Shown piece after piece: positions 1 through 64,000 of a DNA stretch of 64,000 nt. This stretch comes from Escherichia coli. Its GTDB lineage: Bacteria; Pseudomonadota; Gammaproteobacteria; Enterobacterales; Enterobacteriaceae. The stretch lies in assembly GCF_003018115.1 (NCBI RefSeq), contig NZ_CP027457.1; one strand, given 5' to 3'. The notes under the pieces are model-generated. The model saw nothing but the letters and a program-made list of their open reading frames with translations. It was not told the DNA's origin and did not search any database. Positions within the stretch are counted from its first letter, which is position 1. Each line of letters starts with the position of its first letter. A program made the position numbers and the translations under genes.

Positions 1-1
1 C

Positions 2-502
2 GTAGCCGGTAAAATGAGCAGCGGTGGAGCCGCCAATGGCAGTTACCACAGCAACGGGCTGGGCGGTCACATTGAAACCGGGATGCGATTTACCGATGGT
101 AACTGGAACCTGACGCCGTATGCATCGTTAACGGGGTTCACCGCTGATAACCCTGAATATCATTTATCCAATGGCATGGAATCGAAATCAGTCGATACCC
201 GCAGTATATATCGTGAACTGGGTGCAACGCTGAGTTACAACATGCGTCTGGGGAACGGTATGGAAGTTGAGCCGTGGCTGAAGGCGGCTGTGCGCAAAGA
301 ATTTGTCGATGATAACCGGGTGAAGGTGAATAATGACGGTAATTTCGTCAATGATTTGTCGGGCAGACGTGGAATATACCAGGCAGGTATTAAAGCCTCA
401 TTCAGCAGTACGTTAAGCGGGCATCTCGGGGTGGGGTATAGCAACGGTGCCGATGTGGAATCCCCGTGGAACGCGGTGGCTGGTGTGAACTGGTCGTTCT
501 GA
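2..502 (+). CDS. autotransporter beta-barrel translocator domain, C-terminal fragment (gene starts upstream of window)
   Basis: Open frame from window edge to stop at 500-502; beta-strand-like alternating pattern and terminal ...GVNWSF aromatic end typical of autotransporter C-termini; flanks the ssrA island as ypjA does in K-12-type genomes. Confidence 0.6.
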   Translation, partial: VAGKMSSGGAANGSYHSNGLGGHIETGMRFTDGNWNLTPYASLTGFTADNPEYHLSNGMESKSVDTRSIYRELGATLSYNMRLGNGMEVEPWLKAAVRKEFVDDNRVKVNNDGNFVNDLSGRRGIYQAGIKASFSSTLSGHLGVGYSNGADVESPWNAVAGVNWSF

Positions 503-513
503 CCATCAACGAA

Positions 514-535
514 AAAGCCCACATCTGTGGGCTTT
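514..535 (+). terminator. Rho-independent terminator hairpin
   Basis: Perfect inverted repeat AAAGCCCACA-tc-TGTGGGCTTT immediately after the stop codon. Confidence 0.6.
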
Positions 536-662
536 CATGTCGCCAGGAGCCGCGGCTCCTTTGCGTATCCTTTTTTGTCTCCTCACCGTCTGGTCGGTGT
601 CCTGCTGAGACTGCTAACTTCCTGTTTTTGTTGGTGTTGTCCTTACACCGTCCAATCATGAT

Positions 663-707
663 TGGTGGAGCTGGCGGGAGTTGAACCCGCGTCCGAAATT
701 CCTACAT
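663..707. repeat. attL: 45-bp duplicate of the ssrA 3' end (prophage core attachment repeat)
   Basis: TGGTGGAGCTGGCGGGAGTTGAACCCGCGTCCGAAATTCCTACAT identical to 34905..34949; identity ends at 708. Confidence 0.85.
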
Positions 708-792
708 ACCATTTTCACTATAATAAAAACATTAACTTGCGTTTAAAATCAGTAAGTTAGTATTATCTTGTGTTTGCTCGTTTTACTCATTT

Positions 793-1839
793 TTAATGCT
801 CTGTCGCCAATCTGTCGCCATTGTAGGTCAACGAAGGTTGAGCCTTCCCTTTGTTTGTTATAATTTCATCAAAGATAGCTGGATTATTATCTTTCAGTAA
901 TCTTGCTAGTATAATGATTTGCCCAGACGAGCCATCATCCTTGAATGAAAGGAAATTATCGGTAATATCAAGAATATCAATGGTAAATTTGAAGTAAGTT
1001 TCAATTGTATCGCCAAGCTCAATGCTGGACATGAAGTTAGTAACCATTTCATATCCATCAAAGTATAAAGTTGCATGTTCATTTAACTCCATTGGAGTTA
1101 GGCAAAGCATTCGATTAAGTTCGGATAAGTGTTTTTCTATTGAATGAAGAGATTGCATTTGACGGATTAAAACTTCGTCAAACTGAGAGCCATGATTAGA
1201 TGAATGTATCTTCTCTAGGTTTTTTAGTATATCAACCCAGTGATTATTCACTTCACGTATGTATTCTTTATCTGTATTTTTAGGCCGTCCCTTCTCTGGT
1301 GAGCTATTTATGAAAATATATCTATATAGATGTATTGGGTAGTTAATTTTATAACTTATCTCTTTAGTACCATAATGACGTTCGCGTTTAATGGTTTTGT
1401 TAGGTAAATTGGTGAAATAATCAGTAACGAACTTTAGATGGCTATAGTAGCTATCAGATAGATTCTTTTGCTTGGTTTCCTCAATTTGTCGGTTTGTTTG
1501 AACTGTGCGGTGTATGTTTGCTACGACAGCAACAAATGGTATGGACAAAGAAAGTAAGGCGATAGGAAGCTTGCTAATTGCAATGAAATTATTAAAGCCC
1601 TCACTATCAAATTGAGGGGAATGTCCAAGCCAGGAAAATATACCAAAGTATATCGCTGAAAATACAGGAATCCTAAGTGATTGTTTAAATAAGTATTGAC
1701 TTGTTAATGGCCTTTCATCCATGTTAAAGCCTTTTTTTGATACGCATAGATATAATTCAAGGCATATATATAAAAAATATATTATGATAAGTAAGTACGA
1801 TATCCATGGGTATTGTTGGATATAGTTATTAACAAACAC
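793..1839 (-). CDS. hypothetical membrane protein (about 3 N-terminal TM helices plus ~230-aa soluble domain); AT-rich cargo between int and attL
   Basis: 348-codon ORF with GTG start at 1837-1839 preceded by GGAG; hydrophobic segments WISYLLIIIYFLYICLELYL, IPVFSAIYFGIFSWLG, LPIALLSLSIPFVAVVANI; AT-rich relative to phage backbone; no recognisable catalytic motif. Confidence 0.55.
   Translation of the reverse strand: MFVNNYIQQYPWISYLLIIIYFLYICLELYLCVSKKGFNMDERPLTSQYLFKQSLRIPVFSAIYFGIFSWLGHSPQFDSEGFNNFIAISKLPIALLSLSIPFVAVVANIHRTVQTNRQIEETKQKNLSDSYYSHLKFVTDYFTNLPNKTIKRERHYGTKEISYKINYPIHLYRYIFINSSPEKGRPKNTDKEYIREVNNHWVDILKNLEKIHSSNHGSQFDEVLIRQMQSLHSIEKHLSELNRMLCLTPMELNEHATLYFDGYEMVTNFMSSIELGDTIETYFKFTIDILDITDNFLSFKDDGSSGQIIILARLLKDNNPAIFDEIITNKGKAQPSLTYNGDRLATEH
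801..821. repeat. tandem direct repeats CTGTCGCCA(A/T), candidate integrase arm-type (P') sites
   Basis: CTGTCGCCAAT CTGTCGCCAT about 95-115 bp from the core; same 10-mer occurs as an inverted pair at 34808..34846 near attR. Confidence 0.4.
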
Positions 1840-2868
1840 TTTCTAATTTTCTCCATCCAAGGTTAGCAAGAGGATTTTTGGTTACAGCATCTTCCAGATG
1901 GTCGGGAGCGAAGTGGGCGTAAATCATTGTCATTTTTATATCGACATGGCCCAGAATATCGCGCAGCACCAGTATGTTTCCGCCATTCATCATAAAGTGA
2001 CTTGCAAATGTATGTCGTAATACGTGTGTGCATTGCCCTTCTGGTAGCTCGATGCCAGCTCGTTTTACCGCACGTTCAAAAGCTTTCCTACAAGGTGTAA
2101 ATAATTTTCCCCTATTCTTAGGCAGTTCTTCATATAAATCCTTTGAAATAGGCACTGTTCGGTTTTTCTTTCCTTTAGTCTTGGTATAAGTGATACGGTA
2201 TTTTGACACCTGATGACTCTGCAGGTTTTCGGCTTCGCTCCAGCGTGCGCCGGTGGCCAAGCATATTTTTGCAATCATCAGCAGACTGGGGCTTTGAGAA
2301 TCAGCACAGGCATCCAGCAGACGTTTAATTTCTTCCGGGGTCAGGAACGCCAATTCACCCTCAGCAATTTTAAATGTTGGCAGCCCAGCAAGCGGGTTGG
2401 GGGCTGCCAGTGGCCCAGCTTTTTCAGTGTACCAAAAACAGATGATAGGTTGCGCTGTTCAAGATTTACCGTGCGGGGCTTAACGGGCGACATAAGCGTG
2501 CCATCTTCATTTCGTACTTCACCTTTTAACCGTGCTTCGCGGTATTTCGTAAACTCACCAGCTGTCAGTTCTGAGGCGATGGGATCGCCTAGACCATTAC
2601 AGATAATTCTAAGTTTCGCCATGAGGCGCTTGGGGTCTGCGAGTGTTTGACCATACAGGGAATACCACAGCTCAATTAATTCTGATAGATGTCGCCGATC
2701 TTCCTTTTCCCCTAGCCATGGTTTTTTGTTCACTTCTTCCATTGTGAAGCTTTCAAACGCAATGGCTTCGCCTTTGGTAGCAAATTGCTTACGCACGCGC
2801 TTACCATTGCGTCCATTGGGATAGCACTCACACAACCATTTTCCGTTCGGCTGTTTTCTGATGGTCAT
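1829..2868 (-). pseudogene. int: P2-family tyrosine integrase, interrupted by an apparent 1-nt frameshift in a G5 run (2399..2403)
   Basis: Two overlapping ORFs (2341..2868 N-terminal part, 1829..2353 catalytic part with ...HVLRHTFASHF...MIYAHF motifs); adding one G/C to the homopolymer gives a continuous ...HWQPPNPLAGLPTFKIAEGELAFLTPEEI... reading. Confidence 0.7.
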
Positions 2869-2871
2869 AAG

Positions 2872-3510
2872 TTAGAGGTTCTTGATTACTTTGACTGCAC
2901 GTCCTAGGACTTCCACATCATCTACAGAACATTCAAATGAAGTGTCATCTTGGTTAACTACTATTTTGTTTCCGGGTATGCGCGCAATTTTGACGATGCT
3001 TTTAACTCCGTCCATATCGACTAACCAGAAGCCATTACTGACTTGTTTAACAGACGTATCCACTACAAAGCTATCATTAGCTGTTTTAACAAATAAAGCG
3101 TTGGATGAGTCACCATCGAGCAGGCTGCTATCAAGAAGAATTTCATCACTTGGCTGCAGTTCGCCGTTCTTCAGTTCAACACGTTTGATGCTAGGAGCGA
3201 CGATCTTAGAAAGTGGTCTTACAGTGACAGGAGGTTCATTTTTGAGATTTGTTTCTTCGTTCTCACACGCATACATATCTCCTTGACCAGTAGCCAGCCA
3301 TAGAAGGGAAACTCCTGTTTCAAGGGCACATTGGATTACCCATTCGGCAGGAAAGCTATCCCTTAAGTATCTGTTAGCCATAGTGCTTTTTGATACTTCC
3401 AGATGTTCGCAGAGCTGCTGTCGTGAGCTGAAGTTGTAAGCCTTAATAAGCCTATTAATCGCATCGCGCCCACCACTATCATTCCCCGCCTTGATTAAAC
3501 TCATAATCAA
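2872..3510 (-). CDS. cI: phage 186 CI-type immunity repressor (N-terminal HTH, C-terminal oligomerisation domain)
   Basis: 212-aa ORF divergent from apl/cII; position next to int; HTH-like SRQQLCEHLEVSKSTMANRYL. Confidence 0.75.
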   Translation of the reverse strand: MIMSLIKAGNDSGGRDAINRLIKAYNFSSRQQLCEHLEVSKSTMANRYLRDSFPAEWVIQCALETGVSLLWLATGQGDMYACENEETNLKNEPPVTVRPLSKIVAPSIKRVELKNGELQPSDEILLDSSLLDGDSSNALFVKTANDSFVVDTSVKQVSNGFWLVDMDGVKSIVKIARIPGNKIVVNQDDTSFECSVDDVEVLGRAVKVIKNL

Positions 3511-3620
3511 ACCTCTTGATGTATATAAAAAGTGATCCTAATATCCATCCATGGTTTGAAAAGCAAAACCAAACCACATAAAACAAGATAAAACGAAACC
3601 AAACTAAGAGATACTGCACT
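3511..3620. promoter_or_regulatory. lysis-lysogeny switch region with face-to-face promoters/operators between cI and apl; candidate rightward promoter TTGAAA(3556-3561)-17 bp-TAAAAC(3579-3584)
   Basis: AT-rich 110-bp divergent intergenic region between repressor and excisionase/Cox-like gene. Confidence 0.35.
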
Positions 3621-3863
3621 ATGAGTACTGATATTTCAATTCGTGTACCAAAAGAGATGGCTACGCCTGCAGAGTTCGCGGAATGGGAAGGTATCTCCCG
3701 CGGCTCCGTGTATCAAAAAATTCACCATGGTCAGCTTGCTAAATACATGGTCAAGAAAGAAAAAAACAAAGGCCGCGTAAGCCTGCGTTATTTAATGTAC
3801 AAAACCGATCAGGTCCGTGAATCCCTCGGTCATTCCAACTTCCGCGTCATTGTTGGTAAGTAA
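3621..3863 (+). CDS. apl: Apl/Cox-like excisionase and transcriptional regulator
   Basis: 80-aa ORF first in the early rightward operon, opposite cI; HTH-like EFAEWEGISRGSVYQKIHHGQL. Confidence 0.7.
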   Translation: MSTDISIRVPKEMATPAEFAEWEGISRGSVYQKIHHGQLAKYMVKKEKNKGRVSLRYLMYKTDQVRESLGHSNFRVIVGK

Positions 3864-3895
3864 GTTCAATTATGAGAACTTTCTAAGGGGGTAGC

Positions 3896-4405
3896 ATGTT
3901 TGATTATAAGATTTCCAAACACCCGCATTTTGATGAAGCCTGTAGAGCTTTTGCACTTCGTCACAATATGGCGAAGCTGGCAGAACGTGCAGGAATGAAT
4001 GTCCAGACTTTGCGAAACAAACTCAACCCAGATCAACCGCATCAGCTAAATGCGCCAGAAATCTGGCTGCTTACCGATCTGACTGAAGATTCAACGCTGA
4101 TAGATGGTTTTCTGGCACAGATTCACTGCCTGCCATGTGTACCGATTAATGAGGTAGCAAAAGAGAAACTGCCGCATTACGTCATGAGTGCAACTGCAGA
4201 GATCGGGCGTGTTGCTGCTGGTGCGGTATCTGGCGATGTAAAAACCAGTGCAGGTCGTCGTGATGCTATCAGCAGCATTAACTCTGTAACACGACTGATG
4301 GCGCTGGCTGCTGTTTCATTGCAGGCCCGTTTACAGGCTAACCCGGCGATGGCGAGTGCAGTTGATACCATGACTGGCCTTGGTGCTTCATTCGGTTTGC
4401 TGTGA
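3896..4405 (+). CDS. cII: CII-like lysogeny establishment activator (186 CII-type)
   Basis: 169-aa ORF directly after apl with RBS; HTH near N-terminus (MNVQTLRNKLN); 186-like order. Confidence 0.65.
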   Translation: MFDYKISKHPHFDEACRAFALRHNMAKLAERAGMNVQTLRNKLNPDQPHQLNAPEIWLLTDLTEDSTLIDGFLAQIHCLPCVPINEVAKEKLPHYVMSATAEIGRVAAGAVSGDVKTSAGRRDAISSINSVTRLMALAAVSLQARLQANPAMASAVDTMTGLGASFGLL

Positions 4406-4412
4406 GGTGCTT

Positions 4413-4613
4413 ATGCTTACGAAAGAACCATCATTTGCATCACTGCTGGTTAAACAAAGCCCGGCAATGCACTACGGTCACGGCTGGATCATGGGTGAGG
4501 ATGGTAAACGCTGGCATCCGTGCCGTTCACAAGATGAATTGCTGGCAGAACTATCTACGAAAAAACGGGGGAACAAATGGCTATTGAAGGCGCTGCGGCG
4601 ACTGTTCCATTAA
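4413..4613 (+). CDS. hypothetical early protein (186 fil position)
   Basis: ATG at 4413 preceded by GAGGTG; 66 codons; early operon. Confidence 0.45.
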   Translation: MLTKEPSFASLLVKQSPAMHYGHGWIMGEDGKRWHPCRSQDELLAELSTKKRGNKWLLKALRRLFH

Positions 4614-4918
4614 GCCCCGGTGAACGCCTGAATGGACTTAATCATATTGCGGAGTTAAGGGCGAAAGTTTTTGGTCTTAATATTGAGTCAGAGCTTGAGC
4701 GGTTTATTAAAGATATGCGTGATCCACGGGATATTAATAGCGAACAAAATAAACGGGCACTGGCTGCCATATTCTTTATGGCAAAAATTCCAGCTGAACG
4801 TCATAGCATCAGCATTAATGAGCTGACCACTGACGAAAAGCGGGAGTTGATTAAAGCAATGAATCATTTTCGTGCAGTGGTGAGCTTATTTCCCAGACGG
4901 TTAACCATGCCGAATTAA
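4577..4918 (+). CDS. hypothetical early protein (186 dhr position)
   Basis: 113-aa ORF with RBS, in early operon. Confidence 0.5.
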   Translation: MAIEGAAATVPLSPGERLNGLNHIAELRAKVFGLNIESELERFIKDMRDPRDINSEQNKRALAAIFFMAKIPAERHSISINELTTDEKRELIKAMNHFRAVVSLFPRRLTMPN

Positions 4919-4985
4919 TCAACTAATGAAATTAATGGCGTAAACCCGCCGGGCATCCCTTTATCTAAATTCAGGAGAATTGATT

Positions 4986-5219
4986 ATGCGTAATATTGAA
5001 ACCCTCACGACTAAAACCGGACCGGATGATGCAGGTCTTAATCTTTTACTGACAGAGGCCCGTCTTGAAGAATGCCGGGCAAGGGCTGAAGCAATGGCAG
5101 CTCGCCTTGATAGTCTGGCGTGTCATATTACATCCCGCCAGCTAAACCACGTCGAAGCGGCAGAACTGCTGCGTGTGACTGCTGAAGCAATCCAGAACGA
5201 AGCGCAGGAGATCCACTAA
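4986..5219 (+). CDS. hypothetical early protein
   Basis: ATG at 4986 preceded by CAGGAG; stop overlaps next start (TAATG). Confidence 0.5.
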   Translation: MRNIETLTTKTGPDDAGLNLLLTEARLEECRARAEAMAARLDSLACHITSRQLNHVEAAELLRVTAEAIQNEAQEIH

Positions 5220-5446
5220 TGGCTGATGCAATGGATCTCGTACAGCAGCGCGTTGAAGAAGAACGCCAGCGCCATATCCGTGCTGCCCGTGCCAGAACGC
5301 CGGGCGTGTCACGCGTGCTTTGCATTGAATGTGAAGCGCCAATTCCGCCAGCAAGACGCCGCGCCATTCCGGGAGTGCAGCTTTGCATTACCTGCCAGGA
5401 AATAGCAGAGCTGAAAGGCAAACATTACAACGGAGGTGCTGTATGA
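5219..5446 (+). CDS. TraR/DksA-family C4 zinc-finger protein
   Basis: CxxC...CxxC pattern (CIECEAPIPPARRRAIPGVQLCITCQ); 75 aa; translationally coupled to neighbours. Confidence 0.7.
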   Translation: MADAMDLVQQRVEEERQRHIRAARARTPGVSRVLCIECEAPIPPARRRAIPGVQLCITCQEIAELKGKHYNGGAV

Positions 5447-6300
5447 GCACCATCCTGAAATGGGCGGGTAATAAAACCGCCGTTATGTCCGAACTGAAAA
5501 AATACCTTCCTGCTGGCCCGCGACTGGTTGAACCTTTCGCGGGTTCCTGTGCAGTGATGATGGAGACGGATTACCCAAGCTATCTGGTAGCGGATATTAA
5601 TCCTGATTTAATCAACCTCTATAAAAAGGTTGCTGCTGATTGTGAGGTGTTTATATCTCGCGCCAGAATTTTGTTTGAGGAAGCAAACAGTGAGCTGGCT
5701 TATTACAACATAAGGCAGGAGTTTAATTACTCAACTGAAATTACTGATTTCATGAAATCGGTATATTTCCTGTATCTCAATCGTCATGGTTACCGTGGGT
5801 TATGTCGCTATAACAAGAGCGGGCATTTCAACATTCCCTACGGTAATTATAAAAAACCGTATTTCCCTGAAAAAGAAATTCGCGCATTTGCAGAGAAAGC
5901 CCAGCGGGCAACGTTTATCTGCGCCAGCTTTGATGAAACGCTGGCGATGTTGAAGGCGGGGGATGTGGTGTATTGCGATCCGCCGTATGACGGTACGTTT
6001 TCCGGCTATCACACTGATGGCTTCACTGAGGATGACCAGTATCACCTGGCATCCGTTCTTGAACATCGATCATCTGAAGGTCATCCGGTCATTGTTTCTA
6101 ACAGTGACACATCCCTGATTCGTTCGCTGTATCGCAATTTCACTCACCACTACATCAAGGCAAAACGCAGCATCGGCGTGTCGGCTGGCGAGAGTAAATC
6201 TGCAACAGAAATCATTGCTGTTTCCGGGGCGCGCTGCTGGGTGGGATTTGATCCTTCGCGTGGCGTGGATAGTTCTGCTGTGTACGAGGTGCGTGTATGA
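5443..6300 (+). CDS. dam: DNA adenine methyltransferase (Dam-like, probable GATC N6-adenine MTase), orphan
   Basis: Motif [10 protein letters not shown] and motif IV DPPY; strong similarity pattern to E. coli Dam ([24 protein letters not shown]); ATG 5443 with GGAGGTG RBS. Confidence 0.85.
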
Positions 6301-8711
6301 GTCATGACGATATGAGCAACTCTAGCGGCTTTAACGAGGCCGCAGCAGCATTTTCATGGAACGGCCCGAAAAAGGCCATTAACCCTTATCTGGACCCGGC
6401 GGAAGTTGCGCCGGAGTCTGCACTTTCAAACATGATCACTCTGTACGCTGCCGATAACGAGCAGGAACAGCTGCGCCGCGATGCACTGAGTGAGCAGGTC
6501 TGGGAGCGTTATTTCTTTAATGAATCCCGTGATCCTGTCCAGCGCGAAATGGAGCAGGATAAGCTCATTAGCCGCGCAAAGCTTGCGCATGAGCAGCAGC
6601 GTTTTAACCCGGACATGGTCATTCTGGCAGATGTCAGCGCCCAGCCTACCCACATCAGCAAGCCGCTGATGCAACGTATCGAATACTTCAGTAGCCTGGG
6701 CAGGCCAAAGGCTTATTCCTGCTATTTGCGTGAGACGATTAAGCCATGTCTGGAGCGACTGGATTGTGTACGCGACAGTCAGCTATCCGCTTCTTTCCGT
6801 TTTATGGCAAGCCATCAAGGGCTTGAGGGCCTGCTGATCCTGCCTGAAATGAGTCAGGATCAGGTAAAACGCCTGTCCACCCTGGTAGCAGCGCATATGA
6901 GCATGTGTCTTGAGGTCGCTTGTGGTGATTTGTATGCCACCGATGACGTTAAGCCAGAAGAAATCCGCAAGGCATGGGAAAAGGTGGCAGCGGAAACCCT
7001 GCGTCTGGATGTTATCCCGCCTGCGTTTGAGAAACTTCGTCGGAAAAGAAACCGCCGCAAACCAGTGCCCTATGAACTCATACCGGGTTCGATGGCACGT
7101 ATGCTTTGCGCCGACTGGTGGTATCGAAAATTGTGGAAGATGCGTTGCGAATGGCGGGAAGAGCAGTTGCGTGCTGTCTGTCTGGTCAGCAAAAAAGCAT
7201 CTCCCTATGTCAGCTATGAAGCAGTGACGCATAAACGTGAGCAGCGCCGCAAGTCGCTGGAGTTTTTCCGTTCTCATGAACTGGTGAACGAAGACGGAGA
7301 CACGCTGGATATGGAAGATGTGGTAAACGCCAGCAGCAGCAACCCGGCACATCGCCGAAATGAGATGATGGCCTGCGTTAAAGGTCTGGAGCTTATCGCG
7401 GAAATGCGTGGTGACTGCGCCGTTTTCTACACTATCACCTGTCCGTCACGTTTCCATTCCACGCTAAATAACGGCAGGCCCAACCCGACCTGGACAAATG
7501 CGACTGTAAGACAAAGCAGTGATTATCTGGTCGGCATGTTTGCTGCATTTCGTAAGGCGATGCACAAAGCCGGGTTGCGTTGGTATGGCGTGCGGGTGGC
7601 TGAGCCGCACCATGACGGTACTGTGCACTGGCATCTTATGTGCTTCATGCGTAAAAAAGACCGCCGCGCCATCACTGCATTACTGCGTAAGTTTGCCATC
7701 CGTGAAGACCGCGAGGAGCTGGGCAATAACACTGGGCCGCGCTTTAAGTCTGAGCTGATTAATCCGCGCAAAGGAACGCCGACAAGCTACATCGCGAAAT
7801 ATATCAGTAAGAACATTGACGGGCGTGGTCTGGCTGGCGAGATCAGCAAGGAAACGGGTAAATCTCTGCGTGATAACGCTGAATACGTGAATGCCTGGGC
7901 GTCTCTGCATCGTGTTCAGCAATTCCGCTTCTTTGGTATTCCGGGGCGTCAGACTTACCGTGAACTGCGATTGCTGGCTGGTCAGGCGGCAAGGCTACAG
8001 GGTGACAAAAAAGCAGGTGCGCCGGTACTGGATAACCCACGTCTTGATGCCATCCTGGCTGCTGCTGATGCTGGCTGTTTTGCGACCTACATCATGAAGC
8101 AGGGCGGCGTGCTGGTTCCCCGCAAATATCACCTTATCAGAACAGCTTATGAAATTAACGAAGAGCCGACCGCCTATGGCGATCACGGTATTCGTATTTA
8201 TGGCATCTGGTCACCCATTGCAGAGGGCAAGATCTGCACTCATGCAGTGAAGTGGAAAATGGTTAGTAAGGCCGTTGACGTTCAGGAGGCGGCAGCCGAC
8301 CAGGGCGCTTGCGCCCCTTGGACTCGTGGCAATAACTGTCCCCTTGCTGAAAATTTGAACCAACAAGGGAAAGACAAATCAGCTGATGGGGACTCCAGAA
8401 CGGATATTACCCGTATGAATGACAAGGAGTTGCACGATTACCTGCACAGTATGAGCAAAAAAGAGCGCCGGGAACTGGCTGCAAGGTTACGCCAGGTGAA
8501 ACCGAAACGGCGTAAAGACTACAAACAGCGAATTACAGACCATCAGCGACAGCAGCTCGTCTATGAACTGAAGTCCAGGGGATTTGATGGCAGCGAGAAA
8601 GAAGTCGATTTGCTCCTTCGCGGCGGCAGTATTCCGTCAGGAGCAGGCCTGCGTATCTTCTATCGGAACCAGCGTCTGAAGGAAGATGATAAGTGGCGGA
8701 ACCTGTATTAA
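6297..8711 (+). CDS. A: replication initiation endonuclease (P2 gpA-like rolling-circle initiator)
   Basis: 804-aa ORF at the end of the early operon; contains the gpA-family AKYISKN region and HWHLMCFM motif. Confidence 0.8.
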
Positions 8712-8805
8712 TTACGCGGGTTAACAATTCGTGCTCTTAATAATACCAGGCATATCAGGCCGATGAACGTAAAAAAACGTTTTACATCAGTAAGATTATT
8801 GTATA

Positions 8806-8821
8806 CTGTAAATATAAACAG
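8806..8821 (+). promoter_or_regulatory. LexA box (SOS operator) CTGTAAATATAAACAG
   Basis: Perfect CTG-N10-CAG with AT-rich centre about 45 bp upstream of the 8864 start; weaker second copy GTGGTTATGTATACAG at 8821..8836. Confidence 0.7.
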
Positions 8822-8863
8822 TGGTTATGTATACAGTATTGTTTTGGTGTCATAGGAGGAAAG

Positions 8864-9052
8864 ATGCAGGACTATTTTTTGGAGTCTTTGAAGCTCCAGC
8901 GCATTGATTTTTTTCTTAAGCTTGTAGCGGCTAGTGAGTGTAGTGATGAAGAGAAGGGGCTGGCTCTGCAGTGGGTTTCTGAATTGACTGATGAACTCAT
9001 GGCAAAAATCAGAAGCCACGAATACAACCGCTCAATGGATGTCATCAGCTGA
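8864..9052 (+). CDS. small SOS-inducible protein, possible Tum-like antirepressor
   Basis: 62-aa ORF with AGGAGG RBS directly downstream of the LexA box; 186-like position after gene A. Confidence 0.45.
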   Translation: MQDYFLESLKLQRIDFFLKLVAASECSDEEKGLALQWVSELTDELMAKIRSHEYNRSMDVIS

Positions 9053-9062
9053 GGTGACTTTT

Positions 9063-9296
9063 ATGCGCATTGAAATAATGATCGATAAAGAGCAGAAGAT
9101 TAGCCAGTCTACCCTGGACGCCCTTGAATCCGAGCTTTACCGCAATCTGCGCCCCCTGTATCCCAAAACGGTAATTCGCATTCGCAAAGGTAGCTCTAAC
9201 GGTGTGGAACTAACCGGACTGCAACTGGATGAAGAAAGAAAACAAGTGATGAAAATTATGCAGAAGGTGTGGGAGGACGACAGCTGGCTGCATTAA
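9063..9296 (+). CDS. DinI-family protein
   Basis: 77 aa from ATG 9063 (RBS GAGGTG); MRIEIMIDKEQ...WEDDSWLH resembles DinI (MRIEVTI...W..ADDW). Confidence 0.7.
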   Translation: MRIEIMIDKEQKISQSTLDALESELYRNLRPLYPKTVIRIRKGSSNGVELTGLQLDEERKQVMKIMQKVWEDDSWLH

Positions 9297-9488
9297 GAAA
9301 TGTTGCCCCCAGGAGGATTCATTCTGATGGGGGCTAGTTTGGGCAATGAGTGAAATAAGGCGTAAGGTGGGCGGTTATTTTGATAAGTGATCGTCCGCTT
9401 TGTGTCAGAAGCAGAAGCGGGAGTGTCTGAGACTCTCTAAAAGTTGATGATTCACTTACAAAACCATTTTCCTGATGGATGCTTACAC

Positions 9489-9824
9489 TTACGAATGATC
9501 ATTCTGTTTAGTCTTCATGAGAAAATCCCGAATCTTTGCCAAGTTTGAATTTTCGGGGATTGAATCCATGTACGGATCACGCTCAAACACTAATTGCTCA
9601 GATTCAACGAAAGCCTGCCACTCTACTGGGTCTAGCTCAAATCCCATTGCTGTCATATCACTTTCATCTTCCCCCTCGATCCAGTGGACTAAATAAAACA
9701 ATTCATCATCAGGAGAATCATCCTCACCATCAACAATATCAACATCGGTTACAGTGATACGTAGGGTGGGATCGATTTTTGAGACATAAATTCCTAACTG
9801 TGGTATAGGGGGAATATTGTTCAT
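9489..9824 (-). CDS. hypothetical highly acidic small protein (about 26 D/E in 111 aa), candidate DNA mimic, anti-restriction or immunity factor
   Basis: Strong RBS AAGGAG 6 nt before ATG (9822-9824); divergent from the DUF262 gene across the cos region; AT-rich. Confidence 0.6.
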   Translation of the reverse strand: MNNIPPIPQLGIYVSKIDPTLRITVTDVDIVDGEDDSPDDELFYLVHWIEGEDESDMTAMGFELDPVEWQAFVESEQLVFERDPYMDSIPENSNLAKIRDFLMKTKQNDHS

Positions 9825-10165
9825 GGAAACTCCTTTTATTGGTGTTTGCTATTTGAATAAAAATACGCCAAACAGAGTGTTAACTGTGAATATGGAAAGA
9901 ATCGTTGTAAGTACCCCACTTAGGTGTCCCATTCTATTTTAGAGGTTCTCGTGCATATGGATTATGTTATCTGAAAGTTAACTTCCGCTTCCCGTTCACA
10001 GCGAACATTCATCTTTGTAAACCCGTATGATCCGTTTTTCAAGTGGCCATTCAGATACGGATTTTCACTTCCTTGACAGTGCATGACTATGCTGCATGAA
10101 ATCGCATGATCGATTGAGGATCGTCTTTGCTCAGATCCGCCAGAACTGGCGGGCTTTTGCTCATG

Positions 10166-10181
10166 TCATGCATGTGCATGA
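10166..10181. repeat. perfect palindrome TCATGCA-TG-TGCATGA beside cos; related GCATGA direct repeats at 10081, 10094, 10104
   Basis: Read directly; candidate terminase or regulator binding site. Confidence 0.4.
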
Positions 10182-10203
10182 AAACCACTGCATAAAGCGG
10201 GCA

Positions 10204-10222
10204 GGCGTGGCGGGGATACGAG
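10204..10222. other. candidate cos cohesive-end site GGCGTGGCGGGGATACGAG
   Basis: First 13 nt match the P2/186 cohesive-end sequence as recalled (GGCG(A/T)GGCGGGGAAAGCA...); lies between the right-end tum region and Q as in P2/186. Confidence 0.4.
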
Positions 10223-10356
10223 CGCGCTCTGATATGAAAATCTGAACAAAAAATTACAAAATGGTATCTTTTTGTTGCTATCATCATTTTTGATGGTAAC
10301 TTAACCTTTTCAGTTTCTATATTATAAAATTCTATCCAGAAGAAGGAATTTGTTTC

Positions 10357-12138
10357 ATGGCTGAACTATTACCGCAAACAACTTCTATACAAACTATTTA
10401 TTCATGGTTTACTGAAGGTAAGATATTTGTTAATAGACGTTATCAACGAAAATTAGTTTGGACTGCAATAGAGAAACAAAAATTAATTGAATCCATTCAA
10501 AAAAAATATCCAATTCCTGCAGTTCTTCTCGCGGAAAGGGAAAATGATCCTGGCACATATGAAATAATTGATGGCCTACAAAGATTACATGCAATAATGT
10601 CTTTCATCGAAACAGGATATGAATCACTTGATGGAAAACGTTTTAATCTGGACGCTTTTCCCACAGCGAAAAATCGAGCGGATGAAGGTAAGTTTGTTGC
10701 AGTGAAAGCTGATAATCTTTTAAGTCAGCGTGAGGTTACTCAGTTATTGGATTATTCTCTTGCAATGTCCATTATGCGTAATGCGACTGAGAACGAAATA
10801 AATGATGTTTTTGATAGAATTAATACATACGGGCATAGACTTAGTGATCAAGAAAGGCGCCAGGCTGGTATACAAAATAAATTTTCAAATATGGTTAGGG
10901 ATATTGCCTGTTCTATCAGGGGGGATGTATCTGACGACATATTGCTTTTAGAGCAAATGCCGTCTATTAGCATTGATTTGCCACTAACTAAACATGGTTA
11001 CCAAATTCAGTCGGAAGAAGTATTTTGGGTAAAACATGGGATCTTACGTTCAACAGACCTTCGTGACAGTATGGATGAGCAATGCATTGCAGATATAGCA
11101 GCTTGTATTGTTGGAGGTAAGTTAATAGATCGTTCCAAAGATGCGCTTGATCAGATTTATAATAATGAAGATGAAGAGTATAGTCGTATTAGCTCTGCTA
11201 TTAATGTTTATGGTGAAGGAAAATTTGCAGAAGAGTTTAAATTCTGCATCCAGGAAATAACAAAAGTATGTAATAGTGACGGTGAAATTAAACTCAGGGA
11301 TTTAATCTTTACTAAACGTACTACAAATGCTTTCCCAGCCATATTTGCTGTGTTATTTATTGCTTTTCATGAATTACTCATTAAAGAAAATAAGAAGATT
11401 AATAATTATAAAGGTGTAAAAGACAATCTTAATAATATAGTCACTCGACTAGATACTAAAAGATCTGCTACTGGTGGGGAAGAGAGAAGAAAGAATATTA
11501 ATTCTATCATAGGCTTGATTAAAGATAACTTTATTGATAGCGCCGATAGCAGTCATATCTATAATTCTCACAATACGGTGGATATTGAGGATATTTTACG
11601 AAGATCTGAAATAGAGCTTGCAAATTATGAACTGAAACAGGGTTTGTTGATGTTAGGCGGAGAGCGAACTATTGATGATGGCATTCATGAGAAAATATTC
11701 TCCACAATTTGTGCTATTGCTAACATCGGTAAAGGTAACAAGAACGGTGTAGTTGGTAAGTTATTGCTTGGTGTAACAGATAAACCAAGTGATACAAGTA
11801 GAGTAAAAGAGCTTGATGATATAGATGCACATGTAGTTGGTGAGAGAAGTGTTGTTGGTGTTAAAAGAGAAGCTATTAAACTCGGCATATCAATGGAAGA
11901 ATATTATAGACGTTTTTGCGATGAGTTGAAAAAATCTGCTTTGAGTGAGCCTCTTAAATCACAAGTGGTGAGTTTGATTGACTATAATGACTTTTATGGT
12001 TATGGAGTTATAGTTATTACAATTCCACTTCTAGCATCTTATTCTAGTTATGATGGGGATATTTATTATCGTGCTGGCGATAATACCGTAAAAGCAACAG
12101 TTATCGAAGCAGCAGATATTGCAACACGTTTTAAATGA
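10357..12138 (+). CDS. DUF262 (ParB/GmrS-like NTPase/nuclease-fold) N-domain fused to Schlafen/AlbA_2-like C-domain; candidate anti-phage defence protein
   Basis: 593 aa; N-terminal RRYQRKLVW and IIDGLQRLHA motifs (DUF262 signature); C-terminal ELANYELKQ...ICAIANIGKGNKNGVVGKLLLGVTD...IYYRAGDNT resembles AlbA_2/Schlafen core; no H-N-H/DUF1524 motif; AT-rich; between cos and portal gene. Confidence 0.7.
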   Translation: MAELLPQTTSIQTIYSWFTEGKIFVNRRYQRKLVWTAIEKQKLIESIQKKYPIPAVLLAERENDPGTYEIIDGLQRLHAIMSFIETGYESLDGKRFNLDAFPTAKNRADEGKFVAVKADNLLSQREVTQLLDYSLAMSIMRNATENEINDVFDRINTYGHRLSDQERRQAGIQNKFSNMVRDIACSIRGDVSDDILLLEQMPSISIDLPLTKHGYQIQSEEVFWVKHGILRSTDLRDSMDEQCIADIAACIVGGKLIDRSKDALDQIYNNEDEEYSRISSAINVYGEGKFAEEFKFCIQEITKVCNSDGEIKLRDLIFTKRTTNAFPAIFAVLFIAFHELLIKENKKINNYKGVKDNLNNIVTRLDTKRSATGGEERRKNINSIIGLIKDNFIDSADSSHIYNSHNTVDIEDILRRSEIELANYELKQGLLMLGGERTIDDGIHEKIFSTICAIANIGKGNKNGVVGKLLLGVTDKPSDTSRVKELDDIDAHVVGERSVVGVKREAIKLGISMEEYYRRFCDELKKSALSEPLKSQVVSLIDYNDFYGYGVIVITIPLLASYSSYDGDIYYRAGDNTVKATVIEAADIATRFK

Positions 12139-12141
12139 AAG

Positions 12142-12163
12142 AACGCCTGCTCAGGCAGGCGTT
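12142..12163. terminator. bidirectional hairpin terminator between DUF262 gene and Q
   Basis: AACGCCTGC-tcag-GCAGGCGTT perfect 9-bp stem. Confidence 0.55.
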
Positions 12164-12178
12164 AATTATAAACAGGAA

Positions 12179-13207
12179 CTACAAAATATATTTATTAAAT
12201 GTAATTATATTTTCATCCAGCCAACAATTAAGCGCTTGCATCAATTTTTGCAAAGGTAAAAGCTCATTCCGCACAAATACCTTACTAGCTTTCTCTACAT
12301 CCCCAAACCCCCCGACATTGCTAGGCATAATCCCCATCATTTGCGGCGGTACGCGGTGCGCCGCCATCATGTCGTCCCGGCTCACGTTCTTGATATTCAG
12401 AAACTCATCCTTCGCCGCGACTTCTGACAGAGGAATGATCTGAAGCCCATCCTTTTTGCCGTTAGGCGAGTACATAAACAGGTTGCGGAAGTTACCCGGT
12501 CCTTTGGCGCTTTTCATTGCGTTGCGGAGGTTGTTCACATCCTCCTGGTTTTGCGCGGCATCGGTCATGTACATGATGAAGCCTGCATGACTGCCGTTAA
12601 TGTAATACTTCCGGCGGAACAGCGTGGCGGACTCGTTGAGCAGGGCTGACGGAATGGCAGAAAGATAACCGGGCAGGCCGTAGATCTCCTGGTTGATATC
12701 CGGTTCCATCAGGTGAAAAATGCTGCCTTTCGTGAACTGATACGGTTGCGTTGTCATGCCGTATTGCACAAACCAGTAGGTATCCAGGTCTAATCCACGT
12801 CGGGTGTATTTTGCCAGGGCAGGCTCAAGGGCGATAACTTCACCGAATCGGTTCGTGCGTTTCTCCAGGTAGGCGTTACCAAATACCAGATAGTCCTGCA
12901 CAAAACGCGAAAAAGCCTGCTGGCTGAGCAGCGGATGAGGGATATAGGTACTGGTCAGAATGTTGCACTTTACTGCAATCGGGGAACTGTGATGCACGGC
13001 GGCGCGGAAGGTGCGCGCCAGTCCGTCAAAGCTGACGGGCGGCTCATACCAGCGGTCCATCTGTACGCATTCCACATAGTCCAGCAGTTCACGGCGGTCC
13101 AGAACAGGAACGGGATCGCCGAAGCTGAATGCTTCGGCTGTAGTTTGACTTTTAAGCTGGATCTGTTTCGTCGCCGCAGCTCGGTTCTTCTTACTCTTTC
13201 CCATCAA
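12179..13207 (-). CDS. Q: portal protein (P2 gpQ-like)
   Basis: 342 aa, P2 Q size and position, translationally coupled to P. Confidence 0.85.
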   Translation of the reverse strand: MMGKSKKNRAAATKQIQLKSQTTAEAFSFGDPVPVLDRRELLDYVECVQMDRWYEPPVSFDGLARTFRAAVHHSSPIAVKCNILTSTYIPHPLLSQQAFSRFVQDYLVFGNAYLEKRTNRFGEVIALEPALAKYTRRGLDLDTYWFVQYGMTTQPYQFTKGSIFHLMEPDINQEIYGLPGYLSAIPSALLNESATLFRRKYYINGSHAGFIMYMTDAAQNQEDVNNLRNAMKSAKGPGNFRNLFMYSPNGKKDGLQIIPLSEVAAKDEFLNIKNVSRDDMMAAHRVPPQMMGIMPSNVGGFGDVEKASKVFVRNELLPLQKLMQALNCWLDENIITFNKYIL

Positions 13208-14970
13208 AAAATCTCCACAATATTGCTGGTATTGGCGGATTCGCCCTGCAGCGGTTCGTTAAACAGTGCGTGCATCGTTGCCCATGCCAGATCGGCGTGG
13301 CTGGCTTCTTCGCTGCGGCTGGCTTCATAGGTCGGGCGGTTGCCACTGGCTGTGGTGGCGCGACGGATTGCCATAAATGACTGCGCAATGTCGGTATGTC
13401 CGGCGTCAAACTCCAGACGGCGGTGGCTGATAATGTCGTAGGCCTTGAGTACCAGGGCGTTTTTAACGTTGGGGTTGTAGACAAACTCCCGGACGGCAGG
13501 AAAGAACGCTTTCACGTTCTCGTAAACCCCGTGACCAACGCCGGTTGAGTCGATGCCGATGTAGGTCACGTTGTACTGCTCGGTCAGTTTTTTGATTGCG
13601 TCAGCCTGGGCGCGGAAGTCCATCCCGCGCCACTGGTGACGCTCAAGAATGCGAAACTTGCCGCCCGGCACGGTTGGCGGTGCCACCACCACGCACCCGG
13701 CGCTGTCACCGTTCTGCGTGCCTTTCGCCGGGTCGTATCCGATCCAGACTTCGCGCCAGCCAAACGGGCGCAGGGCCAGTGCATGAAAGTCGGTCCAGAC
13801 TTCCCAACTGTCCACCATGCACGCCTGCAGCTCGCTGAGCGGAAACACGGACGCGAGATCGTCCACAAACTCGCACATCAGTAGGTTCTGGTATTCGTCC
13901 GGGCTGTACTCCATGCGCAACTGATCGAGGTCGAACAGGTTACAGCCGCCGCGCACCGCATCTTCCACAGTGACTATCTGGCGGTACTGTCCGTCAGGGC
14001 AGAGCAGGCCGCGCGCAAGATTGCTGTGGGTCAGGTCAATATCCACCTTGTCCGCTTTGGCGCGGCCCCGGTTAAACAGCGCACCGGACCAGAACGGATA
14101 GGCACTGTGGGTCAGGCTGGACGGCGTGGAAAAGTAGGTTTGTCGCCATTTCTTGTGAATGGCCATCCCGGAGGCAACTTTGCGCAGTTCCTGGAATTTC
14201 GGTATCCAGAAATATTCATCAAGGTACAGGTTGCCGTGGTAGCTCTGCGCCGTACGGGCGTTGGTGCCGAGAAAGTACAATGCTGCGCCATTAGGTAGCA
14301 CCATAGGATCGCCTTTCAGCTCCACCTCAACTTCTTTGGCAAAGTCGATGATGTACTGCTTAAAGACGTGCGCCTGTGCCTTACTGGCAGAAAGGAAAAT
14401 CTGGTTACGTCCGGTAAGCAGGGCGTCAATCAGGGCTTCACGGGCAAAGTAAAAGGTCGCGCCGATCTGGCGTGACTTCAGCAGGTTGCGGATGCGGTTG
14501 GTTTTTCCTGCTTCCCACCAGTGGCGCTGGTAGTTGAACATGGAGGAATAAAAGATTTCTTCCAGCTTCTCAATCTGTTCATCGGTGAAAACGTTCTTTT
14601 CCGGCTGACGGCGCGGGCCTTTGTTGCGGTTGGCGACGTTAGGGTTTAAGTCGGCTTCGTTGCCGCCATTGTTAAACTTGCCGATCCGCGCATGGCGCTC
14701 CGACTGGCGCGCCAGCAGGTCAATCTCTTTGAAATCTTTCCCTTCTTTGTGCTCCTTCATAATGAGCTGGCAGTAGCGTGCGGCGGTGGTGAGCTGCATC
14801 TGATCCAGCGGCCCATAGTCACCCCACTTGTCGCGTTTTTTCCAGCTGTGAACGGTTGCAACTTTCTCGCCCAGCATTTCAGCAATGCGGGCTACGCGGT
14901 ATCCCTGAAAGTACAGCAGCATGGCCTGCCGACGGGGATCGAGATCTGCGGGTGTCAGTGTGGTGTTCAT
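13204..14970 (-). CDS. P: terminase large (ATPase) subunit (P2 gpP-like)
   Basis: 588 aa; size and synteny with P2 gpP. Confidence 0.85.
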   Translation of the reverse strand: MNTTLTPADLDPRRQAMLLYFQGYRVARIAEMLGEKVATVHSWKKRDKWGDYGPLDQMQLTTAARYCQLIMKEHKEGKDFKEIDLLARQSERHARIGKFNNGGNEADLNPNVANRNKGPRRQPEKNVFTDEQIEKLEEIFYSSMFNYQRHWWEAGKTNRIRNLLKSRQIGATFYFAREALIDALLTGRNQIFLSASKAQAHVFKQYIIDFAKEVEVELKGDPMVLPNGAALYFLGTNARTAQSYHGNLYLDEYFWIPKFQELRKVASGMAIHKKWRQTYFSTPSSLTHSAYPFWSGALFNRGRAKADKVDIDLTHSNLARGLLCPDGQYRQIVTVEDAVRGGCNLFDLDQLRMEYSPDEYQNLLMCEFVDDLASVFPLSELQACMVDSWEVWTDFHALALRPFGWREVWIGYDPAKGTQNGDSAGCVVVAPPTVPGGKFRILERHQWRGMDFRAQADAIKKLTEQYNVTYIGIDSTGVGHGVYENVKAFFPAVREFVYNPNVKNALVLKAYDIISHRRLEFDAGHTDIAQSFMAIRRATTASGNRPTYEASRSEEASHADLAWATMHALFNEPLQGESANTSNIVEIF

Positions 14971-15016
14971 GGCACAAACCTACAGCCTTGAATGAAGGCT
15001 TTCCCCGCCTGCGGTT

Positions 15017-15034
15017 TGTGTGGTTGTCGGTACA
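15017..15034 (+). promoter_or_regulatory. Ogr-dependent late promoter dyad TGT-N12-ACA (pO-like)
   Basis: TGTGTGGTTGTCGGTACA centred about 85 bp upstream of O start. Confidence 0.6.
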
Positions 15035-15112
15035 AATACCGCGCATTGTTTCACTGCCCCCATCACCGCAACCATAAGGCTCCAGTAAGTTTTTTCTAAC
15101 GGAGCACGGCTC

Positions 15113-15946
15113 ATGACAGTGAAAGCAAAGCGTTTTCGCATCGGGGTGGAAGGTGCCACTACCGACGGACGCGAAATCCAGCGTGAATGGCTGGAACAGA
15201 TGGCAGCCAGCTACAACCCGGCGGTGTATACCGCGCTGATTAACCTTGAGCATATCAAGTCTTATCTGCCGGACAGCACCTTTAACCGCTACGGCAAGGT
15301 GACGGCGCTGTTTGCTGAAGAAATCACGGAAGGTCCGCTGGCTGGCAAGATGGCGCTGTATGCCGACGTTGAGCCAACGGAATCCCTGGTGGAACTGGTG
15401 AAAAAAGGCCAGAAATTATTCACCTCTATGGAAGTCAGCCCGAAGTTCGCTGATACGGGCAAAGCCTACCTGGTTGGCCTGGCTGCCACTGATGATCCCG
15501 CCAGTCTGGGTACGGAAATGCTGACATTCAGCGCCAGTGCAGCCCATAACCCGCTGGCAAACCGCAAGCAGAATCCCGCCAATCTCTTTACCGCTGCAGA
15601 GGAAACGGTGATCGAACTGGAAGAAATCCAGGATGACAAACCGTCCCTGTTTGCCCGCGTCACGGCGCTGTTCACCAAAAAAGAGCAGTCAGACGATGCC
15701 CGGTTCTCTGATGTGCATAAAGCCGTGGAGCTGGTCGCCACTGAGCAGCAGAACCTGAGCGCACGCACCGAAAAATCCCTGTCTGAGCAGGAAGAACGCC
15801 TGTCTGAGCTGGAGACTGCTCTGCAGGAGCAGCAAACCGCCTTTAACGAACTGGTGAATAAGCTGAGCCATGAAGACAGCCGCCAGGACTACCGCAAGCG
15901 TGCAACAGGCGGTAACGCCCCCGCTGACACTCTGACCAATTGCTGA
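15113..15946 (+). CDS. O: capsid scaffolding protein (P2 gpO-like)
   Basis: 277 aa, coiled-coil rich C-terminus, precedes major capsid gene. Confidence 0.8.
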   Translation: MTVKAKRFRIGVEGATTDGREIQREWLEQMAASYNPAVYTALINLEHIKSYLPDSTFNRYGKVTALFAEEITEGPLAGKMALYADVEPTESLVELVKKGQKLFTSMEVSPKFADTGKAYLVGLAATDDPASLGTEMLTFSASAAHNPLANRKQNPANLFTAAEETVIELEEIQDDKPSLFARVTALFTKKEQSDDARFSDVHKAVELVATEQQNLSARTEKSLSEQEERLSELETALQEQQTAFNELVNKLSHEDSRQDYRKRATGGNAPADTLTNC

Positions 15947-15962
15947 TGGAGCACAAAACCTG

Positions 15963-17021
15963 ATGAAGAAGAATACCCGCTTTGCTTTTAACGCTTACCT
16001 GCAGCAGCTGGCGCGTCTGAACGGTGTGGCAGTTGAAGAACTGTCCAGCCAGTTCACCGTGGAGCCGTCTGTACAGCAGACGCTGGAAGACCAGATCCAG
16101 CAGTCCGCCGCTTTCCTGACGCTGATTAACGTCACGCCAGTGACTGAGCAGTCTGGTCAGTTGCTGGGTCTGGGTGTTGGCAGCACCATTGCCGGAACCA
16201 CTGACACCACCGCGAAAGAGCGTGAGCCTGTCGATCCGACGCTGATGGTTGATGTGGAATATAAATGCGAGCAGACCAACTTTGACACGGTGCTGACCTA
16301 CGCGAAGCTGGACCTGTGGGCGAAGTTTCAGGATTTCCAGGTGCGCATCCGTGACGCCATCGTGAAACGTCAGGCACTGGACCGCATCATGATCGGCTTT
16401 AACGGCGTGAAGCGTGCGAAAACCTCCAACCGTAGTGAAAACCCGCTGCTGCAGGATGTAAACAAAGGCTGGCTGCAGAAAATCCGTGAGGATGCACCGG
16501 ATCACGTCATGGGCAGCACCACCACGGGCGGTGAAACCACTCCGGGCGTGGTGAAAGTCGGGAAAGGTGGCGAATATGCCAACCTGGACGCCGTAGTGAT
16601 GGATGCCGTCAATGAGCTTATCGATGTGGTCTACCAGGACGATGACGATCTGGTGGTGATTTGCGGTCGTGAACTGCTGTCTGACAAGTATTTCCCGCTG
16701 GTCAACAAAGAGCAGGAAAACAGTGAAAAACTGGCTGCCGATATGATCATCAGTCAGAAACGCATGGGTGGCCTGCAGGCCGTGCGTGCGCCGTTCTTCC
16801 CGCCGAATGCGCTGCTGATCACCCGTCTGGATAACCTGTCCATCTACTGGCAGGAAGACACCCGCCGCCGTTCAGTTATCGACAACCCGAAACGTGACCG
16901 GATTGAAAATTTTGAATCCGTTAACGAAGCCTATGTGGTTGAGGACTACCGCTGCGCCGCACTGGTGGAAAACATCCAGATTGGCGATTTCAGCGCCGCT
17001 GCAGCAGAAGCCGGAGCGTAA
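15963..17021 (+). CDS. N: major capsid protein (P2 gpN-like)
   Basis: 352 aa, synteny O-N-M. Confidence 0.85.
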   Translation: MKKNTRFAFNAYLQQLARLNGVAVEELSSQFTVEPSVQQTLEDQIQQSAAFLTLINVTPVTEQSGQLLGLGVGSTIAGTTDTTAKEREPVDPTLMVDVEYKCEQTNFDTVLTYAKLDLWAKFQDFQVRIRDAIVKRQALDRIMIGFNGVKRAKTSNRSENPLLQDVNKGWLQKIREDAPDHVMGSTTTGGETTPGVVKVGKGGEYANLDAVVMDAVNELIDVVYQDDDDLVVICGRELLSDKYFPLVNKEQENSEKLAADMIISQKRMGGLQAVRAPFFPPNALLITRLDNLSIYWQEDTRRRSVIDNPKRDRIENFESVNEAYVVEDYRCAALVENIQIGDFSAAAAEAGA

Positions 17022-17024
17022 CCC

Positions 17025-17675
17025 ATGAGCCTGAGTCCCGCACGGCAGCATCGCCTGCGCGTTCAGGCTGAACAGGCCGCCCGCGAGGGCGGCAGCGTTC
17101 GCCACGCGTCGGGCTATGACCTGATGCTGCTGCAACTGGCGGAAGACCGCCGCCGTCTCAAGGGCGTTCAGTCCACGGTGAAAAAAGCGGAAATCAAGGT
17201 GGAGCTGCTGCCGAAATATGCCGCCTGGGCGGAGGGCGTCCTGGCTGCCGGAGGCGCTCAACAGGATGACGTGCTGATGTACGTGATGCTGTGGCGCATT
17301 GATGCCGGAGATTATGCCGGGGCGCTGGAGATCGGGCGTCATGCCCTGCGTCATGGCTGGGTGATGCCGCTGGGTAACCGCAACGTGCAGACCGTGCTGG
17401 CAGAGGAAATGGCAGACGCGGCGCAGAGCGCAATGCTTGCCGCCACCGGCTTTGATGCCGATCTGTTGCTGCAGACGCTGGAGCTGACAGACGGTCTGGA
17501 TATGCCGGACCAGTCACGGGCGCGTCTGCATAAAGCGATTGGCGCTGTCCTGAGTGAAAGCAACCCGGCTTCCGCCCTTAATCATCTCAACCATGCGTTA
17601 CAGCTCGATCCCCGCTGTGGCGTGAAAAAAGACAAACAGCAGCTGGAGCGCAGACTGCGCAATGACAGCCGCTGA
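17025..17675 (+). CDS. M: terminase endonuclease (small) subunit (P2 gpM-like)
   Basis: 216 aa, synteny. Confidence 0.8.
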   Translation: MSLSPARQHRLRVQAEQAAREGGSVRHASGYDLMLLQLAEDRRRLKGVQSTVKKAEIKVELLPKYAAWAEGVLAAGGAQQDDVLMYVMLWRIDAGDYAGALEIGRHALRHGWVMPLGNRNVQTVLAEEMADAAQSAMLAATGFDADLLLQTLELTDGLDMPDQSRARLHKAIGAVLSESNPASALNHLNHALQLDPRCGVKKDKQQLERRLRNDSR

Positions 17676-17770
17676 CAGAACGTGCCCCCGCGCACGGGCG
17701 GCACGGGGTGGCGAAAGGCACTGCCACATCAAAACCCCGTCCACCGCCCTCTATTTCAGGAGAAAGCAGC

Positions 17771-18235
17771 ATGAAGTTTGTTGCGCTAGAACAGGCACCG
17801 GAACAGGCGGAAATCATCAGGAATACGCCGTTCTGGCCTGATGTGGACCTGTCGGAGTTTCGCAGCGTGATGCGCACTGACGGCACGGTGACGCAGCCGC
17901 GTTTAAAGCAGGTTGCGCTGTCGGCAATTTCGGAGGTCAACGCAGAGCTGTATGAGTTTCGCAGACGCCAGCAGATGCTGGGGTATGCCTCGCTGGCAGA
18001 GGTTCCGGCGGAACAGCTGGACGGCAAAAGTGAGCGCATTCAGCACTATTTCAACGCGGTTTACTGCTGGGCACGCGCCATGCTCAACGAACGTTACCAG
18101 GACTATGACGCCACGGCGTCCGGTGTGAAGCGGGGCGAGGAACTGGCGGAAGCAAGCGGTGATTTGTGGCGTGACGCCCGCTGGGCCATCAGCCGGGTGC
18201 AGGATGCGCCGCACTGCACAGTGGAGCTTATCTGA
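17771..18235 (+). CDS. L: head completion/stabilisation protein (P2 gpL-like)
   Basis: ATG 17771 with AGGAG RBS; synteny. Confidence 0.75.
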   Translation: MKFVALEQAPEQAEIIRNTPFWPDVDLSEFRSVMRTDGTVTQPRLKQVALSAISEVNAELYEFRRRQQMLGYASLAEVPAEQLDGKSERIQHYFNAVYCWARAMLNERYQDYDATASGVKRGEELAEASGDLWRDARWAISRVQDAPHCTVELI

Positions 18236-18438
18236 TGAAAGTGCGTGCGCATCAGTATGACACGGTGGACGCGCTTTGCTGGCGTCATTACGGGCGCACG
18301 CAGGGTGTCACGGAGCAGGTACTGAAGGCAAATCCGGGGCTTGCCGAATACGGCCCCTTTTTACCTCACGGGCTGCAGGTGGAGCTGCCGGACATTCCGA
18401 CCACCACCACCGTGCAGACCGTCCAGCTATGGGACTGA
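18235..18438 (+). CDS. X: tail protein X (P2 gpX-like)
   Basis: 67 aa, exact P2 gpX size and position. Confidence 0.8.
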   Translation: MKVRAHQYDTVDALCWRHYGRTQGVTEQVLKANPGLAEYGPFLPHGLQVELPDIPTTTTVQTVQLWD

Positions 18439-18441
18439 ATT

Positions 18442-18657
18442 ATGACGCTTGAGCGAATCAGCGCCTTTATCACGTATTGCATCGCCGTCGTGCTGGCCTG
18501 GCTGGGCGATTTGTCCATCAAGGATGCCTCAACGCTGGGCGGCCTGATGATTGGTGTGCTGATGCTGGCTATCAACTGGTACTACAAACACAAAGCCTAC
18601 CAGCTTCTGCGCGACGGGCAGATCTCGCGGGAGGATTATGAATCCATCAATCGTTAA
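18442..18657 (+). CDS. holin
   Basis: 71 aa with two hydrophobic helices and charged C-terminus, immediately upstream of endolysin. Confidence 0.7.
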   Translation: MTLERISAFITYCIAVVLAWLGDLSIKDASTLGGLMIGVLMLAINWYYKHKAYQLLRDGQISREDYESINR

Positions 18658-19150
18658 ACGCTGCCTTGTCGGGGCCGTGCTGGCTATTGCTGCCACGCTG
18701 CCGGGTTTTCAGCAGCTTCACACCTCCGTGGAGGGGCTGAAACTGATTGCCGATTACGAAGGCTGTCGTCTGCAGCCGTATCAGTGCAGCGCGGGTGTCT
18801 GGACAGACGGCATTGGTAATACATCTGGCGTCATTCCGGGCAAAACCATTACGGAACGACAGGCAGCGGAAGGGCTGATCTCCAACGTGCTACGTGTGGA
18901 GCGGGCACTGGAAAAGTGTGTGAAGCAACAGCCGCCGCAGAAGGTGTATGACGCGGCGGTGTCGTTTGCCTTCAACGTGGGAACGGGCAATGCCTGCAGT
19001 TCCACGCTGGTGAAATTGCTCAACCAGCGGCGCTGGGCGGATGCGTGCCGACAGTTGCCGCGCTGGGTTTATGTAAAAGGTGTGTTTAATCAGGGGCTGG
19101 ATAACCGCCGAGCGCGGGAGATGGCCTGGTGTTTACAGGGAGCAAACTGA
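18638..19150 (+). CDS. K: endolysin (phage lysozyme, GH24-like)
   Basis: EGLKLIADYEGCRLQPYQCSAGVWTDGIGNT catalytic E-D-T region. Confidence 0.85.
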   Translation: MNPSIVKRCLVGAVLAIAATLPGFQQLHTSVEGLKLIADYEGCRLQPYQCSAGVWTDGIGNTSGVIPGKTITERQAAEGLISNVLRVERALEKCVKQQPPQKVYDAAVSFAFNVGTGNACSSTLVKLLNQRRWADACRQLPRWVYVKGVFNQGLDNRRAREMAWCLQGAN

Positions 19151-19151
19151 A

Positions 19152-19529
19152 ATGAAAAAGAAAGTAATTAGCGGGCTGTTTCTGATGTTATGGATGGCGC
19201 TGTTAATCGCAGCAATGGCGTATCCGCAGGGGATTTTTCCGGTACTGGCAGCGTCCGGCGTTTGGGTAGCCTGTTTGCTGACATGGGCGGTAATTCCGGT
19301 AGCACTGGCTGCGTTAATTCAGAATGGCCCGCTCTGGCAGGAGTTAAGGGCATCTTTGCTGAAGACAATTACCCGAAAAGAAAACGTATTTATCAGTTGG
19401 GTGATGCGATTGCTGATTGTTGTAAGTCTCGCATGGACGGGGTGGGCTATTACCCTGGTCTTTTATCTACTGACCGTTATTGCCTTCTGGATCACCCGTA
19501 ATCAGATGGCGCAACAGGTAGCCGCATGA
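19152..19529 (+). CDS. lysA: LysA-like membrane protein (lysis timing)
   Basis: ATG 19152; multiple TM helices; position after endolysin. Confidence 0.65.
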   Translation: MKKKVISGLFLMLWMALLIAAMAYPQGIFPVLAASGVWVACLLTWAVIPVALAALIQNGPLWQELRASLLKTITRKENVFISWVMRLLIVVSLAWTGWAITLVFYLLTVIAFWITRNQMAQQVAA

Positions 19530-19954
19530 ACCGGTTGCTGCTGGTTGTGCTGGCGTTATTACTGGCGGCGCTGGGCTGGCAGACGTGGCGGCTGGCTGAT
19601 GCCAGCCAGACCATCAGCACGCAGGCAAACGAGCTGCAGAGCAAAAGCCAGGCACTGGCAAAGAGCAACAGCCAGCTTATCAGCCTGTCCATTCTGACTG
19701 AAACCAATAACCGGGAGCAGGCGCGGCTCTATGCCGAAGCAGAACAGACCAGCGCACAGCTGAGACAACGACAACGCCGGATCGAGGAACTGAAACGTGA
19801 GAACGAGGATTTACGCCACTGGGCTGATACTCCTTTGCCTGCTGACATTATCCGGCTGCGGGAACGTCCGGCACTCACCGGAGGTGCAGCTTACCGTCAG
19901 TGGTTGTCCGCGAGTGACGCCGTGTCGGCTGGAGCAGGCAGCACCGCGCACTAA
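19526..19954 (+). CDS. lysB: inner-membrane spanin (LysB/Rz-like)
   Basis: N-terminal TM anchor and coiled-coil periplasmic domain. Confidence 0.75.
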   Translation: MNRLLLVVLALLLAALGWQTWRLADASQTISTQANELQSKSQALAKSNSQLISLSILTETNNREQARLYAEAEQTSAQLRQRQRRIEELKRENEDLRHWADTPLPADIIRLRERPALTGGAAYRQWLSASDAVSAGAGSTAH

Positions 19955-20087
19955 CGGTGATCTGAATGCGTTGCTGGATGAAACGGAGGCCGCCTGGGCG
20001 GTCTGTGCAGACAAAGTGGACATGATTATTGCGTGTCAGGAGCGAAACAGTGAACAAACCACAATCCCTGCGCCACGCCCTCAATAA
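19797..20087 (+). CDS. lysC: outer-membrane lipoprotein spanin (LysC/Rz1-like), overlapping lysB in another frame
   Basis: GTG start; lipobox LTLSGC; overlaps 3' end of lysB and 5' end of R. Confidence 0.7.
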   Translation: MRTRIYATGLILLCLLTLSGCGNVRHSPEVQLTVSGCPRVTPCRLEQAAPRTNGDLNALLDETEAAWAVCADKVDMIIACQERNSEQTTIPAPRPQ

Positions 20088-20481
20088 AGCGGTGCCTTAT
20101 GTCCGCAATAACCCGGACAAACTGCATCTGTTTGTGGATAACGGTTCGCTGGTTGCCACGGGGGCCAGCTCCATGTCGTGGGAGTACCGTTACACACTGA
20201 ACGCGGTGATTGAGGATTTCAGCGGCGACCAGAATCTGCTGATGGCCCCGGTTTTGCTGTGGCTGAGGGATAACCAGCCCGATGCCATCAATAACCCGGC
20301 GTTACGGGAAAAGCTATTCACCTTTGAGGTGGATATTCTGCGCAACGATGTCTGTGATATCAGCCTGAACCTGCAACTGACGGAACGTGTGCTGGTCAGC
20401 ACTGACGGCAGTGTGTCGAGCGTTGAAGCTATAGCGGAACCTGATGCACCTGAAGAAATGTGGACGGTGAAACGTGGCTGA
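20050..20481 (+). CDS. R: tail completion protein (P2 gpR-like)
   Basis: GTG 20050 with AGGAG RBS; synteny. Confidence 0.75.
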   Translation: MNKPQSLRHALNKAVPYVRNNPDKLHLFVDNGSLVATGASSMSWEYRYTLNAVIEDFSGDQNLLMAPVLLWLRDNQPDAINNPALREKLFTFEVDILRNDVCDISLNLQLTERVLVSTDGSVSSVEAIAEPDAPEEMWTVKRG

Positions 20482-20920
20482 ACTGCAGAAGGTGGACGAC
20501 TGGCTGAGTGCCTTGCTGGCGAATCTGGAACCAGCCTCGAGAAGCCGCATGATGCGCCAGCTGGCGCAGGAACTTCGCCGGACACAGCAGCAGAATATCA
20601 GGATGCAGCGCAACCCTGACGGCAGCGGCTATGAACCGCGACGGGTAACAGCACGCAGTAAAAAAGGCCGTATCAAACGTCAGATGTTTGCAAAGCTGCG
20701 CACCACAAAATACCTGAAAACTGCCGCCAGCACCGACTCTGCCAGCGTGCAGTTTGAAGGCAAGGTGCAGCGCATTGCCCGCGTTCACCATTACGGCCTG
20801 CGAGATCGCGTCAGTCGTAAGGGACCGGAGGTGCGTTACGCAGAGCGTCGCCTTCTGGGTGTAAATGATGATGTTGAGGCAATGACCCGCGACATGATTC
20901 TGCAATGGCTGGCGGGGTGA
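20474..20920 (+). CDS. S: tail completion protein (P2 gpS-like)
   Basis: 148 aa; synteny. Confidence 0.75.
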   Translation: MAELQKVDDWLSALLANLEPASRSRMMRQLAQELRRTQQQNIRMQRNPDGSGYEPRRVTARSKKGRIKRQMFAKLRTTKYLKTAASTDSASVQFEGKVQRIARVHHYGLRDRVSRKGPEVRYAERRLLGVNDDVEAMTRDMILQWLAG

Positions 20921-20924
20921 TCTT

Positions 20925-20942
20925 TGTATCAGCACTGATACA
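20925..20942 (+). promoter_or_regulatory. Ogr-dependent late promoter dyad TGT-N12-ACA (pV-like)
   Basis: TGTATCAGCACTGATACA (also a palindrome) about 55 bp upstream of V. Confidence 0.6.
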
Positions 20943-20988
20943 AGTTGCAGCACTGCCGCCTTTCTTCCCCTGATGGCAACCTTTCCCT

Positions 20989-21567
20989 ATGAACGCACAA
21001 TTAACCGAAATCATGCGCCTTATCACCAACCTGATCCGCACAGGGGTAGTCATCGAAGTGGACAGGGAAAACTGGCTTTGCCGGGTGAAAACGGGCGACC
21101 TTGAAACCAACTGGATTAACTGGCTGACGCTGCGCGCGGGTAATGCCCGGACATGGTGGCGACCATCGGAAGGTGAGCAGGTGGTGCTACTGAGTCTGGG
21201 CGGCAATCTGGAAACAGCCTTTGCGCTGCCCGCCATCTATTCGAATCAGTTCGCGCCACCGTCGACGTCGGCAGACGCCTGCGTGACAGAACATCCTGAC
21301 GGTGGCTGGTTTGAATACGAACCTGCCACCGGGCGTTGGTATGTAAGGGGCATCAAATCAATGGTCATTGAGGCCGCTGACAACATCACCATGAAAACCA
21401 GTGAGTTTGTACTGGAGGCTGACCACACGCGCATTAACAGCGAAGTGGTGATCAATGGTGGCGTTACCCAGGGCGGCGGAGTGATGAGTTCTAACGGGAT
21501 TGTGGTTGATGCACATCAGCATACTGGCGTCCTGAAAGGCGGCGACACAACCGGAGGCCCGGTATGA
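20989..21567 (+). CDS. V: baseplate spike/assembly protein (P2 gpV-like)
   Basis: 192 aa; synteny V-W-J-I. Confidence 0.8.
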   Translation: MNAQLTEIMRLITNLIRTGVVIEVDRENWLCRVKTGDLETNWINWLTLRAGNARTWWRPSEGEQVVLLSLGGNLETAFALPAIYSNQFAPPSTSADACVTEHPDGGWFEYEPATGRWYVRGIKSMVIEAADNITMKTSEFVLEADHTRINSEVVINGGVTQGGGVMSSNGIVVDAHQHTGVLKGGDTTGGPV

Positions 21568-21923
21568 CGCTTTATAGCGGGATGAACAATACCAGCGGTA
21601 AAGCCATTACTGATATTGACCATCTGCGCCAGTCGGTGCGGGACATTTTGCTGACGCCGCAGGGTAGCCGCATTGCCCGTCGGGAATATGGTTCCCTGCT
21701 GTCGGCACTGATAGACCAGCCACAAAATCCGGCATTACGCCTGCAGGTCATGTCGGCAGTGTATGTGGCGCTGAGTCGCTGGGAGCCACGGCTGACGCTG
21801 GATTCCATCACCATCAACAGCAACTTTGACGGTTCTATGGTGGTGGAGCTGACCGGGCGGCGGAATAACGGTGTGCCTGTGTCCCTTTCCGTATCAACAG
21901 GAGCAGAGAATGGCAGTGATTGA
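21564..21923 (+). CDS. W: baseplate protein (P2 gpW-like, gp25-like)
   Basis: 119 aa; synteny. Confidence 0.8.
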   Translation: MTLYSGMNNTSGKAITDIDHLRQSVRDILLTPQGSRIARREYGSLLSALIDQPQNPALRLQVMSAVYVALSRWEPRLTLDSITINSNFDGSMVVELTGRRNNGVPVSLSVSTGAENGSD

Positions 21924-22818
21924 CCTTTCGCAGTTGCCTGCACCGCAGATTGTGGATGTGCCGGACTTTGAGACGCTGCTTGCCGAACGCAAGGCAGAAT
22001 TTGTGGCGCTTCATCCGAAAGATGAGCAGGAAGCCGTGATCCGAACGTTGGAACTGGAATCTGAACCCGTCACTAAATTGTTGCAGGAGAACGCTTACCG
22101 TGAGTTGCTTCTGCGCCAGCGCATTAACGAAGCCGCGCAGGCGGTGATGGTGGCTTACGCGATGGGCGGCGATCTTGACCAGCTCGCTGCCAACTACAAC
22201 GTGACACGCCTGACGGTGACGCCTGCTGATAATGATGCTGTGCCGCCCGTTGCAGCTGTGATGGAAAGCGATGAAGCGTTACGCCTGCGTGTGCCTGCAG
22301 CCTTTGAAGGGCTTTCTGTTGCGGGGCCAACTGCAGCTTATGAATTTCATGCCCGAAGCGCCGACGGTAGGGTGGCGGATGCCAGTGCAACCAGCCCGGC
22401 ACCTGCAGAGGTGGTGCTGACTGTCCTTAGCCGCGAAGGCGATGGAACTGCAGAAAAAGACCTGCTGGACGTGGTGGAAAAAGCTCTGAACAGTGAGAAC
22501 GTCCGCCCGGTGGCTGACCGTCTGACGGTTCGCAGCGCAGAAATCATCCCGTATCGCGTGGAAGCTACCATTTTTCTCTATCCGGGACCGGAAGCAGAGC
22601 CGGTAATGGCAGCGGCAAAAGCCAGCCTGCAGAAGTACATCGCCAGTCAGACGCGTCTTGGTCGGGATATTCGCCGTAGCGCCATCTTTGCCGCCCTGCA
22701 TGTTGAGGGTGTGCAGCGTGTGGAGCTGGCTTCTCCTCTGGCGGATGTGGTCCTGAACAAAACACAGGCGGCATCATGTACGCAGTGGAGCGTAACCAAC
22801 GGAGGAACGGATGAATAG
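21910..22818 (+). CDS. J: baseplate protein (P2 gpJ-like)
   Basis: 302 aa from ATG 21910 (same length as P2 gpJ). Confidence 0.8.
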   Translation: MAVIDLSQLPAPQIVDVPDFETLLAERKAEFVALHPKDEQEAVIRTLELESEPVTKLLQENAYRELLLRQRINEAAQAVMVAYAMGGDLDQLAANYNVTRLTVTPADNDAVPPVAAVMESDEALRLRVPAAFEGLSVAGPTAAYEFHARSADGRVADASATSPAPAEVVLTVLSREGDGTAEKDLLDVVEKALNSENVRPVADRLTVRSAEIIPYRVEATIFLYPGPEAEPVMAAAKASLQKYIASQTRLGRDIRRSAIFAALHVEGVQRVELASPLADVVLNKTQAASCTQWSVTNGGTDE

Positions 22819-23416
22819 TCTGCTGCCACCGGGTTCAACTTCACTGGAGCGCCGACTGGCGCAAACCTGTAGCGGGATTTCTGATCTGCAGGTGCCGCTG
22901 CGTGACTTGTGGAATCCGGCTACCTGTCCGGTCAGCTTCCTGCCTTATCTCGCCTGGGCGTTCTCTGTGGATCGCTGGGACGAGGGCTGGACAGAAAGCG
23001 TCAAACGCCAGGTAGTGAAGGATGCTTTTTATATTCATCAGCATAAAGGAACCACCAGTGCCGTGCGGCGGGTGGTGGAACCGTTCGGATTCCTGATCCG
23101 CATTATTGAGTGGTGGCAGACCGGAGAGGCTCCGGGCACGTTTCGCCTGGATATCGGCGTGCAGGACCAGGGCATCACTGAAGATACCTATCTGGAACTT
23201 GAGCGACTGATAAGCGATGCCAAACCATGTAGCCGCCACATGATCGGCATGTCCATCAATCTGCAGACCAGCGGCCCGCATTGGGTGGGAGCCGCCAGCT
23301 ATCTTGGCGAAGAAATCACGATCTATCCGTATATCAACGAAACAATTATTTCCGGTGGCACCGCGCATGAAGGCGGGGCGGTCCATGTTATTGACACAAT
23401 GAGAGTGAATCCATGA
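22811..23416 (+). CDS. I: baseplate protein (P2 gpI-like)
   Basis: 201 aa; GGAGG RBS. Confidence 0.75.
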   Translation: MNSLLPPGSTSLERRLAQTCSGISDLQVPLRDLWNPATCPVSFLPYLAWAFSVDRWDEGWTESVKRQVVKDAFYIHQHKGTTSAVRRVVEPFGFLIRIIEWWQTGEAPGTFRLDIGVQDQGITEDTYLELERLISDAKPCSRHMIGMSINLQTSGPHWVGAASYLGEEITIYPYINETIISGGTAHEGGAVHVIDTMRVNP

Positions 23417-24835
23417 GCACAAAATTTTATACCCTGCTGACGGATATTGGCGCGGCGAAACTTGCCAGCGCCGCCGCGCTCGGTGTGCCGCTAAAAATTA
23501 CCCATATGGCGGTGGGCGATGGCGGCGGAGCATTGCCGACGCCGGACGCAAAGCAGACGGCACTGGTAAATGAGAAACGCCGGGCTGCGCTGAATATGCT
23601 CTATATCGACCCGCAGAACAGCAGCCAGATTATTGCTGAACAGGTGATCCCTGAAAATGAGGGTGGTTGGTGGATACGTGAAGTGGGTCTGTTTGATGAG
23701 TCCGGGGCATTGATTGCCGTAGGCAACTGCCCGGAAAGCTATAAGCCGCAACTGGCTGAAGGCAGCGGGCGCACCCAGACCGTGCGCATGGTGCTGATTA
23801 CCAGCAGCACGGACAATATCACCCTGAAAATCGACCCTGCCGTCGTGCTGGCAACCCGCAAGTATGTGGATGACAAGGTACTGGAGCTGAAGGTGTTCGT
23901 GGATGATAAGATGGCAAAACATCTTGCCGCACCGGACCCGCATTCACAGTATGCACCCAAAGAAAGCCCGACATTGACCGGAACACCCAAAGCGCCAACG
24001 CCAGCGGAGGGGAATAACACCACGCAGATTGCGACCACCGCGTTTGTTCAGGCCGCTATTACTGCTCTGATTAACGGTGCGCCAGCCACGCTGGACACAC
24101 TGAAAGAAATTGCCGCAGCCATTAACAATGACCCGAAATTCAGTACCACCATTAACAATGCGCTGGCACTAAAAGCACCGCTGTCGAGTCCGGCACTCAC
24201 CGGAACGCCAACAGCACCTACTGCGGCACAGTCGGTCAACAATACACAGATTGCCACTACAGCTTTTGTGAAATCAGCGATTGCGGCAATGGTGGGTTCT
24301 GCACCTGCTGCACTGGATACACTGAACGAACTGGCGGCGGCGCTGGGGAATGACCCGAACTTTGCCACGACAATGTTGAATGCGCTGTCAGGCAAACAAC
24401 CGCTGGACAATACGCTGACTAATTTGAGTGGAAAGGATGTTGCTGGTCTTCTCGCATACCTTGGTTTGGGAGAAGCGGCAAAACGGGATGTGGGGACAGG
24501 GGAAAATCAGATACCGGACATGGCCTCTTTTGCCAGTGGTGATGGATGGATGAAATTACCCAACGGGAAAATCCTGCAATATGGTCGTGGTGCGGTTACG
24601 CCGACATTATCGACGCAAAACAATGAGAATTACATTCAGCATTCCTTTCCCCAAAAAAGCGGACTGCGCCATGCTTACTCATTCTGGTGATGGCGGTGCG
24701 CCTTTAGGCGCTGGGCGAGGGTTCGTGATGACTGCAGAAGGCCCAACGTTAACCGGCTTTAATTCTGCTTACAGAACGTCATCAACCAGCGACACGGTAT
24801 CGATGAATTACAGTTGGTGGGCTGTTGGTGAGTAA
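23413..24835 (+). CDS. H: tail fibre protein (P2 gpH-like); variable C-terminal part lies inside the invertible segment; apparent +1 frameshift at C4A6 run 24649..24658
   Basis: Collagen-like repeats (TGTPKAPT.., TGTPTAPT..); frame from 23413 stops at 24690 while an overlapping frame (24581..24835) runs open to just before tfa; removing one A from A6 joins them. Confidence 0.7.
24449..24474. repeat. invertase crossover site (left), TTCTCGCATACC-TT-GGTTTGGGAGAA
   Basis: 26-bp imperfect dyad inside H at the GLGE codons; right half is the exact reverse complement of the left half of the site at 26358..26383. Confidence 0.6.
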
Positions 24836-24855
24836 TTTTATTCAGGGTGATTTAT

Positions 24856-25299
24856 ATGAACGAATATGTTTATAGCGCAAGGCATAATGCTTTTTTCCCT
24901 GTGGATATGATTGATAAATATAAATCAGAGGGATGGGATTTATCAGACGCTAAGGAAGTAAATCAAAATATTATCAGTGAGTTTATGGCTGAACCGCCAC
25001 AAGGAAAAATCCGTATTGCCGGAGATGATGGGCTGCCTGCGTGGGCAGATATTCCTCCACCCACGCATGAAGAGCTTATTGAAATTACTGAATCAGAAAG
25101 ACAGCTACTAATTAACCAGGCCAACGAATACATGAACAGTAAGCAATGGCCCGGTAAAGCCGCTATTGGTCGTCTGAAAGGTGAGGAACTGGCGCAATAT
25201 AATTTGTGGCTGGATTATCTGGACGCACTGGAGCTGATCGATACTTCCGGTGCGCCAGATATTGAATGGCCTACGCCTCCGGCAGTTCAGGCCAGATGA
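24856..25299 (+). CDS. tail fibre assembly protein (Tfa, gpG/U-like)
   Basis: Follows the fibre gene in current orientation. Confidence 0.75.
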   Translation: MNEYVYSARHNAFFPVDMIDKYKSEGWDLSDAKEVNQNIISEFMAEPPQGKIRIAGDDGLPAWADIPPPTHEELIEITESERQLLINQANEYMNSKQWPGKAAIGRLKGEELAQYNLWLDYLDALELIDTSGAPDIEWPTPPAVQAR

Positions 25300-25873
25300 C
25301 ATCCGGCGCTGTGCTGGTATCTGTTGCCGTCACCGCGTCAATGTAATCCAGCACAGCGTTAAGGCGGGTTGTTTCTGCCTGCGTCAGCTTCCGTCCGGCC
25401 TGTAATTTCAGTTGAATCAGACTGATGGAGGCCATTGCAGTATCAATCAGCGACTGGCGCTGTGCTTCTGCTGCATCTACTGCTGCGCCGTGCTGTGCCT
25501 TGGTATCTGTCACCCATTTCTCACCATTCCATTCATCGTATGGCGTTAACGGGGCGATAGTGGTTGTATTTTCAGGATAATCACCCGGAGCTGTGATTTC
25601 TTTCGATTCTCCTGTTTCGATGCTATAGACGATTTCACCGCGATGATCTGGCACATATTCCCATGAATTTAAATTCACAGAACGACAGATTGCATAACCA
25701 ACCTTATGTATGCCTGGTGCATCAAGACAGGAACATGCCGGAATACCGACACCAACAGCAAGATATTCAGTTGACGTGGAAATATATTCCCGTGTTTCAC
25801 CATCGTAGTTATAAACGGTAACATCCCCTGCCTTTGTTGCAATAAGGTCACTATTTAATATTGCTTTATGCAT
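25271..25873 (-). CDS. alternative tail fibre assembly protein (Tfa')
   Basis: 200 aa on opposite strand within invertible segment; C-terminal ...DTSTAPDVIWPELPEA parallels Tfa ...DTSGAPDIEWPTPPA. Confidence 0.75.
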   Translation of the reverse strand: MHKAILNSDLIATKAGDVTVYNYDGETREYISTSTEYLAVGVGIPACSCLDAPGIHKVGYAICRSVNLNSWEYVPDHRGEIVYSIETGESKEITAPGDYPENTTTIAPLTPYDEWNGEKWVTDTKAQHGAAVDAAEAQRQSLIDTAMASISLIQLKLQAGRKLTQAETTRLNAVLDYIDAVTATDTSTAPDVIWPELPEA

Positions 25874-26370
25874 CAGGCTGCCCTCACGATATAATTAAAT
25901 GCAATATTACGCGGACGCGTTTCTGAGGCTGCGGCACCTAAACCAGCCACTGATTGTTTATATGTTTTAAAGGTTCCATAATCCGGTGCTGGTAATCCGG
26001 CATCGTTTGTGTTTCCTCTTTTGATAATGTCAGTGCCACTATTTACCCAGCTTTCATCAAAATAGAAATTAATAGTTGCATCAGTCACAATCGTGGATCT
26101 TGACGGTAATCCATGAGCATGATCCTCCGTTGCATATCCCTGAATACTTAAAATAGAGCGACCTGTATCAATCCCCGCCCGTCATCCCAGCCACGAATAA
26201 ACTCACCACGTAAATCAGGCAATTTATTTGTCGGGTAAACTTTTGCCAGTTCCGGGTATTCTTCAGCAGAAAAAGCTGCACCATTGCATTTCAGCCAGCC
26301 TGTAGGCGGAGTGGCTGAAGGCCACGGAACAGGGACACCAACAGGTAATGCAGAGCCTTCTCCCAAACCA
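25873..26370 (-). other. alternative tail-fibre variable C-terminal segment (H'), promoterless, with apparent frameshift at C4 run 26173..26176
   Basis: Minus-strand reading from the crossover site: ...GLGEGSALPVGVPVPWPSATPPTGWLKCNGAAFSAEEYPELAKVYPTNKLPDLRGEFIRGWDDGRG, then frame shifts to ...DTGRSILSIQGYATEDHAHGLPSRSTIVTDATINFYFDE... Confidence 0.6.
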
Positions 26371-26383
26371 ACGTTTATGAAAA
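26358..26383. repeat. invertase crossover site (right), TTCTCCCAAACC-AA-CGTTTATGAAAA
   Basis: Inverted relative to left site; core dinucleotide AA vs TT. Confidence 0.6.
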
Positions 26384-26438
26384 TGCAGAGATAATGGCTA
26401 ACTGGCATCATCCCCGGTTTTTATTCAGGGGATTGATC

Positions 26439-27005
26439 ATGCTTATTGGCTATGTACGCGTGTCAACAAATGACCAGAACACCGATTTGCAACGTAATGC
26501 ACTGAACTGCGCGGGATGTGAGCGGATTTTTGAGGACAAAATCAGTGGCACTAAGTCCGACAGACCGGGGCTTAAAAAACTGCTCAGGACACTATCGGCA
26601 GGTGACACACTGGTTGTCTGGAAGCTGGACAGGTTGGGGCGCAGTATGCAGCATCTTGTTACGCTGATAGAAGAGTTGCGCCAGCGTGGCGTGAATTTCC
26701 GAAGCCTGACTGACAGTATTGATACCAGTACCCCAATGGGCCGTTTCTTTTTTCATGTCATGGGTGCCCTGGCTGAAATGGAACGCGAACTGATAGTTGA
26801 ACGTACCAGGGCAGGGCTGGCTGCAGCTCGTGCCAAAGGCAGAGTAGGTGGGCGTCGTCCTAAGTTGACCACCGAACAGTGGGCACAGATTGGACGTTTA
26901 CTCGAGGCCGGAGAATCAAGACAGCGTATTGCACTGATTTTTGATGTGGGCGTTTCTACCATTTATAGAAAATTTCCGGTGAATGAGAGCAATGAATCGC
27001 CCTGA
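26439..27005 (+). CDS. serine DNA invertase (Gin/Hin/Cin/Pin family)
   Basis: MLIGYVRVSTNDQNTDLQRNAL (catalytic Ser in VRVST) and C-terminal HTH; 188 aa. Confidence 0.9.
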   Translation: MLIGYVRVSTNDQNTDLQRNALNCAGCERIFEDKISGTKSDRPGLKKLLRTLSAGDTLVVWKLDRLGRSMQHLVTLIEELRQRGVNFRSLTDSIDTSTPMGRFFFHVMGALAEMERELIVERTRAGLAAARAKGRVGGRRPKLTTEQWAQIGRLLEAGESRQRIALIFDVGVSTIYRKFPVNESNESP

Positions 27006-27053
27006 GTCAGCATTATTTTGATTTTTCCTGTAAGCGGACAAATACCGTTATTT

Positions 27054-27071
27054 TGTGTGAATAACGACACA
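27054..27071 (+). promoter_or_regulatory. Ogr-dependent late promoter dyad TGT-N12-ACA (pF-like)
   Basis: TGTGTGAATAACGACACA about 85 bp upstream of FI. Confidence 0.6.
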
Positions 27072-27147
27072 ACTGCGCTTAGCTGTTTGTCAGGCACAAT
27101 CACTTCAACATAGGGCGAAGCCTAATCCAATCAGGAGGTTCGCCACT

Positions 27148-28320
27148 ATGGCTCAGGATTACCACCACGGGGTGCGCGTTGTTGAAGTCAACGAAGGCAC
27201 CCGATCTATTACCACGGTGAGCACCGCCATCGTGGGTATGGTCTGCACGGGCGATGATGCCGATGCAAAAATGTTTCCTCTTAATAAACCCGTGCTGATC
27301 ACTGATGTGCTGACTGCCAGCGGTAAAGCGGGTGAGTCAGGTACTCTGGCCCGTTCGCTGGATGCCATCGCTGACCAGGCAAAACCCGTGACCATTGTTG
27401 TGCGTGTGCCGCAGGGTGAAACGGAAGACGAAACCACGACCAATATCATCGGCGCAGTGACTGCTGAAGGTAAAAAAACAGGTATGAAAGCCCTGTTATC
27501 TGCCCAGTCACAGCTCGGCGTTAAACCGCGCATTCTCGGCGTGCCAGGCCACGACACCAAGGCGGTAGCTACTGAGTTGCTGAGCGTGGCGCAAAGCCTG
27601 CGTGGATTTGCTTACCTGTCAGCGTATGGCTGCAAGACAGTGCAGGAGGCGATCACTTACCGCGAAAACTTCAGCCAGCGCGAAGGGATGCTGATCTGGC
27701 CTGACTTTACTGGTTGGGACACGGTGCTGAATGCCGAAGCAACGGCATATGCCGCCGCCCGTGCGCTTGGTCTGCGCGCCAAAATTGACGAGCAGACCGG
27801 ATGGCACAAAAGCCTGTCCAACGTGGGCGTGAACGGTGTCACCGGAATTTCTGCAGATGTGTTCTGGGATCTGCAGGACCCGGCAACCGATGCAGGTCTG
27901 CTGAACCAGAACGACGTCACCACGCTTGTGCGTAAAGACGGTTTCCGCTTCTGGGGTTCCCGCTGCCTGAGTGATGACCCGCTCTTTGCCTTCGAAAACT
28001 ACACCCGCACGGCGCAGGTGCTGATGGACACGATGGCAGAAGCACACATGTGGGCGGTGGATAAACCGCTTAACCCGTCGCTGGCCCGCGACATTATCGA
28101 AGGTATCCGCGCCAAAATGCGCAGCCTGGTCAGTCAGGGCTATCTCATTGGTGGTGATTGCTGGCTGGATGAGTCGGTGAACGACAAAGACACGCTGAAA
28201 GCCGGAAAACTCACCATCGACTACGACTACACGCCAGTGCCGCCACTTGAAAACCTGATGCTGCGTCAGCGCATCACCGATCAGTACCTGGTGAATTTCG
28301 CCAGCCAGGTCAGCGCGTAA
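27148..28320 (+). CDS. FI: tail sheath protein (P2 gpFI-like)
   Basis: 390 aa; strong RBS AGGAGG; synteny. Confidence 0.85.
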
Positions 28321-28329
28321 GGGGACAAC

Positions 28330-28845
28330 ATGGCATTACCACGCAAATTAAAACACCTGAACCTGTTTAACGACGGGAACAACTGGCAGGGGATCGTTGA
28401 GTCGCTGACGCTGCCGAAATTTACCCGCAAATATGAGAAGTATCGCGGCGGCGGAATGCCGGGTGCGGTGGATGTGGATCTGGGGCTTGATGACAGTGCG
28501 CTGGACACAGAATTTTCCATTGGTGGTACTGAATTGCTGCTGTTTAAACAGATGGGTAAAGCCACGGTGGATGGCATCCAGCTGCGCTTTACCGGCTCTA
28601 TTCAGCGTGACGATACCGGGGAAGTGCAGGCCGTGGAGCTTGTCGTGCGTGGACGTCACAAAGAAGTGGATTCCGGCGAGTGGAAGACGGGCGAAAGCAA
28701 CACCACCAAAGTGACCAGTACCAACAGCTACGCGAAGCTGACCATCAATGGTGAGGTGCTCTATGAAGTGGACCTTATCAACATGGTGGAAATTGTGGAC
28801 GGTGTGGACCTGATGGAAGCGCACCGCAACGCCCTCGGCCTCTGA
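28330..28845 (+). CDS. FII: tail tube protein (P2 gpFII-like)
   Basis: 171 aa; synteny. Confidence 0.85.
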   Translation: MALPRKLKHLNLFNDGNNWQGIVESLTLPKFTRKYEKYRGGGMPGAVDVDLGLDDSALDTEFSIGGTELLLFKQMGKATVDGIQLRFTGSIQRDDTGEVQAVELVVRGRHKEVDSGEWKTGESNTTKVTSTNSYAKLTINGEVLYEVDLINMVEIVDGVDLMEAHRNALGL

Positions 28846-28899
28846 TATATCTGAACGGCGCGGGATACCGCGCCAGAACCCAATTGACAGGACAGCAAA

Positions 28900-29202
28900 A
28901 TGAGCGATAAGCAGACTGAAAAGACCATTCAACTGGATACCCCCATCAAGCGCGGTAAAACAGAAATCACCGAAATTGTGCTGCGTAAACCGCAGTCCGG
29001 TGCGCTGCGCGGTACACGCCTGCAGGCCATTATGGATATGGATGTAAACGCGATGATGACCGTGATCCCCCGCATCTCCAGCCCGGCGCTGACTGCACAG
29101 GAAATTGCAGAGATGGACCCGGCAGATCTCACTGCCATGTCGGTTGAGGTTGTCACTTTTTTGTTGAAGAAGTCGGTGCTTGCCGGTTTACCGACAGCCT
29201 GA
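28900..29202 (+). CDS. E: tail assembly chaperone (P2 gpE-like)
   Basis: 100 aa, precedes tape measure gene. Confidence 0.75.
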   Translation: MSDKQTEKTIQLDTPIKRGKTEITEIVLRKPQSGALRGTRLQAIMDMDVNAMMTVIPRISSPALTAQEIAEMDPADLTAMSVEVVTFLLKKSVLAGLPTA

Positions 29203-29336
29203 CGGTTGACGATCTGGTGGCAGATATCGCCACCATTTTTCACTGGCCGCCATCCGTTACTGACGTTATGCCGCTGACCGAAGTGCTGGAATGGCGGTAT
29301 AAAGCGATTCAGAGAAGCGGGGCCAACGATGAGTGA
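29157..29336 (+). other. programmed -1 translational frameshift: slippery heptamer TTTTTTG (29157..29163) and E' extension ending at TGA 29334..29336
   Basis: T6G slip site near end of E; -1 frame is open for 59 codons and ends as T begins (G/GT-like tail chaperone arrangement). Confidence 0.65.
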
Positions 29337-32300
29337 TAACAACCTGCGTCTGCAGGTCATTCTTAATGCGGTTGACAAGCTCACCCGCCCATTTCGATCT
29401 GCGCAGGCCAGTTCAAGAGAACTGGCTGCTGCTGTCAAAAAATCCCGCGATGCAATAAAGCAGCTTGATCAGGCCGGGAGCAGTCTGGACAGCTTCCGAA
29501 AGCTGCAGGCAGAAAATCAGAAATTAGGCGACAGGCTGAACTATGCCCGCCAGCGTGCAAATTTGCTCAGTCAGGAACTGGGAGCGATGGGGCCGCCTTC
29601 GCAACGTAAGGTTGTTGCTCTGGGCCGTCAACGGCTGGCTGTTCAGCGCCTGGAAGAACGCCAGAAAAAGCTGCAGCAGCAGACGGCGCTTGTGCGTGCT
29701 GAACTGTACCGGGCGGGAATTTCTGCGAAAGACGATGCGGGAGCAACTGCCCGTTTAGCCCGTGAAACATCACGTTATAACCAGGAACTTTCGAAACAGG
29801 AGGCGCGGCTGAAGCGACTGGGGGAAGCTCAGCGCAGGATGAATGCAGCGCGTGCCAGTTATGCCCGTTCGCTGGAGGTGCGTGATCGTATTGCAGGTGC
29901 CGGAGCCACCACCACGGCTGCAGGGCTGGCAATGGGTGCGCCAGTGATGGCGGCAGTAAAAAGCTATACCAGCATGGAAGATGCCATGAAAGGTGTGGCA
30001 AAGCAGGTCAATGGTCTGCGTGACGATAATGGCAACCGCACTGCACGTTTTTATGAAATGCAGGATGCCATCAAGGCTGCCAGCGAACAGTTGCCGATGG
30101 AAAACGGTGCGGTGGACTTCGCTGCACTGGTTGAAGGTGGTGCGCGCATGAACGTCGCAAATCCTGACGACAGCTGGGAAGATCAGAAACGTGACCTGCT
30201 GGCCTTCGCCAGTACGACAGCAAAGGCGGCAACAGCCTTTGAGCTGCCAGCGGATGAACTGTCAGAAAGTCTGGGGAAAATCGCCCAGCTCTACAAAATC
30301 CCCACCCGCAATATTGAACAGCTCGGTGATGCGCTGAACTATCTGGATGATAACGCCATGTCGAAAGGGGCAGACATCATTGATGTGATGCAACGTCTGG
30401 GCGGTGTGGCTGACCGTCTGGATTATCGTAAAGCGGCGGCGCTGGGTTCCACCTTCCTGACACTGGGCGCTGCGCCAGAGGTTGCAGCCAGTGCAGCAAA
30501 CGCGATGGTGCGTGAATTGTCCATTGCCACCATGCAAAGCAAGAGTTTCTTTGAAGGGATGAATCTGCTGAAACTCAATCCTGAAGTGATTGAAAAGCAG
30601 ATGACGAAGGATGCGATGGGAACCATCCAGCGCGTGCTGGAGAAGGTAAACGCGCTGCCGCAGGACAAGCGCCTGTCTGCCATGACTATGTTGTTTGGTA
30701 AAGAGTTTGGCGATGACGCGGCGAAACTGGCAAACAACCTGCCGGAACTGCAGCGTCAGTTAAAATTGACAGCGGGCAATGATGCGCTTGGCTCCATGCA
30801 GAAAGAATCCGACATTAACAAGGATTCACTTTCTGCGCAGTGGTTGCTGGTCAAAACCGGAGCGCAGAACACCTTCAGCAGCCTGGGCGAAACGCTGCGC
30901 CAGCCGCTGATGGATATTCTGTACACGGTGAAAAGCGTCACGGGGGCGTTGCGTCGCTGGGTGGAAGCTAACCCGGAACTGACAGGCACACTGATGAAAG
31001 CATCGGCTGTTGTGGCTGCGGTTACCGTCGGCCTCGGCACCTTAGCGGTGGCGCTGGCTGCAGTGCTGGGGCCGCTGGCAGTGATCCGTCTGGGATTCTC
31101 TGTGTTGGGTATCAAAACGTTATCTTCCGTTACGGCAGCAGTAACTCGAACCAGCAGCGCGTTGTCCTGGCTGGCTGGCGCACCACTGGCACTGCTGCGA
31201 CGCGGGCTTGCTTCATCGGGCAACGCCGCAGGTTTACTTACTGCGCCGTTGTCGTCTTTGCGCCGCACGGCATCACTGACGGGAAATGTCCTGAAAACTG
31301 TAGCAGGTGCGCCGGTTGCACTTTTGCGGTCTGGATTATCCGGTTTACGTGCGGTTGCTGTGATGTTTATGAATCCACTGGCAGCACTACGCGGCGGGCT
31401 GGCTGCCGCAGGCACGGTGCTGCGAGTACTGGCATCTGGTCCGCTGGCGATGCTGCGCGTTGCCCTGTATGCCGTATCTGGTCTGTTAGGTGCTCTGCTC
31501 AGTCCGATAGGTCTTGTGGTTACTGCACTGGCGGGTGTGGCACTGGTTGTCTGGAAATACTGGCAACCCATCACCGCATTTCTCGGTGGCGTGGTGGAAG
31601 GATTCAAAGCGGCGGCAGGTCCCATCAGTGCAGCGTTCGAACCGCTTAAGCCTGTGTTCCAGTGGATTGGTGACAAAGTGCAGGCGCTGTGGGGCTGGTT
31701 TACTGATCTGCTGACGCCCGTTAAGTCGACTTCTGCCGAACTGCAGAGCGCAGCGGCAATGGGGCGACGATTCGGGGAGGCACTGGCGGAAGGGCTGAAT
31801 ATGGTTATGCATCCGCTGGACTCCCTGAAATCTGGCGTTTCCTGGTTGCTGGATAAACTCGGCATTGTCAGTAAAGAGGCTGCAAAGGCGAAACTGCCGG
31901 AAAGCGTGACGCGTCAGCAACCTGCGACGGTGAATGCAGACGGTAAAGTGATGATGCCATCGGGTGGTTTTCCGTCATGGGGATATGGCTTTGCGGGGAT
32001 GTATGACAGCGGCGGCTATATCCCGCGCGGGCAGTTTGGCATCGTCGGTGAAAACGGGCCGGAAATTGTTAACGGCCCGGCAAATGTGACCAGCCGGAGA
32101 AATACAGCTGCACTGGCTGCCGTTGTTGCCGGAATGATGGGCGTTGCTGCCGCGCCTGCAGAGCTTCCACCGTTGCACCCTTTGGCACTTCCCGCGAAAG
32201 GCGGCGAAGCGATGGTGAGTCGTGCAGCCACTGTGCCGCCCGTTCAACGGATTGAGGCACCGATGCAGATCATCATTCAGACGCAGCCAGGACAAAGTGC

Positions 32301-32406
32301 GCAGGATATTGCGCGGGAGGTGGCCCGCCAGCTTGATGAACGTGAACGCAGGCTGAAGGCAAAAGCCAGGAGTAACTACAGCGATCAGGGGGGATACGAC
32401 GCATGA
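29329..32406 (+). CDS. T: tail tape measure protein (P2 gpT-like)
   Basis: 1025 aa, Ala/Leu-rich repeats, C-terminal region. Confidence 0.85.
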   Translation: MSDNNLRLQVILNAVDKLTRPFRSAQASSRELAAAVKKSRDAIKQLDQAGSSLDSFRKLQAENQKLGDRLNYARQRANLLSQELGAMGPPSQRKVVALGRQRLAVQRLEERQKKLQQQTALVRAELYRAGISAKDDAGATARLARETSRYNQELSKQEARLKRLGEAQRRMNAARASYARSLEVRDRIAGAGATTTAAGLAMGAPVMAAVKSYTSMEDAMKGVAKQVNGLRDDNGNRTARFYEMQDAIKAASEQLPMENGAVDFAALVEGGARMNVANPDDSWEDQKRDLLAFASTTAKAATAFELPADELSESLGKIAQLYKIPTRNIEQLGDALNYLDDNAMSKGADIIDVMQRLGGVADRLDYRKAAALGSTFLTLGAAPEVAASAANAMVRELSIATMQSKSFFEGMNLLKLNPEVIEKQMTKDAMGTIQRVLEKVNALPQDKRLSAMTMLFGKEFGDDAAKLANNLPELQRQLKLTAGNDALGSMQKESDINKDSLSAQWLLVKTGAQNTFSSLGETLRQPLMDILYTVKSVTGALRRWVEANPELTGTLMKASAVVAAVTVGLGTLAVALAAVLGPLAVIRLGFSVLGIKTLSSVTAAVTRTSSALSWLAGAPLALLRRGLASSGNAAGLLTAPLSSLRRTASLTGNVLKTVAGAPVALLRSGLSGLRAVAVMFMNPLAALRGGLAAAGTVLRVLASGPLAMLRVALYAVSGLLGALLSPIGLVVTALAGVALVVWKYWQPITAFLGGVVEGFKAAAGPISAAFEPLKPVFQWIGDKVQALWGWFTDLLTPVKSTSAELQSAAAMGRRFGEALAEGLNMVMHPLDSLKSGVSWLLDKLGIVSKEAAKAKLPESVTRQQPATVNADGKVMMPSGGFPSWGYGFAGMYDSGGYIPRGQFGIVGENGPEIVNGPANVTSRRNTAALAAVVAGMMGVAAAPAELPPLHPLALPAKGGEAMVSRAATVPPVQRIEAPMQIIIQTQPGQSAQDIAREVARQLDERERRLKAKARSNYSDQGGYDA

Positions 32407-32888
32407 TGATGGTGCTGGGATTGTACGTGTTTATGCTGCGCACCGTGCCGTATCAGGAGCTGCAGTATCAACGCAGCTGGCGACATGCGGCAAACAGCCG
32501 GGTAAACCGACGTCCGTCCACGCAGTTTCTGGGACCGGACAACGACATGCTGACGCTTTCCGGTGTTCTTATGCCGGAGATAACAGGCGGCAGGCTGTCG
32601 TTGCTGGCACTGGAGCAGATGGCAGAACAGGGGAAAGCATGGCCCCTGATTGAAGGCAGCGGCACGATTTACGGCATGTATGTGATTGAGGGACTGAATC
32701 AGACTAAAACGGAGTTTTTCCGCGACGGTATGCCGCGCCGGATTGAGTTCACCCTGTCGCTCAAACGAGTGGATGAATCCCTGTCCGATATGTTCGGTGA
32801 TCTCAGTGCGCAACTGAATAATCTGCAGGACACGGCAACGTCTGCCTTAAGCGATATCAGTAAAACGGTGGGAGGGCTGCTGTCGTGA
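32403..32888 (+). CDS. U: tail protein (P2 gpU-like)
   Basis: 161 aa; synteny. Confidence 0.8.
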   Translation: MMMVLGLYVFMLRTVPYQELQYQRSWRHAANSRVNRRPSTQFLGPDNDMLTLSGVLMPEITGGRLSLLALEQMAEQGKAWPLIEGSGTIYGMYVIEGLNQTKTEFFRDGMPRRIEFTLSLKRVDESLSDMFGDLSAQLNNLQDTATSALSDISKTVGGLLS

Positions 32889-33985
32889 ATTTCAGCTCTG
32901 AACTGCTTAACAAAGGCAACAAAACTCCCGCATTCAGCATCAGCATTGAGGGCAGGGATATCACCACTGTGCTGGATAACCGCCTGATGAGTTTGACGCT
33001 GACGGATAACCGGGGCTTTGAAGCGGACCAGCTTGATCTGGAGTTGGATGACGCTGACGGAAAAATCGTGCTGCCGCGCCGTGGTGCGGTCATTACGCTG
33101 GCGCTGGGCTGGAAGGGGCAGCCGCTTTTCCCGAAAGGGGCATTCACAGTGGACGAGATTGAACACACTGGCGCACCGGACCGCCTGACTATCCGGGCGC
33201 GAAGTGCTGATTTTCGGGAAACGCTGAATACCCGCCGTGAAAAATCGTGGCATAAGACCACCGTCGGGGAAGTGGTGAAGGAAATAGCCGCGCGGCACAA
33301 GCTGAAGATGGCACTGGGTAAAGACCTGTCGGATAAACCCGTGGAGCATATAGACCAGACTAATGAGAGTGACGGCAGTTTTCTGATGCGGCTGGCGCGA
33401 CAGTACGGTGCCATCGCGTCGGTGAAAAATGGCAATCTGTTATTCATCCGGCAGGGGCAGGGCAAAAGCGCCACTGGTAAACCTCTGCCAGTGATCACTA
33501 TCACACGCAAGGACGGCGACAGTCACCGATTTACCCTGGCAGATCGCGGAGCCTACACGGGCGTAATTGCCAGCTGGTTACATACCCGCGAACCTGCGAA
33601 GAAAGAAAGCACCACGGTGAAGCGTAAGCGCAGAACTAAGAAGCAGAAGAAAGAGCCAGAAGCGAAGCAGGGCGATTACCTGGTGGGTACGGATGAAAAC
33701 GTGCTGGTACTTAATCGCACTTATGCCAACCGGAGCAACGCCGAACGAGCGGCGAAAATGCAGTGGGAACGCCTGCAACGCGGCGTTGCGTCATTTTCGC
33801 TACAACTGGCAGAAGGGCGGGCAGATCTCTACACGGAAATGCCTGTGAAGGTCAGCGGTTTTAAACAGCCGATAGATAATGCGGAATGGACCATTACGAC
33901 TCTGACACATACCGTCAGCCCGGATAACGGTTTTACAACCAGTATTGAACTCGAAGTGAAGATTGATGATCTTGAAATGGAATAA
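32885..33985 (+). CDS. D: tail protein / late gene D (P2 gpD-like)
   Basis: 366 aa; synteny; GTG start. Confidence 0.8.
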   Translation: MNFSSELLNKGNKTPAFSISIEGRDITTVLDNRLMSLTLTDNRGFEADQLDLELDDADGKIVLPRRGAVITLALGWKGQPLFPKGAFTVDEIEHTGAPDRLTIRARSADFRETLNTRREKSWHKTTVGEVVKEIAARHKLKMALGKDLSDKPVEHIDQTNESDGSFLMRLARQYGAIASVKNGNLLFIRQGQGKSATGKPLPVITITRKDGDSHRFTLADRGAYTGVIASWLHTREPAKKESTTVKRKRRTKKQKKEPEAKQGDYLVGTDENVLVLNRTYANRSNAERAAKMQWERLQRGVASFSLQLAEGRADLYTEMPVKVSGFKQPIDNAEWTITTLTHTVSPDNGFTTSIELEVKIDDLEME

Positions 33986-34053
33986 AGTGTTCTCAATATT
34001 GATATTTTGTGTATCATTACAATGATTCTGATAGCAAAGGTAGGGATCTGGAT

Positions 34054-34272
34054 ATGATGAATTGTCCAAAGTGTGGTCATGCGGCACACACAAGGAGCAG
34101 TTTTCAAGTAACTGAAAGCACCAAAGAGCGTTACTGCCAGTGCCAAAATATTAACTGCGGGAGCACTTTTGTTACTCATGAAACAGTGGTCCGGTTTATT
34201 GTGACACCCGCACTGATTGCTACTGCTCCTCCACATCCATTGCCAGGTGGTCAGGGGCATATGAATTTTTGA
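34054..34272 (+). CDS. ogr: Ogr/Delta-family zinc-finger late transcription activator
   Basis: MMNCPKCGHAAHTRSS...ERYCQCQNINCGSTF...HPLPGG closely parallels P2 Ogr (CPLCQHAAH...YHQCQNVNCSATF...HPLPSG). Confidence 0.85.
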   Translation: MMNCPKCGHAAHTRSSFQVTESTKERYCQCQNINCGSTFVTHETVVRFIVTPALIATAPPHPLPGGQGHMNF

Positions 34273-34279
34273 GAAAGAG

Positions 34280-34300
34280 AACCTGCTACGGCAGGTTTTT
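34280..34300. terminator. bidirectional Rho-independent terminator
   Basis: AACCTGC-tacg-GCAGGTT followed by TTTT; serves ogr (+) and the convergent WYL-BRCT gene (-). Confidence 0.65.
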
Positions 34301-34781
34301 ATTCATCTGGGATCTCACCCGTTTCAAGAAAATGTATAAAGCCAGGCTCATCTATGATGATTGTGCCTTTCATCCTGGCTGCCGATACTTTTGATGGGCC
34401 TGCATTGTAACCGCAACAGAGCATCTGAAGGCTTTGGGTTACAGAGGTTCTTACCGTTAATCCTTGTTCATTCGCCTTATCAACCAATCTTTCTTTATCT
34501 GCTTTCTTAAATCCGGTGAAACACACATCGAATGTATTTTTTTTCGGACCAGACTGCTTAGTGAGATGTGAGTAGCTTTCGGGGAGGAATGACGCGCATT
34601 CCTGAATGGCTTGTTCTGGTGAATCGTACTGTTTAAGAATGCGGTCTTTTCGGAAGGTTTTTATTCGATCGGTGTTCTTACAAATGCCCTGTATATGATT
34701 TTCGCTATAACTGATGCTCTGTATAGAGTGAACACCGATACGACCATTTGCATTGATGTAAACAAAGTGAAGTTCTTCCAT
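34299..34781 (-). CDS. small WYL-domain plus BRCT-domain protein, cargo between ogr and attR
   Basis: 160 aa; N-terminal FVYINANGRIGVHSI...GICKNTDRIKTFRKDRI (WYL-like, ends in the FRxDRI signature); C-terminal DVCFTGFKKADKERLVDKANEQGLTVRTSVTQSLQMLCCGYNAGPSKVSAARMKGTIIIDEPGF (BRCT-like); RBS AGAGG before ATG at 34779-34781. Confidence 0.6.
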   Translation of the reverse strand: MEELHFVYINANGRIGVHSIQSISYSENHIQGICKNTDRIKTFRKDRILKQYDSPEQAIQECASFLPESYSHLTKQSGPKKNTFDVCFTGFKKADKERLVDKANEQGLTVRTSVTQSLQMLCCGYNAGPSKVSAARMKGTIIIDEPGFIHFLETGEIPDE

Positions 34782-34807
34782 GTGAAACCTCTTTGCATGA
34801 TCTCAAG

Positions 34808-34846
34808 ATGGCGACAGGCAAGATGGACGCAAAAGTCTGTCGCCAT
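34808..34846. repeat. inverted pair of the CTGTCGCCAT motif (ATGGCGACAG ... CTGTCGCCAT), candidate P-arm integrase binding sites / hairpin
   Basis: Perfect 10-bp inverted repeat with 19-nt spacer, 60-100 bp from attR core; same motif as 801..821. Confidence 0.4.
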
Positions 34847-34904
34847 TTTGCCGCCACTACCAAAGAAAAAGGGGCTACGCTTTCACGTAACCCCTTGATT
34901 TATT

Positions 34905-35267
34905 TGGTGGAGCTGGCGGGAGTTGAACCCGCGTCCGAAATTCCTACATCCTCGGTACTACATGCTTAGTCAGTCTTTACATTCGCTTGCCAGCTGCGGA
35001 CGGACACGCCACTAACAAACTAGCCTGATTAAGTTTTAACGCTTCAACCCCTGGCAGGGCTTCCACGCGATCTCTTTTGGGTTTGACCTCTCTTGATCCC
35101 CGTCCTAAGAGCGGAGGCTAGGGAGAGAGGGCTCTAAGCAGGTTATTAAGCTGCTAAAGCGTAGTTTTCGTCGTTTGCGACTATTTTTTGCGGCTTTTTA
35201 CGAGGCCAACCGCCCCTCGGCATGCACCTTGGGTTTCGCAAATCCCGTCGAATCCAGAATCAGCCCC
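34905..35267 (-). ncRNA. ssrA: tmRNA (SsrA), complete; 3' 45 nt form attR
   Basis: Reverse complement matches the E. coli tmRNA from GGGGCTGATTCTGGATTCGACGGG to ...GGTTCAACTCCCGCCAGCTCCACCA, including the tag-encoding region. Confidence 0.95.
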
Positions 35268-35481
35268 AATGTGTAAAGGTAAGTATACCAGATTTATGAG
35301 CGCCATGACCAGCCTCAATGGCGTTATCGTTAAAGATTTAGCACCCATGTAGCCTGATTTTTATTCGATTAAGCAATGGGATGGCAACATTTGTGTCGGA
35401 TGTGATAGCCAATAAGATGTTCATTCGCGCCGCCGGAGAGGGAGGCGCGGTGAGGAACTGGTCAATAATTGGAGTGCAGGT

Positions 35482-35964
35482 TTAACGGTGGGCGTTTTTC
35501 ATGATACGCGCTTTATCCACCTGCCATTCGCGCTCTTTGATATCTGAACGTTTATCGTGCTGTTTCTTACCTTTGGCGACGCCGATTTTCACTTTGCACC
35601 AGGCATTTTTCCAGTACAGGGAGAGCGCCACTACGGTATAGCCTTCTCGATTGACGCGACCGTACAATGAGTCCAGTTCGCGCTGGTTGAGAAGTAACTT
35701 GCGGGTACGGGTAGGGTCGCACACCACATGCGTGGAGGCCACGGCCATTGGCGTGATGTTAGCGCCAAACAGAAATGCCTCTCCGTCACGCAGAAGGACG
35801 TAGCTGTCGCTGATATTGGCTTTTCCTGCGCGCAGGGATTTAACTTCCCAGCCTTGCAGGGCAAGTCCCGCTTCGAACTCTTCTTCGATAAAGTATTCGT
35901 GACGGGCGCGCTTGTTAAGCGCGATGGTCGCTGAACCAGGTTTATGTGCTTTTTTCTTCGTCAT
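35482..35964 (-). CDS. smpB: SsrA-binding protein SmpB
   Basis: 160 aa, directly upstream of ssrA on same strand; sequence as E. coli SmpB. Confidence 0.95.
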
Positions 35965-36095
35965 AAGCGTCGTGAATCATCGGTAATCTGAAATCGAAAA
36001 CACCCCATATCAATCCTGCGGGGGACAAGGCTCTATCTTAGCATGAACCCGATGTTACCCAGCGCCGGGATAGCGTTTTTTTTACAGCAGGATAA

Positions 36096-36572
36096 ATGAT
36101 ATTATTTGTTGGATTTTTGTTGATGGAAATTGTTATGCCTCAGATTAGCCGGACCGCACTGGTACCCTACAGCGCGGAGCAAATGTATCAGTTAGTGAAT
36201 GACGTTCAGTCTTATCCTCAGTTTTTGCCGGGTTGTACCGGAAGTCGGATTCTGGAGTCCACTCCTGGGCAGATGACTGCGGCGGTAGATGTCTCTAAGG
36301 CTGGGATCAGCAAAACGTTTACTACCCGCAACCAGTTGACCAGTAACCAAAGTATTCTTATGAATCTGGTGGATGGGCCATTCAAGAAATTGATTGGTGG
36401 ATGGAAGTTTACGCCGCTGAGCCAGGAGGCGTGTCGTATCGAGTTTCATCTCGACTTTGAGTTTACCAATAAGTTGATTGAGCTCGCCTTTGGTCGCGTG
36501 TTTAAAGAGCTGGCGTCTAATATGGTCCAGGCTTTTACGGTTCGTGCGAAAGAGGTTTACAGTGCCAGGTAA
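36096..36572 (+). CDS. ratA: ribosome association toxin RatA (PasT, SRPBCC fold)
   Basis: 158 aa; K-12 synteny beside smpB. Confidence 0.85.
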
Positions 36573-36852
36573 AATTGCCGTTGAGGTGGCTTATGCGCTA
36601 CCTGAGAAGCAGTACCTGCAGCGAGTGACGCTGCAGAAGGGCGCGACGGTTGAAGAAGCTATTCGCGCCAGTGGCTTGCTGGAATTGCGTACCGATATCG
36701 ATTTAACTAAAAACAAAGTCGGCATTTACAGCCGTCCGGCAAAACTAAGCGATAGTGTGCATGATGGCGATCGGGTGGAGATTTATCGCCCTCTCATTGC
36801 CGATCCGAAAGAGCTTCGCAGGCAACGAGCAGAAAAATCAGCGAATAAATAA
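36562..36852 (+). CDS. ratB: RatB (YfjF) protein
   Basis: GTG start overlapping ratA stop; 96 aa. Confidence 0.75.
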
Positions 36853-36865
36853 CAGACAGAAAAAA

Positions 36866-36888
36866 GGTGCTCATTGAGCACCTTTTTT
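36866..36888. terminator. bidirectional terminator between ratB and bamE
   Basis: GGTGCTC-att-GAGCACC followed by TTTTTT. Confidence 0.6.
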
Positions 36889-36913
36889 AACGTCTTTGAG
36901 AGCAACTTTATTA

Positions 36914-37255
36914 TTAGTTACCACTCAGCGCAGGTTTGTTATCAATATTGGTCAACACACCGCTACTGTTAAAGGTCAGCGTCAGCGTTTGCTGCGTTAC
37001 ACCTTCATGACCTGGTTGCTGGCGGAAGACATAGAACCAGGTATTCGTACCAAATGGATCGGACATCAGCGGTGTACCCAATGCGTACGCAACTTGTTGT
37101 TGCGTCATGCCAACACGTATTTTGGATACGTCGTTAGCGGTCAGATAGTTCCCCTGGTTGATGTCAGGACGGTAAACCACTCGCTCCAGAGTGGAACAGC
37201 CTGCGGTCAACATCAATAGTACTGCTGCTGCAGCAGTCAGCGTTTTACAGCGCAT
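36914..37255 (-). CDS. bamE: outer membrane protein assembly factor BamE (SmpA) lipoprotein
   Basis: 113 aa with lipobox LTAGC. Confidence 0.9.
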
Positions 37256-37403
37256 AGTGATTTGATTCCTTTTCGGGCCCGAGCAGTACGTGGCTCATCT
37301 GTAATATGCCGATGATAATAGACCTTTCATCACTTTAAAACCTTTTGCTTTCCGGTCTTACGGCGTTTTGCTGTTTACTCTGACCGTGAAGCAGGAAAAA
37401 AGT

Positions 37404-39065
37404 TTACGCCGCAAGCAGTTCTTTCGCATTCGCCAGTGTGTTACGTGTGACTTCACTGCCACCAAGCAGGCGCGCCAGCTCTTGTAACCGCGCTTTTTTA
37501 TTCAGGGATTGCATATGCGTTTCTGTCATCGCACCATCGGTTTCTTTGCTGACAAAATAGTGTTGATGACCACATCCCGCGACTTGTGGCAGGTGGGTAA
37601 CACACATCACCTGAGTTGATTCGCCGAGTTGACGCAGCAGTTTGCCGACAACTGCCGCTGTTGGACCGCTAATCCCTACATCCACTTCATCAAAAATCAG
37701 TGCCGGGGTTTCCATTTTACGCGCCGTGATGACCTGAATTGCCAATGCGATGCGGGACAATTCACCACCGGATGCGACTTTGGCAATAGGCTGCATTGGC
37801 TGACCTGGGTTGGTGGTTACCCGAAACTCAATACGATCGGCGCCGTCAGCGCCCAGGTGATGCTCGTCAAATTTGACATCAATCGTAAACTGCCCATGCG
37901 GCATTGAGAGCGCATGCATACTGTCGGTGATCAGCTGTGCAAGTTCTTCTGCATAATGCTGGCGTTGCTGGTGTAATGCGCGCGCCGTTTCCAGTGCCTG
38001 CTGATGATGTTTCGTTACCGCCAGCGCGAGCGTTTCTTGTGAGTCGGCCTGATCGTCCAGTTGCTGCTGTTCTTCCAGTAGCGACTGGTAATACTGTGGC
38101 AATGTCTCAGGGCTGACGTGATGTTTACGTGCCAGCGAAATCTGTTTTGAGATGCGCTGTTCAAGTTCAAACAGTCGGTTGGGATCGAGATCCAGACGAT
38201 CGCAGTAGTGGCGCAGTTCGTCGCTGGCTTCAACAATCTGGATGGTAGCTTCTTCCAGCATATCAAGTACGCCGGACAGTTTGCTGTCCATGCCAATCAA
38301 TTCGCTCACCAGTTGTTTAGCCGTGTAAAGCTGACTTTGCAGGTTTGCGTCTTCACCGTCGGCCATTAATGCCAATGCATTCTGGCTGGTGGTCAGCAAT
38401 TGACCGCTGTTCGCCAGACGTTTGTACTCTTCGTCGATTTGCTCAAACTCTCCGGGCTGCGGATTAAATTCGTTAAGTTCTTTTAATTGGTATTGCAGCA
38501 GTTCCGCACGGGCAGCGCGTTCCTGACTTAACTGTTGATGATGCGCGAGGTCACGGCAGCTTTGATGCCACAACTGATAACGTGCGGTCATTTCCTGGAG
38601 TAGAGAGGTTTCATTGGCATAGCCATCAAGCAGGAACTTTTGGTGCTCGGGTTTGGTGAGTAACTGATGAGCGTGCTGACCATGGATCTGAATCAGCAAC
38701 TGACCCAGTTCGCGCAGTTGTGACAGAGGAACAGCTGTACCGTTGATGAAACCACGGGAGCGACCATCGCTGCTGATCACGCGACGAAGCAAACATTCAT
38801 GCCCGTCTTCAAGCTGGTTTTCTTCCAGCCAGCGCAGAGCCGCTGGCGTATCTTTCAGAGAAAAACGGGCGCACAGGTCAGCGCGAGCAGCGCCGGTACG
38901 CACCATGTCGGCTTCAGCGCGACCACCGAGACAAAGACCGAGGGCATCTATTGCAATAGATTTACCCGCGCCGGTCTCGCCAGTTATTACGGTCATGCCG
39001 CTATGAAAATCAATCTCAAGCTCACGAACGATAGCAAAGTTGCTGATGGTCAGTTGTGCCAACAT
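37404..39065 (-). CDS. recN: DNA repair protein RecN
   Basis: 553 aa; Walker A GETGAGKS; long coiled-coil. Confidence 0.95.
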
Positions 39066-39150
39066 AGTCGTTTTCCTGTATGAAAAACCATTACTGTTAT
39101 TGTGTACAGTATAAACTGGTTTTATATACAGTAAAGAGGCTGGCGTAAAA

Positions 39151-40029
39151 TTAGAATAATTTTTTTGACCAGCCGAGCTTGGTGCTTAATGTATTGAAAT
39201 AACTGTAATCTTTCGGATGAATCAGATTCAGATGGTAATCACAGCGACGAATCAGGACATCTTCACCTTCCTGAATCGGCAGTGCTATCTGGCTGTCGCA
39301 ACTGATTTCCAGGTCGTTACGGCGATGCGAAAAACGCAGACGGATCGTGCTGCTGCTGTTTATGACCAGTGGTCGTGCTGACAACGTATGCGGGAACATG
39401 GGCACCAGGGTAATCGCATCCAGAGAGGGGGTCAGAATAGGACCGCCCGCAGAGAGGGAATAGGCGGTGGAGCCTGTTGGCGTCGAAATAATTAGCCCAT
39501 CAGATCGCTGAGAAAACGCAAAGATCTCGTCGATATACACTTCGAACTCTATCATATGCGCCACTTTGCCTGGATGAAGTACCACTTCATTTATCGCGGT
39601 GCTGATGCGTTTCTGGCAATCTTGCTGACAGACTTGCGCTTCCAGCAAAAAACGTTTCTCGCTGATGTAGTGACCTTCCAGCACATCGGCTAATTGTTGC
39701 TGGGCGTTATCGGGGTCAAGGTCAGTCAGGAAACCCAGGTTGCCACGGTTGATTCCAATAACTTTAATATCGTAACGGGCGAGCGTGCGCGCCGCGCCCA
39801 GCATATTACCGTCGCCACCAACGACTACCGCGAGATCAGCTAGTTGCCCAATCTCCGCGAGCGTGCCAGTTTTCACATTCTTCAGTTGCAGTTCGTGAGC
39901 GATTTGTTGCTCAACGATGACCTCGTAACCTTTTGTGCACAGCCAGCGGTAGAGCATTTCATGTGTTGTCAGTGCAGTAGGGTGCCGTGGGTGTCCCACA
40001 ATGCCAATACACTTGAAATGATTATTCAT
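39151..40029 (-). CDS. nadK: NAD kinase
   Basis: 292 aa; GGDGN motif. Confidence 0.95.
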
Positions 40030-40118
40030 TTTTCCGAGGTCCTTGTTGCGAAGATTGATGACAATGTGAGTGCTTCCCTTGAAACCCTGAAACTGATCCC
40101 CATAATAAGCGAAGTTAG

Positions 40119-40745
<627 letters not shown>

Positions 40746-40799
40746 TTTCTGTTTTCGTAATAATTCACGGCCCTGCATGCGAATGTCGGGCCGTTTTCG

Positions 40800-42062
40800 T
40801 TACTCCGCCACACTCTCGCGCAGCGGTTTCACAGGAAAAACTTTTACCTGCTTAATCATATTGTCCTGTACGTCGAGAATATCGATATCGTACTCGCCAA
40901 TACGCACGCGGGTGCCTGCGACAGGAATCTCTTCCAGTGCCTCAAGAATGACGCCATTAACCGTGCGGGCATCATCTTCCGGTAGATGCCAGTTAAAGGC
41001 TTTGTTGATTTCCCGCACGTTGGCAGTGCCATCAATAATCACCGAACCGTCGTTTTGCGGCGTGACCTCTTCGGCAAGTGTTGGCGACATCGACGTAGTG
41101 AAATCGCCGACAATCTCTTCCAGAATATCTTCAACCGTCACCAGCCCCTGAATGTCTCCATACTCGTTGACGACCAGGCCGACTTTCTTTTTGTTGCGCT
41201 GAAACTTCACCAACTGCGTGCTGAGCGGCGTACCTTCCGGCACAAAATAGATCTCGTCCGCGGCGCGCAGCATGGTTTCTTTGGTGAACTCTTTTTTCTC
41301 AGACATCAACCGCCAGGCTTCACGTACTCGCAGCATACTGATGGCGTCGTCCAGCGAATCACGGTAGAGCACGATGCGCCCGTGAGGTGAGTGGGAGAGT
41401 TGGCGCAGAATAGATTTCCAGTCATCGTTGATATCAATACCGATAATTTCACTGCGCGGCACCATGATGTCATCAACGGTCATTTTTTCCAGATCGAGCA
41501 CCGACAGCAGCATATCCTGATTGCGACGGGAAATTTGTGAGCGCGATTCGTGCACGATAGTGCGCAACTCTTCTTTGCTCAAAGAGCCGCTAACCACGAT
41601 ATCGGTTTTGATACCCATCATGCGCATCAGCATACGGGTGATAGCATTCAGCAACCAGACCAGCGGCATCATCAAAATTTGCAGCGGTGCTAACAGAATA
41701 CTACTCGGGTAAGCGACTTTTTCCGGGTATAGCGCAGCGATAGTTTTCGGCAACACCTCGGCAAAAACCAGCACCACAAAGGTCAGCACACCAGTCGCAA
41801 TTGCCACGCCCGCATCGCCGTACAAACGCATCCCAACAATAGTGCCGAGCGCGGAGGCAAGAATATTGACCAGGTTATTGCCGATTAACACCAGGCTTAT
41901 TAGGCGGTCTGGCTTACGCAGCAATTTTTCGACGCGTTTGGCCGAGCGATTACCCTGTTTCGCCATATGTCGCAGACGATAGCGGTTCAGGGTCATCATT
42001 CCGGTTTCGGACCCGGAAAAATAGGCTGAAATGACCACCATGATGATCAGAATAATGATCAA
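40800..42062 (-). CDS. yfjD: CNNM/CorC-family inner membrane protein (DUF21 + CBS pair + CorC_HlyC)
   Basis: 420 aa; N-terminal TM helices, CBS region, K-12 synteny. Confidence 0.85.
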   Translation of the reverse strand: MIIILIIMVVISAYFSGSETGMMTLNRYRLRHMAKQGNRSAKRVEKLLRKPDRLISLVLIGNNLVNILASALGTIVGMRLYGDAGVAIATGVLTFVVLVFAEVLPKTIAALYPEKVAYPSSILLAPLQILMMPLVWLLNAITRMLMRMMGIKTDIVVSGSLSKEELRTIVHESRSQISRRNQDMLLSVLDLEKMTVDDIMVPRSEIIGIDINDDWKSILRQLSHSPHGRIVLYRDSLDDAISMLRVREAWRLMSEKKEFTKETMLRAADEIYFVPEGTPLSTQLVKFQRNKKKVGLVVNEYGDIQGLVTVEDILEEIVGDFTTSMSPTLAEEVTPQNDGSVIIDGTANVREINKAFNWHLPEDDARTVNGVILEALEEIPVAGTRVRIGEYDIDILDVQDNMIKQVKVFPVKPLRESVAE

Positions 42063-42106
42063 CGTAGTAGTAGAAATGTGTTCCAGGGGAAACTCCTTTT
42101 CTGGGT

Positions 42107-42898
42107 TTAGCTGATTAACTGCTGGACAATTCGGCTGCCGAAGTAGGCCAGTGTCAGAATGACTGCACCCGCAACGTTAAACCAGACGACGCGGCGTCCA
42201 CGCCATCCTTCATGATAATGTCCCCACAGCAGCACAATATAGACAAACCACGCCACGATAGAGAGCACAGCCTTGTCGATATTTTCCATGCTAAATAAGT
42301 TGTGCATGTAGAACAGGCCAGTGCAAAGCGTGAGCGTTAGCAGCACCACGCCAATCTGCGTGATGTGGAACATTTTACGCTCGATACTCATCAATGGCGG
42401 CATTTCCTGGTTAAACGCCAGCTTCTTGTTCTTCAGTTGGTAATCAATCCACGCCAGTTGCAGCGCGTACAGGGCGGCGATAATTAGCGTGGCATAGGAA
42501 AAGAGCGATAAGCCAATGTGCACCAGCATCCCAGGCGTTGCTTCCAGATGGGTGATGTATTCATTGGGCATGAAGGTCGCCAGCGCCAGGTTGATAAGCG
42601 CAAAGGCATAGACAATGGGTAGCAGCAACCAGCCACGATTGCGAGAAGCCACAATGGTCATTACCGTACAGATCATCAAACTGACCAATGAACCAACGTT
42701 CAGCAGGCTGAGGTTTTGTCCGCTATCACCGTCGGGCAGGATGCGGGCTTCCAGAGCGATTGCGTGGCAGACCAGCGCAATGACCGCAGAAATAATAGCC
42801 ATGCGCCGCCAGCCGCCGTTTTTTTGCAGCAGACCGGGAACAATCAGCGCAAGACTGACGGAGTAGGCGACAAGCGCGAGCAGAGCAAAAACGGGCAT
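42107..42898 (-). CDS. ypjD: inner membrane protein YpjD (cytochrome c assembly-like)
   Basis: 263 aa from internal Met of the 288-aa ORF; polytopic membrane protein. Confidence 0.8.
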   Translation of the reverse strand: MPVFALLALVAYSVSLALIVPGLLQKNGGWRRMAIISAVIALVCHAIALEARILPDGDSGQNLSLLNVGSLVSLMICTVMTIVASRNRGWLLLPIVYAFALINLALATFMPNEYITHLEATPGMLVHIGLSLFSYATLIIAALYALQLAWIDYQLKNKKLAFNQEMPPLMSIERKMFHITQIGVVLLTLTLCTGLFYMHNLFSMENIDKAVLSIVAWFVYIVLLWGHYHEGWRGRRVVWFNVAGAVILTLAYFGSRIVQQLIS

Positions 42899-43064
42899 AG
42901 TAATGTCGACAGTTTGAGCAATAAGAAAGAGAAGCAGTATAGCGTCAGGTGAACGCTGCTCCAACCGTTGCATAACAACAAAGACGCCTTCATGTTATAC
43001 TGCGGCAAAATACTGATGATGTGTCGCGATTGCGGCCAACCGTTTCCACCCCAGGCGAGAGACA

Positions 43065-44426
43065 ATGTTTGATAATTTAACCGATCGTTTGTCGCGCACG
43101 CTGCGCAATATCAGTGGCCGTGGACGCCTCACTGAAGACAACGTAAAAGATACGCTGCGCGAAGTGCGCATGGCGCTGCTGGAGGCGGACGTCGCTCTGC
43201 CGGTAGTGCGTGAGTTTATCAATCGCGTAAAAGAGAAAGCGGTTGGTCATGAAGTTAATAAGAGCCTGACGCCGGGGCAGGAGTTCGTCAAAATCGTCCG
43301 TAACGAACTGGTTGCGGCGATGGGCGAAGAGAACCAGACCCTGAACCTGGCTGCGCAACCGCCAGCGGTCGTGCTGATGGCGGGCCTGCAAGGTGCCGGT
43401 AAAACAACCAGCGTTGGTAAACTCGGTAAGTTCCTGCGCGAGAAGCACAAGAAGAAAGTGTTGGTGGTTTCTGCCGACGTCTATCGCCCGGCGGCAATCA
43501 AACAGCTTGAGACGCTGGCTGAGCAGGTGGGCGTTGATTTCTTCCCTTCTGATGTTGGTCAGAAGCCGGTAGATATCGTTAACGCGGCGCTGAAAGAAGC
43601 CAAACTGAAATTCTACGACGTGCTGCTGGTGGATACCGCTGGTCGTCTGCACGTTGACGAAGCGATGATGGACGAGATCAAACAAGTCCATGCGTCGATT
43701 AACCCGGTTGAAACCCTGTTTGTGGTTGACGCCATGACCGGTCAGGATGCGGCCAATACGGCAAAAGCATTCAATGAAGCGTTACCGCTTACCGGCGTAG
43801 TGTTGACCAAAGTGGACGGCGATGCCCGCGGCGGTGCGGCGCTCTCTATTCGTCACATCACTGGCAAACCGATCAAGTTCCTCGGTGTTGGCGAGAAAAC
43901 TGAGGCGCTGGAGCCGTTCCATCCGGACCGCATCGCGTCGCGTATTCTCGGCATGGGCGACGTACTGTCGCTGATCGAAGATATCGAAAGCAAAGTTGAC
44001 CGCGCGCAGGCAGAGAAATTAGCCAGCAAGCTGAAAAAAGGTGACGGCTTCGATCTCAACGACTTTCTTGAGCAGCTGCGCCAGATGAAAAATATGGGCG
44101 GCATGGCTAGCCTGATGGGCAAGCTGCCGGGCATGGGGCAGATCCCGGATAACGTCAAGTCGCAGATGGACGATAAAGTGCTGGTGCGTATGGAAGCCAT
44201 CATCAACTCGATGACGATGAAAGAGCGCGCTAAGCCAGAAATCATCAAAGGTTCGCGTAAACGCCGTATTGCTGCCGGTTGCGGTATGCAGGTGCAGGAC
44301 GTTAACCGTCTTCTGAAACAGTTCGACGACATGCAGCGCATGATGAAGAAAATGAAGAAGGGCGGAATGGCGAAGATGATGAGAAGCATGAAGGGGATGA
44401 TGCCGCCGGGATTTCCTGGTCGCTAA
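43065..44426 (+). CDS. ffh: signal recognition particle protein Ffh
   Basis: 453 aa; GLQGAGKTT, DTAGR motifs; Met-rich C-terminus. Confidence 0.95.
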   Translation: MFDNLTDRLSRTLRNISGRGRLTEDNVKDTLREVRMALLEADVALPVVREFINRVKEKAVGHEVNKSLTPGQEFVKIVRNELVAAMGEENQTLNLAAQPPAVVLMAGLQGAGKTTSVGKLGKFLREKHKKKVLVVSADVYRPAAIKQLETLAEQVGVDFFPSDVGQKPVDIVNAALKEAKLKFYDVLLVDTAGRLHVDEAMMDEIKQVHASINPVETLFVVDAMTGQDAANTAKAFNEALPLTGVVLTKVDGDARGGAALSIRHITGKPIKFLGVGEKTEALEPFHPDRIASRILGMGDVLSLIEDIESKVDRAQAEKLASKLKKGDGFDLNDFLEQLRQMKNMGGMASLMGKLPGMGQIPDNVKSQMDDKVLVRMEAIINSMTMKERAKPEIIKGSRKRRIAAGCGMQVQDVNRLLKQFDDMQRMMKKMKKGGMAKMMRSMKGMMPPGFPGR

Positions 44427-44484
44427 ATGACCTTATGCGACAGAGTTATTAACTGCTGATTGCATTTTCTCCAGAAATCAGTAA

Positions 44485-44811
<327 letters not shown>

Positions 44812-44829
44812 TCTGTCACGGTGGTCATG

Positions 44830-45378
44830 ATGAGCAAACAACTCACCGCGCAAGCACCTGTTGATCCCATCGTTTTGGGAAAAATGGGTTCGTCTTACGG
44901 TATTCGTGGGTGGCTCAGAGTGTTTTCTTCCACCGAAGACGCCGAAAGCATTTTTGACTATCAGCCCTGGTTTATCCAGAAGGCGGGTCAGTGGCAGCAA
45001 GTCCAGCTGGAAAGCTGGAAGCACCACAATCAGGACATGATCATCAAGCTGAAAGGCGTTGACGATCGTGATGCGGCGAACCTGCTGACGAATTGTGAAA
45101 TTGTCGTGGATTCATCGCAGCTGCCTCAGCTTGAAGAGGGTGACTACTACTGGAAAGACCTGATGGGCTGCCAGGTAGTAACCACTGAAGGCTACGATCT
45201 CGGTAAAGTCGTCGATATGATGGAAACCGGATCTAATGACGTTCTCGTCATTAAGGCAAACCTGAAAGATGCGTTTGGTATCAAGGAACGTCTCGTACCG
45301 TTCCTCGATGGGCAGGTTATCAAGAAAGTCGATCTCACTACTCGTTCAATCGAAGTAGATTGGGATCCTGGTTTTTAA
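44830..45378 (+). CDS. rimM: ribosome maturation factor RimM
   Basis: 182 aa from [10 protein letters not shown]... Confidence 0.9.
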
Positions 45379-45408
45379 ACCACCGGATAAACGGTAAAAG
45401 ACGGCGCT

Positions 45409-46176
45409 ATGTGGATTGGCATAATTAGCCTGTTTCCTGAAATGTTCCGCGCAATTACCGATTACGGGGTAACTGGCCGGGCAGTTAAAAATGGCCTGCT
45501 GAGCATCCAGAGCTGGAGTCCTCGCGACTTCACGCATGACCGGCACCGTACCGTGGACGATCGTCCTTACGGCGGCGGACCGGGGATGTTAATGATGGTG
45601 CAACCCTTGCGGGACGCCATTCATGCAGCAAAAGCCGCGGCGGGTGAAGGCGCAAAGGTGATTTATCTGTCACCACAGGGACGCAAGCTTGATCAAGCGG
45701 GCGTCAGCGAACTGGCAACGAATCAAAAATTGATTCTGGTGTGCGGTCGCTACGAAGGTATAGATGAGCGCGTGATCCAAAACGAAATTGACGAAGAATG
45801 GTCAATCGGCGATTACGTTCTCAGTGGTGGTGAGTTACCAGCAATGACGCTGATTGACTCCGTTTCCCGGTTTATTCCGGGAGTACTGGGACATGAAGCC
45901 TCGGCAACGGAAGATTCCTTTGCTGAAGGATTGCTGGATTGCCCGCACTATACGCGGCCTGAGGTGTTAGAAGGGATGGAAGTTCCGCCAGTGTTACTGT
46001 CGGGCAACCATGCCGAGATACGTCGCTGGCGTTTGAAACAGTCGCTGGGCCGTACCTGGCTTAGAAGACCTGAACTTCTGGAAAACCTGGCTCTGACTGA
46101 AGAGCAAGCAAGGTTGCTGGCGGAGTTCAAAACGGAACACGCACAACAGCAACATAAACATGATGGGATGGCGTAA
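45409..46176 (+). CDS. trmD: tRNA (guanine37-N1)-methyltransferase TrmD
   Basis: 255 aa; operon rpsP-rimM-trmD-rplS. Confidence 0.95.
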
Positions 46177-46214
46177 GCCCCCGAGATATCAGTTTACCCA
46201 GGATAAGAGATTAA

Positions 46215-46565
<351 letters not shown>

Positions 46566-46595
46566 GATTTCGCTTAAGCGACATCCTGTTAAGAA

Positions 46596-46624
46596 GGGCT
46601 GGCCAATTGGCTGGCCCTTTTTTT
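46596..46624. terminator. Rho-independent terminator after rplS
   Basis: GGGCTGGCC-aatt-GGCTGGCCC followed by TTTTTTT. Confidence 0.8.
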
Positions 46625-46641
46625 GTCTGTTTGCTCGTGTT

Positions 46642-47124
46642 TTAAGGGGTTGTAATCACCACTGCGACGCGGCGGTTCTCGGCGCGGCCCTGGGCGGTCT
46701 TGTTACTGGCTATGGGATATTTTTTTCCTAAACCCTGTGTGGTGAGATTGCTGCGTGGAATTTGTCCACCCATAGCCCATGCATCGGCCACGACATTCGC
46801 CCGTTTCAATGATAAGCCTTCGTTGTAACTGTCTTCACCATAGTTATCGGTGTGTCCATCCATACGGGCATGTGTTAGCCCTGTCGAGGCCAATTTGGCT
46901 GCCATGGTTTGGATCTGTTGCTGGCTTTCCGGGAGCAATTTGTAGTCATTTTTTGCGAACAGAATGGCATCTGATAAGCCCAGCGACCAGTCGCCGGCCG
47001 ATTCAGTAAATCCATAAGATTGCATAGCGGCGACTTGCTCAGGAGTAAACTTTCCCTGAGGGGACTGGCAGCCAGTCAGTATTAGTGAGGTGAAAATCAG
47101 GGGTGCTACCAGGTGCTTTATCAT
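46642..47124 (-). CDS. yfiB: OmpA-family lipoprotein YfiB
   Basis: 160 aa; lipobox LTGC; OmpA-like C-terminus. Confidence 0.9.
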   Translation of the reverse strand: MIKHLVAPLIFTSLILTGCQSPQGKFTPEQVAAMQSYGFTESAGDWSLGLSDAILFAKNDYKLLPESQQQIQTMAAKLASTGLTHARMDGHTDNYGEDSYNEGLSLKRANVVADAWAMGGQIPRSNLTTQGLGKKYPIASNKTAQGRAENRRVAVVITTP

Positions 47125-47139
47125 ATCGATATATCCTTG

Positions 47140-48366
47140 TTATCTCACCAGCTTTTCGGCACGCTGGTGTTTGGCCTGATACATATTGTGATCGGCAAGC
47201 TCTTGTAATTTTTCCGCAGAGGCGTGCTCAATGGTCATCGCGTAACCAATGCTTAATGTCATGGTGGTCTGATGGCCATTATGAAGATCAAACGGGAGAT
47301 TAAAGATTTGTGTCAGTGCTGAGCATATCTGCTGCACTTCAGATTCCGACTGTACATCATAGAGCACCATCGCGAATTCATCGCCGCCCAGGCGGTATGC
47401 TTTATGTCGTAGCCCGCCAAATTCAGCTAACCGTTTTGCGATTTCAATCAAGACTCGATCGCCCGTCGCATGACCCCAGGTATCATTGATATATTTGAAA
47501 TTATCGCCATCAAGAAATAGTAACGCCGACGTTTTTCGGGCAGCGGAATTGTTCATCAACGTGTTGATGCCGCTACGAAACGCTGCGCGGTTAGCCAGCC
47601 CGGTTAATGGGTCATGTAGCGCGGTACGTAGAAGCTGCGCATTTTTGGCCTGTAAACGAAGCTGCCACTCTTCCATTTCATCCAGCAGACTGTTGAAGTC
47701 GAGAGCGAAGCGGTGAAACTCAGCGATACGTTCTTCCGAAACTCGTCGGGAAAAATTGCGGTTGGAACGCACATCATGTACGACATCGGTGATATTTTTC
47801 AGTGCTTCCACCAGGCCATTGTGCAAATGGCGGGTGAGGGTAATTGCGATTCCTGATGCCAGCAGAATACAACCGGTCAGTACGGCGAGCGAAAACCAGA
47901 TAAAATGGCTGATTGAACTGTCGCGAGCGGTTAAGCGTACTTCACCAATGGTTTCGCCATTGTGACGAATCGGCTGAATGATGGGAGCAGGGAAGAGCCA
48001 GTGGCTTATGAAATTGCTGAAAGTATCGCCTGGATCCTTACGGGTGTAATGCCAGGATGCCAGAATATTTTGCTGCTTATCACGTACTTCTGCAGTTGAA
48101 AATTGCCCTTGCTGGCCCAGCGCTGCCAGTGTTTCAGTTGCTGCAGGGCCATCGGCAAAAACGACAGCTGCTTCCAGACTGTAAGTCATTGTTGCTGCTG
48201 TCAGTGCCAGGTTTTTTTGCGCGTACTGTTTCAGGGTCAGCACCGAGGTCACGGAAAGCAGCAACCAGATCAGCATCATAGTGATAAATATGCTGGTCAT
48301 ACTGATGTTGCGTAATGCTCTTTTAAACGTGGGGCGCTTATTAAGAGAATTATCGTTATCCATCAT
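47140..48366 (-). CDS. dgcN: diguanylate cyclase DgcN (YfiN), membrane-bound GGDEF protein
   Basis: 408 aa; RLGGDEF motif; yfiRNB operon. Confidence 0.9.
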
Positions 48367-48874
48367 TTTTCTTCCGTGCGAGCATTAAGACATCCGGGTT
48401 GACCTTTACACCGCTACGCGATAAGGCATCCAGGTTTACGGCAAATCTGACGTCATTATTGTGGATGATCAGACAAAAGGCGCTACCAATAATGCACTCG
48501 GTATTTTGTTCGGCAATTAATAATAACGCCTTTGACGGATATTGTTCGGTTAATTCCATCTGGAATGTCGGTGACTCGTTGCCAAAATAAAAACCATTGC
48601 AGCCTGAAATCATCGCCTCTTGTTGAGTGTGAATGATGACAGGCAGATAAGGCAAAGATGTCGCGGCATTCTCTTGTAGAGCGGTACTAAAACGTGAAGA
48701 TGAAAAGATACATAACTTTGGTGGCCCTGATAGCGCAGGCCAGCGGGTGTAACTGACAATACCGGAAACCATCATACGCACGTTTTTCGCAACGTCAGAA
48801 GGCTCCTGAGCGAGTATTGGTGCTCCCGTCAGCAGGAGAATCAGCAGTAAGAACAGTCGGTGAGAAAAACGCAT
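48356..48874 (-). CDS. yfiR: periplasmic DgcN repressor YfiR
   Basis: 172 aa with signal peptide; overlaps dgcN start. Confidence 0.85.
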
Positions 48875-49023
48875 TCAGGGATCCCCACCATCTTCGCTCG
48901 AAATGCATCGATATTTTTTCAGAATGCTCATTAAAATATCATTATTTCATGCGGTCGTCATCATTGTGAGAAATAAAACATAATGAGTAAAATCTTATGT
49001 TTAATTTATTTGTGGGGTTTTAA

Positions 49024-49383
49024 TTAATTTAATCGTATTGCGCTGGCATTTTCAACATTGTTGCAGCTGGCAGGAAAGCTTTTACCGGAAAGTCCTCGGG
49101 CATAAGTAAAATCGGTCTGGCAAGTTTTCTTTTGTCCTTCGGCATATCCTTTAAGGTATAGACCGCGATCCGCCTGTGAATCGCTAAATGCATCGTCATC
49201 TTTTATGGCGCTGCCCGATATCGCATCTTCCATACCAACATCATACCAGTCGGTGCTGGTCAAGGTTGGCGCGTGAGTATAAGGATCAATCTGGCATCCG
49301 CTAACCAGTAAAGCCAACAAGGGGGCGATAAACTTTTTCATCATTTCTTTCTCCTTTTTCAAAGCATAGCGGATTGTTTTCAA
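49024..49383 (-). CDS. yfiL: lipoprotein YfiL
   Basis: 119 aa with lipobox LVSGC. Confidence 0.75.
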   Translation of the reverse strand: MKTIRYALKKEKEMMKKFIAPLLALLVSGCQIDPYTHAPTLTSTDWYDVGMEDAISGSAIKDDDAFSDSQADRGLYLKGYAEGQKKTCQTDFTYARGLSGKSFPASCNNVENASAIRLN

Positions 49384-49553
49384 AGGTGGTGTAAATTTAT
49401 CTATACAGAATCAAGGGTTGAAAGCGCGAATAAATTGCTTATGTAAAGAAAAATGTACGAAATATGGATTGAAAACTTTACTTTATGTGTTATCGTTACG
49501 TCATCCTCGCTGAGGATCAACTATCGCAAACGAGCATAAACAGGATCGCCATC

Positions 49554-50624
49554 ATGCAAAAAGACGCGCTGAATAACGTACATATTACCGACGAACAGGT
49601 TTTAATGACTCCGGCACAACTGAAGGCCGCTTTTCCATTAAGCCTGCAACAAGAAGCCCAGATTGCTGACTCGCGTAAAACCATTTCAGATATTATCGCC
49701 GGGCGCGATCCTCGTCTGCTGGTAGTATGTGGTCCTTGTTCCATTCATGATCCGGAAACTGCTCTGGAATATGCTCGTCGATTTAAAGCCCTTGCCGCAG
49801 AGGTCAGCGATAGCCTCTATCTGGTAATGCGCGTCTATTTTGAAAAACCCCGTACCACTGTCGGCTGGAAAGGGTTAATTAACGATCCCCATATGGATGG
49901 CTCTTTTGATGTAGAAGCCGGGCTGCAGATCGCGCGTAAATTGCTGCTTGAGCTGGTGAATATGGGACTGCCACTGGCGACGGAAGCGTTAGATCCGAAT
50001 AGCCCGCAATACCTGGGCGATCTGTTTAGCTGGTCAGCAATTGGTGCTCGTACAACGGAATCGCAAACTCACCGTGAAATGGCCTCCGGGCTTTCCATGC
50101 CGGTTGGTTTTAAAAACGGCACCGACGGCAGTCTGGCAACAGCAATTAACGCTATGCGCGCCGCCGCCCAGCCGCACCGTTTTGTTGGCATTAACCAGGC
50201 AGGGCAGGTTGCGTTGCTACAAACTCAGGGGAATCCGGACGGACATGTGATCCTGCGCGGTGGTAAAGCGCCGAACTATAGCCCTGCGGATGTTGCGCAA
50301 TGTGAAAAAGAGATGGAACAGGCGGGACTGCGCCCGTCTCTGATGGTAGATTGCAGCCACGGTAATTCCAATAAAGATTATCGCCGTCAGCCTGCGGTGG
50401 CAGAATCCGTGGTTGCTCAAATCAAAGATGGCAATCGCTCAATTATTGGTCTGATGATCGAAAGTAATATCCACGAGGGCAATCAGTCTTCCGAGCAACC
50501 GCGCAGTGAAATGAAATACGGTGTATCCGTAACCGATGCCTGCATTAGCTGGGAAATGACCGATGCCTTGCTGCGTGAAATTCATCAGGATCTGAACGGG
50601 CAGCTGACGGCTCGCGTGGCTTAA
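49554..50624 (+). CDS. aroF: DAHP synthase, Tyr-sensitive (AroF)
   Basis: 356 aa from [11 protein letters not shown]... Confidence 0.95.
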
Positions 50625-50634
50625 GAGGTTTATT

Positions 50635-51756
50635 ATGGTTGCTGAATTGACCGCATTACGCGATCAAATTGATGAAGTCGATAAAGCGCTGCTGAATTTA
50701 TTAGCGAAGCGTCTGGAACTGGTTGCTGAAGTGGGTGAGGTGAAAAGCCGCTTTGGACTGCCTATTTATGTTCCGGAGCGCGAGGCATCTATGTTGGCCT
50801 CGCGTCGTGCAGAGGCGGAAGCTCTGGGTGTACCGCCAGATCTGATTGAGGATGTTTTGCGTCGGGTGATGCGAGAATCTTACTCCAGTGAAAACGACAA
50901 AGGATTTAAAACGCTTTGTCCGTCACTGCGTCCGGTGGTTATCGTCGGCGGTGGCGGTCAGATGGGACGTCTGTTCGAGAAGATGCTGACACTCTCGGGT
51001 TATCAGGTGCGGATTCTGGAGCAACATGACTGGGATCGAGCGGCTGATATTGTTGCCGATGCCGGAATGGTGATTGTTAGTGTGCCAATCCACATTACTG
51101 AGCAAGTTATCGGCAAATTACCGCCTTTACCGAAAGATTGTATTCTGGTTGATCTGGCATCGGTGAAAAATGGACCATTACAGGCCATGCTGGCGGCGCA
51201 CGATGGCCCGGTGTTGGGTCTACACCCAATGTTCGGTCCGGACAGCGGTAGCCTGGCAAAGCAAGTTGTGGTCTGGTGTGATGGACGTAAGCCGGAAGCA
51301 TACCAATGGTTTCTGGAGCAAATTCAGGTCTGGGGCGCTCGGTTGCATCGTATTAGCGCCGTCGAGCACGATCAGAATATGGCGTTTATTCAGGCACTGC
51401 GCCACTTTGCTACTTTTGCTTACGGGCTGCACCTGGCAGAAGAAAATGTTCAGCTTGAGCAACTTCTGGCGCTCTCTTCGCCGATTTACCGCCTTGAGCT
51501 GGCGATGGTCGGGCGACTGTTTGCTCAGGATCCGCAGCTTTATGCCGACATCATTATGTCGTCAGAGCGTAATCTGGCGTTAATCAAACGTTACTATAAG
51601 CGTTTCGGCGAGGCGATTGAGTTGCTGGAGCAGGGCGATAAACAGGCGTTTATTGACAGTTTCCGCAAGGTGGAGCACTGGTTCGGCGATTACGCACAGC
51701 GTTTTCAGAGTGAAAGCCGCGTGTTATTGCGTCAGGCGAATGACAATCGCCAGTAA
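50635..51756 (+). CDS. tyrA: bifunctional chorismate mutase / prephenate dehydrogenase TyrA
   Basis: 373 aa; aroF-tyrA operon. Confidence 0.95.
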
Positions 51757-51764
51757 TAATCCAG

Positions 51765-51796
51765 TGCCGGATGATTCACATCATCCGGCACCTTTT
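51765..51796. terminator. bidirectional terminator between tyrA and pheA
   Basis: GTGCCGGATGA-ttcaca-TCATCCGGCAC. Confidence 0.75.
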
Positions 51797-51798
51797 CA

Positions 51799-52959
51799 TC
51801 AGGTTGGATCAACAGGCACTACGTTCTCACTTGGGTAACAGCCCAATACCTTCATTGAACGGGTGATTTCCCCTAACTCTTTCAATGCTTTTTGCATTTC
51901 CGCTGATTCAAGATTGGCCTGAATATCCAGATAAAACATCTCTTCCCATGGATTACCGTGAATCGGGCGTGATTCCAGACGGGTCATAATCAGATTGTGG
52001 TTGCGCAGTACCAGCAACGCTTCAACCAGCGCACCGGCTTGTTGCCCGGTCGCCATTAACAACGTCGTTTTCGCCGGAACCTGATCAGACACGTTAATGG
52101 CTTTACGCGCCAACACCACAAATCGGGTGAAGTTTTGTCGCTGATTCGCTTCAATCCGCTCCAGTACCTGCAAACCGTACAAAGTGCCGCCAGCTTCGCT
52201 TCCCAACGCAGCAACATGCGGTGATTTTGCCTGTGCAACCTTTTCCATTGCCGCAGACGTACTTTCGGTATATTCAATCTTCCAGTGCGGATAACGATTA
52301 AGGAATTTGCTGCATTGCTGGAATGGCTGCGGATGGCTGTAGACCGTATTGATGGTGGATAAATCAGTCGTGCCGGAGACTAACAAACAATGGTCGATAG
52401 TTAACGTCATCTCGCCAACAATCGACAAGCTGGTATGTTGCAGCAGATCGTAAACGTCATTTATGGCACCGGAGCTGGTATTTTCAATCGGTACGACGGC
52501 ATAGTCGGCCTGGCCGGTTTCCACCTGATTAAAAATATCGGCAAATTTGGCGCAGCCACTTTCAATGAATTGCTCAAAGTGACGGGCAGCATACTGGCGC
52601 GCCGCAAGATGGGAATAAGAACCTTTGGGGCCGAGAAAAGCGATGCGTGCTGAGTGCGGATTAATTTTATTGAGATGTTGTTGGAGCAAAGCCTGCTGAG
52701 TTAATACGGAATCTTCAATGATGAGCTGGAACAGGCGAGTAATGTAATGGGCGTCCAGATGGTGCGCTTTACCGAGCGTAATTAATCTTTCCAGTAAATC
52801 GCGTTCACGATCAATATCACGTACCGGGCGATGCGAGAGCAGTTTGGCTTTTCCCACCTCGACGGCCAGTTCGCGCCGCTCTGCCAGTAATGCTAATAAT
52901 TTTTCATCCAGCGCGCTGATTTTCTCTCGCAGCGCCAGTAACGGGTTTTCCGATGTCAT
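51799..52959 (-). CDS. pheA: bifunctional chorismate mutase / prephenate dehydratase PheA
   Basis: 386 aa. Confidence 0.95.
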
Positions 52960-52982
52960 AGTGTTGCCTTTTTGTTATCAAT

Positions 52983-53010
52983 AAAAAAGGCCCCCCGATT
53001 TGGGAGGCCT
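52983..53010 (-). terminator. pheA attenuator terminator hairpin
   Basis: GC-rich near-perfect inverted repeat (GGCCCCCC...GGGAGGCC) followed by U-run on the minus strand, between pheL and pheA. Confidence 0.55.
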
Positions 53011-53057
53011 TATTGTTCGTCTTCGCATTCTGTTTCACACGACGAAACGCCTCCCAT

Positions 53058-53105
53058 TCAGGGGAAGGTAAAAAAGAATGCGAAGAAAAACGGTATGTGT
53101 TTCAT
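53058..53105 (-). CDS. pheL: phe operon leader peptide PheL ([15 protein letters not shown])
   Basis: 15-codon ORF with seven Phe codons upstream of pheA. Confidence 0.9.
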
Positions 53106-53208
53106 GTTTGTTTCCTTAAGTGACTTTAGTACAGTACCCGTACTGTTTTCACGCTGTCAACAAAAAACGCGCCCGAAGGCGCGTTGGCGATACACTCAAT
53201 ATAAAGGA

Positions 53209-53604
<396 letters not shown>

Positions 53605-53826
53605 TCAAAATGTGTGATGGAAATCTCATAATTTTGTCACTTTTTGTCAACGAATCTTTTTTGTGAGAAATCGCAGGAAGAGGTGTTTTTTTACTTGAGG
53701 AATATCTCAAAGCGAGCCATATTTGATGAGATCGATAGTGACTAAATCGCTTCAGTTTCACATTCACAACTAACAGAATAAAAAAACGGCAGCTCAAGGG
53801 CTGCCGTTTTGTGTTTCAGGTTTCTG

Positions 53827-54564
53827 TTATGTATTGCTGCTGTTTGCGGCGATGATTTTCGCTACTTTTTCAGCTTGCGCATTCATCTGCATCTGACGGT
53901 ATGCATTTTCCATCAGCGGCAGCGCATCACGCGTAGCCTGGGTATCCGGGTAGTCGCGCAACATGCCTTCTACGCGGTTAACGACGGCAACCCATGCGCC
54001 ACGTTCTGTATAGTACTCGGCCACGGAGTATTCATATTTCGCCAGACGATCTTTCAGGAATACCAGACGTTTGGTGGCATCGGTGGTGTACTGACTGTTT
54101 GGATAGCCGCGCACCAGTTTGGAAAAGTCACTAAACGCAGCTCGTGCATGTTGAGGATCGCGATCGCTACGGTCAACGCCAAAGAACCCTTGCAGCGCAC
54201 TGTCATCCAGCGCCATATTGGTCAGGCCACGCATGTACATGACATAATCGATATTCGGATGGGTCGGGTTAAGGCGAATAAAACGATCGATGGCAGCCTG
54301 CGCTAACGGCAAATCGGCGTTTTTATAGTAGGCATAGATGAGATCCAGCTGCACCTGCTGCGAATACGGACCAAACGGATAGCGATTATCTAACGCTTCC
54401 AGTTGCGTTATTGCCTGTCTCCAGTTACCGTCCTGCAGCTTTTGTTGTGCAGTCGCGTAAATTTCATTTGGCGGATTATCAGGTACTTCTTCCTTTGACC
54501 CCGAGCAACCCGCCAAAAACAGGCTTAGTGTGGCGGCTGCCACCAGATATTTCATGCGCGTCAT
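53827..54564 (-). CDS. bamD: outer membrane protein assembly factor BamD (YfiO), TPR lipoprotein
   Basis: 245 aa; lipobox LAGC. Confidence 0.95.
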
Positions 54565-54698
54565 GACGTTTTGACTTTCCTCAAAATGTAATACGGGAGA
54601 TTCTCTGTTCCTGCTCCCGGTTAAGACCAGCTACAATAGCACACTATATTAAACGGCAAAGCCGTAAAACCCCAACGATAAACGAAGAAGCAGTATAT

Positions 54699-55679
54699 AT
54701 GGCACAACGAGTACAGCTCACTGCAACGGTGTCCGAAAACCAACTCGGACAACGCTTAGATCAGGCTTTGGCCGAAATGTTCCCGGATTATTCACGTTCG
54801 CGAATAAAAGAATGGATCCTCGACCAGCGCGTGCTGGTTAACGGCAAACTTTGTGATAAGCCGAAAGAAAAAGTATTGGGTGGCGAGCAGGTTGCCATCA
54901 ACGCAGAGATTGAAGAAGAAGCGCGTTTTGAACCGCAGGATATCCCGCTGGATATCGTCTATGAAGATGAAGACATCATCGTCATTAATAAACCGCGCGA
55001 CCTGGTGGTTCATCCTGGCGCGGGTAACCCGGATGGCACGGTACTGAATGCGTTGCTTCATTATTATCCGCCTATTGCCGATGTACCGCGTGCGGGCATC
55101 GTCCATCGTCTGGATAAAGACACCACTGGCCTGATGGTTGTGGCAAAAACCGTTCCGGCTCAGACGCGTTTAGTCGAATCTTTGCAAAGGCGTGAAATTA
55201 CTCGTGAGTACGAAGCGGTGGCGATTGGTCATATGACCGCTGGCGGTACGGTGGATGAGCCAATCAGTCGCCACCCGACCAAACGTACTCACATGGCGGT
55301 GCATCCGATGGGCAAACCGGCGGTGACTCACTATCGCATCATGGAACACTTCCGTGTGCACACGCGTCTGCGGTTGCGTCTGGAAACTGGACGTACGCAC
55401 CAGATCCGCGTGCATATGGCCCATATCACTCATCCGCTGGTGGGCGATCCGGTTTATGGTGGCCGTCCGCGTCCGCCAAAAGGTGCTTCGGAAGCGTTTA
55501 TCTCCACGCTGCGTAAGTTTGACCGCCAGGCGCTTCATGCAACCATGCTGCGTCTTTATCACCCGATCTCCGGTATCGAAATGGAATGGCATGCGCCTAT
55601 TCCACAAGATATGGTGGAGCTGATTGAGGTGATGCGCGCCGATTTCGAAGAGCATAAAGATGAAGTGGACTGGTTATGA
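54699..55679 (+). CDS. rluD: 23S rRNA pseudouridine(1911/1915/1917) synthase RluD
   Basis: 326 aa; S4 domain plus HRLDKDTTG catalytic motif. Confidence 0.95.
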   Translation: MAQRVQLTATVSENQLGQRLDQALAEMFPDYSRSRIKEWILDQRVLVNGKLCDKPKEKVLGGEQVAINAEIEEEARFEPQDIPLDIVYEDEDIIVINKPRDLVVHPGAGNPDGTVLNALLHYYPPIADVPRAGIVHRLDKDTTGLMVVAKTVPAQTRLVESLQRREITREYEAVAIGHMTAGGTVDEPISRHPTKRTHMAVHPMGKPAVTHYRIMEHFRVHTRLRLRLETGRTHQIRVHMAHITHPLVGDPVYGGRPRPPKGASEAFISTLRKFDRQALHATMLRLYHPISGIEMEWHAPIPQDMVELIEVMRADFEEHKDEVDWL

Positions 55680-56407
55680 GTAAGCTGATTGTCCCGCAGT
55701 GGCCGCTGCCAAAAGGTGTTGCGGCCTGTAGCTCTACTCGTATCGGCGGCGTGAGCTTGCCCCCGTATGACTCGCTCAACCTCGGTGCCCATTGTGGCGA
55801 TAACCCGGATCACGTTGAGGAGAATCGCAAGCGACTTTTTGCTGCGGGCAATTTGCCTTCTAAACCGGTCTGGCTTGAGCAGGTACACGGCAAAGATGTG
55901 CTTAAGCTTACTGACGAACCTTATGACTCAAAACGAGCAGATGCCTCTTATAGCAATACGCCCGGCACGGTTTGCGCAGTGATGACTGCCGACTGCCTCC
56001 CTGTGCTGTTTTGCAATCGAGCGGGAACGGAAGTCGCCGCCGCTCATGCTGGCTGGCGTGGACTGTGCGCAGGCGTGCTGGAAGAGACAGTTTCCTGTTT
56101 TGCTGATAATCCAGAAAATATTCTCGCCTGGTTAGGGCCGGCAATTGGTCCACGCGCGTTTGAAGTGGGGGCGGAGGTTCGCGAGGCGTTTATGGCAGTA
56201 GACGCCGAAGCGAGTACAGCTTTCATTCAGCATGGTGATAAGTATCTGGCGGACATTTATCAGCTTGCCCGGCAGCGTCTGGCGAGCGTTGGTGTTGAAC
56301 AAATTTTCGGCGGCGACCGTTGTACATATACGGAAAATGAGACTTTCTTCTCTTATCGTCGCGACAAGACCACCGGTCGTATGGCAAGTTTCATTTGGCT
56401 GATATAA
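55676..56407 (+). CDS. pgeF: purine nucleoside phosphorylase / polyphenol oxidase-like YfiH (PgeF)
   Basis: 243 aa; overlaps rluD stop. Confidence 0.9.
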   Translation: MSKLIVPQWPLPKGVAACSSTRIGGVSLPPYDSLNLGAHCGDNPDHVEENRKRLFAAGNLPSKPVWLEQVHGKDVLKLTDEPYDSKRADASYSNTPGTVCAVMTADCLPVLFCNRAGTEVAAAHAGWRGLCAGVLEETVSCFADNPENILAWLGPAIGPRAFEVGAEVREAFMAVDAEASTAFIQHGDKYLADIYQLARQRLASVGVEQIFGGDRCTYTENETFFSYRRDKTTGRMASFIWLI

Positions 56408-56536
56408 CCTAAAGAATCAAGACGATCCGGTACGCGTGATTTTCTTTTCACATTAATCTGGTCAATAACCTTGAATAATTGAGGGATGACCTCATTTAAT
56501 CTCCAGTAGCAACTTTGATCCGTTATGGGAGGAGTT

Positions 56537-59110
56537 ATGCGTCTGGATCGTCTTACTAATAAATTCCAGCTTGCTCTTGCCGATGCCCAATCACTTGCAC
56601 TCGGGCACGACAACCAATTTATCGAACCACTTCATTTAATGAGCGCCCTGCTGAATCAGGAAGGGGGTTCGGTTAGTCCTTTATTAACATCCGCTGGCAT
56701 AAATGCTGGCCAGTTGCGCACAGATATCAATCAGGCATTAAATCGTTTACCGCAGGTTGAAGGTACTGGTGGTGATGTCCAGCCATCACAGGATCTGGTG
56801 CGCGTTCTTAATCTTTGCGACAAGCTGGCGCAAAAACGTGGTGATAACTTTATCTCGTCAGAACTGTTCGTTCTGGCGGCACTTGAGTCTCGCGGCACGC
56901 TGGCCGACATCCTGAAAGCAGCAGGGGCGACCACCGCCAACATTACTCAAGCGATTGAACAAATGCGTGGAGGTGAAAGCGTGAACGATCAAGGTGCTGA
57001 AGACCAACGTCAGGCTTTGAAAAAATATACCATCGATCTTACCGAACGAGCCGAACAAGGCAAACTCGATCCGGTGATTGGTCGTGATGAAGAAATTCGC
57101 CGTACCATTCAGGTGCTGCAACGTCGTACTAAAAATAACCCGGTACTGATTGGTGAACCCGGCGTCGGTAAAACTGCCATCGTTGAAGGTCTGGCGCAGC
57201 GTATTATCAACGGCGAAGTGCCGGAAGGGTTGAAAGGCCGCCGCGTACTGGCGCTGGATATGGGCGCGCTGGTGGCTGGGGCGAAATATCGCGGTGAGTT
57301 TGAAGAACGTTTAAAAGGCGTGCTTAACGATCTTGCCAAACAGGAAGGCAACGTCATCCTGTTTATCGACGAATTACATACCATGGTCGGCGCGGGTAAA
57401 GCCGATGGCGCAATGGACGCCGGAAACATGCTGAAACCGGCGCTGGCGCGTGGTGAATTGCACTGCGTAGGTGCCACGACGCTTGACGAATATCGCCAGT
57501 ACATCGAAAAAGATGCTGCGCTGGAACGTCGTTTCCAGAAAGTGTTTGTTGCCGAGCCTTCTGTTGAAGATACCATTGCGATTCTGCGTGGCCTGAAAGA
57601 ACGTTACGAATTGCACCACCATGTGCAAATTACTGACCCGGCAATTGTTGCAGCGGCGACGTTGTCTCATCGCTACATTGCTGACCGTCAGCTGCCGGAT
57701 AAAGCCATCGACCTGATCGATGAAGCAGCATCCAGCATTCGTATGCAGATTGACTCAAAACCAGAAGAACTCGACCGACTCGATCGCCGTATCATCCAGC
57801 TCAAACTGGAACAACAGGCGTTAATGAAAGAGTCTGATGAAGCCAGTAAAAAACGTCTGGATATGCTCAACGAAGAACTGAGCGACAAAGAACGTCAGTA
57901 CTCCGAGTTAGAAGAAGAGTGGAAAGCAGAGAAGGCATCGCTTTCTGGTACGCAGACCATTAAAGCGGAACTGGAACAGGCGAAAATCGCTATTGAACAG
58001 GCTCGCCGTGTGGGGGACCTGGCGCGGATGTCTGAACTGCAATACGGCAAAATCCCGGAACTGGAAAAGCAACTGGAAGCCGCAACGCAGCTCGAAGGCA
58101 AAACTATGCGTCTGTTGCGTAATAAAGTGACCGACGCCGAAATTGCTGAAGTGCTGGCGCGTTGGACGGGGATTCCGGTTTCTCGCATGATGGAAAGCGA
58201 GCGCGAAAAACTGCTGCGTATGGAGCAAGAACTGCACCATCGCGTTATTGGTCAGAACGAAGCGGTTGATGCGGTATCTAACGCTATTCGTCGTAGCCGT
58301 GCGGGGCTGGCGGATCCAAATCGCCCGATTGGTTCATTCCTGTTCCTCGGCCCAACTGGTGTGGGGAAAACTGAGCTTTGTAAGGCGCTGGCGAACTTTA
58401 TGTTTGATAGCGACGAGGCGATGGTCCGTATCGATATGTCCGAGTTTATGGAGAAACACTCGGTGTCTCGTCTGGTTGGTGCGCCTCCGGGATATGTTGG
58501 TTATGAAGAAGGTGGCTACCTGACCGAAGCTGTGCGTCGTCGTCCGTATTCCGTTATCCTGCTGGATGAAGTGGAAAAAGCGCATCCGGATGTCTTCAAC
58601 ATTCTGTTGCAGGTACTGGATGATGGGCGTCTGACTGACGGGCAGGGGAGAACGGTCGACTTCCGTAATACGGTTGTCATTATGACCTCTAACCTCGGTT
58701 CAGATCTGATTCAGGAACGCTTCGGTGAACTGGATTATGCGCACATGAAAGAGCTGGTGCTCGGTGTGGTTAGCCATAACTTCCGTCCGGAATTCATTAA
58801 CCGTATCGATGAAGTGGTGGTCTTCCATCCGCTGGGTGAACAGCACATTGCGTCGATTGCGCAGATTCAGTTGAAACGTCTGTATAAACGTCTGGAAGAA
58901 CGTGGTTATGAAATCCACATTTCTGACGAGGCGCTGAAACTGCTGAGCGAGAACGGTTACGATCCGGTCTATGGTGCACGTCCTCTGAAACGTGCAATTC
59001 AGCAGCAGATCGAAAACCCGCTGGCACAGCAAATACTGTCTGGTGAATTGGTTCCGGGTAAAGTGATTCGCCTGGAAGTTAATGAAGACCGGATTGTCGC
59101 CGTCCAGTAA
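56537..59110 (+). CDS. clpB: disaggregase chaperone ClpB
   Basis: 857 aa from [11 protein letters not shown]; two Walker A boxes GEPGVGKT and GPTGVGKT. Confidence 0.95.
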
Positions 59111-59116
59111 ATGATA

Positions 59117-59142
59117 AAACGAGCCCTTCGGGGCTCGTTTTT
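59117..59142 (+). terminator. clpB Rho-independent terminator
   Basis: AAACGAGCCC-ttcg-GGGCTCGTTT followed by TT. Confidence 0.8.
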
Positions 59143-59225
59143 GTCTATAAGTTAGACGGAAAAGACTATATTTAAGATGTTTTGCCTGAAAAGTGAGCGA
59201 ACGATAAAGTTTTTATATTTTTCGC

Positions 59226-59253
59226 TTGTCAGGCCGGAATAACTCCCTATAAT
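59226..59253 (+). promoter_or_regulatory. rRNA operon promoter P1 (-35 TTGTCA, 16-bp spacer, -10 TATAAT)
   Basis: CTTGTCAGGCCGGAATAACTCCCTATAATGCGCCACCACTG is the canonical rrn P1 core. Confidence 0.8.
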
Positions 59254-59344
59254 GCGCCACCACTGACACGGAACAACGGCAAACACGCCGCCGGGTCAGC
59301 GGGGTTCTCCTGAGAATTCCGACAGAGAAAGCAAAAATAAATGC

Positions 59345-59372
59345 TTGACTCTGTAGCGGGAAAGCGTATTAT
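59345..59372 (+). promoter_or_regulatory. rRNA operon promoter P2 (-35 TTGACT, -10 TATTAT)
   Basis: TTGACTCTGTAGCGGGAAAGCGTATTATGCACACCCCGCGCCGCTG. Confidence 0.75.
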
Positions 59373-59553
59373 GCACACCCCGCGCCGCTGAGAAAAAGCG
59401 AAGCGGCACTGCTCTTTAACAATTTATCAGACAATCTGTGTGGGCACTCGAAGATACGGATTCTTAACGTCGCAAGACGAAAAATGAATACCAAGTCTCA
59501 AGAGTGAACACGTAATTCATTACGAAGTTTAATTCTTTGAGCATCAAACTTTT

Positions 59554-61095
<1,542 letters not shown>

Positions 61096-61180
61096 CCTTA
61101 AAGAAGCGTACTTTGCAGTGCTCACACAGATTGTCTGATAGAAAGTGAAAAGCAAGGCGTCTTGCGAAGCAGACTGATAC

Positions 61181-61256
61181 GTCCCCTTCGTCTAGAGGCC
61201 CAGGACACCGCCCTTTCACGGCGGTAACAGGGGTTCGAATCCCCTAGGGGACGCCA
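61181..61256 (+). tRNA. gltW: tRNA-Glu (UUC) in the 16S-23S spacer
   Basis: GTCCCCTTCGTCTAGAGGCCCAGGACACCGCCCTTTCACGGCGGTAACAGGGGTTCGAATCCCCTAGGGGACGCCA, 76 nt. Confidence 0.95.
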
Positions 61257-61449
61257 CTTGCTGGTTTGTGAGTGAAAGTCACCTGCCTTAATATCTCAAA
61301 ACTCATCTTCGGGTGATGTTTGAGATATTTGCTCTTTAAAAATCTGGATCAAGCTGAAAATTGAAACACTGAACAACGAGAGTTGTTCGTGAGTCTCTCA
61401 AATTTTCGCAACACGATGATGAATCGAAAGAAACATCTTCGGGTTGTGA

Positions 61450-64000
<2,551 letters not shown>

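Follow-up and report, generated by a model that had tools for sequence, protein, structure and literature searches.

The closest described relatives of the locus analysed here are inversion systems that exchange the tips of phage tail fibres. In the G segment of phage Mu, served by Gin, and the C segment of P1, served by Cin, a constant fibre part is combined with alternative C-termini, each with its own chaperone, and the recombination sites are imperfect palindromes of 26–27 bp around a central dinucleotide. The e14 element of K-12 (pinE, stfE/tfaE, ycfK(stfP)/tfaP) is built from a constant fibre part and two opposed tip-plus-chaperone cassettes followed by a serine invertase, and inversion of its P segment in culture has been documented (PMC4272514). 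Inversion has also been shown experimentally in the P2-like prophages of EPEC E2348/69 (PMC4272514). These prophages and phage pro483 (NC_028943) carry a P2-like module, an invertase, and two assembly genes after the fibre gene; pro483 aligns to 82% of the query with 87.5% identity, and its annotation lists a tail collar fibre protein, a DNA invertase and two assembly proteins. The window, the whole 64,000-nucleotide stretch of Escherichia coli DNA analysed here, shares each of these arrangements, and the locus within it is best read as an invertible host-range switch of the Pin/Gin type, carried by a P2-like prophage.

The prophage combines a P2-like (Peduoviridae) structural backbone with a 186-type lysogeny module, and its ogr end lies next to the 3' end of ssrA. 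Its gene order, Q-P / O-N-M-L-X-lysis-R-S-V-W-J-I-H ... FI-FII-E/E'-T-U-D-ogr, is that of P2, as judged from the Pfam labels of genes called in relatives and from tblastn of the queried genes onto the window, which placed them in the same order and at full length. No identical prophage was found among 5,426 complete RefSeq E. coli genomes, where the best match reached 96.5% identity for the locus and 97.7% for the invertible segment. The features on which the argument depends are as follows.

1829..2868, minus strand: prophage integrase, which a 1-nt deletion near 2406 breaks into two ORFs, Int_N (175 aa) and catalytic (174 aa) (Pfam)
23413..24690, plus strand: P2 H-like tail-fibre gene, an ORF in which the constant N-terminal part is joined to tip 1
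24449..24475, no strand: left crossover site, inside the fibre ORF, TTCTCGCATACC-TT-GGTTTGGGAGAAG
24617..24620, plus strand: A4 run, a one-base insertion that breaks tip 1 (A3 in intact relatives; MAFFT and BLAST alignments)
24621..24835, plus strand: out-of-frame remainder of tip 1 (frame B), TMRITFSIPFPKKADC...WWAVGE and then a stop, which would encode most of the Gp53-like_C receptor-binding domain
24649..24658, plus strand: C4A6 run, not a lesion; CCCCAAAAAA is also present in relatives L002 and L003, with A3 upstream
24856..25299, plus strand: tip-1 tail-fibre assembly chaperone, 147 aa, intact (Pfam Caudo_TAP, E=1.4e-30; 100% identical over 147 aa to the gene of relative L008)
25271..25873, minus strand: tip-2 TfaE-like assembly chaperone, 200 aa, intact (Pfam Caudo_TAP, E=2.8e-31)
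25873..26372, minus strand: alternative tip 2, silent in the present orientation; a Collar domain, then a needle/tip region related to T4 gp37, in two frames split at a C4 run
26173..26176, no strand: C4 run, one base short of the C5 of relatives, which breaks tip 2; private to the window assembly within its lineage
26357..26383, no strand: right crossover site, adjoining the invertase and identical to the pinE-proximal site of K-12 e14
26439..27005, plus strand: serine DNA invertase of the Gin/Pin/Cin/Hin family, 188 aa, intact (Pfam Resolvase and HTH_7)

In the proposed mechanism, the invertase would recombine the two 27-nt inverted sites, one of which lies within the fibre gene, and inversion would join the constant 5' part of the fibre (about 350 codons) to either tip. 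The first option would be tip 1, a Gp53-like_C domain with the 147-aa chaperone, and the second tip 2, a Collar and gp37-like needle with the 200-aa chaperone. The machinery for this appears complete, as the sequence-only reading had judged it to be for the crossover sites, both Tfa genes and the invertase. The full-length invertase has the domains of a Din-family recombinase (Resolvase, E=2.9e-53; HTH_7, E=5.4e-15), and its residues 1-183 match the PDB "DNA-invertase" chain 3uj3 (E=6e-92), with 4m6f matching likewise over 183 residues; both chains are Mu Gin. The N-terminus, MLIGYVRVSTNDQ, has a serine at position 9, the catalytic position in Gin. The crossover sites form an inverted repeat that is 81% complementary, and their half-sites are symmetrical about a central TT at 10/12 positions on the left and 8/12 on the right, as in sites of the Din family. 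Inversion in silico links residues 1 to about 350 with tip 2, which amounts to a swap of C-termini, and each tip is followed by its own Caudo_TAP gene; the two chaperones (147 and 200 aa) are full length and each 100% identical to relatives. The exact 200-aa chaperone and the exact 188-aa invertase were each found on 19 contigs.

Near-identical prophages occur in both orientations, with switch sequences that are 100% identical. The window, L036 and L041 share one orientation, while L008/L010 and L012 have the opposite one, and the alignment to L008 changes strand inside the left crossover site, at 24461-24475. The segment alone is also present as a contig of about 1.9 kb in many assemblies. 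Because both orientations are found among such close relatives, inversion still occurs in this prophage lineage.

The two tips were described in the sequence-only reading as both frameshifted. Two one-base shifts are indeed read, one per tip, but both tips are dead only if the shift in tip 2, which is private to this assembly, is real. The tip-1 fibre product as read is 425 aa long, with residues 1-402 native and 403-425 out of frame, against 473 aa for the tip-1 fibre of intact relatives. A Pfam search of the 425-aa product placed Phage_tail_fib at residues 1-150 and gave no Gp53-like_C match, and this exact product was found on one contig only. The missing domain follows in the other frame: the frame-B stretch 24623-24832 matches Gp53-like_C (E=6.6e-7) and differs from L002 by one amino acid, so the earlier view that the downstream frame continues as fibre sequence stands. 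The site of the break does not. It had been placed at the C4A6 run, 24649..24658, whereas the true lesion lies 29 nt upstream, at the A4 run 24617-24620 (context GC-AAAA-CAATG), where an extra A is the sole indel against four relatives near the C4A6 run. The C4A6 run is unchanged in L002, whose frame is intact, and in L003, which has its own frameshift upstream near 24216; both read FPKK through it. The sequence alone shows only that frames A and B are both open across 24581-24690, and the lesion lies inside this overlap. Removing one A in silico yields a fibre of 473 aa with 95-96% identity to those of intact relatives; the A3-to-A4 insertion strips 71 residues off the tip-1 receptor-binding domain.

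At least 11 independent contigs of this prophage carry the A4 run, among them small draft-assembly, Logan and metagenome contigs. A regex census gave L008/L010, L012, L013 and L015-L019, where L017 represents at least 20 samples, and L033, L036 and L041 complete the carriers. Alignments of the window across 24617-24620 are gap-free to L036 (0 SNPs in 6.5 kb), to L008, and to L033/L041 of GCA_014042135.1 (11 SNPs over 21.8 kb, 2 SNPs over 14.6 kb). Every homologue examined outside the prophage lineage has A3, and the exact A4 context was absent from the 5,426 complete RefSeq E. coli genomes, in which the best hits were 240-nt alignments with one gap. Because the A4 insertion recurs in so many independent contigs, it is real and vertically inherited across the lineage.

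The frameshifts might instead serve a function, either through recoding that restores tip 1 (the ribosome slipping by +1 at CCC-C, or the polymerase slipping on the A6 of the C4A6 run) or through homopolymer phase variation superimposed on the inversion switch. The C4A6 run does lie inside the overlap of the two frames (24581-24690), and a +1 shift there would give ...FPKKADC... and from then on a protein identical to the intact one. The rescued product would, however, keep nine wrong residues within the Gp53-like_C domain. Nor is the split arrangement conserved: intact relatives have a single continuous ORF with A3, and homologues encode one continuous ORF of 473 or 515 aa, which argues against programmed ribosomal frameshifting. 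Slippage at a useful rate needs longer runs than these, which have 4-5 nt. Contingency loci subject to slipped-strand mispairing have a long tract, usually of at least 7 nt, that varies in length among close relatives; here the tracts are 4 nt (3 or 5 in relatives), A4 is fixed in all lineage members with no length polymorphism, and the other run is C5 in 11/11 contigs of an unbiased lineage sample. A functional role for the frameshifts is on this evidence very improbable.

The tip-1 lesion is accompanied by a second inherited one, which the sequence-only reading had missed. The deletion that splits the integrase, near 2406, lies outside any homopolymer and is common to the lineage: the window aligns with a gap to the intact 346-aa integrases of L044 and L047 and without one to L043, L045 and L046, in none of which an integrase gene is called. 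This frameshift, too, is real and vertically inherited. With its integrase a pseudogene, the prophage can probably no longer excise and is probably locked in the chromosome. Other queried prophage genes, from CI to D, each gave a full-length single HSP in tblastn, the tape-measure gene is an intact 1025-aa ORF, and every other prophage gene checked is full length. The lineage is in early decay, marked by the two inherited one-base frameshifts in int and tip 1. To call the prophage domesticated, as had been done, overstates this, since it is complete apart from int and the fibre tips and no host-beneficial role has been shown.

Decay and systematic homopolymer miscalls had been offered as alternatives. 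The first holds for tip 1, given the recurrence of A4 in at least 11 contigs and the frameshift in int; the second fails. If both frameshifts were systematic miscalls, the real prophage would have two intact tips. Both lesions do sit in homopolymer runs, and some complete assemblies have evident homopolymer errors at this locus, namely 64EVA (A7, T7) and CV601gfp (several). Against this, independent assemblies share A4, and alignment of about 58 kb of the window with near-identical sequences shows no private indel besides the C4 run. The chromosomal genes are all intact, as are the other prophage genes checked, and the 16S rRNA gene in the window has G5, the canonical sequence at that run, where the comparison genome has G4. 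Systematic miscalling is excluded, being refuted for A4 by the independent assemblies, and it is the least probable of the readings considered.

There remains the C4 run in tip 2. Here the sequence-only reading had placed the shift correctly, at 26173..26176, where relatives have C5. Pfam Collar matches 26151-26372 (E=7.6e-16), and in tblastn against the window the match of the intact 515-aa fibre is divided at residues 416/417. When one C is added and the segment inverted in silico, the result is a 515-aa fibre identical to that of L010, which bears out the claim that the downstream frame is genuine fibre sequence; residues 356-513 of the intact tip-2 fibre match PDB 2xgf and 9cuy. All 11 lineage contigs whose retrieval did not depend on the C run have C5, and none has C4. 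Over 6.5 kb the C4 run is the only difference between the window and L036; against L008 it is the only indel, accompanied by one mismatch within the crossover site. With flanks that match L036 and L008 at 100% identity over 6.5-8.6 kb, a real mutation would have had very little time to arise at this one C5 run.

The same C5-to-C4 change in the same local context occurs in two complete assemblies derived from K-12, JW5437-1 and CV601gfp. In JW5437-1 it is the only difference in 3.2 kb, while the CV601gfp assembly is noisy. Among the best 60 of 273 records (at least 99% identity), which are all identical to e14 and mostly K-12 laboratory strains, JW5437-1 alone has C4; the 59 others, including MG1655 and CV601, the parent of CV601gfp, have C5. 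With just these two sporadic K-12 cases, each in an assembly whose kin have C5, a site-specific hot spot is unsupported, and the pattern fits either sporadic assembly error or rare mutation. Two further sources were set aside in part or whole. Logan contig L023 (ERR3550085) shares C4 but is itself noisy, with four further small deletions relative to L020, and does not serve as independent support. The 71-aa fragment protein P0016 is only partly usable as a census of C4, as contigs L022 and L025 stop before the C run; L024, also a P0016 contig, has C5 with another lesion.

These comparisons suggest that C4 comes, slightly more probably, from one homopolymer under-call in long reads than from a real mutation of recent date. 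Several observations count against an error. There is, again, no other private indel in the roughly 58 kb aligned to near-identical relatives, and the window contains, besides the C4 run, 34 G/C runs of 5, 57 of 6 and 16 of 7-8; it is the longer runs that long-read errors should strike first. In a prophage that lacks an integrase, and thus selection for its fibre, an additional real lesion would be unremarkable. If C4 is real, the anatomy and inherited lesions are the same, C4 is a third step of neutral decay following loss of the integrase, and both outputs of the switch are truncated, with no complete fibre in either orientation. In keeping with this, the prophage has real SNPs that are private or nearly so (one lies at 3549), showing that the strain has diverged from its relatives, and one indel against 11 SNPs (window and GCA_014042135.1, 21.8 kb) is a plausible natural ratio given the mutation spectra of E. 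coli. C4 is also present in two diverged natural backgrounds, the isolates CP027462 and CP100987. The evidence on the other side is the privacy of C4 within the unbiased lineage sample and its identical flanks, together with the sporadic K-12 singletons and the noise in L023. A real recent mutation is accordingly a serious but somewhat less probable explanation. The preferred account, to which a probability of roughly 0.55 may be attached, is a switch of known type with inherited lesions in int and tip 1 and a C4 that is slightly likelier an error.

If C4 is an error, as the preferred account has it, one tip of the true prophage is still usable, as in all lineage relatives sampled. If C4 is real, a conserved, flipping switch and its chaperones have two dead outputs, in a prophage probably unable to excise, and the truncated fibres would imply loss of adsorption. 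It could then be supposed that the switch or the truncated fibres are kept for some other purpose, such as low-level recoding at the CCCCAAAAAA run to give a tip-1 fibre of full length in which a patch of nine residues is altered, or use of the tail module by the host; compared with young neutral decay alone, this seems highly doubtful. Total loss of adsorption by the prophage hinges on the one base at 26173-26176. Beyond annotation these results have little importance: the annotation should make the fibre gene a pseudogene whose break lies at 24617-24620 and not at the C4A6 run. Invertible fibre segments in complete long-read assemblies gather frameshifts, real or artefactual, and an inherited lesion is told from an assembly error by checking the suspect homopolymer in independent draft-assembly copies of the element.

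Set beside the known systems, the locus shares with e14 an identical invertase-proximal crossover site, and the DNA of its tip 2 and tfaE has about 97% identity to stfE/tfaE of e14. The other cassette is different: L006, which like e14 has tfaP, cannot be aligned to the window at 24476-25195. Both tips are frameshifted in the window, and its prophage is complete apart from integrase and tips, whereas the K-12 loci compared show e14 with a truncated baseplate J gene and fibre fragments. The invertase matches to 3uj3 and 4m6f link the locus to Mu and P1, from which it differs in its P2-like, Peduoviridae backbone and in tip sequences that are unlike theirs. Relative to the EPEC prophages and pro483, the lineage of the window is set apart by its frameshifted integrase and tip 1, and the window assembly also by tip 2. 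The type of switch is already known, and the whole is ordinary prophage decay plus one uncertain base.

The fibre locus is a classical host-range switch of the Gin/Cin/Pin type, and every defining feature tested for a Din-family invertible fibre switch was found. Its parts lie as follows:

23413 onward: fibre gene
24449-24475 and 26357-26383: 27-nt inverted repeat bounding the invertible segment
26439-27005: serine invertase, 188 aa

The segment holds two tip-plus-chaperone cassettes in opposite orientations, so placed that either tip can be fused to the fibre gene, and the tail sheath gene comes after the invertase. The invertase matched two PDB chains labelled 'DNA-invertase', 3uj3 and 4m6f (E=6e-92), which we take to be Mu Gin. 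Near-identical copies of the prophage in other assemblies, referred to here as the lineage, were seen in both segment orientations, indicating that the invertase still works.

The sequence-only reading placed a frameshift in each tip, at a C4A6 run (24649-24658) in the expressed tip 1 and at a C4 run in the silent tip 2. When 4.6 kb around the locus were aligned to four E. coli relatives (94.5-96.5% identity), only two indels were private to the window: an additional A in GC-AAAA-CAATG at 24617-24620 (position checked against the ruler; A4, with A3 in intact relatives), and the absence of a C at 26173-26176 (C4, with C5 in relatives). The second is the site originally proposed. The first lies 29 nt upstream of the C4A6 run, which is not the lesion, because intact relatives read an uninterrupted ...LSTQTMRITFSIPFPKKADC... 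straight across CCCCAAAAAA. In a further relative, strain 64EVA (CP138399.1), the A6 of the C4A6 run is A7 and the T6 of the invertase is T7. Both the gene containing the run and the invertase are annotated as frameshifted there, a pattern that suggests homopolymer error in long reads.

Proteins identical to the invertase and TfaE-like protein of the window are encoded on approximately 19 contigs, and among those fetched were copies of the same prophage from other assemblies. L008/L010 (GCA_051443285.1), in which the segment is inverted, matches the window at 100% identity across 22440-24475 and 26357-31005, L036 (GCA_050544425.1) has no SNPs in 6.5 kb, and L033/L041, on a 5.02-Mb contig (GCA_014042135.1), differs by 11 SNPs in a gap-free 21.8 kb; all carry A4. 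So do all of the segment contigs of about 1.9 kb that stand alone in draft genomes, Logan assemblies and metagenomes (L013, L015-L019); one of them, L017, represents at least 20 samples. This makes A4 a genuine allele, inherited within the lineage. It was found nowhere outside the lineage, every homologue examined there having A3, and its exact context had no match among complete RefSeq E. coli genomes.

Within the lineage, C4 is private to the window assembly: C5 was present in all 11 contigs that had been collected independently of the C run, and C4 was seen in no contig so collected. It is the sole difference from L036 over 6.5 kb and the sole indel against L008 and L041. Two complete assemblies derived from K-12 show the same C5 to C4 change within the same local sequence: JW5437-1, where it is the only departure from MG1655 in 3.2 kb, and CV601gfp, a noisy assembly. 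MG1655 and the other 59 e14-identical assemblies listed (mostly K-12 laboratory strains, drawn from 273 records at ≥99% identity), among them the parent strain CV601, have C5. C4 was also found in CP027462 (07-4299), CP100987 (ET210) and one noisy Logan contig. A rough comparison of how often the change turns up sporadically in complete assemblies (twice in the e14-identical records seen) with the number of real indels expected at one C5 run, given general E. coli mutation rates and the short L036/L008 divergence, slightly favours a single assembly error (probability about 0.55). A real mutation of the window strain, at somewhat under even odds, would accord with the cleanness of the rest of the window and with relaxed selection in a prophage without an integrase, but the same change arises sporadically in complete assemblies and the divergence from L036/L008 is very short. 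In isolate 07-4299 (CP027462.1), three parts of the segment are frameshifted: the expressed Collar tip (by the same C4), tfaE (C3, vs C4 at window 25825-25828) and the gp53-like tip. The remainder of the fetched locus is annotated intact, and the three frameshifts may be decay or assembly errors.

The two explanations offered earlier, genuine decay and systematic homopolymer miscalls, fared differently. Decay holds for tip 1, where A4 is inherited; for tip 2 it depends on C4. Systematic miscalling is excluded by sequence comparison, as no other private indel was found in the ~58 kb aligned to near-identical sequences, despite 57 runs of 6 nt and 16 of 7-8 nt. In the 16S rRNA gene the window reads GACGGGGGCCC at 60474-60478 (G5, the canonical sequence), with one G fewer (G4) in LR882990 (L005 28523). 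A few bases further on, at 60571-60575, they diverge again within a variable stretch, probably through rRNA operon heterogeneity. An indel of ~45 nt also separates the window (near ~49040) from L005 (17055-17085), between two alignment blocks in the yfiR-yfiL interval.

Removing one A in silico gave a 473-aa fibre with 95-96% identity to intact relatives, and inserting one C and inverting the segment gave a 515-aa fibre equal to that called in L010. Without repair, the expressed product has 425 aa, with native residues 1-402 and a Gp53-like_C domain short by 71 residues. The predicted product of the inverted orientation has 423 aa, native up to residue 416. Its Collar domain would survive, whereas the part matching the needle and tip of T4 gp37 (PDB 2xgf, 9cuy) would be lost. 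Since these are the missing parts, and receptor specificity of P2-like fibres resides in the C-terminal tips (PMC5285337), the truncated fibres would be expected to be defective in folding or in receptor binding. The lineage at large could then make a complete fibre only in the tip-2 orientation. In three relatives (L001, L002 and L004, loci 501-1922), RefSeq annotates intact 473-aa fibre ORFs in two pieces, a pseudogene named 'incomplete phage tail protein' and a 136-aa 'gp53-like domain-containing protein'; as the translated ORF is continuous, this split at invertible fibre genes is an annotation artefact.

A third lesion, missed by the sequence-only reading, lies in the integrase. The prophage, spanning ~0.7 to 34.3 kb of the window, has all of the defining P2-like features tested, and the following lie in or beside it:

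14-502, plus strand: C-terminus of an AIDA-type autotransporter, flanking the integrase end
1829-2868, minus strand: split integrase, with a 1-nt deletion near 2406 vs L044 and L047, whose integrases are intact (346 aa)
10357-12138, plus strand: GmrSD_N (DUF262-type) restriction-like cargo gene, 593 aa, between the replication genes and the portal gene
34905-35267, minus strand: ssrA (tmRNA, tag ANDENYALAA), its 3' end adjoining the ogr end of the prophage

The integrase reads as two ORFs because of this deletion, Int_N from 2868 to 2341 and catalytic from 2353 to 1829, and the deletion falls outside any homopolymer. Three lineage contigs (L043, L045 and L046) align gap-free to window 1-7504 and so share it; no integrase gene is called in them. 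The frameshift would prevent excision. Among the genes queried with proteins of intact relatives, those other than the integrase and fibre gave full-length single tblastn alignments, and the tape-measure gene is an intact ORF of 1025 aa. The lineage prophage, judged by its sequence, is thus nearly complete with two inherited inactivating frameshifts, A4 and the integrase deletion. Together with the left junction at the autotransporter gene, common to the lineage, this agrees with a locked-in, vertically inherited element. L033 carries the 593-aa cargo gene too, but in other P2-like relatives the position is taken by other cargo (a HIRAN-domain protein, an unknown gene). The chromosome after the prophage is 99.9% identical to O169:H41 ETEC genomes, and the closest chromosomal relative, L005, has another, integrase-bearing island after ssrA.

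The features tested for a homopolymer contingency locus and for a programmed frameshift were not found. What is gained is a revised location for the first lesion, the recognition of the integrase as a pseudogene, and one base marked for caution. None of this is a new kind of finding. Public assemblies already contain this prophage with both its A4 and its integrase lesion; P2-like invertible fibre switches are well established, as are frameshifted fibre genes in prophages. The invertase-proximal crossover site has the same sequence as the site beside pinE in e14 of K-12, and invertible host-range switches have been documented both in e14 and in E. coli P2-like prophages (PMC4272514).

What the first reader, a model, noticed from the sequence alone, without database searches (positions are those of the whole stretch)
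24449..27005. Gin/Hin-type invertible tail-fibre segment with defined crossover sites
Two 26-bp sites in inverted orientation (TTCTCGCATACC-TT-GGTTTGGGAGAA and TTCTCCCAAACC-AA-CGTTTATGAAAA) flank a 1.9 kb segment carrying alternative fibre C-termini and opposed Tfa genes, with a serine invertase immediately adjacent. The left site sits exactly at the GLGE codons where the constant and variable fibre parts join. Well-known biology, but the sites can be pinpointed here.
Basis: partly seen in the sequence, partly recalled or inferred. Interest (0 to 1): 0.35.

Follow-up and report, generated by a model that had tools for sequence, protein, structure and literature searches.

The report
Pin-type invertible phage tail-fibre switch
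This is an ordinary, already well-described DNA-flipping switch in a P2-like prophage of E. coli that swaps the tip of the phage tail fibre; it has flipped among sister isolates, although the prophage is decaying and one or both fibre tips are broken.

Summary
Two 26-bp sites lie in inverted orientation at 24449-24474 and 26358-26383. They are the only two such sites in the 64 kb window. They flank a 1.9 kb segment holding two opposed fibre tips and two opposed Tfa chaperone genes. A 188-aa serine invertase starts 55 bp to the right.

The system is the e14 Pin / P1 Cin / Mu Gin type, with the invertase outside the segment. It is not the Hin promoter-flip type. The right site is identical to the e14 site, and the invertase is 84% identical to PinE.

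Inversion at exactly these sites is shown by comparison. A sister isolate matches the in-silico flipped window over 6,967 bp with no mismatch and one gap.

- The integrase is frameshifted; the same split gene occurs on 24 contigs.
- The gp53-like tip, currently fused to the fibre, is frameshifted (A4 instead of A3). The sister isolate shares this.
- The collar tip has a one-base deletion (C4 instead of C5) seen only in this assembly among its sisters. The same call recurs in unrelated assemblies, so error or mutation is unresolved.
- The invertase carries R71Q, unique among 81 relatives.

This is known biology and of low interest.

The parts
23413..24461 (+). Constant N-terminal part of the tail-fibre gene (P2 gpH-like, 350 codons up to the crossover)
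   Evidence: Pfam PF12571 Phage_tail_fib, E = 4.5e-65. It is 94-95% identical to the fibre constant part of related prophages.
24449..24474 (.). Left 26-bp recombination site TTCTCGCATACC-TT-GGTTTGGGAGAA; crossover dinucleotide at 24461-24462
   Evidence: The identical sequence is the left site in 23 of 63 related viral contigs. Colinear and inverted alignments to relatives overlap only within 24458-24475.
24463..24835 (+). Variable tip A (gp53-like C-terminal domain), currently fused to the constant part. It is frameshifted by one extra A in the run at 24617-24620, so the ORF stops at 24690
   Evidence: Pfam PF21882 Gp53-like_C on the downstream frame. A4 here versus A3 in all relatives, and 0 of 415 E. 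coli genomes match exactly. The A4 allele is shared by the sister isolate L099. Deleting one A gives a 473-aa fibre.
24856..25299 (+). Tail-fibre assembly chaperone for tip A (147 aa)
   Evidence: Pfam PF02413 Caudo_TAP, E = 1.3e-30. The exact protein is on 16 contigs.
25271..25873 (-). Tail-fibre assembly chaperone for tip B (TfaE-like, 200 aa), convergent with the first and overlapping its 3' end by 29 bp, as in e14
   Evidence: Pfam PF02413, E = 2.8e-31. It lies within the window stretch 25144-26900 that is 89% identical to e14 tfaE-stfE-pinE.
25873..26369 (-). Variable tip B (tail-collar domain, StfE-like), silent in this orientation. One C is missing from the run at 26173-26176
   Evidence: Pfam PF07484 Collar, E = 1.2e-15. 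C4 here versus C5 in relatives. The sister isolate L099 has 5 and an intact 515-aa fibre, which is on 5 contigs. Inserting one base restores a 515-aa fibre whose printed last 179 residues differ from the intact fibre of strain 13E0767 at one position (A for T in the constant part, LLAYLG vs LLTYLG) and are identical from the GLGE junction to the stop.
26358..26383 (.). Right 26-bp recombination site TTCTCCCAAACC-AA-CGTTTATGAAAA; crossover dinucleotide at 26370-26371
   Evidence: It is identical to the e14 site 55 bp upstream of pinE. The identical sequence is the right site in 29 of 74 related contigs, always 54-55 bp before the invertase start.
26439..27005 (+). Serine DNA invertase (188 aa), Pin/Cin/Gin family, carrying the unusual substitution R71Q
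   Evidence: Pfam Resolvase, E = 2.9e-53, plus HTH_7. Identity is 84% to PinE, 76% to Cin and 73% to Gin. Gin structure 3uj3 matches at E = 6e-92. Q71 occurs once, against 79 R and 1 K, among 81 sequences. The exact protein is on 19 contigs.
26457..26528 (+). Putative Fis-dependent recombinational enhancer inside the invertase gene (nt 19-90). Two near-invariant blocks lie at 26463-26482 and 26514-26533
   Evidence: It is positionally homologous to the enhancer annotated in the P1 record at cin nt 19-90, with 56 of 72 bases identical. Synonymous sites are nearly invariant in two blocks about 50 bp apart across 60 distinct genes. Synonymous diversity is lower in codons 7-30 than in the rest of the gene (0.138 vs 0.218, one-sided p = 0.014). 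This is inferred, not shown.

Best explanation
This is a Pin/Cin/Gin-type site-specific inversion switch in the tail-fibre gene of a P2-like prophage integrated next to ssrA in E. coli.

Mechanism. A small serine invertase (26439-27005) binds the two 26-bp sites. With host Fis bound to an enhancer inside the 5' end of its own gene, it cuts both sites at the central 2-bp core (24461-62 and 26370-71) and rotates the 1.9 kb segment. This mechanism is inferred from the family.

Consequence. The constant 350-codon fibre N-terminus is joined in frame, at ...LAYL|GLGE..., to one of two tips: a gp53-like tip or a tail-collar (StfE-like) tip. Each tip brings its own Tfa chaperone gene into the sense orientation. 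The other tip and chaperone are left promoterless on the opposite strand.

State in this lineage. The switch has flipped, because sister isolates with otherwise identical DNA hold the segment in opposite orientations. The prophage is degrading: the integrase is frameshifted and the gp53-like tip is frameshifted. Only the collar orientation can therefore give a full-length fibre. The window shows the orientation fused to the dead tip. In this assembly the collar tip also carries a one-base deletion of uncertain reality.
For: - Sites: (two hits, 0.01 expected by chance).
- Same site family as known systems: one half-site scan recovers the Mu gix sites and P1 cixL exactly at the boundaries annotated in those records. 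The window's right site is identical to the e14 site. PMC12529663 reports the e14 P-segment repeats as TTGGTTTGGGAGAAGG / CCTTCTCCCAAACCAA, the same core as here.
- Enzyme. Ser9 is present. The invertase-specific residues that PMC3798978 ties to Fis/enhancer activation are present: Hin K47/R48/K51 correspond to K46/K47/R50, and Hin Q151/R154/L155 correspond to Q..RL.
- In-frame fusion in both states.
- Inversion: related phages and genomes carry the segment flipped, with breakpoints confined to 24458-24475 and 26357-26374. An in-silico flipped query is colinear over at least 80% of its length in 82 complete E. coli genomes, against 58 for the window orientation. Among IMG/VR contigs the TfaE-like gene is in one orientation in about 20 and in the other in about 25.
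- Decisive comparison: sister assembly GCA_051443285.1 equals the flipped window over 6,967 bp with 0 mismatches and 1 gap.
- Enhancer.
- Decay: integrase frameshift, with the same split on 24 contigs from independent runs. The A4 frameshift is shared with the sister isolate.
Against: - No reads from this strain are available, so flipping within this culture is not shown.
- The invertase has R71Q at a position that is basic in 80 of 80 other relatives, and its activity is untested.
- No sigma-70-like promoter for the invertase was found.
- The two Fis sites cannot be placed with confidence. The G-N13-C cores at nt 22-36 and 71-85 are 49 bp apart, and the second is G+C-rich.
- With the tips broken, the switch may have no phenotypic output here.
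Confidence: 0.93

Rival explanations
1. The cis-encoded invertase is crippled by R71Q. The orientation differences among sister isolates are produced in trans by other Pin-family invertases encoded elsewhere in the genome.
For: Q71 is unique among 81 sequences, where the others have 79 R and 1 K. PMC12529663 reports that PinE, PinQ and PinR all invert the e14 P segment, whose repeats have the same core as here. E. coli genomes that match this region do so at a median of 2 places.
Against: The position is not one of the catalytic residues, and gamma-delta resolvase aligns a non-basic residue there (alignment). The Q71 protein persists unchanged on 19 contigs. The rest of the genome is not available to show whether a second invertase exists.
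Confidence: 0.2
2. All frameshifts are assembly errors, and the locus is a fully working two-tip host-range switch.
For: Both tip frameshifts lie in short homopolymers. The same C5-to-C4 call recurs in assemblies of the K-12 derivatives DH5alpha, JW5437-1 and CV601gfp, although the MG1655 reference has C5. The C4 allele is absent from the sister isolate, and its predicted 87-aa product is on record nowhere else.
Against: The A4 allele is present in an independent sister assembly. The integrase frameshift is on 24 contigs from independent runs. The 29 kb chromosomal flank has no coding indel relative to a genome 99.8% identical, so the assembly is not generally error-prone.
Confidence: 0.04
3. 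The host retains the grounded prophage's switch as an anti-phage device, as proposed for e14. Inversion would create free-standing chimeric tip proteins, starting from the ATG at 26411 on the minus strand, that block adsorption of other phages.
For: The layout matches e14. A minus-strand ORF starts outside the segment at 26411 (MMPVSHYLCIFINVGLGE...) and reads into whichever tip lies next to the invertase. PGAP annotates that ORF as a 178-aa protein in relatives. PMC12529663 reports that the e14 chimera StfE2 blocks T2 adsorption. The integrase is dead but the switch still flips.
Against: In this sequence both tips are frameshifted, so any such product is truncated. There is no expression or phenotype evidence here. 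All other structural genes of the prophage look intact, which argues for a recently grounded phage rather than a domesticated module.
Confidence: 0.06
4. It is a multi-site shuffling system (Min of p15B, or the three-site P2-like locus of EPEC) or a Hin-type promoter flip, rather than a simple two-state exon swap.
For: Such variants exist in P2-like prophages (PMC4272514).
Against: Only two sites are present in the window, even allowing 3 mismatches or a half-site score of at least 16 of 24. Almost all of the 74 related contigs also have two sites. The invertase lies outside the segment, and the segment carries coding exons rather than a promoter.
Confidence: 0.01

Closest known systems
e14 cryptic prophage P segment with PinE (E. 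coli K-12)
   Same: The right site is identical and lies at the same 55-bp distance from the invertase start. The invertase is 84% identical. Window 25144-26900 is 89% identical at the DNA level to tfaE-stfE-pix-pinE. The convergent tfa genes overlap by the same 29 bp, and the same minus-strand ORF starts outside the segment. Segment sizes are similar: 1,797 bp reported for e14 (PMC12529663) and 1,909 bp between cores here.
   Different: The host element here is a nearly complete P2-like prophage at ssrA, not the lambdoid remnant e14. The second arm is a gp53-like tip with a 147-aa Tfa rather than StfP/TfaP. The left site differs at 3 of 26 positions. The invertase has R71Q and a different C-terminal tail.
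Phage P1 C segment with Cin, and phage Mu G segment with Gin
   Same: The logic is the same: a constant fibre part, two alternative tips each with its chaperone gene, the invertase just outside the segment, 26-bp sites of the same family, and an enhancer in the 5' end of the invertase gene (annotated in the P1 record at cin nt 19-90).
   Different: The invertase is only 76% (Cin) and 73% (Gin) identical. The short inverted repeats here (about 15 bp of exact identity) contrast with the longer repeats recalled for Mu and P1 (from memory, not tested). The tips are unrelated in sequence.
Salmonella H segment with Hin
   Same: It belongs to the same Fis/enhancer-dependent invertase subclass. The residues K47/R48/K51 and Q151/R154/L155 described in PMC3798978 are conserved here.
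   Different: [quoted passage not shown] Here the invertase is outside the segment and coding exons are swapped.
Invertible fibre segments of P2-like (pro)phages, e.g. Escherichia phage 500465-1 (Wadgaonvirus), pro483, and the EPEC E2348/69 prophages
   Same: The gene order is the same (I, H, segment, invertase, sheath), the invertase is 97-98% identical, and the sites are the same. Inversion in P2-like prophages of EPEC was shown by sequencing and PCR (PMC4272514).
   Different: Nothing differs in kind. This copy has lineage-specific lesions: the integrase frameshift, the tip frameshifts and R71Q.

Membership tests
Fis/enhancer-dependent DNA invertases (Gin/Cin/Pin/Hin) | Small serine recombinase with an N-terminal catalytic domain carrying the nucleophilic Ser and a C-terminal helix-turn-helix domain | tested here: met
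   Pfam Resolvase (E = 2.9e-53) plus HTH_7. There is a full-length match to the Gin structures 3uj3 and 4m6f (E = 6e-92). YVRVS with Ser9 is conserved.
Fis/enhancer-dependent DNA invertases (Gin/Cin/Pin/Hin) | Two 26-bp sites (12-2-12 imperfect dyads) in inverted orientation with matching central dinucleotides | tested here: met
   The cores are TT and AA on the + strand, so they are identical when the sites are read in the same sense.
Fis/enhancer-dependent DNA invertases (Gin/Cin/Pin/Hin) | Sites belong to the gix/cix/pix sequence family | tested here: met
   One half-site scan finds the window sites, the Mu gix sites and P1 cixL at their annotated boundaries, and the e14 sites. The right site is identical to that of e14.
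Fis/enhancer-dependent DNA invertases (Gin/Cin/Pin/Hin) | Invertase-specific residues that contact Fis and enhancer DNA (Hin K47, R48, K51; Q151, R154, L155; PMC3798978) | tested here: met
   K46 K47 R50 and Q-I-G-R-L are present at the aligned positions.
Fis/enhancer-dependent DNA invertases (Gin/Cin/Pin/Hin) | Recombinational enhancer with two Fis sites in cis, within the 5' end of the invertase gene | tested here: inconclusive
   The stretch is homologous to P1's annotated enhancer (56 of 72 bases identical). Two blocks with invariant synonymous sites lie about 50 bp apart. Fis binding was not tested, and the core positions are ambiguous (49 bp spacing, and the second core is G+C-rich).
Fis/enhancer-dependent DNA invertases (Gin/Cin/Pin/Hin) | The segment actually inverts by exchange at the site cores | tested here: met
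   A sister isolate equals the in-silico flipped window over 6,967 bp with 0 mismatches. There are 82 versus 58 complete genomes in the two orientations. Breakpoints lie inside the sites. Flipping within this strain's own culture is not testable with these tools.
Phage tail-fibre host-range switches (G, C and P segments) | A constant fibre N-terminus joined in frame to either of two alternative C-termini, each followed by its own Tfa chaperone gene | tested here: met
   The architecture and the reading frame across the junction are as expected in both states. However, tip A is frameshifted in this lineage and tip B is frameshifted in this assembly.
Hin-type promoter inversion | Invertase gene and a promoter lie inside the invertible segment, and the output is transcriptional | tested here: not met
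   The invertase lies 55 bp outside the right site, and the segment carries coding exons.
Multiple-inversion systems (Min of p15B; the three-site P2-like locus of EPEC) | More than two crossover sites, giving more than two arrangements | tested here: not met
   Only two sites are found in 64 kb at relaxed thresholds.

The most novel reading that the evidence does not exclude
The prophage is grounded by a real integrase frameshift, yet its segment still flips. The host may therefore keep the switch for its own use. It could act as an ON/OFF control of the one surviving fibre tip. Alternatively, as reported for e14 StfE2, it could produce free tip proteins from the minus-strand ORF at 26411 that block adsorption of competing phages. 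In that reading, the recurrent loss of one C in the collar-tip C5 run (this strain, ET210, 07-4299 and three K-12 derivatives) would reflect repeated selection against a costly tip protein rather than sequencing error.
Probability: 0.07. Interest if true: 0.45.

Novelty: already known. Interest (0 to 1): 0.13.

Why it matters
It matters little for discovery. Invertible tail-fibre segments driven by Gin/Cin/Pin invertases are textbook biology. Relatives with 96-98% identical invertases are annotated in public phage and E. coli genomes, and inversion in P2-like prophages and in e14 has been shown experimentally.

Three points have practical value:
1. The crossover cores can be given to the base (24461-62 and 26370-71) and are validated by a sister isolate.
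2. Annotation pipelines and short-read assemblers handle this locus poorly. Fibre ORFs are split, contigs end near the segment boundary, and one homopolymer is repeatedly called one base short. Fibre pseudogene calls here therefore need checking against reads.
3. It is a clean example of a prophage whose integrase and one fibre tip are dead while its inversion switch still operates.

Tried and rejected
- Promoter and terminator scan of 23000-27300. It found no sigma-70-like promoter for the invertase or inside the segment, and fewer promoter-like sites than in shuffles, so it is uninformative.
- Placing the two Fis sites by G-N13-C cores. Candidates at nt 22-36 and 71-85 are 49 bp apart (I recall 48 bp for Hin, from memory), and the second is G+C-rich. 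I left this as inconclusive and relied on homology to P1's annotated enhancer and on synonymous-site conservation.
- Literature on the residue equivalent to Q71 (Hin K72). Nothing was found in PMC4513852. The original e14 P-segment paper (PMC554175) is not held.
- First idea for the frameshifts: consensus errors caused by mixed orientation or paralogues. I rejected this for the A4 and integrase lesions once sister assemblies showed the same alleles. It remains open only for the C4 lesion.
- Programmed ribosomal frameshifting at the two runs. I considered this from the sequence and saw no slippery heptamer. It was not pursued.
- Additional internal sites (shufflon- or Min-like). None were found.
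- I did not use structure prediction, RNA-family tools or remote homology searches. The family assignment was unambiguous without them.
Full report
**Observation.** The left site, TTCTCGCATACC-TT-GGTTTGGGAGAA, is at 24449-24474. The right site, TTCTCCCAAACC-AA-CGTTTATGAAAA, is at 26358-26383. They form the top inverted repeat of the region: 27 nt, 81% complementary, 1881 nt apart. A degenerate pattern with up to three mismatches finds only these two places in the 64 kb window, against 0.01 expected by chance. The central dinucleotides read the same when the sites are placed in the same sense, as inversion requires.

**Context.** The window is E. coli chromosome; the flank is 99.7-99.8% identical to complete E. 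coli genomes. It carries a P2-like prophage whose right end abuts ssrA (tmRNA at 34905-35267). The local gene order is baseplate V-W-J-I, fibre gene (from 23413), invertible segment, invertase (26439-27005), tail sheath (27148-28320), tube and tape measure.

**Anatomy.**
- The fibre ORF has the P2-type N-terminal domain (PF12571).
- Inside the segment lie a gp53-like tip followed by a 147-aa Tfa on the + strand.
- On the - strand lie a tail-collar tip followed by a 200-aa TfaE-like Tfa.
- The two tfa genes converge and overlap by 29 bp, as in e14.
- The inner half-site encodes G-L-G-E in both arms, and the crossover core lies in the preceding Leu codon. Flipping in silico therefore gives ...LLAYLGLGE-GSALPVGVPVPW..., which is in frame.

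**The enzyme.** The invertase has the Resolvase and HTH_7 domains. It aligns end to end with the Gin crystal structures (E = 6e-92). It is 84% identical to PinE, 76% to Cin and 73% to Gin. Ser9 is present, as are the residues that PMC3798978 identifies as specific to Fis/enhancer-activated invertases: Hin K47/R48/K51 and Q151/R154/L155. One substitution stands out. Position 71 is Q here, whereas it is R in 79 and K in 1 of the other 80 sequences compared. The exact Q71 protein occurs on 19 public contigs, so it is a real lineage variant and not an error.

**The sites compared with known ones.**
- A single half-site scan recovers the Mu gix sites centred on the annotated G-segment boundaries. 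It also recovers P1 cixL centred on the annotated crossover, and the two e14 sites.
- The window's right site is identical to the e14 site and lies the same 55 bp from the invertase start.
- PMC12529663 gives the e14 P-segment repeats as TTGGTTTGGGAGAAGG / CCTTCTCCCAAACCAA, the same core as here.
- In 74 related IMG/VR contigs the right site always lies 54-55 bp upstream of the invertase. Both sites are strongly conserved, and the distance between sites ranges from 1.1 to 2.8 kb, with many different cassettes.

**Does it invert?** I found evidence at three levels.
1. Related phages (500465-1, KP12) and several genomes have the segment flipped. Colinear and inverted alignments overlap only within 24458-24475 and 26357-26374.
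2. A query made by flipping the window in silico at the two cores is colinear over at least 80% of its length in 82 complete E. coli genomes, several in one piece at about 96% identity. The window orientation gives 58 such genomes. In IMG/VR contigs the TfaE-like gene is about equally often in either orientation.
3. The decisive comparison is with a sister assembly. GCA_051443285.1 carries the identical Q71 invertase and matches the flipped window over 6,967 bp with no mismatch and a single gap. Other sister contigs show the window orientation at the right junction.

This very segment has therefore flipped at these cores since the isolates diverged.

**Enhancer.** The P1 record annotates the Cin enhancer at nt 19-90 of cin. 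The corresponding window stretch (26457-26528) is 56 of 72 bases identical to it, against 71% identity for the rest of the gene. Among 60 distinct invertase genes, two blocks (nt 25-44 and nt 76-95) are nearly invariant even at synonymous positions. Synonymous diversity is lower in codons 7-30 than elsewhere (0.138 vs 0.218, one-sided p = 0.014). The sequences are related, so this is only indicative. The AT-rich elements ATTTG and TAATG lie between the blocks, matching the ATTTA and TAATG described between the Hin Fis sites (PMC3798978). I could not place the Fis cores confidently, so this feature stays inferred.

- Relative to a 96.4% identical colinear relative, the window has exactly two indels in 3.8 kb. 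One is an extra A in the run at 24617-24620 (tip A). The other is a missing C in the run at 26173-26176 (tip B).
- As read, the fibre therefore stops at 24690 (425 aa), and the silent tip is split into 87-aa and 71-aa ORFs.
- Correcting one base in each restores fibres of 473 and 515 aa.
- Across 27 kb aligned to another P2-like prophage, these are the only coding indels. The 29 kb chromosomal flank has none.
- The prophage integrase is also split into an Int_N ORF and a catalytic-domain ORF. The cause is a one-base deletion near 2407, which is absent from all ten best relatives.

**Are the lesions real?**
- The integrase split is on 24 contigs from independent sequencing runs, so it is real.
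- The A4 allele is absent from 415 complete genomes carrying this tip but present in the sister assembly, so it is real and specific to this lineage.
- The C4 allele is not in the sister assembly, which has an intact 515-aa fibre found on five contigs. Its predicted product is on record nowhere else.
- The same C5-to-C4 call appears in ET210, in isolate 07-4299 and in three K-12 derivatives, although the MG1655 reference has C5. This is either a systematic assembly error or a recurrent mutation, and I cannot tell which.

**Interpretation.** The locus is a standard Pin/Cin/Gin-type tail-fibre host-range switch with exactly defined cores. It sits in a prophage that is grounded and partly decayed. 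In this lineage only the collar orientation can encode a complete fibre, and the window shows the other orientation. Pin-family invertases work in trans (PMC12529663), so neither R71Q nor any defect of the cis enzyme would by itself stop flipping.

**Novelty.** There is none in kind. The e14 P segment (Plasterk and van de Putte 1985, cited in PMC4272514), the P1 C and Mu G segments, and inversions in P2-like prophages of EPEC (PMC4272514) cover this biology. Phage records whose invertases are 97-98% identical to this one already annotate a 'DNA invertase' next to paired tfa genes. Interest is low. The lesions and the recurrent homopolymer call are minor curiosities.

Noticed in passing
window 1829-2868 (-), deletion near 2407: The prophage integrase is split into an Int_N ORF (2341-2868) and a catalytic-domain ORF (1829-2353). 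The cause is a one-base deletion (GGCTG-CCAGTGG versus GGCTGACCAGTGG in relatives). The same split gene is on 24 contigs from independent runs, so the prophage is probably locked in the chromosome.
   Followed up: yes
window 26649-26651 (invertase codon 71): The invertase has Gln at position 71, where 79 relatives have Arg and Gin has Lys. The exact protein is on 19 contigs, so the variant is real. Its effect on activity is unknown.
   Followed up: partly
window 26173-26176; L094, L095, L096, L007, L012: The C5 run in the collar tip is called as C4 in three K-12 derivative assemblies (DH5alpha, JW5437-1, CV601gfp), although the MG1655 reference has C5. It is also C4 in ET210 and isolate 07-4299. 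This is either a hotspot of assembly error or a recurrent inactivating mutation.
   Followed up: partly
window 26148-26411 (-): An ORF starts at the ATG at 26411, in the 55-bp spacer between the right site and the invertase. It reads on the minus strand into whichever tip lies next to the invertase (MMPVSHYLCIFINVGLGE...). The layout matches e14 stfE, whose inversion chimera StfE2 is reported to block T2 adsorption.
   Followed up: partly
window 10357-12138 (+): A low-GC (0.36) cargo gene lies between the replication gene and the portal gene. It has a GmrSD_N domain (E = 1.6e-22) and its best PADLOC match is NsnA (E = 8e-31). It is probably an anti-phage nuclease in a P2 cargo hotspot. A relative carries an AAA ATPase plus HNH endonuclease pair at a different position instead.
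   Followed up: partly
window 27054-27071: A TGT-N12-ACA motif lies about 86 bp upstream of the tail-sheath start codon. It resembles the Ogr-dependent P2 late-promoter element, as I recall it from memory. This would make the invertase module an insertion between two late operons.
   Followed up: no
L001, L010, L011 (E. coli RefSeq records): When the gp53-like tip is fused, PGAP annotates the fibre as a 'partial' N-terminal pseudogene plus a separate gp53-like protein, although the ORF is continuous (473 aa in L001). This is an annotation artefact of the locus.
   Followed up: yes
L100 and 12 similar contigs; protein cluster 2: Most short-read sister assemblies end 144 bp upstream of the invertase. 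Many public 'partial' fibre proteins are 346-349 aa long, which means they stop at the crossover. Assemblies break at the segment boundary, as expected from mixed orientations or paralogous cassettes.
   Followed up: partly
L012 (isolate 07-4299); H76 (strain EC6563); L098 (CFSAN051542): Related copies show other damage inside or next to the segment. There are three frameshift flags within the segment in 07-4299, an IS1 under the match in EC6563, and an IS1 within the segment plus large deletions in CFSAN051542, which sits at the same ssrA site.
   Followed up: no

Follow-up and report, generated by a model that had tools for sequence, protein, structure and literature searches.

A predicted P2-type programmed -1 frameshift between the tail genes E and E' of an Escherichia coli prophage

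Frameshifting of the kind described here is already known, and the P2 E/E+E' family to which it belongs has been characterised experimentally. In the account of Lynch et al. (2010, PMC3091744), which draws on the experiments of Christie et al. 2002 and Xu et al. 2004, a -1 shift at TTTTTTG in P2 gives a 91-aa E protein and a 142-aa E+E' protein from a single start, and the same account describes the region 3' of the slip site as having no hairpin. The event is described as translational both there and by Atkins et al. (2016, PMC5009743), each citing Christie et al. 2002. For P2 the literature has both E and E+E' made in vivo and required for the assembly of tails. Atkins et al. put the frameshift efficiency of P2 and its relatives 2-3 fold above that of lambda, and summarise the lambda G/GT mechanism worked out by Levin 1993 and by Xu, Hendrix and Duda 2004, 2013 and 2014. 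The P2 genome record itself (NC_001895) annotates E, a joined CDS for E+E' ('-1 frameshift; essential tail protein') and a 'site of -1 translational frameshift'.

We examined the corresponding locus in a prophage of E. coli, contained in a stretch of 64,000 nucleotides that we call the window. The features of the tail region, by position in the window, are as follows.

27148..28320, + strand: FI, tail sheath, first gene of the FI-FII-E-T-U-D block (PF04984, PF17482, PF22671)
28330..28845, + strand: FII, tail tube, directly upstream of E (PF04985 Phage_tube, E=8.8e-60)
28900..29202, + strand: gene E, short 0-frame tail assembly chaperone (ORF of 100 aa; PF10109)
29146..29150, + strand: SD-like GAGGT, candidate 5' stimulator (anti-SD complementarity)
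29157..29163, + strand: slippery heptamer T_TTT_TTG (computed phase; identity with P2; conservation in relatives)
29163..29336, + strand: E', -1 frame extension, predicted to be read only after a slip (open frame; PF06528)
join(28900..29163, 29163..29336), + strand: predicted E+E' fusion, 145 aa (conceptual join; tblastn; AlphaFold2 model)
29329..32406, + strand: T, tail tape measure, 1025 aa (PF10145; TIGR01760 tape_meas_TP901, E=2.6e-92)
32403-32888: U (Pfam/NCBIfam)
32885-33985: D (Pfam/NCBIfam)

When the Pfam and NCBIfam assignments are set against the P2 gene map, the order FI-FII-E-T-U-D is that of the late tail genes (F operon) of P2, and E/E' has the tail tube gene FII on one side and the tape measure gene T on the other, as it does in P2. 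By ORF analysis gene E runs from an ATG at 28900 to a TGA at 29200-29202. An earlier note on this DNA, made from the sequence alone, had pointed to a run of six T and a G near the end of E; TTTTTTG is indeed found at 29157-29163, and the E stop comes 14 codons downstream of it. In the E frame the heptamer falls as (AC)T TTT TTG. Tandem -1 slippage of the P-site and A-site tRNAs requires this X_XXY_YYZ phase, and the codons concerned are UUU (Phe87) for the P site and UUG (Leu88) for the A site. No stop interrupts the -1 frame from 29148 until a TGA at 29334-29336, and this gives the 59 codons of the earlier note if the count is begun at 29157. The two frames overlap for 55 nt (29148-29202), with the heptamer inside the overlap and in phase. 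Counted from GTT at 29163, E' has 57 sense codons before its TGA, and E and E+E' have their first 88 residues in common. The earlier note also had E' ending exactly at the start of the tape measure gene. The two do adjoin, but the boundary is not exact, for E' runs on past the T start codon (ATG, 29329-29331), giving an overlap of 8 nt (ATGAGTGA).

In the -1 frame there is a TGA at 29145-29147, three codons upstream of the heptamer, and in P2 there is a TAA three codons upstream. This upstream stop is probably not a functional feature, since the open -1 frame of GC-rich relatives extends much farther in the upstream direction.

The likeness to P2 extends to most of the layout. P2 DNA reads GG-T TTT TTG, in a phase identical to that of the prophage heptamer, and the direction of the shift, the position between FII and T and both Pfam domains are shared. 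In P2 as well the E' stop and the T start overlap by 8 nt (ATGAGTAA), and the product sizes are similar, with 91 and 142 aa in P2 and 100 and 145 aa in the prophage. The two loci differ in that the fusion proteins are only about 49% identical (tblastn), and in that E continues for 12 residues after the A-site Leu in the prophage and for 6 in P2. The nearest relatives of the locus are in the Elveevirus, Wadgaonvirus and Felsduovirus groups of the Peduoviridae, not in Peduovirus. Lambda is further removed, as sequence homology to lambda G/T is not detectable, the prophage E belongs to another Pfam family (PF10109), the lambda heptamer is G_GGA_AAG where that of the prophage is T_TTT_TTG, and lambda has a siphovirus tail whereas the tail here is contractile. 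Judged by its sequence, the prophage site is a homologue of the P2 E/E+E' frameshift and belongs within the lambda G/GT class.

The protein families are consistent with this assignment. E matches PF10109 (Phage_TAC_7) over residues 9-88 with E=1e-18 and 67.5 bits against a cut-off of 25 bits, and the same domain is found at residues 9-88 when the E+E' fusion is searched (E=2e-18). E also matches PHROG 103, 'tail protein' (E=2e-42), and its homologue in E. coli E6 carries the PGAP name 'phage tail assembly protein'. The E' part matches PF06528 (Phage_P2_GpE) at residues 107-143 of the fusion, with E=2.9e-18 and all 37 profile positions covered; the name of this family is misleading, because the profile models only E' and not E. 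No NCBIfam model was found to match E+E'. An AlphaFold2 model of the fusion, built on a 14-sequence alignment, has a mean pLDDT of 89.5 and a pTM of 0.80, and in this model a helix spanning residues 74-92 is continuous across the junction of residues 88 and 89.

A short overlapping frame behind a slippery heptamer could also be a coincidence, or could be what is left when a frameshift mutation or a sequencing error splits a single gene. The bare pattern does not by itself speak strongly against this. TTTTTTG occurs 13 times per strand in the window, in-phase heptamers of the form XXXYYYZ occur at 0.0027 per codon in the window genes, and at 4.4% of in-gene positions the -1 frame runs on without a stop for 59 codons or more, so that about 0.2 gene ends of this kind are expected by chance per 67 genes. 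A looser scan returned 14 look-alikes, which were mostly spurious ORFs lying over real genes. The same prophage also carries a frameshift in its integrase, a defect or an assembly error. What places the E/E' site beyond chance is its homology together with its conservation, the pattern alone being insufficient.

In a tblastn search with the fusion, 425 phage records were matched, P2 included, 388 of them at a coverage of at least 80%, and all of the near-full-length matches listed consist of two pieces in two frames. We compared in detail a diverse set of 14 phage loci from the Peduoviridae and beyond, made up of ten from enteric, Burkholderia, Ralstonia, Pseudomonas and Acidovorax phages (P2 included) and four others. 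The E' frame is -1 relative to E in every one of the 14. T_TTT_TTG is present in phase in ten, and at the equivalent place the other four have C_CCT_TTC (Klebsiella Reipivirus), G_GGA_AAG (Mannheimia), T_TTT_TTC (Vibrio MAR) and T_TTT_TTT (Zymomonas). A second, closer set comprised 80 IMG/VR loci, 59-97% identical and representing 69 distinct sequences. Loss of the slip site among these close relatives was looked for and did not come to light: a slippery heptamer is present in 80 of 80, as T6G in 76 and as T6A (T_TTT_TTA) in 4, with both frames intact. E and E' fused in one frame were not found in any relative examined, whether among the 14 diverse or the 80 IMG/VR loci.

The positions at which these sequences vary follow the change of frame, with codon-position variability shifting by -1 after the E stop. 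Before the overlap it is the third position of the E frame that is most variable (88% of sites). Beyond the E stop it is E-frame position 2 that varies, equivalent to E' position 3 (84%), and the most constrained is E-frame position 1, equivalent to E' position 2 (23%). This pattern of substitution indicates that both frames are under purifying selection, each in its own phase. In the protein alignment the -1 frame product is conserved from the slip site on, as VxE[VL]GA...L[ST]VDDL, E' has the conserved motif ADIAxIFHWPP...WR..A..RSG, and across the 14 diverse phages D109, E128, W132, R133, A136 and R139 of E' are invariant. The universal two-frame layout excludes a split pseudogene, and with selection acting on each frame in its own phase and no single-frame relative seen, we regard the probability of a coincidence, a mutation or a sequencing error as negligible.

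The E' reading frame could alternatively be an independent gene of 39 aa, a 'GpE family phage tail protein' translated from GTG 29217 with no frameshift. PGAP and several phage records do give the E' ORF as a separate CDS, and PF06528 begins at the residue encoded by this GTG. Against this, the -1 frame offers no start-type codon other than GTG 29217 from the heptamer up to the conserved motif, inspection by eye shows no SD in the 18 nt upstream of this codon (CTGACGGTTGACGATCTG), and 4 of the 14 lineages have Ala, Trp or Ile where it aligns, so that the start is not conserved. Conservation of the -1 frame protein, on the other hand, does not begin at the GTG but reaches back upstream of it to the heptamer, and PHROG 1756 aligns over the junction, spanning residues 85-145 of the fusion. 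An independent E' gene would have no need of the in-phase heptamer that all of the IMG/VR loci keep, and in the P2 record it is the joined product that is annotated. With no visible SD, an unconserved start, and both the upstream protein and the heptamer conserved, a separate E' gene is very improbable.

We consider it very probable that the locus makes E and E+E' from one start by a programmed -1 ribosomal frameshift, as the homology and the conserved layout suggest. Most ribosomes would stop at 29202 and yield the 100-aa E. A minority would pause with tRNA-Phe on UUU (29158-60) and tRNA-Leu on UUG (29161-63), both tRNAs would move back by one base and re-pair with UUU UUU, and decoding would restart in the -1 frame at GUU 29163 and proceed to the TGA at 29334-36, giving the 145-aa E+E'. 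The junction product expected of such a tandem slip is ...VVTF-L-VEEVGAC.... By analogy with lambda G/GT, a possible role for the shared E domain could be to bind the tape measure T and for the E' domain to recruit the tube protein, in which case a fixed slip rate would set the ratio of E to E+E' for tail assembly. On the same analogy neither protein would be part of the virion. We infer production of E+E' by the prophage from its homology to the P2 system in which the experiments were done; likewise the ribosomal nature of the slip, its efficiency and the chaperone roles are carried over from the P2 and lambda literature. The earlier note had read the locus as a chaperone frameshift of the G/GT type, and this reading is borne out by the synteny with FII and T, both Pfam domains, the P2 annotation and the retention of the slip site throughout the IMG/VR set.

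The slip might instead take place during transcription, with RNA polymerase adding one U on the T6 run. The six T of the slip site form a homopolymer, and one added base would produce the same change of frame and nearly the same protein. In E. coli reporters the heptamer UUUUUUG is also an inherently poor site of ribosomal slippage, giving 0.118% alone and 0.77% with the IS3 pseudoknot, according to the supplement of Sharma et al. (2014, PMC4066793); these rates are far below the several percent implied for P2. An RNA element that might raise the rate was looked for downstream and not found. Neither in the window nor in P2 did the 42-100 nt after the heptamer fold into a significant structure (z -0.06 to -1.33), and an Rfam scan of 28800-29500 at E<=1 found no element. 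Efficient transcriptional slippage in bacteria, however, usually involves runs longer than six, which counts against the polymerase here. Homologues with the non-homopolymeric heptamers C_CCT_TTC and G_GGA_AAG fit tandem tRNA slippage and not polymerase stuttering, and the strict conservation of the X_XXY_YYZ phase is something that polymerase slippage would not need. In the literature, moreover, the P2 event is termed translational (PMC3091744, PMC5009743). Transcriptional slippage is disfavoured by the non-homopolymeric heptamers of the homologues and by the strictly kept phase, and there is only a very slight chance that it is the source of the long form.

With ribosomal slippage as the preferred reading, the E. 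coli dnaX site (A_AAA_AAG) offers a further comparison. It too is a site of -1 tandem slippage with an SD-like sequence upstream, for which the prophage has GAGGT; the spacer from GAGG to the heptamer is 7 nt (6 from GAGGT). The two sites differ in that dnaX is followed by a strong hairpin, of which no counterpart was detected in the prophage, and in that frameshifting makes the dnaX product shorter but E+E' longer. In 13 of 14 lineages with T6G or T6A, the best anti-SD 9-mer of the whole of E falls in the 20 nt before the heptamer (rank 1 of about 250), whereas it lies elsewhere in the four lineages that use other heptamers. The Glu codon within the SD-like element is GAG in 70 of 70 distinct close relatives, and elsewhere in E 83% of Glu codons are GAA, a bias that amounts to a single column in related sequences. 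When six upstream codons were recoded synonymously, 4-58% of the recoded sequences were as strong as the one observed, which is not significant, and a Fisher combination of this test over 8 clades gave p of about 0.13. These controls did not separate the SD-like lead from amino-acid conservation, because the conserved peptide [EKQ]-V-[VI] is encoded at the same place. It is conceivable but unlikely that the P2-type site depends on an unrecognised 5' stimulator, either GAGGT/AGGTG in the RNA or the nascent peptide EVV(T/G)F. If it did, the GAGGT element or the EVV(T/G)F peptide would constitute a new class of stimulator for phage chaperone frameshifts.

The host DNA flanking the prophage is that of E. 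coli at 99.9% identity (ffh-tyrA-aroF region). The ssrA gene and the integrase ORFs are placed as follows.

34905-35267, - strand: ssrA (tmRNA, tag ANDENYALAA), outside the prophage next to its D/ogr end; smpB lies further out
2868..2341, - strand: ORF with the Int_N domain, part of the split integrase
2353..1829, - strand: ORF with the integrase catalytic domain, the other part of the split integrase

The position of ssrA fits integration of the prophage at this gene. Between the tail genes and ssrA there is a 160-aa ORF (34299-34781, - strand) that matches nothing in Pfam. Compared with the intact 346-aa integrase of a 99.5% identical prophage in E. coli CFSAN051542, one T is missing near 2407 (CACTGG[T]CAGCC), and the integrase break is, on this comparison, a plain frameshift defect or an assembly error. 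T_TTA_AAA at 2374, which is in phase in the split integrase, was considered as a recoding site and rejected, the break being a 1-nt deletion 33 nt away. Because the integrase is broken, the prophage may be unable to excise and is possibly cryptic. The tail genes examined, from FI to D, are all uninterrupted ORFs. The statement in the earlier note that not every frame discontinuity of this prophage is a defect holds, in that the conserved E/E' break stands against an integrase split by a simple deletion of one nucleotide.

The prophage also carries a CI-type repressor, CII, a Dam methylase, the gpA replication protein and a GmrSD-like gene. Its cargo (coordinates 5383-6300 and 10357-12138) includes a D12-class N6-adenine methyltransferase, encoded directly before the gpA gene, and a 593-aa protein with a GmrSD_N domain, encoded between gpA and the portal/terminase genes and likely the product of an anti-phage restriction gene. 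The tail-fibre region (23413-27005) contains a Gin/Hin-type invertase (26394-27005; Resolvase and HTH_7 domains) together with opposed fibre and fibre-assembly ORFs at 24847-25299 (+), 25271-25873 (-), 25873-26088 (-) and 26148-26411 (-), and resembles an invertible host-range segment. The H ORF, of 425 aa, ends at 24690, and the next ORF begins 157 nt further on.

A second in-phase heptamer, G_GGG_GGA, is found at 32388-32394, 5 codons before the T stop (32404-32406), with the -1 frame there being that of U, so that T and U would be fused by a slip. Two close relatives, one of them NC_049342.1, have the identical heptamer, and it is absent in P2. We considered it as a recoding site and take it to be probably a coincidence, as U has an ATG of its own (32403, in an ATGA overlap) and P2 manages without the heptamer. 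The record NC_049342.1 ('Escherichia phage 500465-1') is a predicted prophage region, 99.6% identical to the window at E/E'. It includes about 9 kb of host genes (smpB, ratA, bamE, recN, nadK, grpE, ffh) and has split portal, terminase and grpE genes, and for these reasons it is a poor reference.

The 8-kb tail block was matched in 2,897 of 5,426 complete E. coli genomes, and a site this common teaches nothing new about recoding. Its importance is mainly for annotation. Automated annotation usually makes E' a free-standing 39-aa gene (29217-29336) with an internal GTG start, and E' stands as a free-standing CDS in five homologous records. The correct gene model would be E (28900..29202) together with a joined CDS for E+E', join(28900..29163, 29163..29336), in place of the stand-alone 39-aa gene. 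Telling a functional frame break such as E/E' from a true defect helps in turn to judge whether a prophage is intact.

Follow-up and report, generated by a model that had tools for sequence, protein, structure and literature searches.

A WYL-BRCT protein of repressor-linked prophage operons: a possible sensor of DNA structure mis-annotated as a DNA ligase

What does a small WYL-BRCT protein do at the end of an Escherichia coli prophage, next to the right attachment site? We addressed this question in a window of 64,000 nucleotides (contig NZ_CP027457.1, assembly GCF_003018115.1), which is the whole stretch of DNA that was analysed. The protein, encoded at 34299..34781 on the minus strand, is called X here. 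A preliminary description made from the sequence had quoted this open reading frame, and its coordinates, its length of 160 aa and its protein sequence agree with ours; the frame starts with ATG and ends in a stop codon. A Shine-Dalgarno element, AGAGG (34788..34792, minus strand), can be read in the sequence 6 nt 5' of the ATG, and AAGGTG is the conserved equivalent in relatives. X matches phrog_2561 over its full length (2.5e-77), and its AF2 model has a pLDDT of 92.4. The ORF is not there by chance, because 122 close homologs and 2629 cluster representatives (E≤1e-3) were found, 896 cluster representatives being retained at E≤1e-10. The pairwise dN/dS values of 0.06-0.22 indicate purifying selection. 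Among 5426 complete E. coli genomes, 175 carry X at 95-100% conservation, and it is present in only 28 phage records. The gene lies between ogr and attR as described earlier, flanked by the Ogr/B-like zinc-finger late activator gene (34054..34272, plus strand, convergent with X; phrog_603, 9e-28; RefSeq annotation) and by the attR core (34905..34933).

The WYL domain occupies residues 1-62 (34596..34781, minus strand). It had been recognised by eye, and this assignment was upheld by structure prediction. In the predicted structure, this part folds as an Sm/SH3-like five-stranded beta-barrel with one helix. X itself had no match to Pfam WYL (PF13280) at E≤10, and the structure of the isolated domain was predicted instead; in the family, matches at E≤1e-3 were obtained for 2 of the 38 close members and for 18 of the 60 in the extended set (best 2.3e-8), and PADLOC WYL models matched two relatives. 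When the N-terminal profile was searched against the PDB, PafBC was the sole match, a weak one (E=2). The conserved motif K41-T-F-R-K-D-R-I48 (TFRKDRI, residues 42-48), the counterpart of the WYL signature R-x-F-R-x-x-R-I on beta4-beta5, in which T42 is invariant and F43 is conserved in at least 90% of the family, lines up with TFRLSRI of PafBC, and Y8 is also invariant. The position of the W-Y-L triad in beta3 reads H29-I30-Q31. Single-stranded DNA is the ligand reported for the WYL domains of CapW, DriD and PafBC (PMC11662680), and S144, R164, R168 and R184 are the contact residues of CapW. Sequence searches placed on X no equivalents of the CapW arginines (RWHVR motif) or of the CapW-BrxR residues that contact ssDNA. 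The wHTH and WCX domains that flank WYL elsewhere are absent, as the first WYL strand starts at residue 3 and everything past residue 83 is BRCT, and no Pfam HTH model matched X or its relatives searched.

The linker at residues 63-83 (34533..34595, minus strand) is basic (pI 9.5), variable and length-polymorphic, with a short helix followed by a low-confidence coil; its columns in the family alignment are rich in indels, and the pLDDT drops to 71 at residues 71-80. Taken as a whole, the protein is near-neutral (pI 6.95), whereas an acidic pI of 5.3 was calculated for its BRCT part. Residues 84-160 (34302..34532, minus strand) form a single BRCT domain of the RFC1/LigA class. This second by-eye assignment was also confirmed, by the fold (beta-alpha-beta-beta-alpha-beta-alpha), by profile matches and by the phosphate pocket. 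The match of X to Pfam BRCT (PF00533) is marginal (i-E 0.0019), and 10 of the 38 and 42 of the 60 relatives matched at E≤1e-3, the best at 1.4e-10. The best PDB matches of the family profile were the BRCT domains of RFC1 (3.9e-5) and LigA (6.8e-5). A canonical BRCT phosphate pocket consists of S/T-G in the beta1-alpha1 loop and a lysine at the N-terminus of alpha2 (PMC10386641). The pocket of X is intact: T89, G90 and K131 do not vary among 38 diverse sequences, and K96 is near-invariant (at least 90%). F88-T89-G90-F91, part of the CFTGF motif at residues 87-91, is invariant throughout, and the C-terminal FLETGEIP is conserved. K131, within the segment GPSKVSAARMKGTIIIDEPGF (residues 128-148), aligns with the lysine of 'GQSK' in RFC1 and of 'G-SK' in LigA. 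The RFC1 BRCT binds 5'-phosphorylated ends with a 3' overhang at a Kd of ~10 nM (PMC9293009), and BRCT phosphate pockets such as that of XRCC1 are known to bind poly(ADP-ribose) (PMC6334254). By analogy, the pocket of X could alternatively accept an ADP-ribose-type ligand or a phosphoprotein. X is therefore a WYL beta-barrel, a flexible basic linker and a single RFC1/LigA-type BRCT, with no HTH, WCX or catalytic domain.

Gene-context analysis showed that X is tied to phage repressors. In 20 of 23 distant loci, the repressor gene was located on the same strand 0 or 1 gene upstream of X, and the gap to the preceding gene was 3-45 nt in the loci with coordinates available. These repressors were of unrelated types (Phage_CI_repr, HTH_3/XRE and Peptidase_S24), and the repressor-adjacent family was found in temperate phages of Proteobacteria, both P2-like ones and some others. 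The ancestral, near-universal place of X is directly 3' of the repressor gene in the lysogenic operon, and prophages of Pectobacterium and Xenorhabdus have the order cI-X-int. The description of X as a moron, or cargo gene, is not supported by its divergence or by this ancestral slot. The identity of X between phages rises and falls with that of its core neighbours gpD, gpU, Ogr and Int (pairs of values: 98/99, 72/88, 63/72 and 34/45%). A rapid turnover of unrelated genes at one site in close relatives, expected of P2-type moron or hotspot cargo, was not observed for X. The variable slot is the neighbouring int-att site, and the published list of P2 hotspots contains int-att, not ogr-att (preprint 10.64898/2026.02.27.708500). 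No conserved partner gene was found among the contexts compared. TIR/SEFIR and other variable cargo occurred downstream of X in relatives, and one non-phage copy adjoined Mrr-type and methylase genes.

In the window, the lysogenic transcription unit is split by integration. The attR core is identical to the attL core (663-691) and overlaps the 3' end of the tmRNA gene ssrA (34905..35267, minus strand). The rest of the unit (793..3510, minus strand) is contiguous with X in the circular phage and comprises, all on the minus strand, cI (2872-3510), a split int (2341-2868 and 1829-2353) and the cargo ORF orf348 (793-1839), with two predicted transmembrane (TM) helices. The colinear order cI, int, cargo, attP and X was found in the free phages Cartapus and MLG42, the cargo slot of MLG42 being empty. 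In the E. coli lineage, cI and X are separated by this int-cargo-attP cassette, so that integration strands X behind the host ssrA; in relatives, tRNA-Met takes the place of ssrA. A strong intrinsic-terminator hairpin (34859..34896, minus strand; 12-bp stem, GAAA loop and T-run) follows directly after the CCA end of the tmRNA, on the phage side of the att core, and an equivalent hairpin after tmRNA or tRNA-Met was present in 11/11 relatives inspected.

Between this terminator and X, at 34808..34857 on the minus strand, are probable Int arm-type sites of the attP P' arm: a direct repeat, GTGGCGGCA-AAA-TGGCGACAG (34837-34857), and an inverted copy, CTGTCGCCAT/ATGGCGACAG (34808-34817). We considered the inverted repeat as an operator of X and dropped this, reading it as Int arm-type sites, because the motif recurs on the attL arm (800-820) as TGGCGACAGA-T-TGGCGACAGA and the repeat sequence upstream of X co-varies with the att/int type among relatives. 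No sigma-70 promoter for X was recognisable by scan, or by eye in 11 aligned upstream regions, and the P2 late-promoter dyad TGT-N12-ACA was absent upstream of X. A -10-like element, TGTAAT, in Klebsiella/Citrobacter-type loci was discounted, as its transcript would lose the Shine-Dalgarno. In the integrated prophage, X would be cut off from the cI promoter and would need read-through from ssrA or an unrecognised promoter. A role tied to the tmRNA or tRNA itself was rejected, because the adjacency is a consequence of att choice and is absent in the ancestral arrangement.

A link of X to the membrane protein encoded at 793..1839 had also been suggested earlier. That specific pairing is not conserved, since the slot of orf348 holds a RES-domain protein in Cartapus and nothing in Yersinia MLG42, but a general link stands through relatives fused to TM segments. 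Of the top 150 relatives, roughly one in four has an N-terminal TM anchor, and these anchors are unrelated; among the N-extended relatives, 38 of 45 have 1-5 predicted TM helices, and these extensions fall in at least 8 unrelated sequence clusters. In Serratia, Burkholderia and L169, genes for membrane proteins of phrog_5825/6521 separate X from the repressor gene. In a Rosetta-stone comparison, the N-terminal TM extensions were homologous neither to orf348 nor to neighbouring membrane proteins (phrog_5825/6521; Vibrio, Xenorhabdus and Pseudothioglobus), and orf348 showed no similarity to the Xenorhabdus 283-aa protein.

We favour, with a probability of roughly 0.4, that X is a repressor-operon sensor or adaptor for ssDNA/5'-phosphate junctions that would act in superinfection exclusion or defence, much like lambda RexA. 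The WYL domain would bind ssDNA over a few nucleotides, like its counterparts in CapW, DriD and PafBC, and the BRCT pocket would bind the 5'-phosphate at a duplex end, as does the RFC1 BRCT, which prefers 3' ssDNA overhangs. The two domains jointly would recognise ss/ds junctions, gaps, and resected or entering DNA ends. Produced in lysogens together with the repressor, X would bind such structures when a foreign genome superinfects or replicates, and would either block them or report their presence, and in the membrane-anchored relatives recognition would take place at the inner membrane. The functional class proposed is that of a superinfection-exclusion or abortive-infection sensor analogous to RexA(/RexB). 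This sensor reading is supported by the domains, the ligand precedents, the repressor linkage, the TM fusions, a defence flavour and the purifying selection, and a sensor or regulator rather than a structural role, as the preliminary description had suggested, is consistent with the evidence. Against it, the 160-aa E. coli protein has no effector domain and no conserved partner gene; X lies outside the cI operon in this window, with a strong terminator ahead and no recognisable sigma-70 promoter; H-I-Q stands in place of the W-Y-L triad, and the protein is near-neutral, with an acidic BRCT part. Defence cargo is not usually inherited vertically with core genes as X is, and such inheritance would fit a part in the phage's own life cycle just as well.

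A broader proposal, which we put forward tentatively and regard as somewhat doubtful, is that WYL-BRCT proteins are a widespread, previously unrecognised class of repressor-operon prophage immunity sensors, which would recognise ssDNA/5'-phosphate junctions in DNA that is invading or replicating. In many lineages these would be single-chain, membrane-anchored, Rex-like exclusion or abortive-infection proteins, and in the E. coli lineage expression would have been rewired by integration behind ssrA or tRNA-Met. A single line in a list of domain architectures was all that we found in the literature on WYL-BRCT proteins, and we found nothing relevant on BRCT in combination with prophages.

An alternative is that X modulates the lysogeny switch, with WYL sensing damage-derived ssDNA and X then acting on the repressor, Int or the switch region, as an induction or anti-induction rather than an anti-phage factor. 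The tight linkage to repressors across repressor families and genera and the vertical inheritance with the phage backbone favour this, and in E. coli the start of X is 16-70 nt from the Int arm-type sites. The WYL sensors characterised so far are all reported to signal DNA damage through ssDNA, and lambda RexA also modulates the CI/Cro switch (PMC12894663). However, X has no HTH or other output domain, and linkage to unrelated repressor folds speaks against a specific protein-protein partner. X also accompanies self-cleaving S24 repressors, which need no additional damage sensor; this phage already has a Tum/DinI-like gene (8991-9296), and repeated independent fusions to TM anchors fit poorly with a soluble switch factor. 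We regard a switch role as fairly unlikely.

X might also protect or process the phage's own DNA while lysogeny is established, either by capping or tethering ends, nicks or cos termini, which would shield them from RecBCD and other defences that sense ends, or by aiding circularisation and ligation by host LigA. It would then be made only from the circular genome, through cII-dependent and cI promoters. We judge this improbable. The ancestral gene lies in the repressor operon, which is constitutively on in lysogens, and in the circular form the terminator at 34859..34896 also stops transcripts that read through from int. X is entirely missing from many P2/186-like phages, given its few phage records, and the membrane-anchored forms are left unaccounted for.

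It is very unlikely that X is an anti-defence sponge or decoy, either for nucleotide-derived immune signals of the ADP-ribose or cyclic-nucleotide type or for ssDNA, which would then be kept from activating WYL-regulated defences of the host. The small size of X and its lack of a catalytic domain would fit a binder, the poly(ADP-ribose) binding of BRCT pockets (PMC6334254) would suit this role, and nucleotides such as c-di-GMP can bind WYL domains (PMC11880434). Yet linkage to the lysogenic operon rather than to early-lytic genes is atypical of anti-defence genes, X shows no similarity to known sponges, and here too the TM-fused variants find no place.

The PHROG and RefSeq names of X in phage records, 'DNA ligase' or 'putative exonuclease', are almost certainly wrong and we ruled this identity out, because the weak matches to LigA (TIGR00575, 19.6 bits where the cut-off is 444, at the BRCT end of the model) and to a BRCT-containing DEDDh exonuclease (NF004719, 25.9 bits where the cut-off is 389, BRCT positions 229-307) are confined to the BRCT tail, and all 160 residues of X are taken up by WYL, linker and BRCT, with no HTH and no adenylation/OB or DEDDh domain. 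A protein of this length is too short to hold the catalytic domains of LigA. The 'DNA ligase' label of phrog_2561, of which X is a full-length member, is an annotation artefact from BRCT similarity. Members of phrog_36782 carry the same WYL-BRCT module with an additional C-terminal domain of ~220 aa, for which no match was found in Pfam, NCBIfam or PDB.

The current understanding of WYL domains is that they sense a ligand and thereby control the HTH or enzyme to which they are attached. The sole partner of WYL in X is a BRCT, sometimes with a membrane anchor, so that the output must be binding or occlusion, or the recruitment of another factor. A large family mis-annotated as ligase occupies the classic lysogenic-conversion slot beside the repressor. 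If X is an exclusion or abortive-infection sensor, it would provide a compact, genetically tractable model for how a prophage recognises foreign DNA intermediates, which is still an open question for lambda Rex, and a common annotation error would be corrected. Because X has been displaced to the far side of attP, it offers a natural experiment in the rewiring of prophage gene expression by integration.

Comparison with known systems places X near several of them. CapW/BrxR, DriD and PafBC have a wHTH and a WCX dimerisation domain, whereas X has neither and so cannot work as a transcription factor; it also differs from these WYL sensors in having H-I-Q for W-Y-L and a BRCT as the partner domain, and, compared with WYL ssDNA sensors generally, only a minority of its family reaches significance with Pfam WYL. 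The C-terminal BRCT domains of RFC1 (p140) and LigA belong to a class that binds DNA 5'-phosphate ends or nicks (PMC9293009). X likewise has a single BRCT with the T-G...K pocket and the G-x-S-K motif, and its T/S-x-K motif reads P-S-K; unlike theirs, its BRCT is not joined to a clamp-loader or ligase core, and DNA binding by X is a prediction. Among PADLOC candidates, PDC-S48 matches the C-terminal ~70 residues (BRCT) of X at 1.8e-7, and relatives at up to 2.6e-13. This match spans positions ~335-406 of the 411-residue model, the remainder of which is missing from X, and we found no paper on PDC-S48.

The closest parallel in genomic logic is lambda RexA/RexB. The rexAB genes lie just downstream of cI and encode a DNA-binding sensor of replication intermediates and a membrane effector (PMC12894663). 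In the X family, too, the gene mostly follows directly on that of the immunity repressor, within the lysogenic operon. X was not detectably related to RexA/RexB in sequence or fold, and there was no Rex model among the PADLOC hits. The TM parts of X relatives are heterogeneous anchors and do not form a conserved channel. E. coli X, unlike Rex, has no fixed membrane partner and is displaced past attP. The Rex-like placement, in the same operon and 3' of the repressor, is found in the 20 of 23 distant relatives, but not in this window, where int, the cargo ORF and attP come in between and cI is parted from X by the prophage junction. Elsewhere in the family, relatives of X fused to or encoded beside membrane proteins resemble the Rex pairing of a sensor with a membrane protein.

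The open reading frame at 34299..34781 on the minus strand, which starts with ATG and encodes the 160-aa WYL–BRCT protein, is a real gene. The preliminary description of it was an exact match, with TFRKDRI at residues 42-48 and CFTGF...GPSKVSAARMKGTIIIDEPGF spanning residues 87-148. The gene has a Shine-Dalgarno sequence, AGAGG, 6 nt 5' of the ATG and 122 close homologs, and pairwise dN/dS was 0.06-0.22 in all unsaturated comparisons. The family comprised 2629 cluster representatives (50% identity clusters) at E<=1e-3, 896 of these at 1e-10, and the gene was present at 95-100% conservation in 175 of 5426 complete E. coli genomes. It is located at the right end of a P2/186-like prophage, directly right of an Ogr-like zinc-finger gene that follows gpD (34054-34272, plus strand; phrog_603). 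Both copies of the 29-bp att core were detected in the window (663-691 and 34905-34933), the second being the 3' end of ssrA, the tmRNA gene (34905-35267, minus strand).

Pfam WYL gave no match for the protein itself, and the only match of its N-terminal profile was PafBC (E=2), the aligned stretch being the TFRxxRI motif. Because BRCT matches dominated the fold search with the full-length protein, residues 1-62 were modelled alone (pLDDT 93.6), and Foldseek then ranked PafBC, BrxR, DriD and CapW at the top with probability ~1.0. Pfam WYL was found in 2 of 38 close and 18 of 60 extended relatives (best 2.3e-8), and PADLOC WYL models matched two relatives. For BRCT, the protein itself reached an i-E of only 0.0019 in Pfam, and 10/38 close and 42/60 extended relatives matched at <=1e-3. 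In the PDB, a profile of the 38 relatives matched BRCT domains from RFC1 (human and yeast) and from Thermus LigA (4e-5 to 1e-4). Residues F88-T89-G90-F91 and K131 were invariant in the family, and K96 was conserved in at least 90%. The canonical BRCT phosphate pocket consists of T-G in the beta1-alpha1 loop and a Lys at the start of alpha2 (PMC10386641); K131 was aligned to the Lys of RFC1 'GQSK' and LigA 'G-SK', and the pocket is conserved in this family. WYL and BRCT, both proposed from the sequence with profile searches and structure prediction as the check, are thus confirmed.

A caveat to the WYL assignment is that the position of the W-Y-L triad reads H-I-Q in this protein, with no mappable counterparts of the known ligand-contact residues. 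The linker (residues 63-83) is variable, basic and of lower model confidence, and the full model (pTM 0.53) indicates that the two domains are not rigidly packed against each other. No HTH, WCX or catalytic domain was found in the protein, whose 160 residues leave room for nothing beyond WYL, linker and BRCT. Some relatives carry several BRCT or WYL–BRCT repeats (P0121, 710 aa with five matched stretches; P0173/P0174; P0130, with a second BRCT at the C-terminus), and therefore the module can be multimerised in a single chain.

Comparison with free phages did not bear out the suggestion that the gene is cargo in a moron position between ogr and attR. In Cartapus (Escherichia) and MLG42 (Yersinia), cI, int, a variable slot, attP and the WYL–BRCT gene follow one another on one strand, the last being convergent with ogr. 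In the window this unit is split at att, with cI (2872-3510), int (1829-2868, as overlapping ORFs 2341-2868 and 1829-2353) and orf348 (793-1839), all on the minus strand, at the left end, and the WYL–BRCT gene at the right end. The int-att slot contained orf348 in the window (348 aa, two predicted TM helices, phrog_17460), a RES-domain protein in Cartapus and nothing in MLG42, whereas the WYL–BRCT gene itself was constant. Its identity to relatives paralleled that of gpD, gpU, Ogr and Int (98/99, 72/88, 71/76, 63/72, 59/52 and 34/45%), and it was therefore inherited with the phage backbone. The int-att interval is a minor P2 defence hotspot (2026 preprint), and orf348, sited in it, is a defence candidate. 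Comparison with the Int of Cartapus, which is intact at 338 aa, places residues 1-168 and 145-337 of the window int in different frames, which points to a frameshift near 2365-2437; the prophage may be unable to excise, or the frameshift may be a sequencing error. The int gene is intact in a closely related prophage of E. coli 2014C-3011. A DinI/Tum-like gene (8991-9296, plus strand; phrog_189) follows replication gene A, and the classic P2 old/tin hotspot in the gpA-portal gene interval carries a 593-aa phrog_26759 protein (10357-12138, plus strand), replaced in 2014C-3011 by a P-loop NTPase.

In more distant relatives the gene mostly lay directly after a repressor gene or one gene further downstream. 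It directly follows a CI-like gene in Mannheimia PHL101, where an annotated ribosome-binding site lies inside the end of the CI gene, an HTH repressor in Vibrio PV94 (followed by gp03 and int), and Phage_CI_repr in Pectobacterium and Xenorhabdus, with 13- and 34-nt gaps and int further downstream. One gene intervenes in Burkholderia (XRE, membrane protein), in Serratia (HTH_3, Flk_N-like protein, with int after the WYL–BRCT gene) and in a lambda-like Pseudomonas phage (CI-like, 99-aa gene). A repressor was located zero or one gene 5' in 9/11 further IMG/VR loci. Extended forms of the protein occupy the same position: P0209, with five TM helices, 15 nt after Phage_CI_repr; P0223, with three, 24 nt after an HTH/S24 repressor; the C-extended P0188 38 nt after an S24 repressor; and P0173 after a CI/S24-like ORF. 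In total, 20 of 23 independent distant contexts showed this slot, with three unrelated repressor types, and therefore the gene associates with the lysogenic transcript rather than with any particular repressor protein. The one clear exception was a small integrative island of a marine gammaproteobacterium, where its neighbour is an Mrr-type nuclease gene and a DNA methylase gene is close by. Variable genes were also observed after the WYL–BRCT gene in the cI-to-int interval, namely a SEFIR/TIR_2 protein with NOV_C (L095 8114-9544) and mutually homologous phrog_3634 proteins (32% identity) in a Pectobacterium prophage (L090 6512-7447) and an unrelated contig (L096 3210-3995), which suggests a defence-cargo slot directly downstream.

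Many relatives are linked to the membrane. The top 150 representatives included about 88 standalone, 45 N-extended and about 15 C-extended forms, and 38 of the 45 N-extended ones had 1-5 TM helices within the extension (Kyte-Doolittle hydropathy, 19-residue window, threshold 1.6). These extensions fell into at least eight mutually unrelated BLAST clusters plus singletons, implying repeated independent fusions to membrane anchors. In three lineages, homologous tail-anchored proteins of phrog_5825/phrog_6521 are encoded between the repressor and the soluble protein (Serratia, L088 5317-5955; Burkholderia, L002 3215-3964; an IMG/VR prophage, L169 3306-3908) and may be its partner; this family matches Pfam Flk_N and has weak similarity to the anti-repressor Ant. 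The marine island has a gene for a 75-aa TM protein that ends 8 nt before the WYL–BRCT gene. BLAST detected no homology between the N-terminal extensions and the neighbouring proteins, and therefore the membrane link is a recurring theme and not a defined two-gene system. No relative was detectable for the C-terminal extension (~220 aa) of phrog_36782, a family that shares the module.

The E. coli arrangement is most simply explained by an int-cargo-attP cassette in the gap between cI and the WYL–BRCT gene, which as a result lies behind a host RNA gene. Every att-adjacent relative checked has an intact host RNA gene 123-178 nt 5' of the WYL–BRCT gene and co-oriented with it; this is tmRNA at seven loci and tRNA-Met at the other five. 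The intergenic plan was identical in 11/11 loci inspected: terminator hairpin, direct repeat, conserved Shine-Dalgarno. In the window, a strong hairpin with a T-run (34859-34896, minus strand) directly follows the tmRNA CCA end, and comparable hairpins follow tmRNA or tRNA-Met at all 11 related prophage junctions inspected; since it lies on the phage side of the core, it obstructs both ssrA read-through in the prophage and int read-through in the circular phage. The hairpin is a replacement terminator for tmRNA supplied by the phage. The direct repeat, GTGGCGGCA-AAA-TGGCGACAG in the window, co-varies with att type, being TGGCAGCA-AAA-TGGCAGCA in four of the five tRNA-Met loci and TGGCGATA-AAA-TGGCGATG in the fifth (L082). 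Both att arms carry the motif TGGCGACAG(A): 5' of the gene as a direct pair and an inverted copy (34808-34817, 34837-34857), and within the 3' end of orf348, on the attL arm, as a tandem TGGCGACAGA (800-820, minus strand). These repeats are most likely Int arm-type binding sites, which would explain the inverted repeat at 34808-34846. A promoter scan and inspection by eye found no sigma-70 promoter upstream of the gene, and dN/dS indicated purifying selection on genes in this att-displaced arrangement. In some E. coli relatives ssrA and the gene are separated by an extra integrative element in tandem (L033 1-6850; L055 1-6990), one such element with its own integrase and another P4-like with a 777-aa primase; L055 has a hybrid att core, and its WYL–BRCT frame ends early, at 125 aa.

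The WYL domain of CapW binds short ssDNA through conserved Ser/Arg contacts (PMC11662680). DriD and PafBC are likewise ssDNA-binding WYL sensors, and characterised WYL domains report DNA damage or infection through short ssDNA. On its own, the RFC1 BRCT has an affinity of ~10 nM for duplex ends that carry a 5'-phosphate, with a preference for a 3' ssDNA overhang (PMC9293009), and the LigA BRCT helps nick binding (PMC10386641). From these precedents, a WYL tethered to an RFC1/LigA-like BRCT would be suited to ss/ds junctions with a 5'-phosphate; candidate targets are gaps, resected ends, rolling-circle or recombination intermediates and entering genome ends. By analogy, the protein may be a lysogen-expressed exclusion or defence sensor-adaptor, a tentative reading to which we give a probability of roughly 40%. 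A modulator of the lysogeny switch, beside whose repressor the gene usually lies, is rather unlikely, and a role in protecting or processing the phage's own DNA while lysogeny is being established is still less likely. A sponge against host defences is very improbable. An enzyme, as database labels have it, can practically be dismissed; the remaining probability falls to some reading outside these five.

The family already has entries in PHROGs and RefSeq, with names that are uninformative or wrong: 'DNA ligase' in PHROG and RefSeq phage records, NC_049342.1 among them, and 'putative exonuclease' in Cartapus. The protein scored 19.6 bits with the LigA model (cut-off 444) and 25.9 bits with the DEDDh model (cut-off 389), and both labels derive from BRCT similarity alone. 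NC_049342.1 (Escherichia phage 500465-1), a 'phage genome' in RefSeq, contains host smpB, ratA, bamE, recN and NAD kinase beyond attR and is a prophage-plus-flank excerpt, not a phage genome proper. We found no experimental work on the WYL–BRCT family in the literature; the combination is listed in one sentence by Makarova et al. 2014 (PMC4012209). New here are the structural confirmation of both domains with the conserved phosphate pocket, the near-universal slot downstream of the repressor with membrane-anchored variants, and, in the E. coli lineage, the displacement of the gene across attP. The protein is best classed with two known kinds, WYL sensors and repressor-linked prophage conversion genes. 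It has no output domain, would share the repressor's transcript in the ancestral arrangement and would often be membrane-tethered, which makes lambda RexA/RexB the closest working analogy: a DNA-binding sensor with a membrane partner, both encoded directly after cI, that exclude other phages (PMC12894663), although the WYL–BRCT protein is not a Rex homolog (no Rex model among the PADLOC matches).

Follow-up and report, generated by a model that had tools for sequence, protein, structure and literature searches.

The window analysed here is a stretch of 64,000 nucleotides from Escherichia coli (contig NZ_CP027457.1), and it holds a P2-like prophage (708..34903) inserted at the 3′ end of ssrA, the tmRNA gene. 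ssrA was found by both ARAGORN and Rfam (tmRNA, 294.9 bits), and over 34200..35450 the Rfam search returned tmRNA only and no other RNA family. A perfect 46-nt direct repeat (662-707 = 34904-34949) flanks the prophage. Starting 123 nt past ssrA and on the same minus strand is an ORF for a protein with a WYL and a BRCT domain, with the Shine-Dalgarno sequence AGAGG, so that the WYL-BRCT gene lies directly downstream of ssrA, as the initial annotation had described it. The features of the locus are collected in Table 1.

Table 1. Coordinates of the genes, attachment cores and regulatory elements discussed in the text, with the basis of each assignment.
Feature	Position	Strand	Basis
attL core, copy of the final 46 nt of ssrA	662..707	-	100% direct repeat with 34904-34949
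Int-proximal cargo gene, two-transmembrane prediction	793..1722	-	ORF
Two direct TGGCGACAG repeats, 11 bp spacing; putative Int arm-type sites, attP P arm	801..820	-	Motif count
Tyrosine integrase gene (int), frameshifted	1829..2868	-	Alignments to Cartapus int and to the intact int of CFSAN051542
Immunity repressor (C/CI), first gene of the lysogeny operon running towards attL	2872..3510	-	ORF; relatives annotated "phage repressor protein CI"
ogr (late-gene activator), convergent with the WYL-BRCT gene	34054..34272	+	Annotation; Ogr_Delta Pfam domain in homologous loci
Hairpin between ogr and the WYL-BRCT gene, which converge; shared terminator of bidirectional type	34280..34297	.	7-bp stem AACCTGC/GCAGGTT; plus-strand T-run after ogr
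Focal gene, 160-aa WYL-BRCT protein	34299..34781	-	ORF, domains, homologues
Inverted arm-type 9-mer, forms hairpin with 34837-34845; E. coli lineage only	34809..34817	+	Not conserved in Klebsiella loci
TGGCGGCAAAATGGCGACAG, tandem arm-type repeats, attP P′ arm	34837..34856	-	Conserved across loci
Intrinsic terminator, phage-supplied: stem-loop 34896->34869, then U-tract	34860..34896	-	Identical in Fels-2; conserved in relatives
attR core, 3′ end of intact ssrA	34904..34949	-	Direct repeat with 662-707
ssrA (tmRNA), tag ANDENYALAA	34905..35267	-	ARAGORN, Rfam
ssrA promoter-like site TGGTCA-18-TATACT	35282..35311	-	Sole sigma-70-like match in 34000..35600; 9.6 bits in PWM scan

The comparisons show that the WYL-BRCT ORF is a genuine, conserved accessory gene of P2-like phages (Peduoviridae). 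A spurious ORF was ruled out by the conserved family, the good Shine-Dalgarno sequence and the high-confidence fold. Homologues were found in 122 clusters at E<=1e-3, the WYL-BRCT family comprises 198 clusters (50% identity) at E<=1e-30, and residues Y8, T42, T89, G90, F91 and K131 are invariant across homologues. Among 5426 complete E. coli genomes, 168 carry the gene immediately behind an intact ssrA. Literature searches on WYL+BRCT+phage, on BRCT+anti-phage+prophage and on PDC-S48 found no study of the WYL-BRCT family.

The domain layout consists of a WYL domain at residues about 1-55 followed by a BRCT domain of the RFC1/LigA type at about 84-155, and structure prediction upheld the WYL and BRCT calls of the initial annotation (AlphaFold2 model, pLDDT 91.8). 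In the predicted structure the N-terminal domain adopts the Sm-like / SH3 five-stranded beta-barrel fold of solved WYL proteins, and the C-terminal domain has the BRCT beta-alpha-beta-beta-alpha-beta-alpha fold. Because the N-terminal domain, run as a profile against solved structures, gave nothing significant (PafBC, E=1.2), the identification of the WYL domain needed a fold search. The Pfam WYL model (PF13280) does not match the window protein, and at E<=1e-3 it matches 2 of 50 close family members and 20 of 61 longer relatives. For the domains fused to these longer relatives Pfam gave no identity, and they show hydrophobic segments only. Membrane-anchored versions of WYL-BRCT are common in other bacteria.

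The BRCT domains of the RFC1/LigA subclass bind 5′-phosphorylated DNA, and the T/S-G and Lys residues of their motifs act in 5′-phosphate binding. In the profile alignment, FTG of the WYL-BRCT protein stands against FTG of Rfc1 and AGPsK against AGPkK, with T89, G90 and K131 invariant. Two database labels have been attached to members of the family, and sequence comparison rejects both as mis-annotations. The label NAD-dependent DNA ligase (PHROG 2561; record of phage 500465-1) falls on a protein of only 160 aa that has no catalytic domains: against TIGR00575, residues 42-146 alone align, to LigA 549-650 of 652, with 19.6 bits for a cut-off of 444. The label DEDDh exonuclease, in the Cartapus record, comes from a match of NF004719 to the C-terminal BRCT part alone (229-307 of 331), where the WYL-BRCT protein scores 25.9 bits for a cut-off of 389. 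Furthermore, domain searches gave the protein no enzymatic domain and no HTH domain. PADLOC returned no full-length defence-system match, and its partial match aligns BRCT residues 83-153 with 335-406 of 411 in the candidate PDC-S48 (1.8e-7).

Judged by fold similarity, the signal recognised by the WYL-BRCT protein is probably a nucleic acid. The ligand of the WYL domain may be ssDNA, as for PafBC, DriD and CapW, and that of the BRCT domain a 5′-phosphate DNA end or a nick, as for RFC1 and LigA. The function predicted from these folds would probably be one in the lysogen, such as superinfection exclusion, defence or DNA-damage sensing.

The relatives place the gene in a recurrent genomic setting. 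In P2-like phages of Pectobacterium, Yersinia ruckeri, Serratia, Xenorhabdus, Vibrio (PV94), Mannheimia (PHL101) and Burkholderia the homologue is a member of the CI-int lysogeny operon, with gaps of 4-45 nt to its neighbours, and the usual order in most relatives is CI, WYL-BRCT, int. By sequence comparison the family is widespread and, in P2-like phages across Enterobacterales, Pasteurellaceae, Vibrio and Burkholderia, consistently tied to the repressor-integrase region. Because homologues lie within the repressor-int operon, the family looks lysogen-expressed. In the ssrA lineage, and in a sister lineage that uses a tRNA with a CAT anticodon, attP falls between int and the WYL-BRCT gene; integration therefore severs the gene from the repressor promoter and sets a host RNA gene upstream of it. 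In at least one genome (GF54) and in two IMG/VR contigs another island lies between the gene and the ssrA promoter, and the ORF is still intact.

This geometry agrees with the initial annotation, which had int, a membrane protein gene and the WYL-BRCT gene consecutive and co-directional in the circular phage and parted by integration. When the prophage ends are joined, the three genes do follow one another, all on the minus strand, and the joined order is seen directly in the phage-form genomes of Cartapus, Yersinia phage MLG42 and the IMG/VR contigs L050 and L061; integration moves the int side away and puts the WYL-BRCT gene behind ssrA. The int of the window lacks one T between 2407 and 2406, which splits it into the ORFs 2341..2868 and 1829..2353, and the intact int of strain CFSAN051542 is 99% identical to it. 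The int-proximal gene is AT-rich (about 33% GC) and belongs to phrog_17460, which carries no assigned function. Its product, of 309 aa from the ATG or 348 aa from a GTG at 1839, has two hydrophobic segments in its N-terminal part and a weak match to a PADLOC "2TM effector" (8.4e-5).

The initial annotation had further described these two genes as one cargo module. The int-proximal slot varies independently: the two-transmembrane gene occurs in 13 of the 5426 E. coli genomes and the WYL-BRCT gene in 169, and the slot holds the two-transmembrane gene in the window and those 13 genomes, a RES-domain gene in Cartapus and L061 and another, 331-aa ORF in L050, and is empty in MLG42, while the WYL-BRCT gene keeps 96-100% identity. 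On these sequences the independent distribution largely refutes a two-gene module. A single sensor-effector system of the two proteins, cut by attP, would fit the adjacency of their genes in the circular map, the weak effector match in the window, the effector-like RES-domain neighbour in Cartapus and the 39 of 46 N-terminally extended WYL-BRCT relatives that have transmembrane-like segments fused in cis. We nevertheless hold it highly improbable, as the neighbour is two-transmembrane, RES, an unrelated ORF or absent beside a constant WYL-BRCT gene, and as operon-type relatives have the repressor and int as neighbours.

The 123-nt interval from ssrA to the ATG corresponds to the P′ arm of attP and contains a terminator followed by two arm-type repeats. 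The motif TGGCGRCAG has 7 matches in the window for 1.5 expected, 4 of which flank the att core, and its pairs at 11-bp spacing (801-820 and 34837-34856) are kept across lineages. The P′ arm pair is kept in all 13 loci beside ssrA or tRNA-Met and also in Fels-2 and MLG42, and MLG42 has the same motif right after the int stop codon. By motif count, the pair at 801..820 probably represents integrase arm-type sites.

According to the initial annotation, only an imperfect hairpin (34808..34846) separates ssrA from the gene. A 9-bp inverted repeat (34809-34817/34837-34845) does exist there; it has no T-run and is not the sole element, for a canonical intrinsic terminator (34896->34869) lies in the same interval. 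The hairpin was rejected as the relevant terminator on three counts: the missing T-run, its lack of conservation (the Klebsiella lineage does not keep the second arm) and the identity of one arm with the integrase arm-type motif. The intrinsic terminator begins 8 nt past the CCA end of ssrA and has a 12-bp stem with 6 GC pairs (-19.2 kcal/mol) followed by TTTTTCTTT. It is kept at every related locus, including Fels-2, which is without the WYL-BRCT gene, and at ssrA-type loci every stem difference preserves pairing (G-U to A-U or G-C). In the tRNA(CAT)-type sister lineage an unrelated but functionally equivalent hairpin and T-run occupy the same place after tRNA-Met. By all sequence criteria the terminator is strong and, because it is identical in the gene-less Fels-2, it bears no sign of weakening for read-through. 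A pairing of the leader with the terminator, of the M1UK type, is absent (-7.5 kcal/mol, a value that shuffled leaders also reach).

With this terminator in place, we favour, at a probability of roughly 45%, the reading that a conserved P2-like accessory gene has lost its link to the repressor promoter and is weakly expressed via terminator-escaping transcripts. In the lysogen the terminator would stop transcription from ssrA, and in the circular phage that of C-int; the few transcripts escaping it would come from Pc/int while lysogeny is being established and, in the lysogen, from ssrA with its heavy transcription. ssrA could drive the gene only through a low-level leak, and such leaky read-through is plausible. 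The tmRNA read-through proposed in the initial annotation would thereby persist in attenuated form, and nothing points to a terminator tuned for leak. The strength of the terminator, which is the same in Fels-2 with nothing downstream, speaks against a leak, and so does the ORF that stays intact even where another island divides it from the ssrA promoter. Co-orientation with ssrA is inherited from the geometry of attP and is not independent evidence of selection.

Those same observations would fit a gene with a weak or factor-dependent promoter of its own in the attP P′ arm or spacer, an insulated moron behind an effectively complete ssrA terminator that is expressed equally in prophage and circular phage. 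Terminators on both sides and a GC content below that of the phage late genes give the gene a moron-like look; as to the features of a moron, the downstream terminator and the lower GC are present, and the promoter scans were without a match. A consensus scan from 34782 to 34904 gave no sigma-70 promoter, and a PWM scan upstream of the gene reached 5.2 bits at best, against a median of 6.9 for the best scores of shuffled sequences and 9.6 for the ssrA promoter as positive control; both scans, the latter run with shuffles in three lineages, are blind to promoters that are weak, need an activator or use an alternative sigma factor. In none of the window, Klebsiella and Pantoea lineages does a site attain even the shuffles' median, which counts against a promoter of its own. 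In its favour, the relative L089 has a promoter-like site of 12.1 bits that overlaps the arm repeats with its -10 in their conserved spacer, and a -10-like hexamer, CAAAAT, stands at the equivalent place in all lineages; in E. coli, however, this hexamer is without a -35 at workable spacing. Operon-type relatives, with their short gaps, are clearly without their own promoter. Collectively, these results leave an own promoter as a possibility that we hold only tentatively. A further alternative confines expression to the circular phage, where Pc transcripts reading through C, int and attP would reach the gene during the establishment of lysogeny and integration would act as an off switch, leaving it essentially silent. 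Its place as the last gene of a co-directional array (C, int, cargo where present, attP, WYL-BRCT) would suit such a route, as does the failure of the scans to find an own promoter. The circular form, however, has the identical terminator between int and the gene, so that the route is no easier than that from ssrA, and the ssrA promoter is far stronger than Pc; most relatives, moreover, place the gene beside the repressor and upstream of int, implying expression in the stable lysogen. We consider this alternative very unlikely.

The favoured reading, escape of a few transcripts past the terminator, can be extended to a broader and more speculative proposal, which we regard as rather doubtful. 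WYL-BRCT would be an unrecognised core-like lysogeny factor of P2-like phages that is made in lysogens and senses ssDNA or 5′-phosphate ends. It might cap or detect incoming or damaged DNA, in superinfection exclusion or defence, or couple DNA damage to prophage behaviour, and in the ssrA/tRNA(CAT) lineage its expression in the lysogen would have passed from the repressor promoter to a leak from a host stable-RNA gene.

The attP of the Fels-2/SopEPhi type shares with the window the 46-nt core, the terminator and the arm-type repeats (97% identity over 34837..34910). It differs in that ogr follows the P′ arm directly in Fels-2, whereas in the window a 483-nt gene separates the P′ arm from the ogr terminator; in other phages this position holds a 73-aa ORF, or WYL-BRCT plus YcaO. 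In lambda int/sib retroregulation and at the circular-form promoters of integrative elements, integration that splits a unit alters its regulation. The window shares with these systems the topology alone, that is, an attP inside a co-directional array and a gene whose surroundings are swapped by integration; neither an RNase III site nor a circular-form promoter was identified at the window locus.

On the side of the protein, PafBC, DriD, CapW and BrxR are WYL transcription factors with a wHTH, whereas the WYL-BRCT protein has no DNA-binding HTH and a BRCT partner instead. RFC1 and LigA give the best sequence and fold matches to its BRCT domain, and the protein differs from them in having no clamp-loader or ligase catalytic module. 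The combination of WYL and BRCT was previously noted only in a domain census (PMC4012209). The family is thus widespread, mis-annotated as ligase or exonuclease and unstudied, and its two domains suggest that it senses DNA ends or ssDNA, a theme common to regulators of phage defence.

P2-like phages are described as having accessory and defence hotspots with variable cargo in fixed slots (Rousset et al. 2022, PMC9122126; bioRxiv 10.64898/2026.02.27.708500). As far as the available parts of these descriptions go, the hotspots correspond to the slot beside int and to the CI-int position seen in the relatives, and the slot between ogr and att is without mention in them. The WYL-BRCT protein differs from the hotspot cargo in being no recognised defence system.

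The closest parallel for the position of the gene is speA of Streptococcus pyogenes M1/M1UK, where a prophage is likewise located at the 3′ end of ssrA, with the cargo gene immediately downstream and co-directional and a Rho-independent terminator in between (PMC9951164). In M1, 0.05-0.7% of the very abundant ssrA transcripts pass the terminator into the prophage speA, and this read-through fixes the level of speA expression (Davies et al. 2023, PMC9951164). The speA prophage has inserted between two host terminators, with loss of the second, and the leak is modulated by pairing of a leader with the terminator; in the window, a single strong terminator comes with the phage, and no such pairing is seen. 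A weakening or removal of ssrA termination by integration, as for speA, is accordingly not seen at the window locus, where the terminator is as in Fels-2. Read-through into speA was measured experimentally, whereas at the window locus it is a prediction. If a leak from ssrA does drive the WYL-BRCT gene, the locus would be a second, Gram-negative case of prophage cargo placed on the tmRNA promoter, one in which a phage-supplied terminator sets the dose.

The window is part of an E. coli chromosome. Its P2-like prophage is bounded by a perfect 46-nt direct repeat (662-707 = 34904-34949) that corresponds to the final 46 nt of ssrA, and the 160-aa WYL-BRCT gene starts 123 nt 3′ of the ssrA end on the same strand. 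This layout, described in the initial annotation, was confirmed; the locus is found in 169 of 5426 complete E. coli genomes and adjoins an intact ssrA in 168 of them. The left host flank (14..502, +) consists of an autotransporter's 3′ end, ypjA/ehaD by a relative's annotation, followed by a hairpin terminator at 505..540; ssrA and ypjA are thus the immediate neighbours of the prophage on its two sides. The integrase is broken by a 1-nt deletion (missing T, between 2407 and 2406; pieces 2341..2868 and 1829..2353), as judged against the Cartapus integrase and an intact 346-aa integrase, 99% identical, in strain CFSAN051542; either the prophage is unable to excise alone or this is a sequencing error.

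Features of the prophage ends and the adjoining host locus
Feature	Position	Strand	Remarks
Cargo gene	793..1722	-	309/348 aa, AT-rich, two N-terminal hydrophobic segments; heading to attL
Integrase (int)	1829..2868	-	heading to attL
Immunity repressor (C)	2872..3510	-	heading to attL
gpD and ogr	end at 34272	+	right prophage end
WYL-BRCT gene	34299..34781	-	160 aa; Shine-Dalgarno AGAGG
ssrA	34905..35267	-	tmRNA, tag ANDENYALAA; ARAGORN and Rfam
smpB	35482..35964		upstream of ssrA

The same annotation had placed only an imperfect hairpin between ssrA and the gene, overlooking a strong intrinsic terminator, AAGGGGTTACGTGAAAGCGTAGCCCCTT (34896->34869) followed by TTTCTTT, that begins 8 nt past the ssrA CCA end. 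Its stem has 12 bp and a free energy of -19.2 kcal/mol, and the whole spacer from ssrA to the ATG folds far better than shuffles (z = -5.5). The hairpin at 34808..34846 was rejected as a terminator: it is an arm-type repeat paired with its inverted copy, lacks a T-run, and has a second arm that the Klebsiella lineage does not share. The terminator is kept in all ssrA-type loci examined, with stem differences that all preserve pairing, and it recurs unchanged in the ssrA-integrating phage Fels-2, where no gene separates attP from ogr. This constancy marks the terminator as a fixed element of the P′ arm of phage attP. In the sister lineage, behind a tRNA with CAT anticodon, an unrelated hairpin and T-run occupy the same position. 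As read from the sequence, the phage terminator would replace the host ssrA terminator on integration and, in the circular phage, would terminate the transcript of C and int. Just 3′ of it, TGGCGGCAAAATGGCGACAG (34856->34837) holds two direct copies of a 9-mer, set 11 bp apart. Across the core, at 801-820, there is a second pair of this 9-mer with equal spacing, and the motif is also present after the int stop codon in Yersinia phage MLG42. We read these repeats as putative arm-type sites that the integrase may bind.

The terminator and arm-repeat block (34843..34909) is present in 992 of the 5426 genomes, far above the 169 with the WYL-BRCT gene, so Fels-2-like attP remnants or prophages are common at ssrA. 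Tandem occupancy of the site is seen at three loci (L004 from E. coli GF54, L040 and L062), where an integrase-bearing island (ParA, integrase) sits between ssrA and the P2-like prophage and a partial ssrA 3′ fragment alone precedes the terminator and WYL-BRCT gene; the L062 fragment has the variant end CGCCAGC-CCACCA.

With the prophage ends joined, the order is C -> int -> cargo -> attP -> 160-aa gene, convergent with ogr. That int, cargo and the WYL-BRCT gene are consecutive in the circular phage was confirmed by direct observation in four sequences in phage form (Escherichia phage Cartapus, MLG42, and IMG/VR contigs L050 and L061); in the circular MLG42 record, one stretch runs through int stop, arm repeats, 46-nt core, terminator, arm repeats and ATG. 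The proposed cargo module is not supported: the genes on either side of attP are inherited independently of each other. The int-plus-cargo segment of the window (700..2900) is found in only 13 genomes, versus 169 with the WYL-BRCT gene. With WYL-BRCT genes 96-100% identical, the int-proximal slot holds a RES-domain gene in Cartapus and L061 and an unrelated 331-aa ORF in L050; it is empty in MLG42 (WYL-BRCT gene 72% identical). The slot between ogr and att is variable too: Fels-2 has nothing there, Klebsiella phage ST15-OXA48phi14.1 carries a 73-aa ORF, and Pantoea has both WYL-BRCT and YcaO. These comparisons indicate that the two positions are independent variable slots. In Pantoea sp. At-9b (4843..6345 of its locus), a YcaO-domain gene and a 68-aa ORF lie between WYL-BRCT and ogr and could be a small RiPP-like cassette on a P2-like prophage. 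The window cargo gene (open to 1839; ~33% GC), between int and attL, is confined to 13 of 5426 E. coli genomes, matches the PADLOC '2TM effector' weakly and phrog_17460 (function unknown), and is a candidate abortive-infection or exclusion protein.

The most informative result is the gene position in other P2-like phages and prophages, where the homologue lies inside the lysogeny operon, 3′ of the repressor and usually 5′ of int, with gaps of 2-45 nt to its neighbours. This arrangement is found in Pectobacterium, Y. ruckeri, Serratia and Xenorhabdus loci (L008, L009, L012, L013), Vibrio phage PV94, Mannheimia phage PHL101 and Burkholderia phages, and a scan of the Xenorhabdus locus found no terminator within the operon around the homologue. 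Given this context, the family appears to be co-expressed with the repressor. Two lineages have attP separating int from the gene: the one at ssrA (E. coli, Klebsiella, MLG42) and the one at tRNA(CAT) (Pantoea plus five IMG/VR contigs). On integration, the gene in these lineages loses its link to the repressor promoter and comes to lie 3′ of a host RNA gene. In the Y. ruckeri locus (4487..4740), an inverted arm-repeat motif (CGCCATTTTGCCGCCA) 3′ of the homologue is followed, on the other strand, by an integrase ORF of only 215 aa, which suggests a rearranged or decayed att/int region. A distant homologue in Candidatus Pseudothioglobus (L014, 4001..5519) lies outside any P2-like phage, convergent with a Mrr_cat restriction-type gene on an island that also has AlpA and a replication-initiator-like gene.

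A consensus scan of the stretch from the terminator to the ATG found no sigma-70-like site, and the best PWM score in the spacer was 5.2 bits (shuffled median best, 6.9; ssrA promoter control, 9.6). In the Klebsiella and Pantoea lineages the best PWM score likewise stays below the shuffled median; among the loci scanned, L089 alone has a good promoter-like site (12.1 bits). On the simplest reading, the gene would rely on transcription entering from upstream, which in the lysogen would come from ssrA, and we assign a probability of about 0.45 to ssrA leak-through as the main source of its expression there. An unrecognised promoter of the gene's own is possible, if somewhat doubtful, and expression in the circular state only seems quite improbable. 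Against leak-through, the terminator is strong, phage-supplied and no weaker than the Fels-2 copy, weak or factor-dependent promoters would be missed by these scans, the attP geometry accounts for the shared orientation with ssrA, and in GF54 and two IMG/VR contigs the gene is intact with another island lying between it and the ssrA promoter. Read-through from ssrA, as first proposed, appears partly supported: it is plausible, has precedent and gains from the operon context of relatives, and is weakened by the strong conserved terminator.

The WYL-BRCT domain call was right: the AlphaFold2 model (mean pLDDT 91.8) has two domains, the family profile matches RFC1 and LigA BRCT by sequence at ~4e-5 with FTG and AGPxK aligned, and 20 of 61 longer relatives match Pfam WYL. 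The family is well conserved, with 122 clusters, invariant Y8, T42, T89, G90, F91 and K131 and a TFRKDRI motif, and the two-domain module recurs widely, in 198 clusters at E<=1e-30. The 'DNA ligase' and 'exonuclease' labels (phage records, PHROG 2561) were rejected, since the BRCT part alone matches, far below curated cut-offs; PADLOC gave only a partial match, to candidate PDC-S48. The family is uncharacterised, and a literature search found no paper on it. The focal protein has neither a catalytic nor an HTH domain. RFC1-type BRCT domains bind 5′-phosphorylated DNA. According to solved-structure descriptions, the WYL domains of PafBC, DriD and CapW bind ssDNA. From these features, the protein would most likely bind or sense ssDNA or DNA ends and be produced in lysogens; it could act in superinfection exclusion or defence, or in DNA-damage sensing. 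Among relatives P0122-P0261, the module is often fused to other regions, and the C-terminal extensions (150-330 aa) gave no Pfam match. Transmembrane-like segments (1-5, by a simple hydropathy window) in 39 of the 46 with an N-terminal extension offer only a hint of action at the membrane.

The leader-terminator pairing of the S. pyogenes strain M1UK was not found at the window locus, which also counts against leak-through. Read-through of a terminator by 0.05-0.7% of ssrA transcripts in S. pyogenes M1 feeds the prophage gene speA and sets its level (PMC9951164). This adjacent prophage gene fed by ssrA read-through is an experimental precedent for the E. coli locus, and the proposed ssrA-driven regulation of a prophage gene belongs to a known kind.
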